Notes: generated by a model from the sequence alone, not told the origin. A stretch of 64,000 nucleotides of DNA from Tetramitus jugosus (GCA_937625935.1 OW569347.1:310001-374000), one strand, 5' to 3'. Shown: positions 1 to 64,000, numbered from the stretch's first letter. Made by a program: numbers and translations.

Positions 1-3000
1 AATTTTAACACCAAGACTGTAGATTTAATGAGGACTTGGATGCATGAAATTCAGAGCATACTGGATGAAAACTGCACAATCGGATCGGATAATGGACCAA
101 ATTCAGAAATGGAACACTGGAAGACCAGGTTCTCAAAATTGAATGGAGTTCTTGAGGAGTTAAAGAAGGAAGAGTTCAAAGTCGTTATTTCGATTCTGAA
201 GATATCTAATTCTGATTTGTCAAAGGAGTGGACAGCATTTGATATTCAACTAACAGACAGCATCAATGAATCAAAAGATAATGTAAAATATTTGAGTACT
301 CTCGAAAAGTACATCGATGTTTTATATACAGGCAAACCAACACAGATCATTGATCTGCTTCCTGGTTTGATGAAAAACATTACAATGATTTTCACTCTTT
401 CAAAATACTACAGCAACAAAGGTAATGTAGGATGACGTTTTATTCATTAATACTGTGATGCTAATAATTTGATATGAATGATAGATCGGATTGGTTCTCT
501 ATTCACAAAGATCAGTTCACAGATGATAAATGTGTGTAAGGATGCACTTTCGTCAGAAGGTCGACTTTGGGACCAAGGACTCATTCTCATAAAAAATTTG
601 AAGGATTGCATAAGATTGAAGGACGAATATCAAAAGTGTTATCGTTTGGAGAAGGAGAAACTTCGAAAGCAAAAAGGAAAGCAGTTCGAGTTTACTGAGC
701 TCGAATTATTTGGAAAATTTGAATTATTTTGTAGTCGTATTCGCACACTCATTGAATTGTTTTCAACAATCGAGCAATTTAAATCGCTTCAAACGCACAA
801 CATCGAAGGGATGGATGGACTAATCACAAAGTTTTTTGGTTATGTCGAAGATTTAAAACGAAAATCAACTAATTTATTGGATTACACCAAGAACTCATTC
901 GACAAGGATTACATGGCTTTCAACAAGAAAATAGCACACCTCGAACAATCTCTTCAGGTCACAATCAACACAAGTTTCGAGAACATCTCCAGCAGCGAAC
1001 ATGCACTCAATCTTCTAAAGAAGTTTCAATCAATCTTGTTGAGAGAGAGTTTACAATCCGAACTCGAAAATAAGTACACCGTGATATTTCACAACTATGG
1101 ACTCCAACTTGAACATGTGCAAAAAATTTATGAAAGATTTAAGGAAGGGCCCCCTATGGTAAGAAACGCTCCTCCGGTCTCAGGAAGCATCATTTGGTGT
1201 CGGCAATTAATGAGGCGCATTGAAGACCCAATGATGAAATTCCAGCAAATTCCTACTATTATGGAGTCCAAAGAGTCGAAGAAAATTATCAAGAAGTATA
1301 ATAAGGTGCTTCGTGCATTGTTCAAATTTGAACAATTGTGGATGGATGCATGGGAGAGTACAATCGAGCAGGCGAAATCAGGACTGAAAGCTACCTTGCT
1401 GGTGAAGCTAGAGAACAAGTTCTTCGTTAATTTCGATCGAGAAATTCTACAACTGATCAGAGAGATGAAATGGTTGATGAAATTGGGTGTAGATATACCA
1501 GAAAGCGCCAAAATGGTTCTTCTGCAAGAACAGAAATTCAAATACTACAATAATCAGCTTTGGCACACACTTCGAGAATACGACCGAATTGTTCAAATGG
1601 TGAAAAGGGATACAAGAGAGTTATTGGCTCCCCATCTGATGGATTTAGAAAAGAAGTTAGAGCCGGGTAACACTCTGTTGACATGGACTTCCATGAACAT
1701 CGATGTTTATCTAAAACAAATTCATAAGGGATTATGCAAGTTCGAAGATATGGTGAAGAAAATCAATGATGTTATTGACAGCCGTGTCCAAAAGAATTTA
1801 AAATCTATTAGTAAGACTTTATTAGTTGATCTCCCAGTTGTTGAAACATTTTCTTTAGAAGAGTTTGTTGAGAGACAACATAGATTAATATCATCACACT
1901 CAAAGACAATGAACATTAAGAATATCGAAGTTGAAAAGGCTGTCAACGACATCGTACATATGGTCTCGACTTATCCTCTTGAAGATGCATCCATTCTCGT
2001 AGATAATAATGCGGAAGGGGTCAAACTCAAGAAGTATTTTTCGGCGATGATGCTTCGGGCTATATTGAGCAGCACCACCATTTCATTGAGAGCTATCAAG
2101 AAGAGATTAGGAGGTCGGAAGAGCATTCCAGATTCTCTTGATTCTCCATTTTTTAACATGAATGTAGAGTTGATGATACCTCAGGTCACTCTCAATCCCT
2201 CTTTAGATGAAGTTCAAGATTCAATTGATCGAGCTGCTTTAGCCGTATTAAGCTGCTCCAACCATCTATATATTTGGAATGAAGGATTAGAAGAAAAGGA
2301 CACATCAGATACGTTCCATCGCTTTGTTGCTCAAGATAGTAGTGTGGTGAAAATGATTATGCTGCTGACAGGAGGTCTTCACGGATTAAAAACCCAAGTT
2401 ATTGATTTTCTCAAAGAATTTGAGAAGTATAACTATCTATGGAAGGATGATAAACAGGAGGCTTATGATCAATTTAAAAAAGCATGTCCTTATAGCAAGC
2501 CTTCATTGGACGACTTTGAAGCAAAGCTAAAAGAATACGTAAATCTCGAAAAAGAAATATCCTTTATTGCTTCGAGTCGGACCATTGGGACTCTGTGCTT
2601 GAATACAGAGAAACTAAAGGTGTCTCTCATCGATCAAGCCTTGCAATGGAAGACAGAATATGCGAGGCATCTACATCACACAGCAAAGGCTAGTTTAGAC
2701 AAGTGGCTAACATACATTGACGAATCATCGAAGAAATTGCATCAGGAGATTCACACTCTGGAACATTTGAGATTTGTGATGGATGTTTTGCGTGAAATTA
2801 GAGAAAAAGATCCGTTGACAGATTACAAATTTGCAAAGATTGCAGATAGATATGTGATCTTGCGTAAATACGGAGTAGATGTTCCAAAAGAGGAACACGA
2901 TGAAGTATACGACCTCCCATACAAGTGGGAAAAGTTAGGAAAGACAGCAAATGGTGTCAATATTGAGATAGGCAAGCTACAATCCGGATTTAGGATCCGT

Positions 3001-6000
3001 CTTGTGGAAGCAGTAGCTGCATTTCAAGAAGATGTCAAAAAATTCAGAGCAGAATTTGAAACAGAAGGTCCTATGGTTCCTGACATTAGTCCAACTGAAG
3101 CAATGGAGAGATTAACTAAGTTTCAGAGACTTTATGCCGAAAGGGAACGAAATTTTATCACATATCAAGCAGGAGAAGAGTTATTTGGTCTACCACAGCA
3201 AGATTATCCTCAATTGGCAAAAATGTCGAAAGAACTCGGCTTCCTCCAAAGATTATATTCATTGTACATTGATGTGATCAAAAATGTGTCAAGTTATGAA
3301 GAGATTTTGTGGGTAGATCTTGATTTCCAAGCAATAACTGTCGAAGTGGATAAATTTGCCACCCTGTGCAAAAAGCTTCCAAAGCAGTTGCATCAGTGGC
3401 CTGCATACAAAAAGCTCAGGAAAACAATTGATGATTTTCTCGAACTTCAACCTTTATTGGAAAGACTGAATGATAAGAGCATGCGGAAGCGTCATTGGGA
3501 TGCTCTCCAACAACTGACAGGTCAAGATTTCAAAAAGGAGGATGACGAATTTAAATTGAAACATATTCTAGAAGCCAGATTGCTCGATTATAGAGTTGAT
3601 GTTGAAGAAATTTGTGCTTCAGCAAAAAAGGAAGCAGATATTGAGACAAAGTTAAAAGCTGTCGCAGCTGATTGGGTGAAGAGAGAATTAACTTTCGCAG
3701 AGCACAATAACAGAGGCTTCATTATTCTGAAAGGACAAGAGACAGTTGAGTTAACCGAAGCATTGGAAGAATCTCAGATGCTGTTAGGAGGTATTATGGG
3801 CTCAAGATATCTTGAACCATTTCGGGATGTGGCAGGTGGATGGATGACAAAATTAACATCTGTCACTGAAACAATTCAACAATGGATGCAGGTTCAAGCA
3901 TCTTGGATGTATCTGGAGGCTGTTTTTACGAGTGGTGACATTGCCAAACAATTGTTCCAAGAAGCAAAGAAATTTGCACAAATTGACAAAAATTGGCTGA
4001 AGATAATGCAAAAGGCCTATGCTTCTCCCAATGTTATCCGATTTTGTTATGATAATGAAATGCTAAAAACCTTGCCTTCCCTGAAGGAGCAACTCGAGCA
4101 GTGCCAGAAGTCTCTCTCCGGCTATTTAGAGCAGAAAAGAGACATCTTTCCAAGGTTTTACTTCTCGTCTGATCCAGATCTTCTCCAAATATTATCCCAA
4201 TCATCCGATCCTCACTCCATACAGGACAATTTATATCAAATCTTTGACAGCGTAACAAAAGTAACATTCGATGTAAAGCAGGATAACAAAATTCTCTCTT
4301 TACATTCATCCGAGGGAGAAACAGTTCCACTTGTTGATCCTGTGATTGCAACGGGAAATGTTGAAGTATGGCTCCAGAAATTAGAAGAAGAGATGAAAAA
4401 TACAATGAGATACATTATCAAGAATGCATCTGAGGACTGTCGGAATCTTTCACTTGAGGAATTGACCAACAAATACCCTGCTCAGGTTGCTCTCTTAGCT
4501 ATTCAGTTTATTTGGACAATAGGTTGTGAATCAGCTCTATCAGAAGCGAAAGCAGGAGATCGAAGAGCAATGAACGAAAACTTAAAGGAAGTTGAGCGTG
4601 TCTTGAATGAACTTACCAACATGACGATTAGAAATTTGTCTCCCTTAGATAGAACAAAAATTGAAACTTTGATTGTCATTCAAGTTCATCAGCGTGATGT
4701 GTTCAAGGAGCTTGTAAACCTGAAGGTGAAAGATCCAACAGATTTTGAATGGCAAAAACAAGCAAGATTCTATTGGCAATCAGACACTGACACATGCATG
4801 ATTTGGATTGCTGACATGGAAAGCGAGTATTGTTATGAGTACCTTGGATGTAAGGAACGTTTGGTGATTACCCCACTGACAGACAGATGTTATATAACCT
4901 TAGCACAGGCCATTGGGTTGAAACTAGGTGGTGCACCGGCAGGACCAGCAGGTACAGGCAAAACCGAAACAGTGAAGGATTTAGGAAGAACTTTGGGCAA
5001 ATATGTAGTAGTTTTCAATTGTTCTGATCAAATGGATTATCGAGCTATGGGAAAGATTTTTAAAGGGTTAGCTCAGTCTGGGGCTTGGGGAGATTTTGAT
5101 GAATTTAACCGTATTGAGCTCGAAGTACTCTCTGTGGTAGCTCAGCAAATTCAGTGCATCTTGACTGCCATGAGAGAATCTCGTAAGAAATTTAAATTCA
5201 CTGATGGCAGAACATGCAAACTAAATGATAAGACAGCTATTTTCATCACTATGAATCCTGGTTATCAGGGACGTCAAGAATTACCTGAAAATCTAAAAGT
5301 TCAATTCAGAGGTGTTGCCATGATGGTTCCCGACAGGTTTTACATTATTCGTGTGAAGCTTGCTGCTGCAGGATACAAGAAAAACGATGGATTGGCTAAA
5401 AAGTTCAATGTTTTGTACAGATTATGTGAGCAACAACTCTCCAAGCAACCTCATTATGATTTTGGTTTGAGAAATATTCTTTCTGTCCTAAGAACGGCGG
5501 GTGAAACAAAGAGAGCCAATCCCGATAAATCTGAACCATTCTTATTGATGAGAACGCTCAGAGATATGAATGTCTCAAAGTTAGTGTCGGCTGATGTTCA
5601 ATTATTCAACTCACTGTTGGAGGATCTCTTCCCAGGAATCAAGCCGGACAAGCGCTTGTTTGAGGAGGTTGAAGCTGAACTTCATCATCAAGTTAAAGTT
5701 ATGGGTTTGATTGACCACTCTGATTGGTTCGAGAAAGTCATTCAATTATATGAAACTTCGTTAGTGCGACACGGTATTATGATGGTTGGTCCAGCAGGAG
5801 CAGGCAAGACTGCGTGTTATGAGATCTTATTAAATACCCTTTCGGTTACAACCAAGAAATCTCATAAGCAGATGAGAATGAACCCAAAGGCTATTACAGC
5901 ACCTCAGATGTTTGGTAAGCTTGATGTCGTACAAAATGAATGGACTGATGGCATATTTTCATCAATGTGGAAGGAAGCCAACAAACCAGGCAAGAAACAA

Positions 6001-9000
6001 AATATTTGGATCATTTGTGATGGACCCGTTGATGCTATCTGGATTGAAAATCTGAATACAGTACTCGACGATAACAAATTATTGACACTTGCTGATGGAG
6101 CTCGTATCCCAATGTCTGCAAATGTAAAAATGTGTTTCGAGGTTGAGAATTTGAACAATGCTTCTCCTGCTACGGTATCTAGAGCTGGTCAAATTTACCT
6201 CAGTGAGGATGTTCTGGGTTGGAAGCCACCACTGGAATCCAAGTTACTGGGTGCTAAAACTAAAGAAGGTGTTTTGACAACTCCATTCACAGAATCCGAA
6301 ACACAGAGAGTTCGTGAATTGTTTTATGCTCACACTGACACCATGTTCGAATTCATGCAAAAAGAGTTGAAACCCATCATGAGTGTGTGCCAGGTGAATC
6401 AGGTCATTACATGTTTCGATCTCTTGAATGGTATGGTCAAAGAGCACAGAGAAGAAGAACACAAAGAAATTGATCAGGTGCACTTGGAACGATTATTCTT
6501 TTATGCTTTTGCATGGTCTATTGGTGGTACTCTGGAATCTGAAGGACGAGAACGATTGAGCCAGGCTATCACAAAATTATCTAATCATGTCCCCAAGGAT
6601 GAATCGATTTATGACATGTTTGTTGACTCAAAAACAAAACAATGGACATCTTGGAAAACTGTTGTACCATCATGGACCTATCCAGACAATGACAAGCTTG
6701 ACTTCTCGACTCTTTTCGTACCAACTTTGGATAGCGAGAGGACTCTGTACTTGTTGAAAATATTGGCAGAACAAAGAAAGGACATTCTCCTACTCGGTGG
6801 GTCAGGTACAGCGAAAACAGTATCAGCTGAAAACTTTTTGTACAGACAAGATCCAGATGTGATGTTGTACAAAAAGGTTAACTTCTCGTCCGCTACAACA
6901 CCAAACATTTTCCAAACGACGGTGGAGAGTGTAATTGAAAAGAGATTTAGAGCATATGGTCCACCAAATGGCAGAAGGATGATCATGTTCTTGGATGACG
7001 TGAATATGCCAGAGATTAACGAGTGGGGAGATCAAGTAACAAATGAAATTGTTCGCCAACTGATCGAATACAAAGGCTTTTATAGTCTCGTGAGAATTGG
7101 AGAGTTTATTCATGTTGAAGATCTACAGTTCATTGGAGCAATGAGCCATCCTGGAGGGGGCAAGAATGACATACCGAACAGACTAAAAAGACATTTCGCC
7201 ATATTTAACTTGACTCTCCCATCTGAGGAATCAATTGATCAGATATTCGGTTCTATTATCAGGGGAAGATTTAATCATAATCGGATTCAGGATGAAAGTT
7301 TGCTCAATGTTGCCAACAACATCACAAAAGCTACGATGTTATTCTGGCAGAAACTATCTGAACAAATGCTGCCAACTCCAAACAAGTTCCACTACATCTT
7401 TAATTTAAGAGATTTATCGAAGATCTACCAAGGATTGATGCTTTGCCCTCTGGATGTTGTCAAGTCAGCGAATACCTTGGTGTCCCTATGGAACCATGAG
7501 TGTACTAGAGTTTTCTCTGATAGATTAAATGATGTGAAAGACAAAGAATGGTTTGATAACAAGATATTTGAACTCATGAGAAAGTACTTTGGAGAAGAAC
7601 TCGCCAAACAAAACAAGAATCCAACATATTTTGTCAATTTCCTCAGAGATCCCATTTACGACGAAGAAACAGATGAAATGATTGAGGAAGCGCCCAAAAT
7701 CTATGAACCAATTGACAGTATTTTGGCTATTAAGCCTCGGATTGAACAAAGAATGAAGGAAATGAATCCACCTCTGGATTTAGTTTTGTTCGATGCAGCT
7801 GTGAAGCACCTGATTCGTATCTCTCGTATCATCTCAATGCCTCGAGGTAATGCTCTACTTGTGGGTGTAGGAGGTTCTGGTAAACAGAGTTTAACTCGTT
7901 TGGCTTCGTTTATTAACCGTTATGAGACAAGACAAATTGTTCTGCACAAAACCTATAATACCAATAATCTATTTGATGACCTGCGCGAATTGTATAAGTT
8001 AACAGGAGCACAAGGCAAAGATGTTACGTTTATCTTCACTGACAATGAAATTAAGAGCGAAACATTCCTTGAATATATCAACAGCATTCTATCTTCAGGA
8101 GAAGTTGCCAATTTATTCCCAAAGGAAGACTTGGATAATATCATAAATGATCTGAGAGAAGTCGCGAAGAAAGAATTCCCTGACACTTTAGGAAGGGATA
8201 GTAGTTGGGATAATATGTACAGATTCTTTATCAATCGTGTCAGAGATAAACTTCATATTGTACTGTGCTTCTCTCCTGTGGGAGAGAAGTTCAGGACAAG
8301 AGCCTTAAAATTCCCAGGCCTAATCAGTGGTTGTACTGTCAATTGGTTTTTCCCATGGCCTGAGGACGCACTTGTTAGTGTCGCGAATAAGTTTTTGGGA
8401 GAACTCGAAATTGAGTGTGATGCACAAACAAAGAGTAACTTGATCAAACACATGGCAACCGTTCATTTGTCCATGAATTCTGTCGCATCAGATTACTTCC
8501 AACGCTTCAGAAGGCATGTTTACACCACACCTCGGTCTTTCCTCTCTTTCATTCAACTGTATAGAGAAATCTACCAGGTGAAGCACACTGAAATTGCCTC
8601 TATGGCAAGAAAGGTAAATGTTGGTCTAGAAAAACTGGATGATGCAGGTCAGGATGTAAAGAAGGAAGAAATTAAGCTGAAAGATAAGGAAGTAAAACTA
8701 TTGATGGCTCAAAAACAAATAGAAGAAATGTTGAAAGAAATCGCAGTAAGCACCCAAAAAGCAGAGAAGAAAAAGAAAGAAGTAGAGGAAGTCAAGATGG
8801 TTTTAGAAAAAGAACATGAAATAGTTAACAAGGGAAAACATGAAGCCGAGAAAGATCTACAGGCAGCTGAACCTGCTATGAGAGATGCAGAAAATGCATT
8901 GAAGGAGCTCACAGTTAAAGAAATTAACACTTTGAAGGGTTATAGACCCTCTCCGCCTCAGCTTATTCGAATTGTGTTCGACGGAGTCGCTCTCCTGCGT

Positions 9001-12000
9001 CAGTATCCTATGAACAAAGTACGAGTCGAGAATGACAAGAAAATAGGCAACTTCGTTGCTGACTCTTGGGATCACACGAAGAAAATGTTGGCTGATGTTA
9101 ACTTTTTGAAGTCACTCATGAACTTTGAGAAAGATGAGATGAATGATGAAACCATTGAACTCCTTCAACCATATCTAAATATGGCCGTGTATAAGCCTGA
9201 AACATTGACTAGCGTTTCACCTGCCGCGGCATCTCTCTGTAAATGGGTGAGAGCTATGGCAATCTATCATGTAACTGCGAAGGATGTTAGACCAAAGATC
9301 GAAAAACTGAAAATCGCTGAGAGAAAACTTGAGGTTGCATCAGCCAAATTAAAGGCAAAGGAAGATGAACTAGCTGTTGTCCAGGAGGAATTGAACAAGA
9401 TTCAACAGAAGTTTGATGAGGCCCAACGTAGAAAACAAGAATTGCAAGAAGATGCTGAGAGAACAAGAAAATTCACTGTCCAAGCAAATAATCTGATTGC
9501 TGCTCTGTCTGGTGAGAGGGAGAGATGGACCCAACAATCAAACCAATTCAAAGATATGATTAATAGACTTACTGGAGACGTCGCTCTCGCTTGTGCTTTC
9601 ATATCCTACTGTGGTCCGTTCAATTCTGAATTTAGAAGCTTGCTTCTTGGGAAAACATTTTACTCTGATTGTGTGAAACGTAACATACCTGTTACTAAAG
9701 ATTTAAAGGTTATTAAGATGTTTACAGATGAAGCACAAATAGGAGAATGGGCACTCGAAGGTCTTCCATCGGACAACCACTCGATCGAGAATGCCATCAT
9801 GATCACAAGATCAACGAAATGGCCGTTGATTATCGATCCACAAGGACAAGGTCTAGCATGGCTGAAAAAGAGAGAATCAGAGAATGAACTTTTTATCACC
9901 CGCTTGAATGACAAGATGTTCAAACAAAAACTTGAGGATTGCATATCTTTTGGTCGCCCCTTGATTATTGAAAATGTTGATGAAGAATTAGATCCAATGC
10001 TAGATCCAGTGTTGGAGAAGAACTTTGTTATGAGCGGAAGGACTAAGCAATTAATTATTCAAGACAAAGCGGTTGACTACGATGATAATTTTAAATTATT
10101 TATAACTACTAAGCTCGCCAATCCTCACTTTAGCCCTGAGTTGTCAGCAAAGACAACAGTCATAGACTTCACTGTTACTATGGGCGGATTGGAGCAACAG
10201 CTACTTGGATATGTGATTCAAAAGGAGAAGGCAGAGCTTGAGGAAGAAAGAGAGAAACTGCTACAAGATGTGAATAACAACCAAAAGAAGATTAGAGATT
10301 ACGAAGATGCCCTCTTGAAAGAACTTTCTAATGCTCAGGGTAATCTCCTCCAGAACGAACCTCTGATTGAAACCCTTGCCAATACAAAGAAAGCAGCTGT
10401 AGAAGTCAAAGAAAAATTGAATGTAGCCATGGAAACAGAGAAGAGAATCAATGCTGCCAGAGAAGACTATCGGCCTGTGGCCATTCGTGGAAGTGTTTTA
10501 TATTTCTTAGTGGTGGAAATGAGTTTGGTGAACCCAATGTACCAAACATCCTTGAAACAATTTTTACACTTGTTTGATAAGGCGATTGGTAACTCTCCTC
10601 AAGCAGCTTTGGCTAAGCAGAGGATAGATAATATTATTGAAACATGTACTTTTTCAATCTATCGTTACATCAGCAGAGGTTTGTTCAAGAGACACAAATT
10701 CCTATTTGTTCTACTTCTAGCCTGTAAGATTTTGCTCCGTGCTGAAAAGTTGAGTTACGAGTCCTTCAGTTTATTGTTGAAAGGTGGATCAATGTTGGAT
10801 ATTAAGAGTGTGAGACCGAATATTTGCACTTGGTTACCAGACACTGCATGGCTAAATATTATTGCTTTAACGAGTTTGAAAACTTTTGAATCTCTTCCCG
10901 ATCTCATTCAAAAGAATGAGAAGTCATGGCAAGCACTTTATGATTCAGAAAAACCTGAAGACGCTAGAATAGTTAAGATCCCTGATATCAACGAAAAAGT
11001 CAATAAATTTGAGAGATTATTGTTGGTACGGGCACTCAGGGAAGACAGAACGGTTCTAGCTGCCATTGAATTCATTAAAGATACATTGGGAGAACATTAT
11101 GTGGAATCAGTAACAGTGGAACTAGAAGATACATGGAAAGAGAGTTCCAACTTGCAACCGTTGGTGTGTTTACTGAGTCCTGGTTCGGATCCGACAAGTA
11201 TGATTGAGAATCTGGCCAAATCTCAGAAGAGGGAAATTTACTCCATTTCAATGGGACAGGGACAAGAGAAGGGAGCCACAGAATTGATTGATAATGGATT
11301 TGCGAATGGAAGCTGGGTACTATTGCAAAATTGTCATCTCGGTCTCAACTTCATTTCAACGATAGAAGATAAATTGAAGATGGCAGATTACGTTCACCCC
11401 GATTTCAGGTTGTGGATAACCTCGGAGCCAAATCCTCGATTCCCAATCGGTCTCCTCCAAATGGGTATTAAAATAACGTTGGAAGGAGATGTTGGAATCA
11501 AAGCAGGTATGAAGAGTTCTTTCAGTTGGATTACCCAAGAACTATTGATGGCTTCTAAGAGACCTGAATGGGCACCCTTACTTTACAGCATGTGCTTCTT
11601 GAATAGTATTGTACAAGAGAGACGTAAGTTCGGTCCTCTTGGTTGGAATATTCCTTACGAATTTAACTATGCCGATTTAGATGCATCCCTATCATTCCTA
11701 CAAAACCACTTTGCTTCAATTGGAGATGATTTTAAGAAAGGACCGCCAATTAGTTGGCCAACTGTCCAATATATGATTTGTGAAGTACACTATGGTGGTA
11801 AAATCACTGATGATAGAGATAGAGATATGTTTGTCACATATGGCGAGTGTTGGTTACGACCAGAAGTAGCGGATCCCAAGTTCAAATTTGCGGAGGGATA
11901 CACAATTCCTCAATTAGAAGAGAAAGAAAAAACCAAGTATGAGGAGTACATAGATAAGTTGCCAGCAATTGATCATCCCGGAGTGTTTGGTCTTCATTCA

Positions 12001-12930
12001 AATGCTGATATAACATATCGTACAGAGGAATCAAAGGGCATTCTTGCAACCATTTTGGACATTCAACCAAAAGAGAGCTCTGGAACGGGTGGTGAAACAA
12101 GAGAAGACAAAGTAATGAAAATTGCTGACAATCTTCTTGCAAAAGTTCCTGCAGACTTTAACCCTGAGACTGTCGCATCAAGTATCAAGAAGCTTGGAGG
12201 AACATTCAAGAACTCTCTGAACGTATTCTTAAAACAAGAGATTGATCGCCTTCAGATCCTTGTCCGTCTTACAAGAAAAACATTGGCTGAACTGAAGTTG
12301 GCTATCGATGGAACCATTATTATGAGCCCAACCTTGCAAGATGCTCTGAACAATCTTCATGACGGTCGTGTTCCAAGTGCTTGGAGCAAATACTCTTGGT
12401 ATGCAGCAACCCTTGGACTTTGGTTTACTGAATTACTGATGAGATATGACCAGCTCCATAACTGGCTCACAGTTGAAAGACCAAAGAGCTTTTGGCTTGC
12501 TGGCTTCTATAATCCTCAAGGCTTTTTAACTGCCGTGCAGCAAGAGGTGACAAGAAACAAGCAAGGATGGGCCTTGGATGATGTCATACTGAAAACTGAG
12601 GTCACCAAGATGGACAAGACAGATATCACTTCGCCACCTGAGGAGGGCGTGTACATTCATGGAATGTATCTGGAGGGTGCTAGTTGGGACAAGAAAAATA
12701 GTCGTCTGGCGGAGTCACAACCAAAGATATTGTATACTGAACTTCCGGTGTTGCTCATCACAGCACAGACAGAGAAGAAGGCTGGAAAGAAGTTTTATCC
12801 ATGTCCCGTGTACCGAAACAAAACAAGAAACGACCTAACATATGTATTCACTGTGGATCTCAATTGTGCTGAAGATCGTTCGCATTGGAAAATGAGAGGT
12901 GTTGCTCTGTTGACCAACAAGGACAGTTGA
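1..12930 (+). CDS. Axonemal outer-arm dynein heavy chain, DNAH5/DNAH8 (gamma-type)-like; 5' end lies outside the window; intron 422-484
   Basis: Frame is open from base 1. A GT..AG intron (422-484) joins the 28..435 and 478..12930 ORFs in frame. P-loops are GPAGTGKT, GPAGAGKT, GGSGTAKT and GVGGSGKQ. Stalk coiled coil, WLAGFYNPQGFLT and PPVSGSIIWCRQL are typical of the DNAH5/8 class. Confidence 0.95.
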
Positions 12931-12973
12931 ACATCGAATTCGAAAAATAAAACCAACTTTCACACAGAAAAGC

Positions 12974-13414
12974 ATGTCCTCGTTTGAAATTCGAGCTCAC
13001 GCATTTCGCTTGCACCCAAATGATGATCTCTACGAAGGAATCAGAGAATATGTGATGAAGAATGAGATTCTAGCAGGAACGATACAAACATGTGTCGGCA
13101 GTCTCAACCAGATTGCAATTCGATTGGCTGATGAGACAAAATTTGCCAACAGAATTGAGAACTTTGAGATTTGTTCCTTGGTGGGAACTGTGAGCCAGTC
13201 TGGTTTACACCTGCATATCTCTCTGAGTGATCACGAGGGAAAGATGTTGGGAGGTCATGTCATGCCAGGTTGTAAGATTTATACGACTGGCGAAATTGTG
13301 CTTCTCGAGTTTGGAACCATGATTTTCAACAGAGAAATGGACAGTAGAACCGGTTTCAAGGAGCTAGTCGTTCGGACAAGATCACCATCGTCTCTCACTG
13401 AACAACAAGAGTAA
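12974..13414 (+). CDS. PPC/DUF296-domain protein
   Basis: Motifs FRLHPNDDL, CVGSL, FEICSLVG, HLHISLSD..GGH and TTGEIVL match the PPC (DUF296) pattern. Confidence 0.85.
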   Translation: MSSFEIRAHAFRLHPNDDLYEGIREYVMKNEILAGTIQTCVGSLNQIAIRLADETKFANRIENFEICSLVGTVSQSGLHLHISLSDHEGKMLGGHVMPGCKIYTTGEIVLLEFGTMIFNREMDSRTGFKELVVRTRSPSSLTEQQE

Positions 13415-13656
13415 TAAACAACCAAAACTTGCTCTCCACAAACAATTGTACATTTTCGGAGTTTTTCCCCTTGACATTTGAGTGATTGTGCCGATGAAAT
13501 CAGATGGAAAAAATGATCCTCACCGTGAATGATTACCAACAGTCGGTTCGTTGTTGCTCTTTTTTTCAAAAAAGAACATAAAAATAAAAGAGCTCTCTTG
13601 TTGCTTCTGCACGGTGTAGAAGAAAGAAAAAAGAAAAAAGAAACAACAACATTCAA

Positions 13657-15343
13657 ATGTCGCTCGAGAAAAATCTCACATTTCAAGTGCCTGCCAGTGA
13701 ACTTGCCAAGCATGCAGTCTACTCTGGCACCATATCCAAACAAGGTAACAACAGGTTTTTTTTTGTAAGGTGGTACATTGGATCATTCTGCACCACCATG
13801 TGCATGTGCATGTGCATGTGCTACTAGGTGACTAACCGACCTACTACTACTACGACTACTGCTACTTTTTTGTCATATTCACTTCTCACAACTCACTCAT
13901 AACAACAACAACAACAACTGAACAACAACTAACAAAAAACCATTATCAGATAAGAAAGTAGGTGTCATTTGGCGAAAGAGATTCTGCGTTCTCATGTACA
14001 CATCATCAGACGACATGGAAGACACGAATCGCTACGGCAACATTTACATGTTCACCTCTCTGGACGACAAGCGGACAAAGAGCAAAGTAGACTTGCGCAA
14101 AACGGTCAAGGACGTGGAAAAGACCAAAAAAAATGGAATCAAGATTGAGTTGACCAGTGGACGATGCTTTTATTTTTCGTGCAGTGAGAAGAGTGAGGTC
14201 GATTTGTGGTATCGATACATTCAAGAGGCATCACAGGGAAAGTTGTCTACGGATGCAAGGGACGCAAACTCGTTCCTGTTGCGCAGCAAGGCCACACACA
14301 AGATTCGACATGAGCACTATGTGAGAGGACGCAGTGTCTTTATCAAGCAATCACCATTCTTGCAGCAGCAACAACAACAACAACAACAACAACAATTGCA
14401 GCAGCAACAATTGTCCACTCCATTCTCATCGTCTTCATCGTCATCACCTGTGGACGGTAGTAGCAGTGGTGGTGGTGATGCCGATTATAATAACAATCAT
14501 CACAATAACAATCACCACAATATCAATCATAGCAACAACAACAATAATAATAATGATGATGATGAGAATGACAATGAGAATGACGATGACAACAATAGTG
14601 ACTTGATGTTGGAGTTGCCAACCACGTCAACCTTTAGGAAGAAGCTATCGACAAAGAAGAGGAGAGAAACAAAGAGAGGAGACGTTCGCAGCAGAGTCTT
14701 TTCACTGCAAAAACCGCCAAGCATGTTGCTGAGAGAGGAGTTGGAGCCATGGATTCAATGGAGCAAGGAATACATGCACTATGGTGCACGAATCATCAAA
14801 TTCCCCTACATGGGAGCTTCCAGTGGAAGACCCAAGCGAAGGTTCATGTCCATATCAAAGGACGAGAGTCGTTTGATGTGGGGAACCACGAGAGACGTGT
14901 CTCTGTTGAATCGTAGTGTGTCTGTCGATCGTGTCGAACAAGTGATCTATGGTCCGTTTTCATTGACAATGAATCGGTATGCTTTTGTTGATGGGAACAG
15001 CAATAGCAATCCCAGCTCAATCACTCCCTGGAGATGTATCAGTATTGTAATCAAGATGAATGAGGAGGAAACGAAGAATGATGAAGAGGTGAGTGGATCC
15101 ACGCGGGAGCCACAGTACCGAACCATTGATTTGCAATTTTCAAGTGACAGTGAGACGTTGGCATGGTATGTTGGATTGCAGAGCGTGTGTCCGTGGGCTC
15201 AGACCAATGTAGAACTCAGTCAGTTCAAATGGACAAAGCTCCGACTGCAAATGGAACAAAAACTGTTGACAGAGCAGCCAGTGTCGCCCAACGACGACAA
15301 TTCAATTGCTTCAATGATTATCCAGTCATTGGATCAATTGTAA
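13657..15343 (+). CDS. Protein with two PH-like domains and a poly-Q/N/D linker; intron 13745-13949
   Basis: Exon 1 (MSLEK..YSGTISKQ) splices in frame to DKKVGVIWRKRFCVL..EVDLWYRYI, an N-terminal PH domain. The C-terminal GARIIKF..GRPKRRF..RTIDL..AWYVGL is a PLC-type PH domain. Confidence 0.75.
13796..13932. repeat. Intronic microsatellites (CATGTG)n, (TAC)n and (AAC)n
   Basis: Tandem repeats are directly visible in the intron of the PH-domain gene. Confidence 0.85.
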
Positions 15344-15577
15344 TGACACACAACAACACTCTTCTCCCTCTTGTAAAAGACTCCTTGATTGTATTTTTTC
15401 TCCCTTTTCTCCGATGTTCATTTTGCCGCCCAAATCACACAAACTACCTTCGTCAAGAAGCTCAAAAGCCAAAGCCATCGTCATCCTGGTAGAGCAACTG
15501 ACTGCCGACACACGCACAACGAATACTATCTATCAGTCAGAAGAGGAAAGTAGTGGCTTGTTCACACACACACACAA

Positions 15578-16613
15578 ATGACAAAATTCAACAATACGAC
15601 ATGGATTTGTCTGTTGTTGCTTGTATTTTTATCCATTTTCACTCAGCATGCTGTTGTTGCGACGATATCATCAGTACAAGACATGCATCATCATTCAACA
15701 ACAACAACATCAACAACAAATGCAACAACAACTGACACGACAAGTACAACAACAAAATCCATTGCATCGATACAAACAAATGTTGTGCCCAACACTGCTG
15801 CACTTGTCATTAGTCAACTGCAACAAATTTATGCATTGGATGTCATTCAGGAGAGAAGTATGTGATGATAATGATGTTGTTACCACTGTGTGCTGATTAC
15901 TAACTACATGGTTGTTATCATGTACATGTGTCTGTGTAAACATGTATATATATATTTGTATGATTATTATTTAATATTGTTGATTGACACATGTTGTAGT
16001 GCCATGTATACTACTGCCCAACTGCTCTGCATGCACCAGTCGTTCCACTTGTTGTTGGATCAGTGGATCACCTGCCAATGGTATCACAGTGACTCGATCC
16101 AATGGTGATACGCCACTCGATGTTCGAGAAGTAAGTTTTTGTTGGAGTGGAACATTTTTCTCTGCAAAGAATCCAGTGCTCGATAAGGTACCTAGTCTCA
16201 AGGGAGAAGAAACAAAAGTCAGTGGTATGTACATACAAGTCTCTTACTCTATTTGTGCATGCACTCTCTAAACTTAATCACGTTTTTGTTGTGTAGCTAC
16301 ATTTGCGTTTAATGACTTTTCGTCAAAGACGTGTCACATTCGAGGAGGTGTTCTGTTGGTGTTACTGTTGGGATTTGCGCCACTGTCACTGGTGATGATT
16401 ATGCTGTCATTGTTTATATCATTGATTTGTTGTATGATACGGTTGAGAACGAGATTGAAGACGAGAACAATTAATGTATCGCGGTTGTCTGCTTCAATGA
16501 CACAAGAAGAGGAGTTAAACGATAATGACTACTTGTTCCTGGAGGAGAGTCAATCCACAATATTATTGAATGCGAGAGGTGATGATGACGATGCTACGAA
16601 CAACGAACTTTGA
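15578..16613 (+). CDS. Type I membrane protein with signal peptide, Thr-rich stretch and PSI-like Cys domain (PTTG1IP-like); introns 15858-15999 and 16225-16296
   Basis: Three ORFs join in frame through GTATGT..TAG introns. The product has a hydrophobic N-terminus, CSACTSRSTCCW..FCW..C and a C-terminal TM helix. Confidence 0.7.
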
Positions 16614-16904
16614 TGCTTGAGACACTCGAGGTGTATGCATTTAGAAGTAACAACTTTTTCCAAACTAATTTATTACTGCGCAGTGCAAGAGAGGAGCCAT
16701 GATGATGAAATGGGGCACCACCACTTCTGTCGTCGAAACGAACAAGCCCTTGTCACATACAAAATGTGACACCAGCCAGCACAAGAGCAGTATTTGCGAG
16801 CAATATGAAAAAGATGATTAATAATAACTAATTCATCCTTTAATATGAATCCTTTCATCGTACAGTATTGTTTATATTATGTTGTCCTCTATATCACAAT
16901 TATT

Positions 16905-19649
16905 TTACTTTCTTTCGCCTCGTGGAGATCTCTTTTCCAAACTCTTGGAATCACCTACAGAGTTCTTTCTCTGTGAATGTTTCAATTGATGTTGATGTCT
17001 TCGGGTTGGGCGATACACGTCGTTCAACCATGCAGCCACTACTGCAGTCGAGTGTGTTGGATCTTGGTACTTTGTGATCCAAGGATGTTGCAGCAATGTG
17101 GCAGCATTTGGTCTCTGAGCAGGATCCACGATCGTTGTCTTCTTCAAAAAGTCCAACATTTCTGGAGACACTTGCTCCTCTGTAATGTTCAATCCGTGAT
17201 CAGTAATGTAGCTCAAAACATCAAAGACACCCAACTGTTTCATGTCAAATGGGAATGTACCAACAGCACACTCAGCAATCGACACACCCATGCTCCAAAT
17301 GTCACTCTCAAAACTATGCTCAGTTCCCTTGAGTCTCTCTGGACTCATGTACACATATGTGCCAATAAATGTCTTGAATGCCTGTATCTGAGCATTCAAT
17401 TGCTTACTCATTCCAAAATCAGAAATCTTTGCCATTCCGTCCCTCTTGAGCAAAATGTTGGACGGCTTGATATCTCTGTGCAAAATCTTTTTCTTTGCCA
17501 AATAGTCCAATCCACAGAGGATTTGATACGTGATGACAGAGAGAACATTCTCTGGTATTTTGCCCACAGTTTTGTACACGTCTTCCAACGATCCACAATC
17601 CATGTACTCCAACAGGATCTTGATGCTGCCCTCTCTGTGAAACGCTTCATAGAAACGAATAATGTAGGGACATTCCATGCTCTCGTACAGACTCTTCACC
17701 TCGGAAATGATTTGTTTTGGCTGAATGTCTGTTTCGTACAGTGAGACAACCTTGAGTGCATATGGTGTTCCGTCCAATCGATTGGTCACTCGATGCACCG
17801 TTGCAGATGCACCCGATCCCAGTTTACTCTTCTTGCTCAGCACGAGATTCTCATAGGCGACACCTGCAGTCATTGGTGCGTCACTATTGAACATATAACC
17901 AGCAGTTGCACTGGCATTGTTGTTACCACTACTGCCACCACCACCATACATGGCACTACTGGGTGTCAGACTACCAAAAGTGCTGCTCGTGCTCGTGTTT
18001 GTACTACCAGTGCTCGTGCTGCTGACTGGTGTACCACCATTCAAAGGTTGTAGTTGATTCACATTGCTGCTGATGCTACTACCATTGTTTTGAGAGCATG
18101 GATCATAGGTTGTACAGGGTGATCCAGTGGATGAAGGTGTAGATGTCATAGAATCCACAGCACCACCAACACCACCAGTGGTCATTTTCATTTGATTGAG
18201 CCGTAGTTGCAAATTTTGTAGCTCTGATTTGAAATGAGTGCTGCTCGTTGCATGAGCAGGAACATTCAAATGTAGTTGTGGACGTGGTGACAATCCGAGA
18301 GAAGGCGAGGATGATAGTGTGCCTGTTGTTGTTGAGTCCTGTGTTGTTTGATGATAGTGCTCTGGTGTGACGCATCCAGAGTTTTTATCATTATTCACAC
18401 CACCACTATTACTGTTGTTGTTGTTGTTGTTGTTGTTAGGAGTAGTAATAGCAGTAGTCGTAGTAGTACTATTGGATGATGATAATGGTTGTGGTTGTTG
18501 CATGGTTTGAGGAGTAACCATGGGCGTATTACCAGACGTTTTCATACCATTGGCCGCAATCAACATGTCATCAAACTTGAATGTTCCACTCTGAGTAATT
18601 TCGTACTCTCGACTCTTTGTAGTGGGCACTTGAAGCTTCTTGAGAGCAAATGGATTCTTTGTGCTCTTTTTTGGCTTTTTGAGAGCGGCCATGCGAGCAG
18701 GAGTGGCACCACTGTTACTACTACTACTATTATTGACATCACCACCACCACCACTACTACTGCTCTGTGCACCAGTATTGACTGATAGTGTGTTTCTCAT
18801 CATGCCACCACCCATATTACCACCACCACCACCACCACCACCAGTATTCAACAACAAGCCTGTTCTCAATGATTGAACAACAATGGGTGATGCGACTGGT
18901 GAGGAGACATCAGATTGATCTGAACTCTCATAATCTGCACTGCTATTGCTATTGAAGTGATTCACCATGTTGTTGTTGTTGGTGGTGGTGGTGGTAGTAG
19001 TAGTAGTAGGTACATTGTCATAAAAGGGATTGGGTTCGACACGATAAGAAGAAGCATCCAATCGCTTGTCATACATGCCGCTGCTGTTGTTGTTATTATA
19101 ATTGGATGCTGTTGTTGTTGATAGTGATAATGATAGTTTGCGTTGAGGTTGTTGTGGTGATGGTTGTTGATGTTGTTGTTGATAGGATCCTGATGATGCT
19201 GATGCTGATGGTGGTGATGAGGTGTACATTGCATTTGGATCATAAACTGCTCCACTACCAACGACTCTTTGCTGACGATAATGTGATGGTGATGGTGATG
19301 ATGATTGCATGTTGATGTTGTTGTTCGATCCAAGTGTAGTCAATGGAGTGATAACCGGTCGATGGTAACCAGAAACGTACTGTTGTGGTTGTTGCTGTGG
19401 TGATTGTTGATGATGATGTGTAGTGGGTGGTTGTTTCAACTGTTGCATTTGTTGCATGAGACTCTGCTGTTGTGCAATTTGTTGTTGAAGAGTCAATCTT
19501 CTCTGTTGTTGATTATTGCTAGTGTATTGTGGCTGTTGCTGTTGTGTTGGATAAGCACCACCACCACCACTACCATTACTGCCACCACTATTGTACAGTG
19601 ATGATGGAGCAGAGTGTCTTTGTTGTTGTTGTTGCTGTGTTGGATTCAT
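16905..19649 (-). CDS. MAP kinase kinase (STE7/MEK family) with a long low-complexity N-terminus
   Basis: Kinase motifs LGSGASATV, YALK, EYMDCGSL, HRDIKPSNILL, DFG, TFIGTYVYMSPERL and SDIWSMG. Confidence 0.9.
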   Translation of the reverse strand: MNPTQQQQQQRHSAPSSLYNSGGSNGSGGGGAYPTQQQQPQYTSNNQQQRRLTLQQQIAQQQSLMQQMQQLKQPPTTHHHQQSPQQQPQQYVSGYHRPVITPLTTLGSNNNINMQSSSPSPSHYRQQRVVGSGAVYDPNAMYTSSPPSASASSGSYQQQHQQPSPQQPQRKLSLSLSTTTASNYNNNNSSGMYDKRLDASSYRVEPNPFYDNVPTTTTTTTTTNNNNMVNHFNSNSSADYESSDQSDVSSPVASPIVVQSLRTGLLLNTGGGGGGGGNMGGGMMRNTLSVNTGAQSSSSGGGGDVNNSSSSNSGATPARMAALKKPKKSTKNPFALKKLQVPTTKSREYEITQSGTFKFDDMLIAANGMKTSGNTPMVTPQTMQQPQPLSSSNSTTTTTAITTPNNNNNNNNSNSGGVNNDKNSGCVTPEHYHQTTQDSTTTGTLSSSPSLGLSPRPQLHLNVPAHATSSTHFKSELQNLQLRLNQMKMTTGGVGGAVDSMTSTPSSTGSPCTTYDPCSQNNGSSISSNVNQLQPLNGGTPVSSTSTGSTNTSTSSTFGSLTPSSAMYGGGGSSGNNNASATAGYMFNSDAPMTAGVAYENLVLSKKSKLGSGASATVHRVTNRLDGTPYALKVVSLYETDIQPKQIISEVKSLYESMECPYIIRFYEAFHREGSIKILLEYMDCGSLEDVYKTVGKIPENVLSVITYQILCGLDYLAKKKILHRDIKPSNILLKRDGMAKISDFGMSKQLNAQIQAFKTFIGTYVYMSPERLKGTEHSFESDIWSMGVSIAECAVGTFPFDMKQLGVFDVLSYITDHGLNITEEQVSPEMLDFLKKTTIVDPAQRPNAATLLQHPWITKYQDPTHSTAVVAAWLNDVYRPTRRHQHQLKHSQRKNSVGDSKSLEKRSPRGERK

Positions 19650-20140
19650 TTGTAGTACTACTCGAGTTGTTTCAGAAAATCACAAAATGTCCTTGAATAT
19701 GTAACAATGTGATGATGATGATAATGATTAGTTTTTTTTGTTCTCGATATGTGTGAGTGAGAAATTGATTGCACAGAAAAAAATGATTTTTTTTGTTCCG
19801 TTTGTTGAGCTACTGCAGCGAGAGTTTGATGGTACTTGTTCCTTTCAAAAAAACGAATGATTTGGTTTTGTTGGTGTTGATGTGCTGTGTGCAAAGGAGG
19901 ACAGTTGTTTGTTGTGTGCGTTGTTGTTGATATGTTTCAGAGAAACAAAAAAGCGGAACTTGCACGAGTAGATTTCTGAGACCCTTTTAATATCATCTCT
20001 CACTTGTCTTCGGAGTTTTTTTAGTCATTGTGGATGATGGGTTTTTACTTCGGATCGGTAGGAAGGGAGGAGGTCAGCTTGCACAGGCAGGTGAGCGATA
20101 CTTAGTTGGGATTGGTATTACACAACTATCCTTCTTATGG

Positions 20141-21283
20141 CTAATGATGTTCGTCGAGTGTTGGTGGGATGTATGTGCTATCTGGAGTACTATCCGAAGT
20201 TGCTGCACGAGGTTCAGGGGCGGTAGTTGTTGGTGGAGCAGAGGGTGCAGGTGGAGACATACGTGTTAGCCATTCGTTCAACTGTCGTAGTCTATCTTGT
20301 TGCTTGGAATTGGTGTCTGATATGAGAAGACTAGAAGTTCCATTTCTCATCTTGATACACAGTTGCATGTATGAGAATGCGGAGCCATCAGGTAGAATCT
20401 GGAAGCCAGTTATATTACAGAAGGGAATCTTCTCACGAAATGTGACACCATTTGTTAGTAATCTCTTCGATCCAATGAATACTTGTTTCTTTGCTTCATC
20501 AAACTCCACATATTCAGTCTTTGCCATAAATGCGACGAGCACCAAGAGAATACAAACTGGTGGGAAGAAGAAAAACACTAATCCAACATAAAACATGAGT
20601 GTGACTATGTAGGACATGCTTAGATCCTCAAGAACGATATTTCCTTTGACATTCCTGGGCAGTGGTATCTGGATCTCATATGGTACTCGGTGTGCATTTG
20701 TTGTTGTATAGTATTGTGGGGATGTCTGTGCACCAAACATGTTAGACAACAGAGGAACATTCAATGTAATGTCATGACTACTGCCAGCACCAGAGAAATC
20801 CACTGGCTCTCCGTTGATGAACACTGAGAATCCACCTCCACTTCCACCACCAAAACCATCACCACCAGTACCATCATATGGATAATTGGGGTTGGTATTG
20901 GCTCGATGAATACCATCCATTGTTCGTCGATGTCTCTCCATATTGTCTCTGTGTAGTTGTTCACTTGCTCGTCTCTGATGTTCCAGATTTTCTGTCCTGA
21001 TCCTGTTTTGGTCTTGCATCATTCTTTGCTGATCTGCATTTACTCTTCGCATATGTTCATTGTGGTTGTTCATTTGTTGCTGATGTCTCATTCGATCCAT
21101 CGAGCTCTGATGCAGCATCTGCTGGTTGTGCCGAAAGTAGTTTTGTTGGTGAGTCTGAATCGATCTCATTGTGCTGTCACGATTGAACTGCATTTGACGC
21201 ATATGGTGCTGGTGCATCTGAGATTGTTGTTGCCTTTGGAAGTTTATGGCTCCCATGTTGGGCATGCCTGGTCTGTGTGCCAT
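20141..21283 (-). CDS. Hypothetical membrane protein with a Q/H/M-rich N-terminus
   Basis: 380-aa ORF with a hydrophobic segment (YIVTLMFYVGLVFFFFPPVCILLVLVAFM). No family recognised. Confidence 0.7.
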   Translation of the reverse strand: MAHRPGMPNMGAINFQRQQQSQMHQHHMRQMQFNRDSTMRSIQTHQQNYFRHNQQMLHQSSMDRMRHQQQMNNHNEHMRRVNADQQRMMQDQNRIRTENLEHQRRASEQLHRDNMERHRRTMDGIHRANTNPNYPYDGTGGDGFGGGSGGGFSVFINGEPVDFSGAGSSHDITLNVPLLSNMFGAQTSPQYYTTTNAHRVPYEIQIPLPRNVKGNIVLEDLSMSYIVTLMFYVGLVFFFFPPVCILLVLVAFMAKTEYVEFDEAKKQVFIGSKRLLTNGVTFREKIPFCNITGFQILPDGSAFSYMQLCIKMRNGTSSLLISDTNSKQQDRLRQLNEWLTRMSPPAPSAPPTTTAPEPRAATSDSTPDSTYIPPTLDEHH

Positions 21284-21509
21284 GTAGTCCCTATGTTCTT
21301 CTTTGTCTCTGGGTCGTTGGTCCTTTTTATTACTTCACAGTACGGTGAATTAAAGTGAGATCAGCTGAGCACCGTACCACCTGGGCAATTGGGTCGATGG
21401 TTTGTTTAGATTTCTTTTGTGTTTGTGAAGTTTGTGAGTTCTTTTTTTCTGGGCGTTAAGTTCTCCTTCTGGAGGGTCCAATATGAAGGTTTTCCAATGA
21501 ATTGTTGAA

Positions 21510-23535
21510 CTACTGATGTTGTTTATCTGATGAACCATCAAGGGTTGGAGTGCCTGCGGATAATCTTGTTGTGTCCCGACTAACAGATCGAGCTTCAAGT
21601 CTCTCATAGGCCATGGCTTGAGTTTTGGCTTGAGTTTCAATGGTGCTGTAATCCTCTAAACGCATTTCCAATTCTCTGTTTCGTTTTCTGAGTGCTGCCT
21701 CTGGCTTGTTGTCCATCTCTGTTGTTCCAGTGACCGTTTGACGCTTAATGCTTTCAATGTCCCCTACAAGGTTAAATATTTCCATCTCGTAGTTTCGTTG
21801 CATCATCGAGTCCGTGTGATCGGCAAGAATCATCTTTCGAACTTGCTTTGTGAGATCAGTGTGCTCTTTCTCTTTCTCTTTCAGTTTCTTCTTATAGTAC
21901 GCTGCAAGTTGTGGATTTCTCTCCATATTTTCGTGATAGTGCTTCGTAATGGTTTCCTTCAATCTTTTCTCGCTCTCTCTGGACATTGCATGTCTGCTTT
22001 TCCTCATCTTCTCTGCTTCATCTTCCGCCTCCTTCTTTAAATTTTGATGCTCGTTGAGTAAATAGGCTGTTTCATCCTGGGCGTTCTGTAATTTTTGACG
22101 TGCTTCTGCTAAGTTCCTCTCCATTTCCTGAATCTTCTTCTCCAGTTTGACTTCTCTTTCATGTAATTCCAAGAATTTGGACCGATTGGCATCATGCTTG
22201 TAAGAATTTAGAGTAGTCACTAAGTTTTTAAGTTGCAACTGTAGTTCTTTCTTCTCAGCTTTCACTTTGTTGTAAAAGGCGAGTTGTTTTTCTTTCTCAT
22301 GAAGAACTGCAGCGTTATCAGCGACAAGACTCTCAAGCTCCAAACGATGAAATGTCTTGTTCTTTTCAATTTGAGATTGTAGTTGCGTAATTTTCATCAT
22401 TTGGATCTCTCGATGTCGTAATATTTCATCCCTTCTATCAAGCATGGACTTCAATTTTTGAATTTCTTTCTCCTTGTTCGTTTTCATCTCGAGCATCTCT
22501 CTCTTATCCTGCTCTAGAGCAAATATTGTTTTGGAACTTTGGTTTGATATGATTTCTTTGGACGAGAGAGCTTCATCCTTGATCTGAATTGCTTTATCTG
22601 CGTTCGATTTGTACAACAAGGTATCCTTCTCGAGCTGTATCATTCGTTTCTTCAACTGATCTAGTTTAACTTCGGCTGTCGACTTCCTCCGCCTGATTTG
22701 ATCTTTCAGTTCATTCTCGAAGTCGTCCTTGAAAGCTAAAAGTGTTCTCATGTTCTTCTTAAGCCCATCAAGTAGCAACAATGGGTTCTCCTTTCTGTAG
22801 TCCTCTGCCTCTCTTTTTACCATATTTAACTGACTATCTTCTCTGCTTATTGCCTCTGATCCTCGCTCCTTCATCTCTAAATATCTAAGCGCTGTTATTA
22901 ATACTCGATGCTACCATTACAAAATCCTCGAGATCTGATTAACATACAATTTCATAATAGCATGTTCGATTTGCTCCACTCGACCCAACTTTGTTCTATT
23001 CTCTTGGATCTTGGTTTGAGCAGCATCCAACAGTTTTTTAATTTTGGCAATATCCTGTAACCTTGAAGTCCTCACAGTACCGATCTCAGTTACATAGCTA
23101 TTCTTCTCGCTAATTAGCTTGGACATCCTTTCTTGAAGACCTTCGTATTGTCTGTGTAACAGGTCCAGCTCTTGAGTTTTCTGAGAAAATCATTACGTCA
23201 GCAAACAGAATAAACAATAGTTAACAGATGGATTTGGTACAAACGCTGTTCAATTCTTGACTCAACTTCTCCTGATCACCCGCATCCTTCCTCGTTGACC
23301 AATCCTTGGATACTCCAGTAGTGTTTTGTGGACCTCCTTTAACTGTGCTCGTTCTTTTCTTTGAGACAGCTGAGGAGACAGATGGGATGACATTACTGTT
23401 GTTGTTGGCTCCCAATTGTGTTCGACCTACTTGACGCTTCGAAACTGATTTTGAGCCTCGGATCCTTAGGGTAGAGTTGCTCTGCAAGCTACTTGCTTCA
23501 TTGTTTGTTTTTGTGTTTATTGTTCCAACATTCAT
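21510..23535 (-). CDS. Long coiled-coil protein of unknown function; introns 23181-23244 and 22885-22947
   Basis: Three ORFs join in frame through ~63-nt GT..AG introns. The sequence is heptad-rich in E/K/Q/L. Confidence 0.75.
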
Positions 23536-23622
23536 TTCGGGCGAACTTTGATATTGTTTTGTTCACACAGAAACGACTAGTAGATGGACAACGGGAGCGG
23601 GAAAAATTCTACCAGACGAAGC

Positions 23623-26334
23623 TCAGTTCACAACCTTTTTCTTCTTGCTTTTTCTACTCTTTTTCATTTCTTCGATTGGTATTAACTCGTTATCTTCAGA
23701 TTCCTCGTTAGGTAACGGATCACTTGTTTCATTTACTTCTGACACCTTCCTTTTCGTTCCTCGTCGATTATTTCCATAAACTACGTCTGAAATACTTCCA
23801 AATGCAATGGAGGATGTTACAAGATCCAACTCCTCTTCTTCTTCGTCATCTTGGATGGTATCCTTGCGTGTGTCTTTGTTTCCATCCGTTTCTGAATCGG
23901 TTATTCGCTTTTTCCTTAGAATATGACTCTCAATTCGCTTACGAGCTGCTTGTAATCTCTCAGACTTAGTGAGCACCTGATTTTCGACTGTTTTTCTAAT
24001 GTCTCTTAAATCTGTTGGCTTAGCAGTGATCGTTTCTTGAATAGTTGTTCTTAATGAATCTTTCAATGATGAGTTATTCGTATTCAGACATGTGTAATGA
24101 TTCAAGATGGTTCCAAATTTTAACAAATAGGCATCAAGGACATCAGTTAGAAGAGAAATAGTGCTCGTATTCGCTAATTCGAAACCCTCATTCATCAAAA
24201 ACATGATAACAACAGAACGCAGTACATCATGAACACCGGTTTGATCCAGCTCGATGGAGCTGAGAGTATCATGACCTGCCCTTTCTATGGTTTGCTTCTG
24301 ATCAATGATAGAACCACTTCTTCTCATTTCTCTCAGGTCAACAATGTTGTGTACATTCTTGCCCATGTCAGTGATCGATACATCATAGGCCACGGTTGGA
24401 ACATGTAACTGAGTGAAAACTCTCGAAGTGTCGCTCGTAGTAGAAGATTCATCTTGAATTTCTTCAACTTCGGTTGTAGACGACTCTATATCTGAGTTTT
24501 CGTCCAATACATCCTCTTTGTCCTTCTCTCTCTGCTCTGCTACTATTTGTGCCAATTTTTCTTCGAATTGAGACCGCTCATTCTGCTTCCTTGTGATATG
24601 CTCTAGCGTTCGATCTGAATCCAGTGCGACCTGCATTGCTAATTGTAAACTATGAGAGGTGTCATATTTCTCCATAGAGTTGAACTTCTGTATAATTGTA
24701 GAAATGCTCTCCTTGTCCCTAAACCCTAGGGATAAACTCTGCTGTAAAAACCGAACAGGATCAACCTCTGGGTGTACAAGACCCCTCGTATAATCGCATT
24801 CAGGAAGCACAGTCTGTTCATACTCAGACAAGGAATATTCCTTGTTCTCACTATCTTTCTCATTAACCATTGTATTATACATTTCATTTGGAATTATTGC
24901 GGTTTGCTCTCCAAATGGTTTTGATATCTGAGATGATCGAGATCTCACAATTGGCAACCTTCCATTTTTTGTCGCGTTATGCCAACGAGATTCTCTATCA
25001 AAAATATCAGCCTCCGAAGATGCTGCCAACGATGCATTCGAGCTCGCAGCAACAGCAGCCTCCGTTTCATGACCAAACAAACTATATGCCAAGGATTCCA
25101 ATTGTGCACAGCCCTGAAGCACTTCAGTCTCTGGATCCGTATTATACTCTCTACAATTATCAAACATGAGCTGTAAATCATTCTTAAAGTCGTTCTTTGT
25201 CTCATATGCCATTGATTTAATTTTCTTGAGTATTGAGGAGAGATCGATCGGATTCTGAATCACTTCATAGTAATCTGGCGCCTGAGATTTTTTGACCGGT
25301 TTTCTAAATTGCTCAGAAGACTCATCTTCATTCAACTGCTTCCATAGGGAATAAATTTCGTCGTACATTTGATTCTTTGACTCATCATCCGTCTTCTTCC
25401 ATGGTCGCCTCTGTCTCGTCTGCGCATCTACAACGTCTTTGATTGCTCTGTTCGGAGAGGAAGTTGATGATGGTGTGATGGTTGTCCTCCGTCTGCTTCT
25501 TCTCGTGGTTGGTGTCGTCGTTGTTTTCGTGGTAGTTGTTGTTGTGTTCGATGGTGAGGATGATTTTGACTTTGAATCGGAAGAAGAACTATCGGATCCA
25601 CTGGTGTCTTCTTCTTCTTCCTCCTCTCCATCATCTTGTTGTTGTTGTTGTTGTTGTTGTTCATTTTCTACTGTATCTGCTTCAGTGGTTGATCTTGTGA
25701 TGTGTGAGGATGATGATAAGAGTTCAGAGTCCATCTCCAATGTGTGATACTCTTGAATGTTTTGATAACTGCTCAGGTCAATCATCGTTGTTGTCATGGC
25801 CGTTGTTGTCATGGCTGTTGTTGTCGCCGCATCAGAGAATGAGAACGGATGGGTGGTGACATGATCAGTCACATAGCAATCAAACAATATGGATCTCAGT
25901 CTCAACAAGACAAAATAAATATCATTTTGATCAAATGTTGTTGTTGTTTCATTCGGCAGTGAACCATGATTCCAAAACAGTTCAAACGACTCTAATGACT
26001 CACATGCCTTCTTCAGAATGGTCATATAAATAGGATTATTACATTGTTTAAATAGAGAATCAAGTGTAGTTGTTGAATTGTTGTTATTGTTGTCATCATC
26101 ATCATGTCCATTCGTCTTTTTGTTTTTCTGATTGTTCAGACAGAGAACAATCTGATACCACTTTGCTACATCATTGTGCTTGTTGAGACTGCACGACGGC
26201 GTAGTGTTGCTGGTGCTGCCGTTTGGCATAGTTGTTGATGCATGGTGGTTCATTGATCTCGAAAAATGAATTTTGATTTTTTTGTTTTGTGTTGCCGGAG
26301 TTTTTTGTTGTGAATTCATGAACGACTGGATCAT
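23623..26334 (-). CDS. Bromodomain plus histone-fold protein, SAGA subunit Spt7-like (start codon uncertain)
   Basis: Bromodomain FRKPV..APDYYEVIQNPIDL..LMFDNCREYN, followed by the Bromo_TP-like histone fold GFELANTSTISLLTDVLDAYLLKFG. Confidence 0.75.
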   Translation of the reverse strand: MIQSFMNSQQKTPATQNKKIKIHFSRSMNHHASTTMPNGSTSNTTPSCSLNKHNDVAKWYQIVLCLNNQKNKKTNGHDDDDNNNNNSTTTLDSLFKQCNNPIYMTILKKACESLESFELFWNHGSLPNETTTTFDQNDIYFVLLRLRSILFDCYVTDHVTTHPFSFSDAATTTAMTTTAMTTTMIDLSSYQNIQEYHTLEMDSELLSSSSHITRSTTEADTVENEQQQQQQQQDDGEEEEEEDTSGSDSSSSDSKSKSSSPSNTTTTTTKTTTTPTTRRSRRRTTITPSSTSSPNRAIKDVVDAQTRQRRPWKKTDDESKNQMYDEIYSLWKQLNEDESSEQFRKPVKKSQAPDYYEVIQNPIDLSSILKKIKSMAYETKNDFKNDLQLMFDNCREYNTDPETEVLQGCAQLESLAYSLFGHETEAAVAASSNASLAASSEADIFDRESRWHNATKNGRLPIVRSRSSQISKPFGEQTAIIPNEMYNTMVNEKDSENKEYSLSEYEQTVLPECDYTRGLVHPEVDPVRFLQQSLSLGFRDKESISTIIQKFNSMEKYDTSHSLQLAMQVALDSDRTLEHITRKQNERSQFEEKLAQIVAEQREKDKEDVLDENSDIESSTTEVEEIQDESSTTSDTSRVFTQLHVPTVAYDVSITDMGKNVHNIVDLREMRRSGSIIDQKQTIERAGHDTLSSIELDQTGVHDVLRSVVIMFLMNEGFELANTSTISLLTDVLDAYLLKFGTILNHYTCLNTNNSSLKDSLRTTIQETITAKPTDLRDIRKTVENQVLTKSERLQAARKRIESHILRKKRITDSETDGNKDTRKDTIQDDEEEEELDLVTSSIAFGSISDVVYGNNRRGTKRKVSEVNETSDPLPNEESEDNELIPIEEMKKSRKSKKKKVVN

Positions 26335-26569
26335 AAAGTGTTCAGCTGCTTCAAGAGTTCCACAGGAGTGTCAAGGTATTATCCATGATTGAAATTAGAT
26401 GACTGGTCCCAATCCCAATGAGTTGAACTGTTTCTTGAACGTCATTGTGAACAGGTTTGAAACCTCAACCATGAACGATGCACAATTTCGCGCCAAATGA
26501 TCAACAAATCGTGCAAGCAACAGTTCAAGAAAAAGCAATCCAATCCTCGAGAAGCAACAATCGATAACC

Positions 26570-28239
26570 ATGTTCTGTAACAGTATGTAATAATTGGTCA
26601 ACATGATTGAATTTCGTCACACAGTTTAAACTAACAACAAACATTGTCAATCGTCCTCCTCACTTTTTTCAAATCATCTAGTTAGTGGCATTGTGCCTCA
26701 AGAGCCTGTCGTCTCCAAAAAGAGCGGTCACCTGTTTGAAAAGAATCTCATTTTGAAATATTTGGAAGAGCATGACAACAAGTGTCCCATGACCAACGAA
26801 TTTCTCACAGCAGACGATCTATTGGAAGTGAAGAGCAAAATCACTGGTGTGAAACCACGACCAGTCACAGCCACGAGCATACCTGGACTATTGCAAATGT
26901 TTCAAAATGAATGGGAAGCCCTCATGCTAGAAACATTTACCATGAAACAAAATTTGAATACCGCAAAGCAAGAGTTGTCACATACTCTGTATCAGCATGA
27001 TGCTGCATGTAGAGTCATTTCCAGGTTGGTGAAGGAGAAGGAGGAGTCTAACTCTGCATTGATGAACTTGAAACCATCGACAAATGTTGCTGAACGAATG
27101 GAGGATGTTGAAGAAATGGGAGAGAATGTAGAACAGCAACAACAACAACAGGTTGGATTGACAAGAGATGTGTTGATCAAATTGGCTGCCCATTCACAAG
27201 AGTAAGTTGTACTTTTGTGCTTGAAATTCTTTTTTATTCAAAATTGTGTAACTAACCTTTCTTTTACACATGTTTCTTCTCTGTCAATAGGTTGTCATCA
27301 AACCGTAGAAACAGAGCAATCTCTCCAGATTTGTGCACACCTGAATCTATGTCAAAAAAGACCCGAAAATCTGCTTTCCCACTGCATCCAAGTGCCATCC
27401 GCTCAGTGCACAATCACTCCCAAAGAAATCTTGTAGTCACAGCTGGAGAAGACGGTAGTGCTATTGTCTTCAACAAAGATACATCCAAAGTTTTATCAAC
27501 ACTGAGAGCCAGCTCACGTCCACTCAATTCTGCAATATTCCACCCTACCTACGGCCAAATATTCACCGCTGGGTCAGACAATTGCGTAAAGTATTGGTCA
27601 TTAGACAATGGCTCATGCATTACGTCACTCAACAATCTACACAGAGGTGAGGTAACAGGATTAACTGTTCATGCAACTGGAGACTATTTGGCATCTTGTT
27701 CATATGATGGATCATGGGCTTTCTGTGATATTTCAACAGGAACTGCATTGATCAAGAAAAAGGTCAGTGGAGGTAGCTTCAAGTGTATAAACTTCCATCC
27801 AGACGGCTTGATCTTCGGTACAGGAACTGCAGATGCGGGTACAGTTCAAATTTGGGACATTAAATCTCAACAAGAAGCAGCAAAGTTTGTGGATCATAAG
27901 GACACAATTACTGGCTTGTCATTCTCAGAGAATGGATACTATCTTGCATCTTCCTCCAAGGATTCAACAGTAAGGATTTGGGATCTCAGAAAACTAACCT
28001 CAGTTCATGTGATCAACTGTGATAGTGCTGTGAGCTGTGTTACTTTTGACCACAGTGGACTCTATCTTGGATTTGGTTGTGATGATGGTTCTGTCAATGT
28101 TTATCAAAGCAAAGTATGGAACCAACTCAACTCGTTCTCCAATGCACATGACGGCCCAGTGAGCGGTGTTGCTTTTGGCAAGAATGCTTCCTACCTTGTC
28201 TCCGCCGGTTCAGATCACCATGTCAAATTCTACGAATAA
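26570..28239 (+). CDS. PRP19: Pre-mRNA processing factor 19 (U-box, coiled coil, WD40); introns 26583-26681 and 27202-27290
   Basis: Spliced start MFCNISGIVPQEPVVS, the signature SIPGLLQMFQNEW..QELSHTLYQHDAACRVI, and WD40 repeats. Confidence 0.95.
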
Positions 28240-28378
28240 AGTTCAGAGATTCCGGCAGAGAGTGTCCCCGCCCAAGTCGCCAAAAACAACCTTGTCCATC
28301 GACACCGCCAACAAAAAAGCAGACACATAGACACGTAAAAAGAAGGGAAGTTTTAATACGCACACAGTTGACAGACAG

Positions 28379-31258
28379 ATGAAAGGAATTTTTAAGGCAT
28401 TCGGTTTCGCCTCACAACAAGACGAGGCTCTCCAGAGTGGACCACCGAATCAGCACGCACTCATTGAAAACTACATGGAACAAATGTCGGAAAACAACAA
28501 CAGCACTGAGAACACCAATAGCGAAGTTTCCTCACCTGTCAATGGCCCCTCTTCGTTCTCTTCTCCCTCATCTCCCGTTGCCAACGCCAGTAATCACAAC
28601 ACTAACGTTGATGTTTACAATGGAAGGTCGGAGAATAATGGTGGTAGAAGAGGAGAATCGGAGGATTCGCCAACCTCAAGCAGCGCACTCACCTCGAGTC
28701 TCATTCTTGGAACACAAAACGAAGAAGCCTCAACCATGAACAAACTGGCAGATATGACCAACAATGTTGCCATCTCCTTGCTCCCTGGTGAAGTTGAGAT
28801 TGACAGAGACTCAATGGTGTTTGAGTGGAATGGTCACACCAACGTCAAGAGTTCATGGCACTTGGGCACACTGACCATTACCAACTTTAGAATTGTTTTC
28901 ACACCTACCAATGTGTCCACTTATGTATGTGCTCATTTTGCTCTCCTTCTTGTTATTGTTACTATTCTCTCATTTTTTTTGAGCTAATTCTTCTTCCACT
29001 TCTTGTTGTCATTGGCAAATGAATCATTCACACACTTTCCAAAAAAAAAATGTCGACGTTCTGACTGAAACAACTGGTGATATATGTATAACCAACCACA
29101 TTCTCAATAATAGGAGGATGTTCTCATGTTCAAGGGCAGTCAAATACCATACACGAGCATTAGCAGAGCAGAAAAGATTGGTGGAAGGTCCAACAAGCAA
29201 GATCATTCCTATCTGATTGAGATTATGACCAAGGATTTGAATCATGTCAAGTTTTCATTCTCTCCCAACAGAGCCTCCCGAGGTCGCCTGTTCAAGTACA
29301 TGACACAGGAGAGAGTGCAACCAGAACACTTCTTTTGCTACAATCACAAGGTTGCATTGGCTGATGGAGATGTCGATGGATGGAAGATCTATGATCCATT
29401 GAAGGAATTTGTTCGACAGGGATGTTTCAGACCACCAACCAATAGTGTGAAGCCACAGTGGCGATTAACAAATGTGAATGAGGATTATAAGATGTGTGAC
29501 ACGTATCCAGCGCATTTCATGGTTCCTAGTGACATTACAGATGAGGAGATTCGTGCTGTAGCACTATTCAGAAGCAAGGGTCGTATTCCTGCTCTATCCT
29601 GGTTCAACAAAGAAACTGGAGTCGCTCTAACACGAAGTTCTCAGCCACTTCTCGGCCTTGGAATCAGAGGAAAGAAGTTTAAGGATGACTATCGAATGAT
29701 TGAAGCTATTATTCAAGCCAATAGAAATAATGGTGTCGAAAAACTGATGATTGTTGATTTGAGGCCAAGAGCAAATGCTGAGGCAAATCGTCTTGTCAAG
29801 GGAGCTGGCTATGAGAAGAATTACAAGAATTGTGATCTAAAGTTTATGAACATTGAGAATATTCATGTCGTTCGTGCTTCCTTTACAAAGTTGATGGACT
29901 TGTGCATGAGTACTGGTGGTATGGATGGCAACTGGTATCAAAAAGTGGAAGCAACCAGCTGGATTGAACACTTGAGAAGTATCTTGTCTGCCAGTCAATA
30001 TGTAGTCACTGTTATGGAGAGAGAAAAGGTTTCTGTGCTGACTCATTGCAGTGATGGATGGGACAGAACGAGTCAAGTTGCCTGCTTGTCTCAGTTGATG
30101 CTCGATCCATACTTTAGAACGATTGAAGGCTTTGCTGTGTTGGTTGAGAAGGAATGGTTGGCATTTGGCCACATGTTCCACAAGAGAATGGGACATGGAC
30201 TCGTGAATGCATTCTTCCATGATGAGAGAGGTCCTATATTTGTTCAGTTCATGGATTGTATGTTCCAGTTTATCTCTCAACACCCAACTGCCTTCGAGTT
30301 TAATGAAGTCTTCTTGTTGCATGTTCTGGATGAAGCATACGCTTGTCGATATGGAACATTCTTGTTTGATTGTGACAGAGAGAGAACATTGGCAAGAGTA
30401 AGAGAATCTACTCCATCTTTGTGGACGCAGTTTATGAACCGCAAGTCATTCCCTGATATTGATCAGTATTTGAATCCATTCTATGATCCTGAGTTGACAT
30501 CGAATCCAATTTATCCTGATTTGCGACACGCTTCCATTCATTTGTGGTCTGGATACTGGCTGCGATATGCAAAGGAACCAAACGGTTATGAATACCTGTC
30601 TCCTAGTTCAAGCAAGATTCTGCAGTCAAGAGGTATGGCAATTAGGTCTGAGTTGAGTCAAATGAATCAATATAAGGCAAATGCTGAACACACAAATGAG
30701 ACGACAGTTCAATTGTTCCAACGTGAATTTGCCACTATGAGACATGAGATTATCGAACTTGGCAAACAGAAGGAAGATTTGAAAAAGCAACATGAGATTC
30801 AGTTATTATCTTATGTTGAATTATGCGAGAAGCAAAGAAAAGAGTTGTCCAAGTGGGAGAATGCAACTTCAACGTATGTTTCTCAAGAGAATAATCAAAA
30901 GGTAGAGATCCATCACAATGATAATGGATCGTCTGAAGAACAAACCGAGGAGAAGACCGATAAGGATGCACAGCTAGAGGAAGTGACTAGTGAACGTGAT
31001 GTCTGGAAGAAGAAGGCACTCGACCTTCAAGTGGAGCTTTTGAATTCCAAGGCAGTCGATAATCATGCAGATGACGATATGCAAAAGGAAGTTGCCCATT
31101 TGAAGCAATATATTGCACACTTGGAGAAAACTCTTTTGCAAGTGAAGAATCAAGAGACTGTTTCTGTGCCTCCATCAGAAACACCTCAGCCGGAACGGAA
31201 GACGCTAAGTGACCAATTGGATGGCGTTGATGAGACATGGAGACAAAATATCGAGTAA
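28379..31258 (+). CDS. Myotubularin-family phosphoinositide 3-phosphatase (catalytically intact); intron 28925-29113
   Basis: GRAM-like GTLTITNFRI, FRSKGRIP, catalytic HCSDGWDRT, EKEWLAFGH and a C-terminal coiled coil. Confidence 0.92.
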
Positions 31259-31319
31259 TTATTATAATAGGCCTGTAACATATGCATAATCGAACCAATA
31301 ATAATAATTTTTGAATTGA

Positions 31320-32669
31320 CTATATTTCTATTTCTTCTTCGTTCTTGCCAATTTCCAACTCACTTGTCGATGGAACTTGTTGTATTGCCGTTGATTTATC
31401 CTCACGATTCATACTTCCGCTGATATAGTTTTCCAGTTGGAGACGTTCGAGCAGGTGTGTTGTTTGGGGATTCAAGGTGTCGAGGGGGTTGTAAGAAACC
31501 GAGGAGGGATTAAAAGCTTCACTCCCTGTCGGATCGTACACTGGAGCACTGGCCACAAACTGGGAGTTTGGAATTTTCAAGGTTCCAAAATGTTGCGAAA
31601 CCCATTTTCTATGCTCCTGTAGTTCATTGTTATCAATTAGCTGATATGGATTTTGGAGGAAGGTTTGCGCAGATGGTTGACTAGATAGAGGATGGTGTGG
31701 TGTTATGAGATACTTGTTTGTGGCACGAATAATACTGAGCCATTCCAAATCATACTCAAAGCACGGTTCTTCAGAAGTATCATTGATATATGGATGATTT
31801 GGTTCTATATCAATGAATTGCAGGAAATCTCTGCGTGGCAAGCACTTGTCCAGTGCTAGAAATCGTGTCGTATTCGGTGTCTGTTGATTCTGCGTTGTTG
31901 ACCCATGAGGAACGACCGCTGGAAACTTACAGTGAAGATGACCAGAGAACCAATACCTGGGTTGAAGATTGTTCAGCAGAACATCAGAAGCAGGCGATCC
32001 CAGTTCACCTCGATCAATGTCTGACCTGAAGTGAGGCTTCCATCTCACCAATTGACCCACATTGCCATGCTTCGTTATACTCGCAGGCCAATCATGTGAC
32101 AACATGACATCAATCAATGGAGAGTGGGGAGATGCTGTCGCCGTACTCGCGGGAGCAGATTGACGCTTTTCAATCATGAGCTGATAAAGCTTAAAAATTT
32201 CAAAGGATCGAGTGTGATAGACACTGCGAATACCACGAGCATCATAGGGCACACGTTCCACATAGGCACTATGGAACGAATAGGGTTTATAGATACCAGA
32301 CACACCAGCAATACGCAATCCCTTGAAACGTATCACTCCCGAATGACCCAAGTAGTAAATGTTGGGTGCAACGAAGCCACCATAGTACAACTCCCACAGA
32401 TAGTTGCTCGCTTCATGATTTCCACCAATGAACAATGTAGGAACAGGTGCAGTGCACTCACCAGAGTAATACTTGTAAAAATCCTTGTAGGAGAGGTACT
32501 TTTGTGGCACGTTCATGCTCTTGAGATCAAAGTCATTGCGAACACTTTCAAAATCGCCACAACAGATCAATAAATCAATCTTTGTGTTGGTTTCACGCTG
32601 TGCATGCTCAATGGTGGCATAAATCTTGTCCAGATCACCATGACAACAACCCTCGACTGCAATTCGCAT
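31320..32669 (-). CDS. DBR1: RNA lariat debranching enzyme
   Basis: Motifs MRIAVEGCCHG, LLICCGDF, GGNHE, SHDWP, WFSGHLH and FLALDKCLP. The ATG is at 32669; the longer ORF-track start runs into the tRNA. Confidence 0.95.
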   Translation of the reverse strand: MRIAVEGCCHGDLDKIYATIEHAQRETNTKIDLLICCGDFESVRNDFDLKSMNVPQKYLSYKDFYKYYSGECTAPVPTLFIGGNHEASNYLWELYYGGFVAPNIYYLGHSGVIRFKGLRIAGVSGIYKPYSFHSAYVERVPYDARGIRSVYHTRSFEIFKLYQLMIEKRQSAPASTATASPHSPLIDVMLSHDWPASITKHGNVGQLVRWKPHFRSDIDRGELGSPASDVLLNNLQPRYWFSGHLHCKFPAVVPHGSTTQNQQTPNTTRFLALDKCLPRRDFLQFIDIEPNHPYINDTSEEPCFEYDLEWLSIIRATNKYLITPHHPLSSQPSAQTFLQNPYQLIDNNELQEHRKWVSQHFGTLKIPNSQFVASAPVYDPTGSEAFNPSSVSYNPLDTLNPQTTHLLERLQLENYISGSMNREDKSTAIQQVPSTSELEIGKNEEEIEI

Positions 32670-32707
32670 GATTCTTTGATTTGTTTGCAAAATACACCTG
32701 GCAACGC

Positions 32708-32712
32708 AAAAA
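32708..32712 (-). terminator. Pol III terminator (T5) of the tRNA gene
   Basis: TTTTT on the minus strand, 1 nt after the discriminator base. Confidence 0.7.
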
Positions 32713-32713
32713 G

Positions 32714-32786
32714 TACCGACGACGGGACTCGAACCCGCGACCACTGGATTAGAAGTCCAGTGCTCTTCCAGCTGAGCTACGACGGC
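32714..32786 (-). tRNA. tRNA-Arg(TCT), intronless, 73 nt, no encoded CCA
   Basis: Reads GCCGTCG TA GCTC AGCTGGAA GAGC A CTGGA CTTCTAA TCCAG TGGTC GCGGG TTCGAGT CCCGT CGTCGGT A. It folds as a cloverleaf with anticodon TCT and intact A and B boxes. Confidence 0.95.
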
Positions 32787-32808
32787 TATATATCTTCTTA
32801 CTATCTTT

Positions 32809-32833
32809 AGGTATTAGAGATTAACGGGCTTTA
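32809..32833 (+). repeat. Proximal target site: overlapping TSD sources AGGTATTAGAGATTA (32809-32823) and AGATTAACGGGCTTTA (32818-32833)
   Basis: The first sequence recurs at 37548-37562 and 42430-42444. The second recurs at 34535-34550 and 35946-35961. Every copy directly follows a poly(A) tail. Confidence 0.92.
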
Positions 32834-34535
32834 TTTACGTGAGACTGCCCGGAGAGCGAATCGAAGATCACGACATTGTTGTCGCCAACACGAGAGTCCC
32901 AGCAAAAGGACCCGAGGCGCATTTCCGTGCGTTAGGTCTTTTCCTCAACCTAAATGGTAAGACAGAACAGCAGGTAAGTCAGGCCATGACCAAAGCGAAG
33001 AGAGTCATTGAGCGACTCAAAATCATGAACCTGGGTGCGAGACAAGTCGCACGCATCGTAAATGCGTGCATCCACCCCATCTTCCTATATGCATGTGAGT
33101 TCACCAAGTGGACTAAGAAACAACTTGATGAGGTTTCGAGCATAGGAAAGCGACTTGTGAAGCACGAATCAGTCGCAATGAAGCGATACCCCAGTGAGTT
33201 ACTCTATGTAGGCCCAGAATGGGGTTCTATCGGTCTTGAGAACTTCTCTGAAGCAGTGACGATTCGCACTGCATTGTTTGTGAAGGCTATGATGAGAGGG
33301 AAGAGAGATGAGGATGCTAGGATTCTGTGGTACGACTCACTTGAGTATATCAAGCAACAATACACGTTCCAATTGGAGAACGTCTTCCAATCGGACCACA
33401 GAATCAACTGCGTCAAACACTCCTTTATGAAATGGTGTGCTGTTAAATTGCACAAGAGAGGAATTATCATCACTGACGACTCTCATAGTCGTTGCGAGGG
33501 GTGTAATTTGTCAAATTACCTAACAACACGACAATTGAGGTTACTGAGCAGAGCTGGACTCTATCAGAAGCAACAACTACTGCAAGATGGCGAAGTTAGA
33601 AGTTTCGAGGCACTAAAAACTGAGATTGGAAGAGGATTCGGCCTAAAGACTTATCAGGAGTTGATACTCACTGTCAAGGCAATGCCAGAATGTATGAGTA
33701 AGGATTTACATTCCTCAAAGGGGTTTATACAAATAATCCGATGTAATGGACAATACGCCAGAGGCCGAGATGACCTTAAAGAAATGCTCTTCAGGGAACG
33801 AAAGGCCACCATTGATCAATATCCAGAGTGGTGGTTGCAAACTGCCGCAATGGAGCACAAGAACCAATTCGAGTTTCTCAAGAACCCCTTTGTGATAGAT
33901 CGTCAATTGGAATGGTTCCATGCACAGATCAGAAGCGGCACATTACATACTAGATCAGTGTGTAATGATTTGTATGATGATGACAAACCGGATCAGTGTC
34001 CAAGGTGCGGCACTGAGTCCGAAACCATCATTCACTGTCTGATCAGGTGCAAGTGTGCAACCGATGCTCGTCGAAAACTTGTGTTGGAAGTTTTTAACAA
34101 ACTGCTCAGACTCCCATTGCATCGAGGATCGACTGTGAATCTTTGGTTTGACAAGGTGGTGTTCAGAAACGGGGTACTTTTCCCGAGATCCCGGAAGACC
34201 AGTCGGGAGTACCTCTCGGGAATGATGGGCATTGAGAGTGAAGCTCTTGACGAAGTTATCGATGCATTGGTGAAGAATGGAATGAAGTTAGAACTAGCCC
34301 ATCGCAAGGCACGAAGCTTTGTCAGTTGGGTAAAGAGTCGCTGCATCGTTACTTTGCACAAACTCTACCAGCAATCAAAAGACTACAAACAGCAGTAACG
34401 CTCTCCGAGCGTTACTGAAAGGAAAGATAAGTGCCGCTCTTCGAGCGGCACAGTGAGAATGAGAGAAACTATTTGAAAGAATGATACACAATAAAGTGAG
34501 CAACTACGTGTTGTATAAAAAAAAAAAAAAAAAAA
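32834..34535 (+). mobile_element. E1: 5'-truncated non-LTR retrotransposon, family B (C-terminal part of ORF2, 3' UTR, poly(A))
   Basis: Open ORF to 34398 with post-RT FRALG, the GSIGL motif and the CCHC finger CPRC-X8-H-X4-C. Poly(A) is at 34517-34535, and it is flanked by a 16-bp TSD. Confidence 0.9.
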
Positions 34536-34550
34536 GATTAACGGGCTTTA

Positions 34551-35946
34551 GAAAAAACGCCGATGAAAAAACGAACACACACCCCTGTTGTTCGTGAGTA
34601 TGAGAATCCACGCTATGCTGTGTGGACCACAGCACCAAGAGGAACTGCGCCAAGCAGCAAGGAGGTCATCATCACTGGAAAGTGCGATGACTCCCCCAAG
34701 GCTGCCTTGGCCAAGAAGATTGGCTTGGATTTTGGTGATTTGCTCACCAGGGTCCAAGTCATCAAGAAGGGCCCCAAGAGGTTTGTTGCGTGGGTGACTG
34801 TTGTTGATGACAACATTTACCCATTTGTTGAATCCTTCAACCGCAACAAGAAGATGAGTGGCTGCAAGGCAGCACTCAAGCACAATGTAGATTGTGCCAA
34901 GAAGGTCGTCCTCCACGGTGTCAAAGGTAAGACGGAGGACGACATCAAGGCCATGCTTGGCACAACAAAGGTCAAGCACGACACCGCCTTTGTTGTGATG
35001 GAGTCCGAAACGTATGCCGAAGCTTTTGCTTCGAAACGTTCAATCCATGCCAGTGGAGGTGGAAGCAAAGCGCTTCCTTCCACGCCCACGTGATCCGGTC
35101 AAGGCTGTCAGCAAGAGGCTGACCAAGATGTACCAAGAGCTCCTGGCTGTGGTGGACGACCTGCGCCACCAAGTCAGTGTGTTAAAAGATATGGCTTCCG
35201 TCAACCGGATTCCCCTCGCATCCCCGTCTCCAAGGACGCCGGAGCGAATCTCCGAATTCGAACTTTCGACTCCGTCTACGACCGATGACTGGGAGTCGAT
35301 CATGCCGGAGTCCCATCCCGCCACTCCAACTACGGTCACAAGAGCCAACCAACAACACCATTGATGAGGATGCTCGTAACAGAGCAATCCTCGAGCTAGT
35401 ATTGAACACCTCCGAGGTGTTCAAGAAAGTCAAGAAAGAGATTGCTGCCCGAGCAATCATGGTGGACCGTGCAAGAAGCACAACCACCAATGAAGATCCA
35501 GTTGAGTTGGATCTCAGTAACCCCGACTGTGAGTTACAGAGTCCCCAACTCAACGAACACAAGAAGCGATCAGCACGTGTCACCGTTGGTGACACTACTG
35601 CCAACAAGATCCCGGCCAGGTTGGCCAGTATCAAGTCAGGTGCTCTCCGTAGGTCCTACCAATTGGCTAGGACTACGGAGCCATCTGACCTCACCAGTGG
35701 TGCTCCAGATGGTAGTGGAGGCCCTCGCAACGAATCCCTGAAGAAGGGATCAAAACAACATTCCAAGAAGAGAATGAATCCTGTTGCGTAGGCCTGCCAC
35801 TCCACTGGGCAAGCACCACATCATGTTAGACAATTGAGAGCAGGCAAGCCTGCTCTCACTCAAAAGAATGTTGTTTTGATCCCTTCTTCAAAAAAAAAGT
35901 TCCGCAACGTGGTGCGTGAGCACCATTTGTTGTATTAAAAAAAAAA
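34551..35946 (+). mobile_element. E2: complete ~1.4 kb ORF1-only non-autonomous retroposon (half-LINE-like)
   Basis: Starts GAAAAAACG with ATG at 34563. ORF1 is homologous to E4 ORF1 and has a frameshift near 35025. There is no EN or RT. It ends GTTGTATT plus poly(A) and has its own 16-bp TSD (34535-34550 / 35946-35961). Confidence 0.85.
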
Positions 35947-35951
35947 GATTA

Positions 35952-37548
35952 ACGGGCTTTAGAGCACTTGGGCAGTTTACAAACCTCAATGGGGACACAG
36001 AGGCCCAGAAGAAACAAGCAAAGCAGAAGGTATCGAGAATCCTGAATCGGTTGAGGATGCTGAAACTGGGACCAAGTCAGGCAGCGAGGATAGTGAACAC
36101 CTGTATCCATCCTGTATTCTTGTTTGCTTCAGAGTTTACCCATTGGCCAAAGAAATGGCTAAACGAAATCGAGGGTATTGGACGCAAGGCAGTGAAACAT
36201 GGATCGAGTGCCATGAAAAGGTTTCCCTCTTTGCTGCTGTCAGTGGAGAGGGACAAAGGAGGTATTGGACTCAATGAATTCAAAGAGAGTTTGACGGCTA
36301 AGATCTCTGCCTTTGTCGTGGGGATGCTGCAAGGTAAGAGAGACACGGAAGCACGGACACTTCTGTTGGATACGCTTGATGATGTCAAGCAATCGCAAAC
36401 GCTCGTTCGGTCGAGCATATTTCAATCCAACAATCGTCTTCGTGAGACCAAACACTCTTACCTGTCTTGGTGCGCCAAACTTCTACATGGCTCGAAGGTT
36501 AAAGTAGGTCCCAAAGGAGATCATGAATGTGAGAAATGCAGTATTGGGTGGCATCTCCCTACGGGAGACGCAAAACTACTCATTCAAAGTGGAATTTCCA
36601 AAAACTCCCAACTCTTCGATGAGGATGGGATAATGGTTATCCCGTTTGAGGAAGCAAAGATGAAGTTCAAGTTGAAGGGCATTGGCCCAGCAAGGTACTC
36701 AAGGATAAGGGCTTACCTGGAAATTCTTGGTAAACCATGCGAAAAGAGATGGAGGGAGCGAACACTGAATGACACTCTGGAAGTGTCGGTGGGTGACAAA
36801 GCATTGAGCAACCCAAATGTCAGAGAAGGTCTCGTGGAACACTTCGTGCAGGTGAGGACAAAATCGATAGAATCAGAGTCTGAATGGAGATTGGAGGCTG
36901 AACTACAGAAAGAAAAAGAGTGGAATGAATTTCTAAAGTGTCCGTTCGGCCTGGAAAGAAGTGAATTGTGGTTTTACCATCAAGTTAGAAGTGGTACGCT
37001 CCACACAAAGACTGTGCTGCGTGACTTGTATGAGCCGTCGATGGAGGTCGTGTGTGCTCACTGTGCGAGTGCGCCGGAGACGATCAGCCACTTACTGGTG
37101 GAATGTGATGAAGCCAAAAGGGTAAGGAAAGGACTGGTGGAGGAATTTAAAGCCAAATTGGACAAGCTGGAGTTTATGAGACCAGTCAAGCTAAAGATAT
37201 GGTTCGATGATGTGGTTTACGATGACGGGAAATTGGTATCACTAAGCCCAAGTCGAACCACTGAAGAAATCCTAGCAGGGTTAATGGGAAAAGAGGATGA
37301 TCAGAAGGATGTATTGATGAAGGAGCTGGTTGTGTATGGTCGCAAGAAGAGGGAAACAAAGGTTAAAAGGCTGGTGAATGCAATGAAGAGGTCTTGCATC
37401 AAACGGTTATATAAAGTCTGGAGAGACTCAGTAGCGAAGAGAGGTGAACAATAGCTCAGAACCTGCGGTTCTGAGCGACAACACGTCTCACTGTAGTGCA
37501 TAGAATAAAGTGGCAACAAATGTTGTATGGAAAAAAAAAACAAAAAAA
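35952..37548 (+). mobile_element. E3: 5'-truncated non-LTR retrotransposon, family A
   Basis: Open ORF2 C-terminus to 37454 (GFRALG..GGIGL..CAHC-X8-H-X4-C), colinear with E4. Poly(A) at 37531-37548 is followed by the TSD AGGTATTAGAGATTA. Confidence 0.9.
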
Positions 37549-37577
37549 GGTATTAGAGATTAGAAAAACGAGAACAC

Positions 37578-38517
37578 ATGTCAACACAAGGACCGTCAGC
37601 ACAGGCGGTAATGATCCGCAGAAGTCAATATGTAGTATGGACAAAGGTGAGTAAAGAAGCAGCAATGAAGAGAAATGAAGCAGTTGTCACTGGTAAGTGC
37701 AACAATGTGACCCCAGAAGCGATAGTTAATAAGATAGTAGCTAGTTGTTCTGAGTGGGTAGAGAGGGTTCAAGTGATTAGAAGAGGAGAGAGTTACAAGG
37801 CGTGGATAATCATCAGAGGTGACAAAGTGTGGGAATTCATTCAGTGGTTTAACTGCACAAAAGCGTTGAAGGATTCCACGGCGGGGGTAAATGGTAGGAT
37901 GAGAGCCACACATGACGTCGTCATTACTGGAACTGGAAAGGTTAGCAAGGAGGACATTGAGACCTGGGCTGGTCGGGATAATGTACACAGAGTTGAATTG
38001 AGAGGAAACTCTGCCATTGTATCACCAAAGATCCTAGATGTGCGAATACACTTCTGGAAAAGACACCCATCAACAACACCAAGACAAGAAAATTCGTGCA
38101 CAAAACTCTTGGGCCTATGGAGATGCTGAAGAGGACTGTGACTCAACTACAGTCTGATATGAACAAAATGTTGGATGAATACAGAATTAGTGTGGAGCAA
38201 ATCCGAACTCTTAAGTCAGAATTAATGAAGATGTGTTAGTGGAGGAACCACATGAGACAATGCAAGCGATGGAGGAAACAGTAAACACCCCTGTGGCACA
38301 GATCAAAAACAGAGGAAAACAATCATTCGATAAGGGACAGAGGAGATTGGATGACTTTGTCAACAACAGAGGTAAGAAGCGAGATGCCAGAGAAGTGGAG
38401 GAAGATGAGATACAAAGAAAGATAATAATGAGAAATTCTCCTGGTGGAACAATTCAAGTGAGCAGCACTCAAGAGAGTGCGGTGTCACCCCAAGAGAATG
38501 ACCAAAGTGAGCAATGA
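37578..38517 (+). pseudogene. E4 ORF1 (RRM-like region plus coiled coil), frameshifts near 38020 and 38230
   Basis: YVVWT, EAVVTGKC, RVQVIRRG and VVITG..KEDI align with E2 ORF1. It continues in another frame as the coiled coil MLKRTVTQLQSDMNKML. Confidence 0.75.
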
Positions 38518-41500
38518 GCGCAACTCTCAAAGTTGTATGGTATAACATCAGAGGATTAGGAAGGAAACGGAATGATGTTGTTGCCATGATGGAGTCGGTC
38601 CCTAGGATCGATGTTTTGATGCTGCAAGAGGCAATTTGCAAGAACGAGAAGGTCAAGTTGGCATTCGAAAAGCAGTTGGAGTATGCTGGGTGTGCATTGA
38701 TACACACCAACGCAGTTGACAGGGTGATGACTATTATCAGAAGAGATAGTATACATGAGTACCGAACGCTGGTGACGAACAATAGATTTCTGGCAGTAGA
38801 GGTTGCAAAGGGAGATCTGCGAGTCACGCTGGTCAACCACTATGGACCTCACAAAAAAGAAGAGGGAGGGCACCACTATGTGAAGGTCAACGAGCAACTG
38901 AGGGAGCTCTCATGTAGGGGTAAATTGTTGTTTGGAGGGGATCACAATACAGTGCTTGCTAGCACTGAAAGAACTTCTGGAAGGCTAGACGTCAATAGTG
39001 CGCATTTCAAGGCTCTAGTGGAGGGCCTCCAATTGAGCAATGTGAACACGGTGACAGATAGGCCCCATTTCCACACTTTCTTCAGAGGCGAGTTTTCTTC
39101 ACGCATTGACACGGTCTGGTGCAATCCATCTGCAACTGAAATAGTTAGAGATGTGGAGAGGTACACGGCTAATGGAGTAGAGCGATCACATACCTACTAT
39201 GGTAGATGTCTGTTGGACAAAAACGGATGAACAAGAGCCTACAGAGGCGAAAACGAAGTTCCCAAAGAGGGATAACAAGATGTGGGTGGAGTACTCTAAG
39301 GAGGTGGTAGGAAAACTCGATAAGGCCAACCTCTCGGGACTGGAGACAGAGGAACAATGCAGCAAGATCACTATGATCTTAAAGGAGTGTGCGGAGATGT
39401 TCCCGAAAAGAAAACCAATTACCAAAGGGGTTGATAATCGTAGAGTTAGGCGCTGGTTGAAGGACAGAAAGGTGTTAGTGGAGAGACTCTCCTCTCAGGA
39501 TACTGGAGATCAGAAGCTAAGGAGTGTTTGCCAAGCCTACAATGAGGACAGTACTTTGATAGGTGTGATAAAGACACTGAAAGTGGTTGAGAGGTTGATA
39601 CAAGTGGAAAGAGCCCGCCGGGCCAACAAGAGATTCAACAAATGGCTGTACAAAGCCAGAACGTCTGAATTTGTTGACCCTCGCTTCTTCTTCAATGCCG
39701 CTACAGGCAAGAAGGCGATGAGACTAAGGTTCAAGTGCTACAAGAGTGGGGAAAAGGTGGTCACTGAACCGGAGAAAGTGGCGGAACATGCTGCTAACTA
39801 TTTTGAAGAGGTTTTCGAGCAGGACTTTGCGAACATGGCCTTCCTTGATGAGATGAGATGTAGAACTGAAAATATGGAAGACAAATTTCCTCCTTTCAAG
39901 GTTGAGGAGGTTCAACAATCCCTGAAGTGGCTGCGAAATAACAAAGCACCGGGAGTTGATGGAATTTTCAATGAAATGCTGAAGTTAAGACACACCAAAG
40001 AGAGAGACTACAGGTTTGAGCTCGCTGAAACATTAATGGTATTCTTCAACAAAATACTGGAGACGGGGCAATTCCCAAGTGAGTGGAAGAGATGCATTAT
40101 CGTTCCAGCATACAAGAAGGGCTGCCCTATGTTGATAGCGAACTTCCGACCTATTTGCCTGTTGAGCGGACTGTCAAAGGTGTTCACACGGTTGCTGAAT
40201 CAAAGAGTGTCAGCTGCTGCCGAGATAATGGGTGTCTTTAACAACACAAGGCGGAGGCCGCAAAATGCGAGACATAAGAGAGAAACTGTCGATCATCAGA
40301 GGAGTGATCGACCACGCGAATAGGAAGGATAAACAGCTATATCTTCTGCTCACGGATATCTCGAAGGCTTTTGATAGCGTACCACATAATGCCGTCACGG
40401 CTGCCTATCGGTTTTTCAACTTCCCAGAGCACATCATCATGCTGGTCAGGAACATGTTGGAGTCGAATGTGGCAACCATCGGAACACACGTGCCTCCAGA
40501 CCAATCGACATCAACAGGGGTACAAGGCAAGGTGATTCTTTGTCTCCGACGACCTATGTGATTGTTCATCAGTTAGTGCTGCTGTATGCAAAACTCAGAG
40601 CAAGCGGCTACCAAGCTATGAGCCAGAAAATCTGGAACGTGGCTTCCGTAGATGACTGTAACCTGTTCAGTGATAAGCTGGATGATTTACAGACGATGGC
40701 CAATGATATGTACAGAGCACTCAAGTGGATAGGACTTAGCATGCACCCGGATAAGCTGGAGTTCTTCGCTAGGAAAGAGGACAAGGATCCGGTGACGATC
40801 AGAGTAGCTAACAGAGTAATCACTGCAAAGAACAGACACGCCGGCTTCAGAGCTCTTGGCCTCTTCACAAACCTCAATGGAGACACAGAGGCTCAGAAGA
40901 AACAAGCAAAGCAGAAAGTAATGAGAATATTGAATCGGCTGAGGATGCTGAGATTGGGACCTAGTCAAGCAGCTAGAATTGTGAACACTTGTGTGCATCC
41001 TGTATTTCTGTTCGCCTCGGAGTTCACCCACTGGCCTAAGAAGTGGATGAACGAGATAGAAGGTATTGGTCGCAAGGTAGTGAAACATGGATCAAATGCC
41101 ATGAAGAGATTCCCCTCAATGTTGCTATCAGTAGAGAGGGACAAAGGAGGAATAGGGCTCAATGATTTCAGAGTGAGTCTTACGTCCAAGATATCAGCGT
41201 TCATCGCGGGGATGCTGCATGGAAAAAGAGACACTGAAGCACGAACACTTCTGTTGGATACGCTTGATGACGTCAAGCACACACAAACGCTCATTCGGTC
41301 GAGCATTTTCCAATCCAACAATCGTCTTCGTGAGGCCAGGCATTCATACTTGGTATGGTGCGCCAAACTCCTCCACAGTGCGGAGGTAATCGTGAGCCAA
41401 AAGAGTGGTCACGAATGCGAGAAGTGCAGCATCGGTTGGCATCTCCCCTCAGGAGATGCCAAACTGCTCTTGAAGAGTGGAATCACGAAAACTCGCAACT

Positions 41501-42344
41501 TTTCGATGAGGATGGAATAATGGTCATTAAACTGGAGGAGGCCAAGAAGAAGTTCAAGCTGAAAGGAGTCGGTCCTGCAAGGTACTCTAGGATAAAGGCC
41601 TACATGGAGCTCCTTGGAAAACCATGTGACGAAAGTTGGAGGAAGCAGAGAGCAATGAAAGATGCCGTAGAAGTGACGGCAGATGGCAGTGTTCTCAGCA
41701 ATCCCAATGTAAGAGAAGGTTTGATGGAACATTTCGCGCAAGTAAGAGCTGAGTCTATAAAATCAGATGGAAACTGGAAGTTAGAAGCTGAACTGCAGAA
41801 GGATAAGGAGTGGAATGAGTTCTTGAAGTGCCCTTTCGGTCTAGAAAGAGGTGAGTTGTGGTTTTATCACCAAGTCCGGAGTGGCACTCTGCACACAAAG
41901 ACTGTAGTACGAGACCTGTATAAACCACTGATGAAGACCATGTGTGCTCATTGCAAGAGCGAACCGGAAACGATACTACACCTCTTGGTGGAGTGTGAAG
42001 AAACCAAAAGAGCAAGAAGCGAACTAGTGGAAGAATTCAAGGTTTCATTGAACAAACTGGAGTTCATGAGACCAGCCAAGCTCAATCTCTGGTTTGACAA
42101 TGCGGTGTATGATGATAGCAAAATGCGACCTCGTATCCCCAGTCGAACATCGGAAGAGCTGCTGGCAGGACTAATGGGTAAAGAAGAGGACCAGAAGGAG
42201 GTACTGATGAAGGAAATAGTAGTATATGGCCGCAAAAAGCGGGAAACAAAAGTGAAAAGATTGGTAAATGCAATGAAAAGATCTTGCATCAAACGAATGT
42301 ACAAAGTCTGGAAAGACTCGCTAGCGAAGAGACCTGCACAATAG
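38514..42344 (+). pseudogene. E4 ORF2: apurinic-type endonuclease, reverse transcriptase and CCHC zinc finger; frameshifts near 39180, 40245, 40500 and 41490
   Basis: APE motifs are WYNIRGL, LMLQE, NHYGP, GGDHN, SRID and SDH. RT motifs are KAPGVDG, NFRPICLL, DISKAFDSV, GTRQGDSLSP and SVDD. The zinc finger is CAHCKSEPETILHLLVEC. Confidence 0.92.
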
Positions 42345-42456
42345 CTCAGAACCTGCGGTTCTGAGCGACGACATGTCTCATAGTAGTGTATTGAATAAAG
42401 TGGCAACAACTGTTGTATGGAAAAAAAAAAGGTATTAGAGATTAGCGCAGGAGTGA

Positions 42457-42965
42457 TGGATGGTGAGCCTATGTGCTTCAAAGAGTTCAAGCAAGTGTAT
42501 CCCAACTGTACGCTGGGTGCACAGAGGCACCAGTTGTCTAGCACAGTGGGTAAGGAACTAATTAGCATGGGAGTGTCAGCTGACAGTTGTATCGACATAT
42601 GGTTCGATAATGTCAGAACGGAAAGATTGAAAAAAGAGCACTGCGGTGGACTAGCAGAGAGTATCTAACAGGTATGATGGGCATCGAAACGAGTGTCATC
42701 GAAGATATCACCAATGGATTGGTAGCCAGTGGAGTCAGAGTAGCAGTGGCCGTAAAAAAGCAAGAATTTATGTGAATGGGGTGAAACGGAGATGTCTCAC
42801 GACTCTCCTTCACCTCTTCACCACAACAAAAGCGAAACAACAATGACGCTCTGCGAGCGTCATTGAGAATTAATCAGGTGACCAAGGGTCATCGCTCTTC
42901 GAGCGATGGCCGAAGAAAACAAAAGACAATAAAGCGAGCAACCGAAATGGTTGTATAAAAACAAA
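42457..42965 (+). mobile_element. E5: short 5'-truncated, internally deleted family-B-related copy
   Basis: SREYLTGMMGIE matches E1 SREYLSGMMGIE. It has the same two 3' hairpins, ends GTTGTAT plus an A-tail, and has the TSD ATTAGCGCAGGAGTGA (42441-42456 / 42965-42980). Confidence 0.85.
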
Positions 42966-42978
42966 TTAGCGCAGGAGT

Positions 42979-44094
42979 GAAAAAACGCAGATGAAAAACG
43001 AACACACACCCCTGTTGTTCGTGAGTATGAGAATCCACGCTATGCTGTGTGGACCACAGCACCAAGAGGAACTGCGCCAAGCAGCAAGGAGGTCATCATC
43101 ACTGGAAAGTGTGATGACTCTCCCAAGGCTGCCTTGGCCAAGAAGATTGGCTTGGATTTTGGTGATTTGCTCACCAGGGTCCAAGTCATCAAGAAGGGCC
43201 CCAAGAGGTTTGTTGCGTGGGTAACTGTTGTTGATGACAACATTTACCCATTTGTTGAATCCTTCAACCGCAACAAGAAGATGAGTGGCTGCAAGGCAGC
43301 ACTCAAGCACAACGTAGATTGTGCCAAGAAGGTCGTCCTCCACGGTGTCAAAGGTAAGACGGAGGACGACATCAAGGCCATGCTTGGCACAACAAAGGTC
43401 AAGAACGTGCTCAAGAAGCACGACACCGCCTTTGTTGTGATGGAAACCGAAACGTATGCCGAAGCTTTGCTTCGGAACGTTCAATCCATACCAGTGGAGG
43501 TGGAAGCAAAGCGCTTCCTTCCACGCCCACGTGATCCAGTCAAGGCTGTCAGCAAGAGGCTGACCAAGATGATCATGCCGGAGTCCCATCCCGCCACTCC
43601 AACTACGGTCACAAGAGCCAACCAACAACACCATTGATGAGGATGCTCGTAACAGAGCAATCCTCGAGCTAGTATTGAACACCTCCGAGGTGTTCAAGAA
43701 AGTCAAGAAAGAGATTGCTGCCCGAGCAATCATGGTGGACCGTGCAAGAAGCACAGCCACCGAAGAAGATCCAGTTGAGTTGGATCTCAGTAACCCCGAC
43801 TGCGAGTTACAGAGTCCCCAACTCAACGAACACAAGAAGCGATGTTGGAGTTGGTGACACTGCTGCCAACAAGATCCCGGCCAGGTTGGCCAGTATCAAG
43901 TCAGATGCTCTCCGTAGGTCCTACCAACTGGCTAGGACTACGGAGCCATCTGACCTCACCAGTGGTGCTCCAGATGGTAGTGGAGGCCCTCGCAATCCCT
44001 GAAGAAGGGATCAAAACAACATTCCAAGAAGAGAATGAATCCTGTTGCGTAGGCCTTCCACTCCACTGAGCAAGCACCACAACATGTTAGACAA
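42979..44094 (+). mobile_element. E6: older copy of the ORF1-only element, 3' end lost
   Basis: Near-identical to E2 34551-35833 apart from indels, including a 168-bp deletion equivalent to 35131-35298. Starts GAAAAAACG. Confidence 0.88.
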
Positions 44095-45060
44095 AGCAGT
44101 GCTCAGTGGAGTGAACAAGGTAAAGGCCACGGTCACTCGGTACGTCGAGAGACCACATGATCCTCTCAAGGCTGTCAACAAGAGGTTGACAAAGATGTAC
44201 GAGGAGCTGCTGACGGTGGTTGACGGACTGCGTCGACAGGTCACAGAACTCACCAAGGAATTGGGAAAGACAAAGGGTCAAGTGGGCAACAAACCGGTTC
44301 CAATACCGGAACAAGAAGTTGCCCAAAGCCCTGCTACTGAGCTAGTGGAGCCACAAGAACACTTTGGAAAGGCGGTAAGCTGATAGTGCAGCCAAACCGA
44401 AAGTAGAGCAAAGAACTCCTCCTAGGTATGGCGGGTGTAGAGAAGGAAGTGAGTTGGATCAAATAATGAGAGGGATGAGGAAGATACCAAGTTGTAGTGG
44501 CCAAAAGAAAGGGCATATGGTGTGCAGTGCGGATGCATCACAACGTTCTAATAAATCTGGGGGAATGCAGGATGCACAATGTTCTCCTAAACCACTCGCT
44601 CGCACTATGATAATTGCTGATTGGCTAGATGTGTACCCAGTGCCATTCTCAAGAAGCTCCACAAGGTAGTTGTCACGAACCGCGGGTCGATCCTGACGAC
44701 AACTTTTTGTGTCTGAAGGAATTCGATCATATCTTCACCACTTGTCTTTCCTCTCGGTACATCCACCACTCATGGAATACTAAAATTTTCCGTACCTTGC
44801 TCCGATCTTGCATGTCTACAGTTTTTGGTTGACCAAGAAAGAAGTGCAAGGGTAGATGAGGACGAGTTGCTTTGGCCACAGCGGACAGCGAGTGTCAGTG
44901 GAGCAGATTTTAGCTTTCTCAAATACCCACTTGCTTCACTGTCTGCTCCGCTGTCCAAGGGCTAACACGAGTAAAAGGCAATTGGCAATGAAAGTGGGAC
45001 ACGAGCTCATGAAGATAGGAGTCCCAGACTCCATGCTATATCGATACTTGGTTTGGTGAG
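44095..45060 (+). mobile_element. E7: heavily deleted remnant(s) of a family-B-related element with ORF1 and ORF2 fragments
   Basis: RPHDPLKAVNKRLTKMYEELL matches E2 RPRDPVKAVSKRLTKMYQELL. FLCLKEF, FSFLKYP and LLHCLLRC..KRQLAMKVGHELMKIGV match E1/E5 ORF2. No poly(A) or TSD remains. Confidence 0.7.
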
Positions 45061-45108
45061 GTGAAAGGGAAGGAAAGATAATGAGGAGGGGCCTCTTTCC
45101 ATTTTCTT

Positions 45109-48100
45109 TTATTGGATCGAACACGTTCTAGATCGAGCTTTATCACTAGATTCTGTGGATGATTGGCCCAAAGGCTTCAGTTTATGGAAAAGTTCTTTCT
45201 TGATCAATTCTTCTCGCTGTCGTATCACTTCGAAATCGAATTGTTTGATCTGGAGCTTTAAGATTCTGATTTCATCTTCTTTCTTGCTCAATTCATCTTC
45301 TAGGGTAATGCATGTGTTCATCTCTGGAACGTGTTCTTGTCCTACACTTGCAGTAAGTTGGGACTTCATCTCTCCTCGCTCTTGGTTGATCATTCTTCTC
45401 TCTTCCTGCAATTGAAGCTCATAGCCTTGGAGAGCTAAATTCTTCTTCTCAATCTCTAGCTTCATTTCTTCAGAAGTTTGAATAAAGCCCTCCGTCTCAT
45501 CATAATTTCTCTTTTTCGTATCAGGAACTTTGTCATTGTGGCTCAGTAACTTAGAATTCTCTCGTTCTATCTGATATTCAAGTTGTTGGATAATCTCCTT
45601 TGAAAATCGGTTCTCTTGTCTCATCAGTTCGAGGTCGCTAACCACATGATCTCTTTCTACTTCCAGTATGCGAATCCTTTCAAGTAATTCATCAACATTC
45701 ACCTTCCTCTTCTCCTCGTTTTCCAAAAATTGCTTCTTTTGTTGTTCGTTTAGGACTCTCTTGGAATACACATAAATTACTAACATCTTATTCATCAAGT
45801 AGTTCAAGAAATCATTGGTAGCAACTTGAAAGAAGTATTCTCGTTTAAAGTTGAATATCTGGCTCGAGGATTCTCCTTGACAAGATACCTCTGTATCCTG
45901 ACTCTCCAGGTAAAACTTGTAACGGATGAGAACATCACGACAATTGTTTTTGGGCAACCCTACAATATCATCAACATGAATAGCAAAATTAACTGGACTA
46001 CCCGCTCTTTCGAGAGGATCCGAGAATATTTCAATATCAGCGCCTTCCTTCTCCGACCTTCCGTCCTGATCAAGTGGAGTAATACCCACCCTTATGTCCC
46101 CAACTCTTTGCCCTTGAAAATCTAAAATAGGGGTGTATGAACCAAATTCAATGTTGTGAGCTAGAGTTTTAAGGAATACTCTGCTCGTTCCTAGGAGATT
46201 GTACTTTTCCCACGCTTCCGGGTCTTCAAAAGGGTCGTAATCTATGACACCATTTGTTATTAGTGTTTCGATAGAAAAAGAAGTACCATTCTCGACAGTT
46301 TTCAAGTACTCCTGGTACACTTCCTGCATTACATATCTACGATTGGTTACTTCATCCATATTCCATGTTGTGACAACACCATTGAAATCAGAGACAACAA
46401 CCCCTACGTTAGATCTTGCTTCGTTATCTATTCCCTGCTCATGGAGGATCTTTAATTCGAATTTCTTGTTCTTACACAGTTTCGTTGAGATCAAGTTTGC
46501 CTCATTCACAACAGGAATCAATCGGGCTAGGTTCTCTTCTAACATTGACCTCTTTCTTTCTATCTCCATCTGTTCTTCAACATTCACTTTGATCTTTCTC
46601 TTTTCCTCTTCTAGTTGGTGTTGCATTGTTCTTTGCTTTTCTTCTAAGTCCTCTTTTTGTTTCTCCAATTGTATTTGAGCTAACTTTTGTTGTTCTTGGA
46701 TTTTACGAATTTCCTCGGCCGTGGTGTTATCCTTCTGCTTGGTACTTTCGAGAATTTTCTTCAACTCCAACTGTTCCTCTTGCAGGTTTTTCTTCAGTTG
46801 CTCTGCAGCTTCTTCCAGTTGTTTCTTTTCTTTTTTAATTTGATTCTCTCTTTCTTTTTGTTGCGTCTCCATTTCCCTTAATTTTGACTGAAGAGAGATT
46901 TCTTGCTCACTTGGTCCTGATGTAACATTAAACTGGGCCTGCATCAGTTCTTTCTGGGCGAACATCCAATCAATTACTTCTCTCTGTCCAGATGATTTTG
47001 TCCTTGTTGCATCTATTGGGTTCACTAACTTGAAAACATAACTCGATCCAAGTATTATTCGATCTCCATGCTTCAGAGTTACAGTAGATTTCGCTTTCCC
47101 TCCATTTACAAATGTTTCACCTGAACTCGGAGTTAGAACAAGTTTCATCTTTTCTCCTTCTTGTGTGACCTCAATTGCACAATGATTTTCTTCGATTCCT
47201 AACCCCTCAAGATATATAGCACTTCCCAATTTACTTCCCACAGAAGTTACTCCTTGTTTTATAGGATAGAGTAGCTGTTCACTCATGAATGCATCCTCGT
47301 TTAAATTAACAAGGTGGATATCTCTTTTTCTGTCGAAAGTTTCATCCTGTACGATACCTGCTTTCATTAGAGCTTGTATTCTAGTTTCTTGAAGTTCTTT
47401 TGTTCGCTCAGCTCTTTCTTCCGTTGTCATTTGTAATTCTTGGATAACACTCTTAGATTGGGACAGTTGTGCTCTCAACTCTTGAAGTTCTTTCTCCGTG
47501 TCTGAGTTTGGTTGCATCTTTGATGGATCAATTCCCTGTCTAGCAAGTCGTAGTTGATTCTCCAGATCAGAAACTTGTCCTTTCAATTGTCGGATAAGTT
47601 TTTCATTCTCATCCTCATTCACCTTTGCTACTGTCTTAATTTTCTTTGTTCGCGACGCATATTCTAAGGTCGAGAGAGTTTCGTTGAAATTGATACTTGC
47701 GGGACTAATGGCAGCTATCATTATTGTTTTAGAGTTGCCCCCAAGCATATTTTTGAGAATGAAGGTTAGTTTTGAGGATCGAAATGGTACGACAACCTTT
47801 TTCTTTTTGTTCGAGCAGTTTTCGGCCAGAGCTGATATACACAGTCCAAGGTTTGTCAGAGACAAGTTGATTTTGATTCCCTCCTTCGCTCTATCTCCTG
47901 TAGCTTCAGTTGATTTTTGTTTCTCTGCACCAGCTAAATCCACCAAACATATTGTTGACACTTTAATGGTCGGCTTCGATCCTTTTCTATGAGTCTTCTG
48001 TTCAAAACGAATTTGAAAAATGGTGTGTGCCCTGGATGATTTTGCATTCATTTTAGTTGCCCCAGTGGTTCTAGCTTTATCTCCATCTTCATTTAATTTC

Positions 48101-48962
48101 CTTATCTCTGCATAACTTCGGCAAACGTGTTTTGATAATCCTTGAACATACGGCCCCGTTTTTGGATCCTCTCTTACATCTAGTTCATCCTTCTTACCAC
48201 TCAAGAGATCCTGAATTCTCTCGTTATAGATCTCAAACATTGATGCTAAAATTGATACTGTGTTACTTCTTTCCTTTTGTTGTTATTCTCTCAACAAAAT
48301 ATTCTATTCATACCCTCAACTATGTACTCTGGAGGAGATTCAAATTCATCTGAACTCTCAAGACTTTTAGATGAAATCTGAGTGAAGATATCTTGACTGA
48401 GAGGATAGTTAGTTCTGAACATGTAACTGAAGGTACTTTAATTGACATACCTGACAAGAGGAATGATTCCAGGATCATCTGCGACTCCAAGCATACTATG
48501 ACTCTGTTCAGAAGTTAAAGCAACCACTTTGAATCAATCAATCATGAAGTGAAACATACCTTGCCAGAGCCTGTCTGGCCATATGCAAACAAACTTGTAT
48601 TATAACCCGCCCAAGCATTGAAAAGAACTCCTTTTCCAATGTCCTGAAAAACTTGGGTGTTGTTTGTATAATGAGAGTCCACCGGAGAACTGTCGAATGA
48701 AGGTTTGAACGACCAGTATGAGTAGTCAAAAGTAAAAGATTTTTTCAAACTTTCATCTCCACTCTCATGGTGAAGAATTGTGGTTGGTCCATCCTTGGAA
48801 AGTATACTTTCAGGTGAGATGAGACGACAACAAAGAATTCAACAGATCTTGATCTTCACATACCATTTCCACAATTAATTTACAATTATTATCTAACTCC
48901 CGTTGATTGAAAGGGCGAACCTTTACTGCCACCTTAACAGACTCTCCTTCTCCATCGGCCAT
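45109..48962 (-). CDS. Kinesin-3 family motor (motor, FHA, coiled coil, C2-like); four introns in 48246-48863
   Basis: Motifs VKVAVKVRP, FTFDYSYWS, AYGQTGSGK, EIYNE, SSRAH, LVDLAG, HLVNLNED and the FHA motif LKHGDRIILG. Exons join in frame. Confidence 0.92.
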
Positions 48963-49154
48963 CTTGCACTCTTTTTGATTTTGTCAGGGAAAAAGACAAC
49001 ATCTGTAAAGTGATTGGAGAAAACACACGGAGAAAATTAGCTGCTTTTTGGCCTCCATAAATCAAATAACACAACAACAACAACAAAAATTCATTGTTCA
49101 ATAGCAACAACCAACACTCCTAATATTCCCTAATATTTCACACAAATCACTGTG

Positions 49155-50396
49155 ATGCCTCATTTCCTGAACGAACCAAAAGAATTGGTTGAAAATGTTT
49201 CCAAGAGACAAAAAACAACCATTTCTCATTTGAAACAAGAGATTGATAACCTGATTGAATGCATTGAAGATTGCAAGAGAGAATTGATCATGTCGCCATC
49301 ATCATTATCGCCATCGCAACAACAACTACAAGATTCATCCTCTTCCTCCACTGCTGACAAATCAAAAGAGTTTGCTGTCGCGACCAACAGGATCGCGACT
49401 CAGATCAAAAAATGCCATCGGAGTTTTCAAACGGCACACAAGGACTATCACAGTTCACTCACAAAGTTTGGTAAGAGTATTGACAAGTGTATGAAATCGA
49501 ATCAGGAGGATGCCCTGTTGAGAGATCCATGGCAGTTGAATCAAGATTTACTCAATCAAATCATTGCGGAACACTTGTTCAGAGAAGGGTGTTTCGAAGT
49601 GGCCGATATATTCCAAAAGGAGACCAATGTACAACTAACGGAAGAGTACAAACAATCTTTCATGGACATGTTTCATGTTTTGAAACAATTGGAGCAAAAG
49701 GAGACGAGTTTAGCTCTGCAATGGTGCGCGAACAATGGTAGACAGTATGGTCCATTGGCATTTTTGTGCCACAAGTTACAATTCATTAAATTATTATCGG
49801 AGAAGCAGAGTGGAATAGAAGCGATGAAGTATGCTAGAACCTACTTGTCTCCATTCTCTGCCCATGCTAACGTTCAGCTCGAGATGAAGAACACTATGAA
49901 CGAGTTAAAGTTTCTAATGGGTTCCTTGTTGTATGCTGGTCGATTGAACGAATCTGATCACTATAGGTCATTGCTCGATGAATCCTTGTGGACAGAGGTA
50001 AAGGAGCTGTTCAAAGAAGAGTGCTCACAGGTTGCAAAACAAGCCTCGGAAAGCCCTCTGTATGTTAGTGTCACAGCAGGAACCCAAGCATTACCAACAC
50101 TGCTCAAAATGATTAGCGTCACGCGCTTAGATAGAGAATCATTGCAAAAGATGGAGCAACTAGCTGTTGAACTTGATGGTGTAGATCAAATGTTTCACTT
50201 CCATTCGATATTCGCCTGTCCTGTATCCAAAGAAAACTATTTTAGTGCCGACAATCCACCCATGCTTCTCCCTTGTGGGCACGTGTTAATCAAGAACTCA
50301 ATTCTGAAGCTTGTTCGGAGTGCCCATCAACGATTCAAGTGTCCATATTGTCCAGAGGAAACTACAGTTCCACAGTGTAAAACCATTTACTTTTAG
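49155..50396 (+). CDS. RMND5: GID/CTLH complex RING subunit RMND5/Gid2
   Basis: LisH (LNQIIAEHLFREG), CTLH/CRA region, ESPL, and the degenerate RING FHSIFACPV..NPPMLLPCGHV..FKCPYCP. Confidence 0.9.
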   Translation: MPHFLNEPKELVENVSKRQKTTISHLKQEIDNLIECIEDCKRELIMSPSSLSPSQQQLQDSSSSSTADKSKEFAVATNRIATQIKKCHRSFQTAHKDYHSSLTKFGKSIDKCMKSNQEDALLRDPWQLNQDLLNQIIAEHLFREGCFEVADIFQKETNVQLTEEYKQSFMDMFHVLKQLEQKETSLALQWCANNGRQYGPLAFLCHKLQFIKLLSEKQSGIEAMKYARTYLSPFSAHANVQLEMKNTMNELKFLMGSLLYAGRLNESDHYRSLLDESLWTEVKELFKEECSQVAKQASESPLYVSVTAGTQALPTLLKMISVTRLDRESLQKMEQLAVELDGVDQMFHFHSIFACPVSKENYFSADNPPMLLPCGHVLIKNSILKLVRSAHQRFKCPYCPEETTVPQCKTIYF

Positions 50397-50441
50397 AAGA
50401 TATCTCATTCTGTGCATAGTTCGTTCACACAGAACCAAAAA

Positions 50442-50861
50442 ATGAAATCAAACATGGAACAATCATCCTCCTTTGAAAATCAAAAGGCAATCGCTCAACA
50501 ACAACACCCTATCGTAACAAATCCCTCTCTCTTTAAATTTCCTGGTGATGATCAATTATTGAATCGCATTGGACAAGTTGAGCGATTCTCAGAAGAAGAG
50601 CGACATCAGTTTGGTATGTGTGCAGTCGGATCTTGTTGCTGGTCATTTTCAATGTGCTCACACCAGGTTCCAACAATAACAGTTTTTGAGATGATACGAA
50701 AAGCGGAGGAGAATGCCATGGAATTGCTTCAATCGAAGCTCGCCACACTTCGATCTCAACAATTTCAGAATCAAAAGAACATTTATGAGATATTGATGGC
50801 ACTGAGTCAAGAAAACCAGATTGAACTTATATCTGGTCTTCTCAAGCCTCCTCCTAAATGA
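50442..50861 (+). CDS. Hypothetical protein
   Basis: ATG-initiated ~139-aa ORF that fills the gap between two genes. No family recognised. Confidence 0.5.
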   Translation: MKSNMEQSSSFENQKAIAQQQHPIVTNPSLFKFPGDDQLLNRIGQVERFSEEERHQFGMCAVGSCCWSFSMCSHQVPTITVFEMIRKAEENAMELLQSKLATLRSQQFQNQKNIYEILMALSQENQIELISGLLKPPPK

Positions 50862-50956
50862 TCCTCATGAAAATTATGGAAGGGCCGATCTCGCGCCAGT
50901 CAGCTCTTTACGGGATATATTTTTCGATCAGGAAAAAACATCACTGAACATAACAC

Positions 50957-51769
50957 ATGTCCATGAATGAAGTTGAACTGATGCGAAAAGAAATGCAATC
51001 CATGCAAGAAAGGATTGAAGATATGTACAGATACCTGCGAAAGCTAAAGAAGAAGGAGAAGCTTCAGCAACAAGAAGGCACGTGCAAACATCGAAACACC
51101 AAGACGCCGAATGAACAAAATCACTCTCTGTTAAACAGTGTATCCATGCATCTGAGTGCTCAAACTTCATTGAATGATGAATCATTCGACAGTAGTGAGT
51201 TTTGGCTCAGAGTGAGCATTCAGAGTGTCATCAGGCGAGCTCTCGTCCAACAGAATGAAAAAAGATGGAAAAGTGCGATAATCATCCAACGAACTTGGAA
51301 AAAGTGTAGAAAGTATATTTTGTATCCTGAGATTAGACTCTTGCAGAGAAAATGCAGATTACACGAGGTTGTTTTGTTGGAGTTGAACAGAGAGAGACAA
51401 TGCGATCGAACGATGATCGCTCATCTATTAAATGAGATTAATGAATTAAAAGAGAATCATAGATCGTTGGAGCATGGCTCTAGAGAGCACAGTTCTTTAG
51501 GGATGTCCATTCAAGACGATTTGCATTCCTCAGCCATTATCATCCAAAAGTGGTGGAGGGGACATCGATGCAGACTGATATTCAACCACCTTTGGTTAAA
51601 CTATAGGCTGCATAGACTTAGAGTACTTTTTAGTGCTCTCAAGATTGAGCACTGGATCCGGGTGTGGATTGATAGAAGAAAGATTGCTCACGATGAGGAC
51701 TCCATGAGCTCAGTTTCGGACTATTCTCCTCTCAACTCCGATATTTCCTCCGACGATTTATCCGATTGA
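50957..51769 (+). CDS. IQ-motif (calmodulin-binding) coiled-coil protein
   Basis: IQ-like motifs SAIIIQRTWK, SAIIIQKWWRGHRCR and SALKIEHWIR. Confidence 0.75.
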   Translation: MSMNEVELMRKEMQSMQERIEDMYRYLRKLKKKEKLQQQEGTCKHRNTKTPNEQNHSLLNSVSMHLSAQTSLNDESFDSSEFWLRVSIQSVIRRALVQQNEKRWKSAIIIQRTWKKCRKYILYPEIRLLQRKCRLHEVVLLELNRERQCDRTMIAHLLNEINELKENHRSLEHGSREHSSLGMSIQDDLHSSAIIIQKWWRGHRCRLIFNHLWLNYRLHRLRVLFSALKIEHWIRVWIDRRKIAHDEDSMSSVSDYSPLNSDISSDDLSD

Positions 51770-51853
51770 ATTGGCGCCAAAATGAAACCGCCAAAAACTA
51801 TCCGTTTGATTTAAATTTTTATTCCTGAGAAACAACATCAACAAACAAACATA

Positions 51854-54445
51854 ATGATGAATAAGGAAAATATCCCACAACCAAAGACAAATGCGGTTGA
51901 GAAGAGAAGAGTTAGTTTTGCTTCGCAGCAACATACTTACTTGTATGATACGAGTCAACAAATACCCAAAAAGAGTTCTCCTCTGAAGCCAAAACCATCC
52001 AGCAGAACCCCTCCGAGAAACAAACATGTTGAACAAGGATCTCCAATGATGATATCTCCTAACAATGGCTCTGAGATTTATGATACTGATGAGAGCATAA
52101 ACACAACAACAACAGAAACTAATTCCCCCTTTGGTGACAGAGTCGACGGTGTGGACGATCTCATGGATATTTTGGCTGAAAGAACAAAAGATGACAAGAG
52201 ACTGAGCTCGATTTCCATGTACTCTGATGAGGACATGGAATTCACATCGACCACTGGGAAGATATACTCTTTCGAGGACGAACAAGAACATAATACCACC
52301 CAACAACTAGACCATAGAATGTCTCTTGCCACAAATTACGGAGACATTATGTATGCGGATCCAAACGTACGCGACAGACGGATGACTGAAAATCGAATGT
52401 CTTTGGCAACTATTCATGGTGGCATTTTGTTTGCAGATGATGAAATGGATGATCCAAATCGTACACGAAGGTTCACTGACAATAGAATGTCGATGGCTAC
52501 TCATCATGGTGATTTGTTGTACGTAGGTGAAGAAAACCAACAATTGGGAAATGCATTTGATAACCGAATGTCAATGGGAACAATGCACGGGAATATTTTG
52601 TTTGTTGCTCCTGAGGATCAGAACGACACTCAAGAAGAATACTTAAACCAAGAGCATAACAAAGTTTCTCAGGACCAAACTATGGATTTAAATATCAGGT
52701 TAAGAAATCTTCAATCGGATCATGTGTTATCTTCTGAACATAGTCAGACTGCTCTCTTTAATCTTGAAAGCAACGCCGCTACAAGAGATACGATTCATCG
52801 ATTCCATAATGCATCAATGGAACTCACGAATGTGACCGGGAAAATATTAAGTACTCATGAATCTGTTTTGGAAGAACAAACAAGAGAAATTTTGACAAAC
52901 ATCCAGAGACTATCGACCGTGGATCCCAACATGTCCATAATTAATCATTCTCTTCTGTCGATTGCCTCTCCTGCCGTTATTAATCCGAATAACCGCTCAA
53001 TCGTAGATGGCTCCTTTAGAATCTCTCCTCCAAAGGCTGGAGTTTTTGATGATGAAGAGGATTTTGAGCATACATATCAAGACTCCCTAATCTACGATGA
53101 TGATGAAGTCTTTGGCAATCCTGATGATGGAAGTATTGCAAACTATACATTAGACGATTTCATGCACCAATTTCAAATTCATCCCTTCCATGACAATGTT
53201 ACTAATCGTAGAATGACAATGATTCACCGAGACGAAGGAAAACGACCTGAAACAAAAGAAGAAATATTGCAACTTTTATGTATCACTTCAGTGGAAAAAG
53301 AATCTGTTGAGAAGATGAAGATGGATCTCATAGCTCAAATAGAAATATTGTCACAAAAGGTTAGACAACTCGAGAATAATTTTGAACAAAATAATCCACC
53401 CATTTGCACTCTGGCTCAACATATTCCAGAGCAGTCTTCGAGAAAGTTTAAACGTCAGCTATCTATCCTTCGTAGTGTTTGCAATACTAAGGCTGACCTA
53501 CGATTGATAGATTGGAAAATAGAAATGAAGAAGAGTTCATTCGACCGAACTCTAAACCATTTTAATAAGCTAACGAATGGTGATGTGAAAAAACTCAACA
53601 AGTATATGGACCACGTCAAGTCTCTGATAAATGAATTAGAAGCTACCCTACAGGAAGAAAAGATACAACAGAAGATTCAAGCCTCCAAAATTAGTAGCCA
53701 AATCTCATCACAAGACAATACATCATCAACCCGCTTAACCAGACCGGTTGAATCACCAAAACCAACTCAGGATAAGAGACAAACAGACTTGAATTATTAC
53801 AGTGTTCTTAGAAGCATTGGAGGCGATTGGGATCCATTAGTCGTTAAGAGTAATCAATTTGAATTGCGATATCGTTGTTCTCAGCAATTGGGATGTGACT
53901 TTACGCTTTCAATTAACCTGAGCTTGGATCAAGTAAGCGCCATTAACTTTGGTGTAGATAGTCGCGAGATGAAAACCAATGATAGACAATTGCAATTGAG
54001 AAACTCTCTTCTCCAACATTACTTCGAAGAAGCAAGAAGGACTTGTGACTCTCATGTGAATTGCAATATTAACACCATACCTAAACTTACCCAAACGATT
54101 GCCCTAAATCTCTCTCGTATCCAGAGCATATGGGAGGAAATTCAAGAGATTGCTCTCAGATTTAGTTCCACCATGTATATCACAACTTCCAACTCCTCTC
54201 AACTCTCAAGCGGTGGTGTGCCTGTCTCATTTGTCTTCAGCTCGCGGAAACATATGAAACGGTTTACCCTGACAATGGTTCTCTCCTCGCAGTATCCCTA
54301 TGAACCGAACCTCGTCTACTTCAACAACGACCTGGGACCAACAACGGAACAACAAGTCAAAAACGTCCTGGCCTATATTCCAGTCAATCGATTTGGCCGC
54401 CTTGTCCGAATAGCCTCCGACTTGAGTGCACTCCTTGTGTCGTGA
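51854..54445 (+). CDS. KNL1: Kinetochore scaffold KNL1/Spc105/Spc7-like
   Basis: N-terminal RRVSF PP1-docking motif, MELT-type repeats (DMEFT, SMELT, 4x RMSxxT), then a coiled coil and an RWD-like C-terminus. Confidence 0.8.
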   Translation: MMNKENIPQPKTNAVEKRRVSFASQQHTYLYDTSQQIPKKSSPLKPKPSSRTPPRNKHVEQGSPMMISPNNGSEIYDTDESINTTTTETNSPFGDRVDGVDDLMDILAERTKDDKRLSSISMYSDEDMEFTSTTGKIYSFEDEQEHNTTQQLDHRMSLATNYGDIMYADPNVRDRRMTENRMSLATIHGGILFADDEMDDPNRTRRFTDNRMSMATHHGDLLYVGEENQQLGNAFDNRMSMGTMHGNILFVAPEDQNDTQEEYLNQEHNKVSQDQTMDLNIRLRNLQSDHVLSSEHSQTALFNLESNAATRDTIHRFHNASMELTNVTGKILSTHESVLEEQTREILTNIQRLSTVDPNMSIINHSLLSIASPAVINPNNRSIVDGSFRISPPKAGVFDDEEDFEHTYQDSLIYDDDEVFGNPDDGSIANYTLDDFMHQFQIHPFHDNVTNRRMTMIHRDEGKRPETKEEILQLLCITSVEKESVEKMKMDLIAQIEILSQKVRQLENNFEQNNPPICTLAQHIPEQSSRKFKRQLSILRSVCNTKADLRLIDWKIEMKKSSFDRTLNHFNKLTNGDVKKLNKYMDHVKSLINELEATLQEEKIQQKIQASKISSQISSQDNTSSTRLTRPVESPKPTQDKRQTDLNYYSVLRSIGGDWDPLVVKSNQFELRYRCSQQLGCDFTLSINLSLDQVSAINFGVDSREMKTNDRQLQLRNSLLQHYFEEARRTCDSHVNCNINTIPKLTQTIALNLSRIQSIWEEIQEIALRFSSTMYITTSNSSQLSSGGVPVSFVFSSRKHMKRFTLTMVLSSQYPYEPNLVYFNNDLGPTTEQQVKNVLAYIPVNRFGRLVRIASDLSALLVS

Positions 54446-54495
54446 GTGTTCTTCCACTCGACACCGGAAGAACAAAACCAATAAAAAACACAACA

Positions 54496-55122
54496 ATGCA
54501 AAGGATCAGTACGATACCAGCCGTGGCACTGAAGCTCTCCACACAACAAGCAAAAAATTATGCACGATTCTCGAGAGCAGCAACAATCGTACCATGTCTG
54601 CAGTTGAACAATAACAACCGTGTCTTTCTCAATAACGCATCATCAAGCACAAAGCTCTTTCACTCATGCACACCCACATTTCAACAAGTACAAGCAACAC
54701 CACCACCAATAAAGGCATCACAAGAGCAAAAGGAACAACAACAACAACAACAACAACAACAAGAATCTGATTCCAATCAGGACAACAATGAAAAATTATC
54801 AATCAAGGATCGAATCAAGAGATTTATTAGAAACTATGGTATCACTGGTCTTATTGTCTACTTTTCCATTTATTATTTGACATGGGCTGGATTCTACTTT
54901 GCTCTTGAACACAAGTGGATCAATCCTGGTGACGTGACTGAACTGGCAAAGAAGATTGGATTGGATCGATGGATCGACTTGGAAGGAGACACACAAAAGA
55001 AGGTGGCCAATGTGGGAGCTGCTTACCTGATCACCAAACTGACTGAGCCATTGCGCTTTGGCGCCACTGTAATGATTACGCCATTTGTCTTGAAATTGTT
55101 TAGAAAAATTGTGAGAAAGTAA
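54496..55122 (+). CDS. FAM210/DUF1279-like mitochondrial membrane protein
   Basis: Basic, acid-free presequence, then IKRFIRNYG..LIVY and AYLITKLTEPLRFGATVMITP. Confidence 0.8.
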   Translation: MQRISTIPAVALKLSTQQAKNYARFSRAATIVPCLQLNNNNRVFLNNASSSTKLFHSCTPTFQQVQATPPPIKASQEQKEQQQQQQQQQESDSNQDNNEKLSIKDRIKRFIRNYGITGLIVYFSIYYLTWAGFYFALEHKWINPGDVTELAKKIGLDRWIDLEGDTQKKVANVGAAYLITKLTEPLRFGATVMITPFVLKLFRKIVRK

Positions 55123-55337
55123 AATTTTGCATCAGTTTCATGTCTGATCAAGCACTGTCTCATTCTCGCATGTCTAGAAGATGACGCTAGCTAGCACTGT
55201 GAGCTATTCCGTTTGTGCTGCAATCATTGGGTATTCGAGCAATGGTTTCGTTCAAGTTTTTCAATTTCGCGTCACTCAAAATGAATCTCGCGGTAGATAC
55301 TTGACTCGCGTCAGTTACAAAATCGGGATGATTGTCT

Positions 55338-57338
55338 ATGGCAAAACGCCGAGGTCTGGACGTGTCGAAGGGAGCCAGTCTATCGCGGAACGAAGCTACA
55401 CCCATCGACCAACATTGTTGTGAACTCCCCATCATCATTTCCACACACAACAAGAAGAAACTAAACACCACTACTACACTCGCTCTCTCCCCCCATATGA
55501 TGGACCACAACAATAGCACGACATGTGAGGGAACTGAGCTCTCATCATCATCCCATGTCATCAACAACAACAACAACAACAACATGGATGATGATGATCA
55601 TGGAAAAGTACCAGCAACAGTGACGACACCCAAGACATTCACGAGTTCCTCCACTGCTGTTGCAACCCCTCTCATGATTCATCAAGATGTTGAATACAAC
55701 AATGACAATGACAATGACCAAAACAATAACAATCATGATAATGATAATGATGATGATGACAATGAGAATAATGAACAACAACCATTGGAGCTTCAAGAAG
55801 AGAGTAGCAACAACAACGACACCAGTAGTAAACCAACACCTCTATCCATGTCTCGACTCATGTGTGTTGTTGTGCTGTTCATCTCAGAGGGCTTTGCTTT
55901 CACTTTCATGTTTCCATTTGTTGGATTCATGATTATGGATTTTGGAATGGTGAGTGATGAGAGAGACGCGGGGTACTATGCTGGATTATTGGCCGGTTGT
56001 TACTCTGTTGCCCAATTCTTCTCCGGTTTCATCTTTGGCATCTTGTCCGATCGTGTCAGCAAGAAGATTGTAGTCATGATTAGTACGGCGGCCAGCACCT
56101 TTGCCATTCTCCTGTTTGGTACATCGAAAAACTTTTATTATGCAATTGCGTTTCGAGCATTGAATGGTGGACTGAATGGATCAGTGGCAACAGCCAAGGC
56201 CTACTTGACTGAAATTACAGATGGCTCGAATCAGGCACAAGCATTCAGTTTTATTGGATTGTCGTGGGGCATTGGTGCGATTGGAGGCCCTGCCATTGGT
56301 GGATTCTTGTCTCATCCAGTCGAAAAGTATCCTTCAGTGTTTGGGAATATGAAACTGTTTTCAAAGTTTCCCTATCTGCTGCCCTGCATGTTCACTTCGG
56401 CAGTCATGCTTTTTGCCTTTGTGTTCACATCCGTGTTCATGGCACCTCCAGCAGCCAACCCAGATGCCAACCAATCCGTTGAGAATAGTAGTGTCACTGG
56501 CAATGATGAAGAGGGAGGAGATGTCAAGTCATCAACCGAGATGGAAATGAATGATATGACTACAGATTTGAGTGCTATTGACACCAGTGGAGATCAGTTG
56601 GAAGAGTTCAAAGAGCCTGTTGGATCCTATGTGGATCAAAAGTCGCTCCTGAAGAGAATCATTGTGAGATCAAAGAACGAAATTGTTGAACTGTTTAGTC
56701 TTTATCGCAGTTTGGATGTCGTAGTCTGTTCGATCATGTATTTTACGTTTGCATTGGTGGATACGATGCAAGAGGAGTTGTTTCCATTGTGGGCAATGAT
56801 TGATCAGAAGAATGGAGGAATAGGTTTCAAAACGAATCAGTTGGGTATTGTTCAAATATGTACAGGTTTGGTACTCATATCAGAGCCGTTCTTGTATCCA
56901 AGACTATGCAAATATGTGAGCAAATTGAATTGCACGAGGCTGGGACTATGCGTTTATGCTTCACTTGTATTCACACCACTTTTGAATATCTTGGCCAAGA
57001 AATCAATGGTTTGGTTAGGTTTTGGTTTGGCCACATACTGTGTCTGGAGATCTTCCACTGAAATGCTCGGTTTCACTTCGATCTTTATTCTGATGAACAA
57101 CTCGTCTCCCAAGGGTGCCGCGGGAAGAGTGCAAAGTTTGAATCACTCTGCCGGTTCTATTGCCAGAGCACTCGCACCATTTCTTGCTGGTCCAACCTTG
57201 GCTTACTTTGCTCGTTTGGCGGAAACAAAATCGAAGTTGTTTATGCATGCTCCCTTCTTTTTGCTGACTATTGCTTCAGGAATATCTTTCAGTTTCTCGT
57301 TTTTGCTGAAACGAAACATCAACAACCCTAAGAACTAG
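55338..57338 (+). CDS. MFS transporter, ZIF/ZIFL (DHA1-like) family
   Basis: About 12 TM segments with motifs AGYYAGLL, GILSDRVSKK, RALNGGLNG, GPAIGGFL and FPYLLPC. Confidence 0.85.
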   Translation: MAKRRGLDVSKGASLSRNEATPIDQHCCELPIIISTHNKKKLNTTTTLALSPHMMDHNNSTTCEGTELSSSSHVINNNNNNNMDDDDHGKVPATVTTPKTFTSSSTAVATPLMIHQDVEYNNDNDNDQNNNNHDNDNDDDDNENNEQQPLELQEESSNNNDTSSKPTPLSMSRLMCVVVLFISEGFAFTFMFPFVGFMIMDFGMVSDERDAGYYAGLLAGCYSVAQFFSGFIFGILSDRVSKKIVVMISTAASTFAILLFGTSKNFYYAIAFRALNGGLNGSVATAKAYLTEITDGSNQAQAFSFIGLSWGIGAIGGPAIGGFLSHPVEKYPSVFGNMKLFSKFPYLLPCMFTSAVMLFAFVFTSVFMAPPAANPDANQSVENSSVTGNDEEGGDVKSSTEMEMNDMTTDLSAIDTSGDQLEEFKEPVGSYVDQKSLLKRIIVRSKNEIVELFSLYRSLDVVVCSIMYFTFALVDTMQEELFPLWAMIDQKNGGIGFKTNQLGIVQICTGLVLISEPFLYPRLCKYVSKLNCTRLGLCVYASLVFTPLLNILAKKSMVWLGFGLATYCVWRSSTEMLGFTSIFILMNNSSPKGAAGRVQSLNHSAGSIARALAPFLAGPTLAYFARLAETKSKLFMHAPFFLLTIASGISFSFSFLLKRNINNPKN

Positions 57339-57398
57339 AATCCAATAATTTATTAGTTACCTTTATAAAATTATGACTGAGTCCTATCCAAGCATAAA

Positions 57399-59990
57399 TT
57401 ATAAAAAGGCTCTTAGCTTTGCAGGTCTGCGGATAGCATTTGTATGTCCATCATGAAAACTAAAATAGAGTGAACAGTTCGAAGTTTGCACGGTGGGTGA
57501 TGAAGTTGGACTCGTCGTGAAAGCAGACTTCATTTTTGGTGGTGTTCTGGGAGAAGGAGGAGCCATATCAGTGCTCGTTTTCGCCACAGGTTTTGTTTCT
57601 TGGGGTGCATTCTTCTTTGCAACTTTGCGAAGTTTCTCATTATGAATTTCTGCAGATACAATTCTCTTGATTGTGTAAGGTAAGTCCGAAGCTATATCTG
57701 TCTCTCTCGTGTTCATTTTCTTTTTATCCTGCTCTTCGTTTAGAGAACGGAAGTCAACAAGTCTATGAATTGGTGGATCCAACTCATATTTGAGTGACCC
57801 GTTTTCGTAATTAGATCTGAATGAGAGACCATAATCAACACATAGGGATATAATGTTTTCGACTGCTTGTCTCTCAGTGACATTCTTGATGTTGGCTGCC
57901 AAGCTTGTATTTGCATCAGAAGCGTACATCAAGTTGTTTGTATGAGCAGACTTGGTTTTGATGAGAATGTTGGGATAGAGCATGGATACAAGTTGTGGAA
58001 TGGTGTCAAGTTGCAGATCAGTGGATGATCGGACAGGATGATGGTTGTACATTGTGCAAGAAGTAGTGGCATATTGGTTATCTTTTGGACCTTTTGCTTC
58101 CATACTGAACATACTTCTGCAAATGTTTCTTCGTTGTTCTCTATCTCTCGAAACATCACCGTCCTTCTTTGGATAGTTATATTTGTGGAATCCTTGCTTG
58201 TACAAGGACATGCAATTCAGATGATACATTGCAATTGAGAAGAGTGCATAGCTAGAAAGAGCAAAGGCATTCGTTCTTCGCATCACTAGATTCATCTTGT
58301 CTGACCAACTTGTCCACTCCAAGGCTTTTACGGTTTCACGAAGATTGATCGAAGAGTTATACTTGACAGATGGATAATTCTCGAAGCAGCCCATTAACAG
58401 AGTGTCGTATCGATCAATTTCATCACTTAAAATTCGAGAGATATAAGTGAGCCGTTGTTCTGATTTCTCAGTTTCCACTGGATTGATATCTACCCTTTTA
58501 TCAAAGATCTTTGTCATGATATCAAAGTAGTCCTTCCTTGAATCCTTTTCAGCCAAGTTGATGTTTTCAAGTTTGTCTGAAGAGGCGAACTGAATCGTAT
58601 TCAGGCATGTTCTGATATCACCATCAGATTTGATTGCCAAATCGCGAATGTATCTCTTAGAGAACGATAACCCTTCTTGAGAGCAAATGTGAGATATTCT
58701 ATTCACTAATCGTTCAATATTATGCACATCTTGTGTTTCCTTTCGTTTGAATACGAACAATTTACTCCTCAGTCTCAGTTCTCGGAGTACAGGTGCATAG
58801 TGATCATTACAGATGCAAATAATTGGTCGGTTCAATCTCTTTTGGGTTTTCTTCTTGATGGGTTTCTTTAAAGTGCTTTTGGTGTTTCCCTTCTCTTCAT
58901 TTGGAGTTGTTTTTGATGACTTCTTCGGAGGATACACTAATTTTAAGAGGGCAGAGATGGCAGATCTTGTTTCACTGTTGAGCAATCCATCAATTTCATC
59001 AATAATTAATAAGATGGGTCTCTTGTCTCCAAACATGCTCTGTGTTTGAGTGTAGCTTGTAATCAACTCCATCAATCTGTTGCTTGATCGGTCATCTGAA
59101 GCATTGATTTCAACAGGTCTATAACCTGCTTGCTTTGCAACAATGTGAGCCAGCGTAGTCTTTCCTATACCTGGTGGACCTGAGATGAGCACTATTCTTT
59201 GTTCTGGTCCAATGAGTTGCTTGCTGTCCTTGTTGACTACAGCAAGAGGCTTGTTAGCAGCTTGTTTGTCGGGGAAAACGATTGGATCCCACTCCTTCAC
59301 CCATCTTAAAACCTCTCTGTTGAATTGTTCGTTCGTCAGCAAGTCTGTAAATGATTTTGGTGTATACTTGTCGACATAGAGCTTTGATTGACCACTATTA
59401 CTCTCCAAAATACTACGAGAAGACGACATGCTCAGAGTCTTGTTCTCCTTCTTGCCGCTCATTGTTAACAAATTTTTCTCTGCATTGTCCATCATTTGTT
59501 CAATCGATGTGCCCAACATTGATTCCTTGTCTCTCAATTCCATATCTAATTCGTGATGCGTCTGACTCACCATCCAATCTTCCTCATTGGGCAACAATGT
59601 GACAAAAACATGTTCGTTCGTCTCTGTGCTCGTCATGGAAATACAGTCAATTGAGCCAGATGGAACACGGTCACGATAAATGCCATGTTCGCTCTCAAAG
59701 TTCTTTAAGCGTTTGGGCTGAGGAGAAACTGAGATGTTGGAAGACTCATCCTTGATAGCTGCAGCATCAGTGACAACGGTTTGGCTTAAAACAGTTGCTG
59801 TTGCAGTTTCATTGTTCTTTGTGAAACGAGAGTGTGAATCCAGTTGTTCCATCGCTGCATATGCTTCGTCATCTTCAAACGAGTTATTGCTGTCATCAAA
59901 GTCGTCATCGAATAAATCTGATTCTCTCCTTCTCTTGTTATGGTTGCTAGCAGCTAAACCGTTGGTGAAGCCTCTGTGGTTTGTGGTCAT
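57399..59990 (-). CDS. CTF18: Chromosome transmission fidelity factor 18 (RFC-like clamp loader)
   Basis: Motifs YVDKYTPKSFTDLL, GPPGIGKTTLAH, EINASDDRS, IIDEID, RPIICICND and the C-terminal FHDGHTNAIRRP. Confidence 0.92.
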   Translation of the reverse strand: MTTNHRGFTNGLAASNHNKRRRESDLFDDDFDDSNNSFEDDEAYAAMEQLDSHSRFTKNNETATATVLSQTVVTDAAAIKDESSNISVSPQPKRLKNFESEHGIYRDRVPSGSIDCISMTSTETNEHVFVTLLPNEEDWMVSQTHHELDMELRDKESMLGTSIEQMMDNAEKNLLTMSGKKENKTLSMSSSRSILESNSGQSKLYVDKYTPKSFTDLLTNEQFNREVLRWVKEWDPIVFPDKQAANKPLAVVNKDSKQLIGPEQRIVLISGPPGIGKTTLAHIVAKQAGYRPVEINASDDRSSNRLMELITSYTQTQSMFGDKRPILLIIDEIDGLLNSETRSAISALLKLVYPPKKSSKTTPNEEKGNTKSTLKKPIKKKTQKRLNRPIICICNDHYAPVLRELRLRSKLFVFKRKETQDVHNIERLVNRISHICSQEGLSFSKRYIRDLAIKSDGDIRTCLNTIQFASSDKLENINLAEKDSRKDYFDIMTKIFDKRVDINPVETEKSEQRLTYISRILSDEIDRYDTLLMGCFENYPSVKYNSSINLRETVKALEWTSWSDKMNLVMRRTNAFALSSYALFSIAMYHLNCMSLYKQGFHKYNYPKKDGDVSRDREQRRNICRSMFSMEAKGPKDNQYATTSCTMYNHHPVRSSTDLQLDTIPQLVSMLYPNILIKTKSAHTNNLMYASDANTSLAANIKNVTERQAVENIISLCVDYGLSFRSNYENGSLKYELDPPIHRLVDFRSLNEEQDKKKMNTRETDIASDLPYTIKRIVSAEIHNEKLRKVAKKNAPQETKPVAKTSTDMAPPSPRTPPKMKSAFTTSPTSSPTVQTSNCSLYFSFHDGHTNAIRRPAKLRAFL

Positions 59991-60183
59991 TGTTCGTTTC
60001 TTCTCTCACCTTTGTTTCTGTCAAAAATTTTTTGGAGGGAAAAGGAGAAGTAACGGTCAATTCAAAAAAGCGCGCTCTATTTCAAATGCTAAAAAAAATA
60101 CCTTCCCACGGTTGAGTGTATTGGGTAGCCTACTAACCCGATTTTTTTTCTCCTTCCACAATCAAAAAAAGATAAAATTTGAA

Positions 60184-62666
60184 ATGTATAGATACAAGGT
60201 TTATGTGACGTATCGAGAGGAGGCTTATCCGAGAGTATATGATTTTTTGCGTTTGTTTCAAGAGGACTTTCAATTCATTCTCTTTCAAAAGATAACTCAC
60301 GAATACTTAAGACATTCGCCGGAACAAAGTTCAGTACCGCAAATGATCACTTCTTTTGTTTCCTTTCCACTGTCTCAACTGGTAAAAGCGAGATGCATGT
60401 GGTGGTTCGTCGACTCTGTCAACGGTTTCTCCAAACAAGTGGATGTGGATGGGATATGTTCCTTTTGTGCCAAATATCCTCGAGTTCCGGTGGTGATCAT
60501 TTACTTACCCACAATGAGAGATACCCGATCCCTTGATGGAAATCAAAACATCATTGAGAGCTCCACCATTCAACGAACAATAACGATGAACCTTTCACCG
60601 AACAATCATCATAGTGTCTCCTGTTCATCTGCTTCGTCTACCTACTCGACTCATGAATCATCAAAGCTTCAACTGGGAGAATCCTTAGCGAAATTGGATA
60701 TGGATCACGAGATCATGACAATTGCTCATTACTTGGAGAACAGTACGGGCAATAATGACCTCGCTGTTATCCATGGCAACTCTGACAGTAACATTTACAA
60801 CAGATTGAAATTTACGACCAAAGATTTGTGCTATTACTACACAATTGTCATCAAGTGGTTCGCCAGGGAGAAACATCCCCAATATCCAGCCATTTCCGAT
60901 TGTTCAGTGGAGTTGTATCATGATGCGTGCCACAGTCTCAACGGAAATAATCTCTTTCGAGATATCTATCAAAGCTGGAGCAATGCTAAGAGGCTAATAC
61001 TGATTATGGGTTGGAGTTTGGATCACCGGTTAAGATTGAATCGATTCGATGGGAATAGCGAAACCGTGGGAGAGCTCTTGTGTCGGAAGGCAAACGAAGG
61101 AGTTCTCGTCTGTATCTTTCTTTGGGAAGATATCAGAAATTTCATGGGAACGAACAACAATGATTCAAAGAGATACTTCAAAAAACATTGCCCACATAAG
61201 ATCCACGTCCGCCTCCGGAGGAGGCGAACTGCATTTAGTCAGTACAGCCACCATCAAAAACTGATCATAGTTGACGGATCTGACGGATTAGTGGCATATG
61301 TGGGAGGATTAGACATTACAATTGGAAGATTTGATACACCTGATCATTCACTATTCACAACACTCAATGATGTTCATGAAGATGATTTTTACAATAGTGT
61401 CTTCTCGCATAAAAAGAAGAAGGGAGTTCCTAGGGAACCGTGGCACGATTGTCACTCGCGAGTGAAAGGCGATGTCGTGTGGCACATGTTGCAGCATTTT
61501 GGTTTGCATTTCTTGAACAAGAATCGGGCATACAAGCTCAGGTCGGATCAGTTTCAATCACGAATCTATCAAATGATTGATGAATTGTATCCAGGAAATC
61601 TAGGACAAGTATCGAGAGTCACTGGAGAATGGATGACAGAATTCTACAGTTCGGTCACAAGTAGTCAAATATTTGGAAAGAGATTAGCTGTGGACGATGG
61701 AATACACCGAGCGTATGTCTCCGCTATCAACAATGCAGATAAATTCATCCTGATAGAAAATCAATACTTTATTGGTGGTTCATACTTATGGTTGCCTCCT
61801 GTTAAGAAGAGAACGAGACTACAAGGGGCTCCTAACTCCATACCTGTATTACTGAGTGATCGAATCATTCATAAAGCAAGGGAACGAGAACCTTTCAAAG
61901 TGTATATTCTGTTACCGCAGATGCCAGATGGAAAACCAGGAACTTTACAAGTCGATGGAGTTCTTTATTACCAATTCAAAACCATTCAAATGATGTATCA
62001 TCGAATATCGACAGCATTTAGAACTCTGGGTATCAATAGTCGAGTAGAGGATCACTTAATATTTGCTTGCTTGGGAAAGGTTGAATGGAACGAATATAGG
62101 CAACAGAATGAAAAGTAAGTTTGATTCATTTGAATTTCTTCTTTAATATTGTATGGTTAACAAAATTTCAACTCCTCAGTTTCTTTATCTACGTTCATTC
62201 GAAGTTAATGATTGTAGATGACGAATTTTTAATTGTCGGTAGTGCAAATCTTAACTCTAGATCTCTTTCTGGTAAACGAGACTCAGAGACATGCATCGGG
62301 TGCTCAGAAGCTTACATGAACACAGGAAGAATTCGAAGTTTCCGCCATTGTCTTTGGAGAGAACATTTTGGTAGTTCAAAGAATGAACCTCCATCAAGCG
62401 AGATTGAAGATGTTTCGGTTCTGTTTGACCTCGACTTGGATGCGAATGATGATCGTATATTCAAAAAGTTCAGAGAGTTTTGTCGAAGGAATTCCCAGCT
62501 CTTCAATTCAAACGTTCCAATGCTCAACAATGGGCGTAGTCACATCATGAGACTTGCGATGGAAGAGGGAGAAGACGGATCTTGTCTTCCAATGGATATC
62601 GAAGAATTCAAACTTCCTTTCGAAGGAAGAAGACCGAGGTTGCTGCCAACAACAGTGTTTACGTAA
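60184..62666 (+). CDS. Phospholipase D with two HKD motifs; intron 62115-62179
   Basis: HHQKLIIVD, PREPWHD, IENQYF and YVHSKLMIVDD..GSANLNSRS. The intron joins the two ORFs in frame. Confidence 0.9.
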
Positions 62667-62676
62667 ACAGTGTTTA

Positions 62677-64000
62677 TTAATCGAAGAAGTATTTGGACTT
62701 TCTAACTCTTTCGAGTTGTAAGTGACCCCGCTTTGGTATTGGAGGGAACTCCAAGTCTGGATGCAATTCTTGCATTGATGTCAAAAGCGTTTCTAACAGA
62801 GGTTGAGAATGTAGATTAATAAATTCATCTCTGATAATATCATTCATATGATCAACATCACCAGCATGAGTCCAGAAGGAATCATGCACTGATGCAAACT
62901 CAATCTCATTCTTCTTGCAAGTCTTTGCAGTCATGAACATGTGGCAGGCATCCAAAGAGTGAACATAATTTGGAGGGAAAGCAGACTTTTGTCTCGCACG
63001 ACTCACAGGTAGATCATCATTCGAAGAAATTAAGTTAAAGTTTTGGAGGACAGTCTTGACACTTGTCTTCCTTCCGGACCTATATGGTTGAACAACAGGC
63101 AAACCCAATGGTGTTATCCACACCACAGGTTGGTTCTTGGATGACACAACATGAGCAAGTTCATTCAACCAATCCATAATTGTTCTAGCTGATTGGAAAA
63201 CCTCACCTAATGAATGCAGAGTAACTCTAGCCAAGTAGATAGAGGCTGCTCCAATCTTATCCTCTGGAAGATCCTTCTTTTCCTTCAATCTTCTTTGGAT
63301 TTGCTCTCTGGCACCAACAAAGGTCACACCATAGACACTTGTCATGACAGTTTGCTTAATAGTGCTTCTGTAAACATTTCCTTGAAGCAAAAGAGCCAAC
63401 TCATCGCCCTTTGCTGCATCTTGATCAATGTGCTTCTTGACCACTTCCAGCACACCCAAGTACACATCCATAGGTTTATCAGTCGGTAACAAATTGACGT
63501 GAAGAGCTCCGAGATTATCTCTACCAAGAGCAGCATAATGCTGCAATCCATTGCATGAACCATCCATTTGTATTGGAAGGCCTGACTCATAGGCAGCAGG
63601 ATTTGGGGATCGAAGGCAGTTTGTTAGCTCGATGCAAGCAGCAAGAGTTTGCCATGGATTTTCAGATTGCAACCACCAGCACTCGTCGGTACGCAGGGTG
63701 TGGATTGTGTCGTTGTCAGTTGTGGTACGATTGAAGGTAGTCACGTCATCCATAAAACTGGCATTAACATTCAATCCAGGTAGAGGTTCATCTGCTGATC
63801 TAAAGATATTGTCAATATTGTCATCTACAAACTTAATTCTCTCTGCGAGGGAGTACTTGTCCTTTCCGTACAAGTTAGCCAGATGAATCTTTAGCCAGAA
63901 TATGCCTCTCTCGCCGATTGGTCTCACCTTTGAGAAAAGAAGTAGACCACGATTCACATCAGAACCCAAGTGATTCAAATGAGGCGGAATTGGATATGCC
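62677..64000 (-). CDS. RPO41: Single-subunit T3/T7-type mitochondrial RNA polymerase, C-terminal part (5' end outside the window)
   Basis: Motifs HLGSD..RGLL, DGSCNGLQHYAAL, KQTVMTSVYG, PPNYVHSLDA, VHDSFWTH and the terminal YFFD. Confidence 0.93.
   Translation of the reverse strand, partial: AYPIPPHLNHLGSDVNRGLLLFSKVRPIGERGIFWLKIHLANLYGKDKYSLAERIKFVDDNIDNIFRSADEPLPGLNVNASFMDDVTTFNRTTTDNDTIHTLRTDECWWLQSENPWQTLAACIELTNCLRSPNPAAYESGLPIQMDGSCNGLQHYAALGRDNLGALHVNLLPTDKPMDVYLGVLEVVKKHIDQDAAKGDELALLLQGNVYRSTIKQTVMTSVYGVTFVGAREQIQRRLKEKKDLPEDKIGAASIYLARVTLHSLGEVFQSARTIMDWLNELAHVVSSKNQPVVWITPLGLPVVQPYRSGRKTSVKTVLQNFNLISSNDDLPVSRARQKSAFPPNYVHSLDACHMFMTAKTCKKNEIEFASVHDSFWTHAGDVDHMNDIIRDEFINLHSQPLLETLLTSMQELHPDLEFPPIPKRGHLQLERVRKSKYFFD

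What the first reader, a model, noticed from the sequence alone, without database searches (positions are those of the whole stretch)
32714..45060. tRNA-anchored, polar, chronologically ordered stack of seven non-LTR retroelements
Seen in the sequence: upstream of tRNA-Arg(TCT) are seven co-oriented elements with 5' ends facing the tRNA. E1-E5 each end in GTTGTAT plus an A-tail, followed by a copy of the 14-16 bp that lay 23-49 bp upstream of the tRNA when that element inserted. Removing elements by their TSDs gives a consistent order, E7, E6, E5, E4, E3, E2, E1, each inserting next to the tRNA and pushing older ones away. Established: Dictyostelium TRE5-A, an APE-type non-LTR element, inserts about 50 bp upstream of tRNA genes in this orientation and its ORF1 contacts TFIIIB. 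Inference: this is a tRNA-targeting system in a gene-dense flagellate, possibly of independent origin, where several families share one landing pad and leave an insertion record with leader-proximal polarity. I do not recognise these families.
Basis: partly seen in the sequence, partly recalled or inferred. Interest (0 to 1): 0.95.

Follow-up and report, generated by a model that had tools for sequence, protein, structure and literature searches.

The report
tRNA-targeted LINE insertion stack
Just upstream of one tRNA gene, at least nine retrotransposon copies have piled up one after another at the same spot, which shows that this free-living flagellate carries LINE-type elements that home to tRNA genes much as the TRE5 elements of Dictyostelium do.

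Summary
Upstream of tRNA-Arg(TCT) (32713-32786, minus strand) lies a 12.2-kb run of co-oriented non-LTR retroelement copies. E1-E5 end in GTTGTAT plus an A-tail and have exact 14-16 bp target-site duplications (TSDs). Removing them one by one places every TSD 24-49 bp from the tRNA. E6 has no TSD. "E7" is at least three decayed fragments.

The targeting is genome-wide:
- All 24 GTTGTAT+A ends in 354 kb of sampled DNA face a tRNA gene on the opposite strand.
- 20 of 37 sampled tRNA genes are occupied.
- 18 of 47 copies of the 1.4-kb ORF1-only family (E2/E6) sit 41-58 bp from a tRNA (one at about 29 bp); the control pattern gave none.
- A related species shows the same geometry.

The elements have an APE endonuclease, a reverse transcriptase (RT) and a CCHC finger. 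Their ORF1 has two RRM domains and a coiled coil. Several families share a 3' end. The RT is at most 33% identical to anything outside the lineage.

The system behaves like Dictyostelium TRE5-A, including the ORF1-only partner. Whether it is related to TRE5 or arose independently could not be tested. Tethering to the Pol III complex is inferred. First-stage notes on other windows of this genome report the same thing.

Verdict: a new variant of a known kind, of moderate to high interest.

The parts
32713..32786 (-). tRNA-Arg(TCT), the target gene. A T5 terminator follows it, and the DBR1 start codon lies 43 nt beyond its 3' end.
   Evidence: ARAGORN; Rfam RF00005, 68.8 bits; sequence
32787..32833 (.). 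The present 47-bp landing pad between the tRNA and E1. It holds the proximal copies of the TSDs of E3 (32810-32823) and E1 (32818-32833); bases 32824-32833 derive from the 5' end of E3.
32834..34535 (+). E1, the youngest insertion. It is a 5'-truncated LINE (family B) with an intact 519-aa ORF2 C-terminal part including the CCHC finger, two 3' hairpins, AATAAA, GTTGTAT and an A19 tail. Distal TSD at 34535-34550.
   Evidence: Contigs in three runs continue 5' of 32834 with RT-coding sequence, so other copies are longer.
34552..35946 (+). E2, a full-length 1.39-kb ORF1-only element (family D). Its 5' UTR is about 11 nt. ORF1 in this copy is broken by two frameshifts. The 3' end is GTTGTATT plus A10. 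Distal TSD at 35947-35962.
   Evidence: at least 28 near-full-length copies at 90-96% identity; other copies lack 1 nt at 35024 and carry +CC at 35338
35952..37548 (+). E3, a 5'-truncated LINE 78% identical to the E4 3' part (a sister subfamily of family A). It has an intact 512-aa ORF with a weak zf-RVT match. Distal TSD at 37549-37562.
37564..42430 (+). E4, a full-length 4.87-kb LINE (family A). Layout: ORF1 (37578-38517, broken); an ATGA stop/start overlap at 38514; ORF2 with APE (38514-39227), RT (about 39900-41000) and CCHC (about 41940-42000). ORF2 lies in at least five frame pieces. Distal TSD at 42431-42445.
   Evidence: Pfam Exo_endo_phos, RVT_1 and zf-RVT on the separate pieces; copies 98% identical elsewhere
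42457..42964 (+). E5, a 508-bp 3' fragment of a third LINE family (family C, like L016/L022/L025). It has two CGCTCTNCGAGCG hairpins, GTTGTAT and a short degenerate A-tail. Distal TSD at 42965-42980.
42981..44090 (+). E6, an older copy of the ORF1-only family D (95-99% identical to E2 in blocks). The 5' end is intact at d=49-50. It has internal deletions; the 3' end and TSD are lost.
44091..44361 (+). E7a, an internal ORF1 fragment of a second ORF1-only family (F2, as in L026/L016/L002).
   Evidence: blastn at 89-94% to L002, L016, L022 and L026
44365..44490 (+). E7b, a fragment of the ORF2 C-terminus of the L004-type LINE family, with stop codons.
   Evidence: blastx at 85% to L004 RT aa 765-803; blastn to L004
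44594..45023 (+). E7c, a strongly decayed ORF2 fragment (aa about 537-750). It is the piece furthest from the tRNA.
   Evidence: blastx at 30-35% identity to the L004 and L016 ORF2; outer limit of element similarity

Best explanation
This is a pile of successive insertions by one lineage of APE-type non-LTR retrotransposons (LINEs). [quoted passage not shown]

Shown:
- Each event gives a poly(A)-ended copy with an 11-20 bp TSD. The proximal edge of the TSD (the first-strand nick that primes reverse transcription) lies 23-43 bp from the first tRNA nucleotide. Its distal edge (the second-strand nick, where the element's 5' end joins) lies 37-58 bp from it.
- The distance is measured from the tRNA, so each new copy lands between the tRNA and the previous copy and pushes older copies outward. 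The result is an ordered record: E1 is the youngest, then E2, E3, E4, E5, E6 and finally the E7 fragments.
- Autonomous families (APE-RT-CCHC ORF2, plus an ORF1 with two RRMs and a coiled coil) and two 1.3-1.4-kb ORF1-only families share the site and a common 3' end: a hairpin after the stop codon, AATAAA, then GCAAC(C)-loop-(G)GTTGTAT plus A-tail.

Inferred:
- The ribonucleoprotein is tethered to the Pol III pre-initiation complex (TFIIIB/TFIIIC) on the tRNA gene, probably through ORF1p, as shown for Dictyostelium TRE5-A.
- The shared 3' stem-loop is what the reverse transcriptase recognises. That would let the ORF1-only elements borrow ORF2p in trans.
For: Stack anatomy and scripted removal.

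Domains:
- E4 pieces match Exo_endo_phos, RVT_1 and zf-RVT.
- An intact 843-aa RT-CCHC segment of a full-length 5.27-kb element upstream of tRNA-Lys matches RVT_1 at E=1.3e-27, and its APE piece matches at 6.4e-6.

Seen from the tRNA side:
- 19 TSD-bounded GTTGTAT+A insertions at 12 tRNA genes (Arg, Lys, Leu, Ile, Ala) have proximal TSD copies at 24-56 bp.
- All 24 3'-end signatures in 354 kb, at 14 tRNA genes, have their 5' side toward a tRNA on the opposite strand.
- Element-coding similarity upstream of tRNAs is 37.1 kb sense against 1.8 kb antisense, and 20 of 37 tRNA genes are occupied.
- Within the 64-kb window, such similarity is confined to 32833-45023.

Seen from the element side:
- 18 of 47 genomic sites of an E2-family 5' motif lie 115-145 nt from a reverse-complement B box, against 0 for the control pattern and about 0.02 expected. 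This gives flanks of 41-58 bp, with one of about 29 bp.
- Six more sites sit in verified stacks.
- On contigs C1-C7, 6 of 9 element loci have a B box at the expected offset.

Sequence independence: the TSDs differ at every tRNA, and E1 and E2 inserted into the 5' end of E3.

Second species (GCA_037189345.1):
- An E2-like element starts 55 bp upstream of tRNA-Val with a 16-bp TSD.
- Behind it lies a truncated LINE ending in GCAACC..GGTTGTATT plus an A-tail, with nearly the same TSD.

Other support:
- ORF1 fold: AlphaFold2 gives two beta-alpha-beta-beta-alpha-beta units and a long helix (pLDDT mostly 70-90). Foldseek hits tandem-RRM proteins and NONO/SFPQ at E about 1e-5.
- 3' architecture across families: (D13).
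- TRE5-A properties for comparison: PMC3159450, PMC5911963, PMC5006619.
Against: - No experiment or read evidence shows tethering to TFIIIB/TFIIIC.
- Two of nine element loci on C1-C7 have no strict B box at the expected place. The strict pattern detects 35 of 37 tRNAs.
- One decayed ORF1 fragment (L015 2178-2459) lies downstream of a tRNA in the same orientation.
- E6 and E7 lack TSDs, so their order is positional.
- Nucleotide divergence does not track the order cleanly. The first 591 nt of E6 are 98% identical to the L001 copy, whereas E2 is 96% identical to it.
- The public reads available were short assembled contigs and could not span any junction.
Confidence: 0.88

Rival explanations
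1. The same system, but homologous to the dictyostelid TRE5 lineage through ancient common descent or horizontal transfer, rather than an independent invention of tRNA targeting.
For: There are many parallels with TRE5-A:
- the integration distance (40-54 bp for TRE5);
- the 5'-to-5' orientation;
- an APE-RT-zinc-finger ORF2;
- an ORF1 of similar size (about 47-50 kDa against 51 kDa);
- an oligo(A) tail;
- an abundant ORF1-only, non-autonomous partner like TRE5-A.2.

The CCHC spacing Cx2Cx8Hx4C is the spacing I recall for L1-clade elements, the clade in which the review table lists TRE5. The Atlas top cluster is Tx1-like.
Against: - An ORF1 single-sequence search and a profile search of 5.8 billion proteins found only 8 and 15 clusters, all close relatives. 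The four whose source was looked up or that were searched here (P0182-P0184, P0186) came from one related assembly or from environmental contigs. None carried a Dictyostelium name.
- The RT is at most 33% identical to anything outside the lineage in 1.84 billion representatives.
- The 5' UTR is 11-35 nt, with no sign of the A/B/C modules of TRE5-A.
- Spaller et al. found no TRE-like elements in other Amoebozoa, so a direct vertical link to a flagellate would require massive loss.
Confidence: 0.2
2. Targeting works through a sequence motif in the tRNA 5' flank, recognised by the endonuclease, rather than through a protein tether to the Pol III complex.
For: Many tRNA 5' flanks in this genome begin with an A/T-rich ATAT-type motif next to the gene. 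APE-type endonucleases of L1-like elements do have weak sequence preferences.
Against: - The TSDs and nick sites share no consensus across 19 insertions.
- E1 and E2 nicked inside sequence donated by E3, and E3 and E4 used the identical site.
- The nick positions vary over about 20 bp, as expected of a ruler rather than a recognition site.
Confidence: 0.07
3. There is no active targeting. Insertion is random or driven by A-tails, and copies survive only in the harmless space next to tRNA genes. Alternatively, elements spread by duplication together with tRNA genes.
For: The genome is very gene-dense, so selection against insertions elsewhere must be strong.
Against: - Selection cannot produce a fixed orientation (24 of 24) and a 20-bp positional window.
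- The TSDs map to the tRNA flank, not to the A-tails of earlier copies.
- Different tRNA species with unrelated flanks and different TSDs carry the elements, so they did not spread by co-duplication.
Confidence: 0.03
4. The stack is an assembly artefact: repeats wrongly chained together.
For: The region is built of repeats that have 90-98% identical copies elsewhere. No public read set available here spans a junction.
Against: - Every junction carries a locus-specific TSD that matches its partner exactly.
- The E1/E2 TSD includes the unique truncation point of E3. A false join of repeats would not produce this.
- Equivalent stacks occur at other tRNA genes and in another species' assembly.
- An 88-nt contig of organism A runs without a mismatch from the tRNA into E1, but with only 18 nt in E1 (table 8).
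Confidence: 0.02

Closest known systems
TRE5-A (formerly DRE) of Dictyostelium discoideum, with its non-autonomous derivative TRE5-A.2
   Same: - It is an APE-type non-LTR element with ORF1 and an APE-RT-zinc-finger ORF2 and an oligo(A) tail.
[quoted passage not shown]
- An ORF2-deleted, ORF1-retaining derivative is mobilised in trans, and the 3'-terminal sequence is essential.
- A large share of tRNA genes is occupied: 61% carry a TRE of some kind in D. discoideum (PMC5006619), and 20 of 37 are occupied here.
   Different: - The host is a flagellated, non-dictyostelid protist.
- No sequence-level link was found for ORF1, and the RT is only remotely similar to anything known.
- The 5' UTR is 11-35 nt instead of A/B modules, and there is no C-module. 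The 3' end here is a hairpin, AATAAA and a GCAAC..GTTGTAT stem.
- ORF1 and ORF2 are joined by an ATGA overlap in E4, whereas a -1 frameshift is reported for TRE5-A.
- At least four autonomous families and two ORF1-only families coexist. The ORF1-only lineage predates the split from a related species.
- TFIIIB binding by ORF1 is untested here.
NLTR-B of Polysphondylium pallidum (Spaller et al. 2016)
   Same: It is a non-LTR element unrelated to the TREs that is found 39-64 bp upstream of tRNA genes. It is a precedent for convergent evolution of the TRE5-like position.
   Different: [quoted passage not shown] The elements here have a CCHC finger and no RNase H match.
HAL1 ('half-L1') elements of mammals
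   Same: They are LINE derivatives that keep a functional ORF1 but lack ORF2, and persist as lineages of their own (from my own knowledge, not checked here).
   Different: HAL1 is not site-specific. The ORF1 here has the order RRM-RRM-coiled coil, not coiled coil-RRM-CTD.
Ty3 and Ty1 of budding yeast, DGLT-A of Dictyostelium
   Same: They target Pol III-transcribed genes through the transcription complex, as a safe haven in a compact genome (PMC5911963).
   Different: They are LTR elements that use integrase, at different distances (the TSS for Ty3, up to about 1 kb for Ty1), without a fixed polar stacking.
Tx1-group sequence-specific LINEs
   Same: They have an APE-RT-CCHC architecture. A Tx1-like cluster was the top Atlas match. 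They are associated with multicopy small-RNA genes.
   Different: Those elements recognise a specific target sequence, often inside the repeat or gene. Here the target is a position relative to the tRNA gene, whatever the sequence.

Membership tests
TRE5-type tRNA-gene-targeted non-LTR retrotransposon (defined by behaviour) | Integration in a narrow window about 40-54 bp upstream of the tRNA mature coding sequence | tested here: met
   The 5' junctions lie at 37-58 bp for 19 TSD-bounded insertions and 17 of 18 directly adjacent E2-family copies (one flank of about 29 bp).
TRE5-type tRNA-gene-targeted non-LTR retrotransposon (defined by behaviour) | Fixed orientation, with the element's 5' end facing the tRNA's 5' end | tested here: met
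   All 24 3'-end signatures, at 14 tRNA genes, follow this rule. Coding similarity is 37.1 kb sense against 1.8 kb antisense.
TRE5-type tRNA-gene-targeted non-LTR retrotransposon (defined by behaviour) | Poly(A)/oligo(A) 3' end, TSDs and frequent 5' truncation, the marks of target-primed reverse transcription | tested here: met
   the 5' truncation of E1 is confirmed by longer copies in reads
TRE5-type tRNA-gene-targeted non-LTR retrotransposon (defined by behaviour) | Target choice depends on the Pol III transcription complex (B box/TFIIIC; ORF1p binds TFIIIB) | not testable with these tools
   Only indirect support is available: the position does not depend on local sequence, and tRNAs of many isotypes are hit.
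TRE5-type tRNA-gene-targeted non-LTR retrotransposon (defined by behaviour) | A non-autonomous ORF1-only derivative mobilised in trans | tested here: inconclusive
   The structure is present. There are two ORF1-only families with intact 388-414-aa ORF1 and the shared 3' end; the E2 family has 47 or more copies. Mobilisation in trans is inferred, not shown.
TRE clade of Dictyostelia (membership by descent) | RT/ORF2 groups with TRE5/TRE3 in a phylogeny | not tested
   No named TRE sequence could be obtained with the tools. The hits carry no usable names.
TRE clade of Dictyostelia (membership by descent) | Modular UTRs (A and B modules at the 5' end, B and C modules at the 3' end) | tested here: not met
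   Full-length copies start with A5-8CG and reach the ORF1 ATG after 11-35 nt. The 3' UTR is 100-160 nt with a hairpin, AATAAA and a terminal stem.
L1/Tx1 group of APE-type LINEs | N-terminal APE endonuclease, central RT and a C-terminal CCHC motif | tested here: met
   Pfam Exo_endo_phos, RVT_1 and weak zf-RVT matches; Cx2Cx8Hx4C read in L004:2753-5281
L1/Tx1 group of APE-type LINEs | Phylogenetic placement of the RT within the clade | tested here: inconclusive
   PDB matches are about equal for R2 (2.8e-18) and human L1 ORF2p (3.7e-15). The Atlas top cluster is 'Transposon TX1' at 0.97. No tree with named references was possible.
L1/Tx1 group of APE-type LINEs | ORF1p with a coiled coil and an RRM | tested here: inconclusive
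   Both modules are predicted, but in the order RRM-RRM-coiled coil, and no Pfam ORF1 family matches.

The most novel reading that the evidence does not exclude
A second, independently evolved lineage of LINEs that reads the position of the Pol III complex on tRNA genes, found outside Amoebozoa. Three features would set it apart:
- A tandem-RRM ORF1p may act as the tether.
- ORF1-only elements persist as their own long-lived lineages across species.
- Full-length copies have almost no 5' UTR, so they may depend on the tRNA-proximal landing pad or on a minimal terminal initiator for transcription.
Probability: 0.4. Interest if true: 0.78.

Novelty: new variant of a known kind. Interest (0 to 1): 0.62.

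Why it matters
Position-specific integration of non-LTR elements at tRNA genes has been described only in dictyostelid amoebae (2018 review table, PMC5911963). The origin of that behaviour is stated to be unknown (PMC5006619).

A well-populated system in an unrelated, compact-genome flagellate offers several things:
- It has several active-looking families, ORF1-only partners and an occupancy near half of the tRNA genes. That makes it an independent replicate for asking how a LINE ribonucleoprotein measures distance from a Pol III complex.
- It allows a test of whether ORF1p is generally the tether.
- It bears on why compact genomes repeatedly evolve this solution.
- Tethered, sequence-independent integration at safe sites is also of interest as a design principle for gene insertion.
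- The ordered stacks give a built-in relative chronology of family activity.

Tried and rejected
**Fetching genome DNA.** The flanks of all E4 and E2 copies could therefore not be read. I used pattern counts instead.

**Complete tRNA map.** The RF00005 search scores only 63 candidates, and the B-box listing shows only the first 100 places.

**Reads.**
- All four runs were short assembled contigs; the longest piece on the stretch was 584 nt. No junction could be bridged and no empty allele was seen.
- This neither supports nor questions the assembly.

**Organism identity.**
- Run names are coded.
- The look-up of a host protein found nothing.
- The Atlas search on a myotubularin was uninformative.
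- The related assembly GCA_037189345.1 is not mentioned in the paper library.

**Named RT references for a tree.**
- Protein hits carry almost no names.
- The nearest outside hits come from a large multicellular genome, GCA_030710605.1.
- The PDB search does not separate L1 from R2.
- No RT tree was built.

**Broken reading frames.** E4 and E2 were searched piece by piece.

**Complex prediction.** It was not used, because the host TFIIIB sequences could not be fetched.

**Divergence as a clock.** It does not order E2 and E6 cleanly.

**Literature.** Searches for tRNA-targeted LINEs outside dictyostelids, including Naegleria and Andalucia, found nothing. That library is incomplete.

Full report
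**1. What is there**

ARAGORN and Rfam find a single tRNA in the 64-kb window, tRNA-Arg(TCT), at 32713-32786 on the minus strand. Its upstream side is therefore the higher coordinates.

- From 32834 to 45023 the plus strand is one continuous run of retroelement sequence. It is the only such sequence in the window.
- Five units end in GTTGTAT, 0-2 extra bases and an A-tail, at 34510, 35929, 37522, 42412 and 42950.
- Each unit is followed by an exact 14-16 bp repeat of sequence lying nearer the tRNA.
- I removed E1, E2, E3, E4 and E5 in turn, each with one TSD copy. At every step exactly two copies of the next TSD remained. The proximal copy fell at 32-47, 33-48, 24-37, 24-37 and 34-49 bp from the tRNA 5' end.
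- The E1/E2 TSD contains 11 nt of the truncated 5' end of E3. E3 and E4 used the same site to the base. The order E5, E4, E3, E2, E1 (oldest to youngest) is thus forced by the sequence itself.
- After removal the flank runs straight into the intact 5' end of E6 at d=49-50.
- E6 has lost its 3' end.
For these pieces the order is only positional, although decay does increase with distance from the tRNA.

**2. What the units are**

- E4 (4.87 kb) is a full-length LINE. ORF1 is followed, through an ATGA overlap, by an ORF2 whose separate frame pieces match Exo_endo_phos, RVT_1 and zf-RVT.
- E1 and E3 are 5'-truncated copies with intact 519- and 512-aa ORF2 C-terminal parts. In three runs, contigs that match E1 from 32834 onward are preceded by further RT-coding sequence. 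This confirms that E1 is a truncated copy.
- E2 and E6 belong to a 1.39-kb family that has only ORF1. At least 28 near-full-length copies are 90-96% identical, and 47 sites carry its 5' motif.
- An intact E2-family copy (L001) encodes a 414-aa ORF1. A second ORF1-only family, F2, encodes 382-388 aa.
- A full-length 5.27-kb element upstream of a tRNA-Lys (L004) supplied an intact 843-aa RT-CCHC segment. It matches RVT_1 at E=1.3e-27 and has YVDD and Cx2Cx8Hx4C motifs.
- The ORF2 parts of the different families are 38-52% identical to each other. The ORF1 N-termini align across all families. So the families form one radiation rather than unrelated lineages.

**3. Is tRNA targeting general?**

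I fetched the upstream regions of 29 further tRNA-bearing loci, chosen from the tRNA list without regard to elements.

Seen from the tRNA side:
- 19 TSD-bounded GTTGTAT+A insertions at 12 tRNA genes (Arg, Lys, Leu, Ile, Ala) have proximal TSD copies at 24-56 bp. TSDs are 11-20 bp long and share no consensus.
- All 24 3'-end signatures in 354 kb have their 5' side toward a tRNA on the opposite strand.
- Protein-level similarity is 37.1 kb sense against 1.8 kb antisense. 20 of 37 tRNA genes are occupied.

Seen from the element side:
- Of the 47 genomic sites of an E2-family 5' motif, 18 lie 115-145 nt from a reverse-complement B box. The control pattern gave 0, and about 0.02 would be expected by chance. 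This corresponds to flanks of 41-58 bp, with one of about 29 bp.
- Six more sites lie in stacks that I could read or infer from coordinates. The remaining 23 could not be checked.
- B-box counts, 656 against 226 for the control, suggest roughly 430-450 tRNA genes.

In a related species:
- The assembly GCA_037189345.1 has ORF1 63% and RT 64% identical to those here.
- An E2-like element starts 55 bp upstream of tRNA-Val with a 16-bp TSD.
- Behind it sits a truncated LINE ending in GCAACC..GGTTGTATT plus an A-tail, with nearly the same TSD.
- A further contig has an ORF1 fragment about 80 bp upstream of a weak tRNA match on the opposite strand.

First-stage notes on other windows of this genome describe the same geometry. 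I treated these as leads only.

**4. How it most likely works**

Shown:
- Integration is by target-primed reverse transcription: A-tails, TSDs and 5' truncation are all present.
- Small inverted ORF1 pieces inside some stacks look like twin priming.
- The first-strand nick lies 23-43 bp from the tRNA start. The second nick lies 11-20 bp further out.
- The site is set by distance from the tRNA, not by sequence. New copies nick host flank or the 5' end of an older element alike.
- This ruler explains the polarity: the newest copy is always next to the tRNA.

Inferred:
- The ruler is the Pol III pre-initiation complex. This rests on analogy with TRE5-A, whose ORF1p binds TBP, Brf1 and Bdp1 and whose targeting needs the B box (PMC5911963).
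- The ORF1p here is predicted to have two RRM folds (residues about 34-105 and 114-175) and a long helix (183-218), with pLDDT mostly 70-90. Foldseek matches tandem-RRM proteins and NONO/SFPQ. The C-terminal half is low-confidence but has conserved blocks.
- All families share a 3' plan:
  - one or two strong hairpins just after the stop codon, many with a CGCTCTNCGAGCG core;
  - an AATAAA signal;
  - a terminal GCAAC(C)-loop-(G)GTTG stem within GTTGTAT.
- This plan is the likely handle for the reverse transcriptase. It is the likely reason why ORF1-only elements can be copied in trans, as TRE5-A.2 is (PMC3159450).
- The terminal stem is conserved in sequence, so covariation cannot prove it.

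Full-length copies begin with A5-8CG and reach the ORF1 ATG after only 11-35 nt. The promoter must therefore be a minimal terminal or internal one, or be lent by the tRNA-proximal flank. This remains open.

**5. Comparison with what is known**

- The behaviour matches TRE5-A feature by feature, including the ORF1-only partner.
- NLTR-B of P. pallidum shows that the same position has evolved more than once (PMC5006619).
- The 2018 review lists tRNA-targeting non-LTR elements only from dictyostelids. My searches found no later report for other protists, but the library is incomplete.
- The host here has an axonemal dynein heavy chain and is very gene-dense. Its DNA occurs in soil, groundwater and rhizosphere metagenomes. 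Earlier notes call it heterolobosean-like, which I did not verify.
- At sequence level the RT is at most 33% identical to anything outside the lineage among 1.84 billion representatives.
- ORF1 has only close relatives, found by both single-sequence and profile searches.
- The clade is unresolved between L1/Tx1-like and others.
- Membership in the TRE clade was not testable. The TRE5-A UTR modules are absent.

**6. Limits**

- The public reads were short contigs and say nothing on the assembly across the stack. The matching locus-specific TSDs argue for the assembly.
- One decayed ORF1 fragment lies in a non-canonical place.

**7. Verdict**

The system is a genome-wide, TRE5-like, tRNA-targeted LINE system in a non-dictyostelid flagellate. 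It is a new variant of a known kind, and its evolutionary independence from TRE5 is still open.

Noticed in passing
window 32667-32786: The tRNA-Arg gene sits directly in front of the lariat-debranching enzyme gene (DBR1) on the same strand. A T5 terminator follows the tRNA, and the DBR1 ATG at 32669 is only 43 nt from the tRNA 3' end. The tRNA therefore occupies the DBR1 promoter region, and the 12-kb stack lies just beyond it.
   Followed up: partly
window 478-12930: A single uninterrupted 4150-codon ORF encodes an axonemal-type dynein heavy chain (DHC_N1, DHC_N2, AAA_6, DYH2-5-8_CC). This shows a flagellate with very few introns.
   Followed up: partly
L017 5078-5244; L022 4517-4776; L026 5551-5703: Short ORF1 or APE fragments lie in inverted orientation inside otherwise co-oriented stacks. 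They are reminiscent of the 5' inversions that twin priming produces in L1.
   Followed up: no
L015 2178-2459: A decayed ORF1 fragment (about 45% aa identity) lies 266 bp downstream of a tRNA-Ile in the same orientation. It is the one piece seen that does not fit the upstream, opposite-strand rule.
   Followed up: partly
L006 6636-8064: tRNA-Gln and tRNA-Ile lie head to head, 1.28 kb apart, with one element between them. Its 5' end is 83 bp from tRNA-Gln. This shows how a shared upstream space is assigned to one of two tRNAs.
   Followed up: no
L031 2348-2624 (GCA_037189345.1): In the related species a 5S rRNA gene lies 80 bp from the targeted tRNA-Val. Whether 5S genes are also targets, as they are for TRE5-A, was not examined.
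   Followed up: no
G000 contigs C54 and C56: Two contigs carry tRNA genes at identical coordinates (941, 12773, 14364, 14438, 44585). This is probably an organelle genome present twice in the assembly.
   Followed up: no
window 34552-35946 (E2 family) in public data: An ORF1 protein 98% identical to the E2-family ORF1 stands for 23 sequences from environmental assemblies, on contigs of about 1.6 kb. In all four runs laid, depth over E2 is 10-30 times that over its neighbours. The family is abundant in wild populations too.
   Followed up: partly
L008 3284-3298; L003 2407-2419; L027 2160-2174: GTTGTAT+A ends lie only 186-396 bp upstream of tRNA genes, with little or no coding similarity. They are probably very short 5'-truncated insertions.
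   Followed up: no
L017 2549-2645: A 97-nt tRNA (Rfam 55.9 bits; ARAGORN could not name the anticodon; probably intron-containing) has an E4-like full-length element starting 53 bp upstream. The distance is therefore kept relative to the tRNA 5' end even when the B box is displaced.
   Followed up: partly
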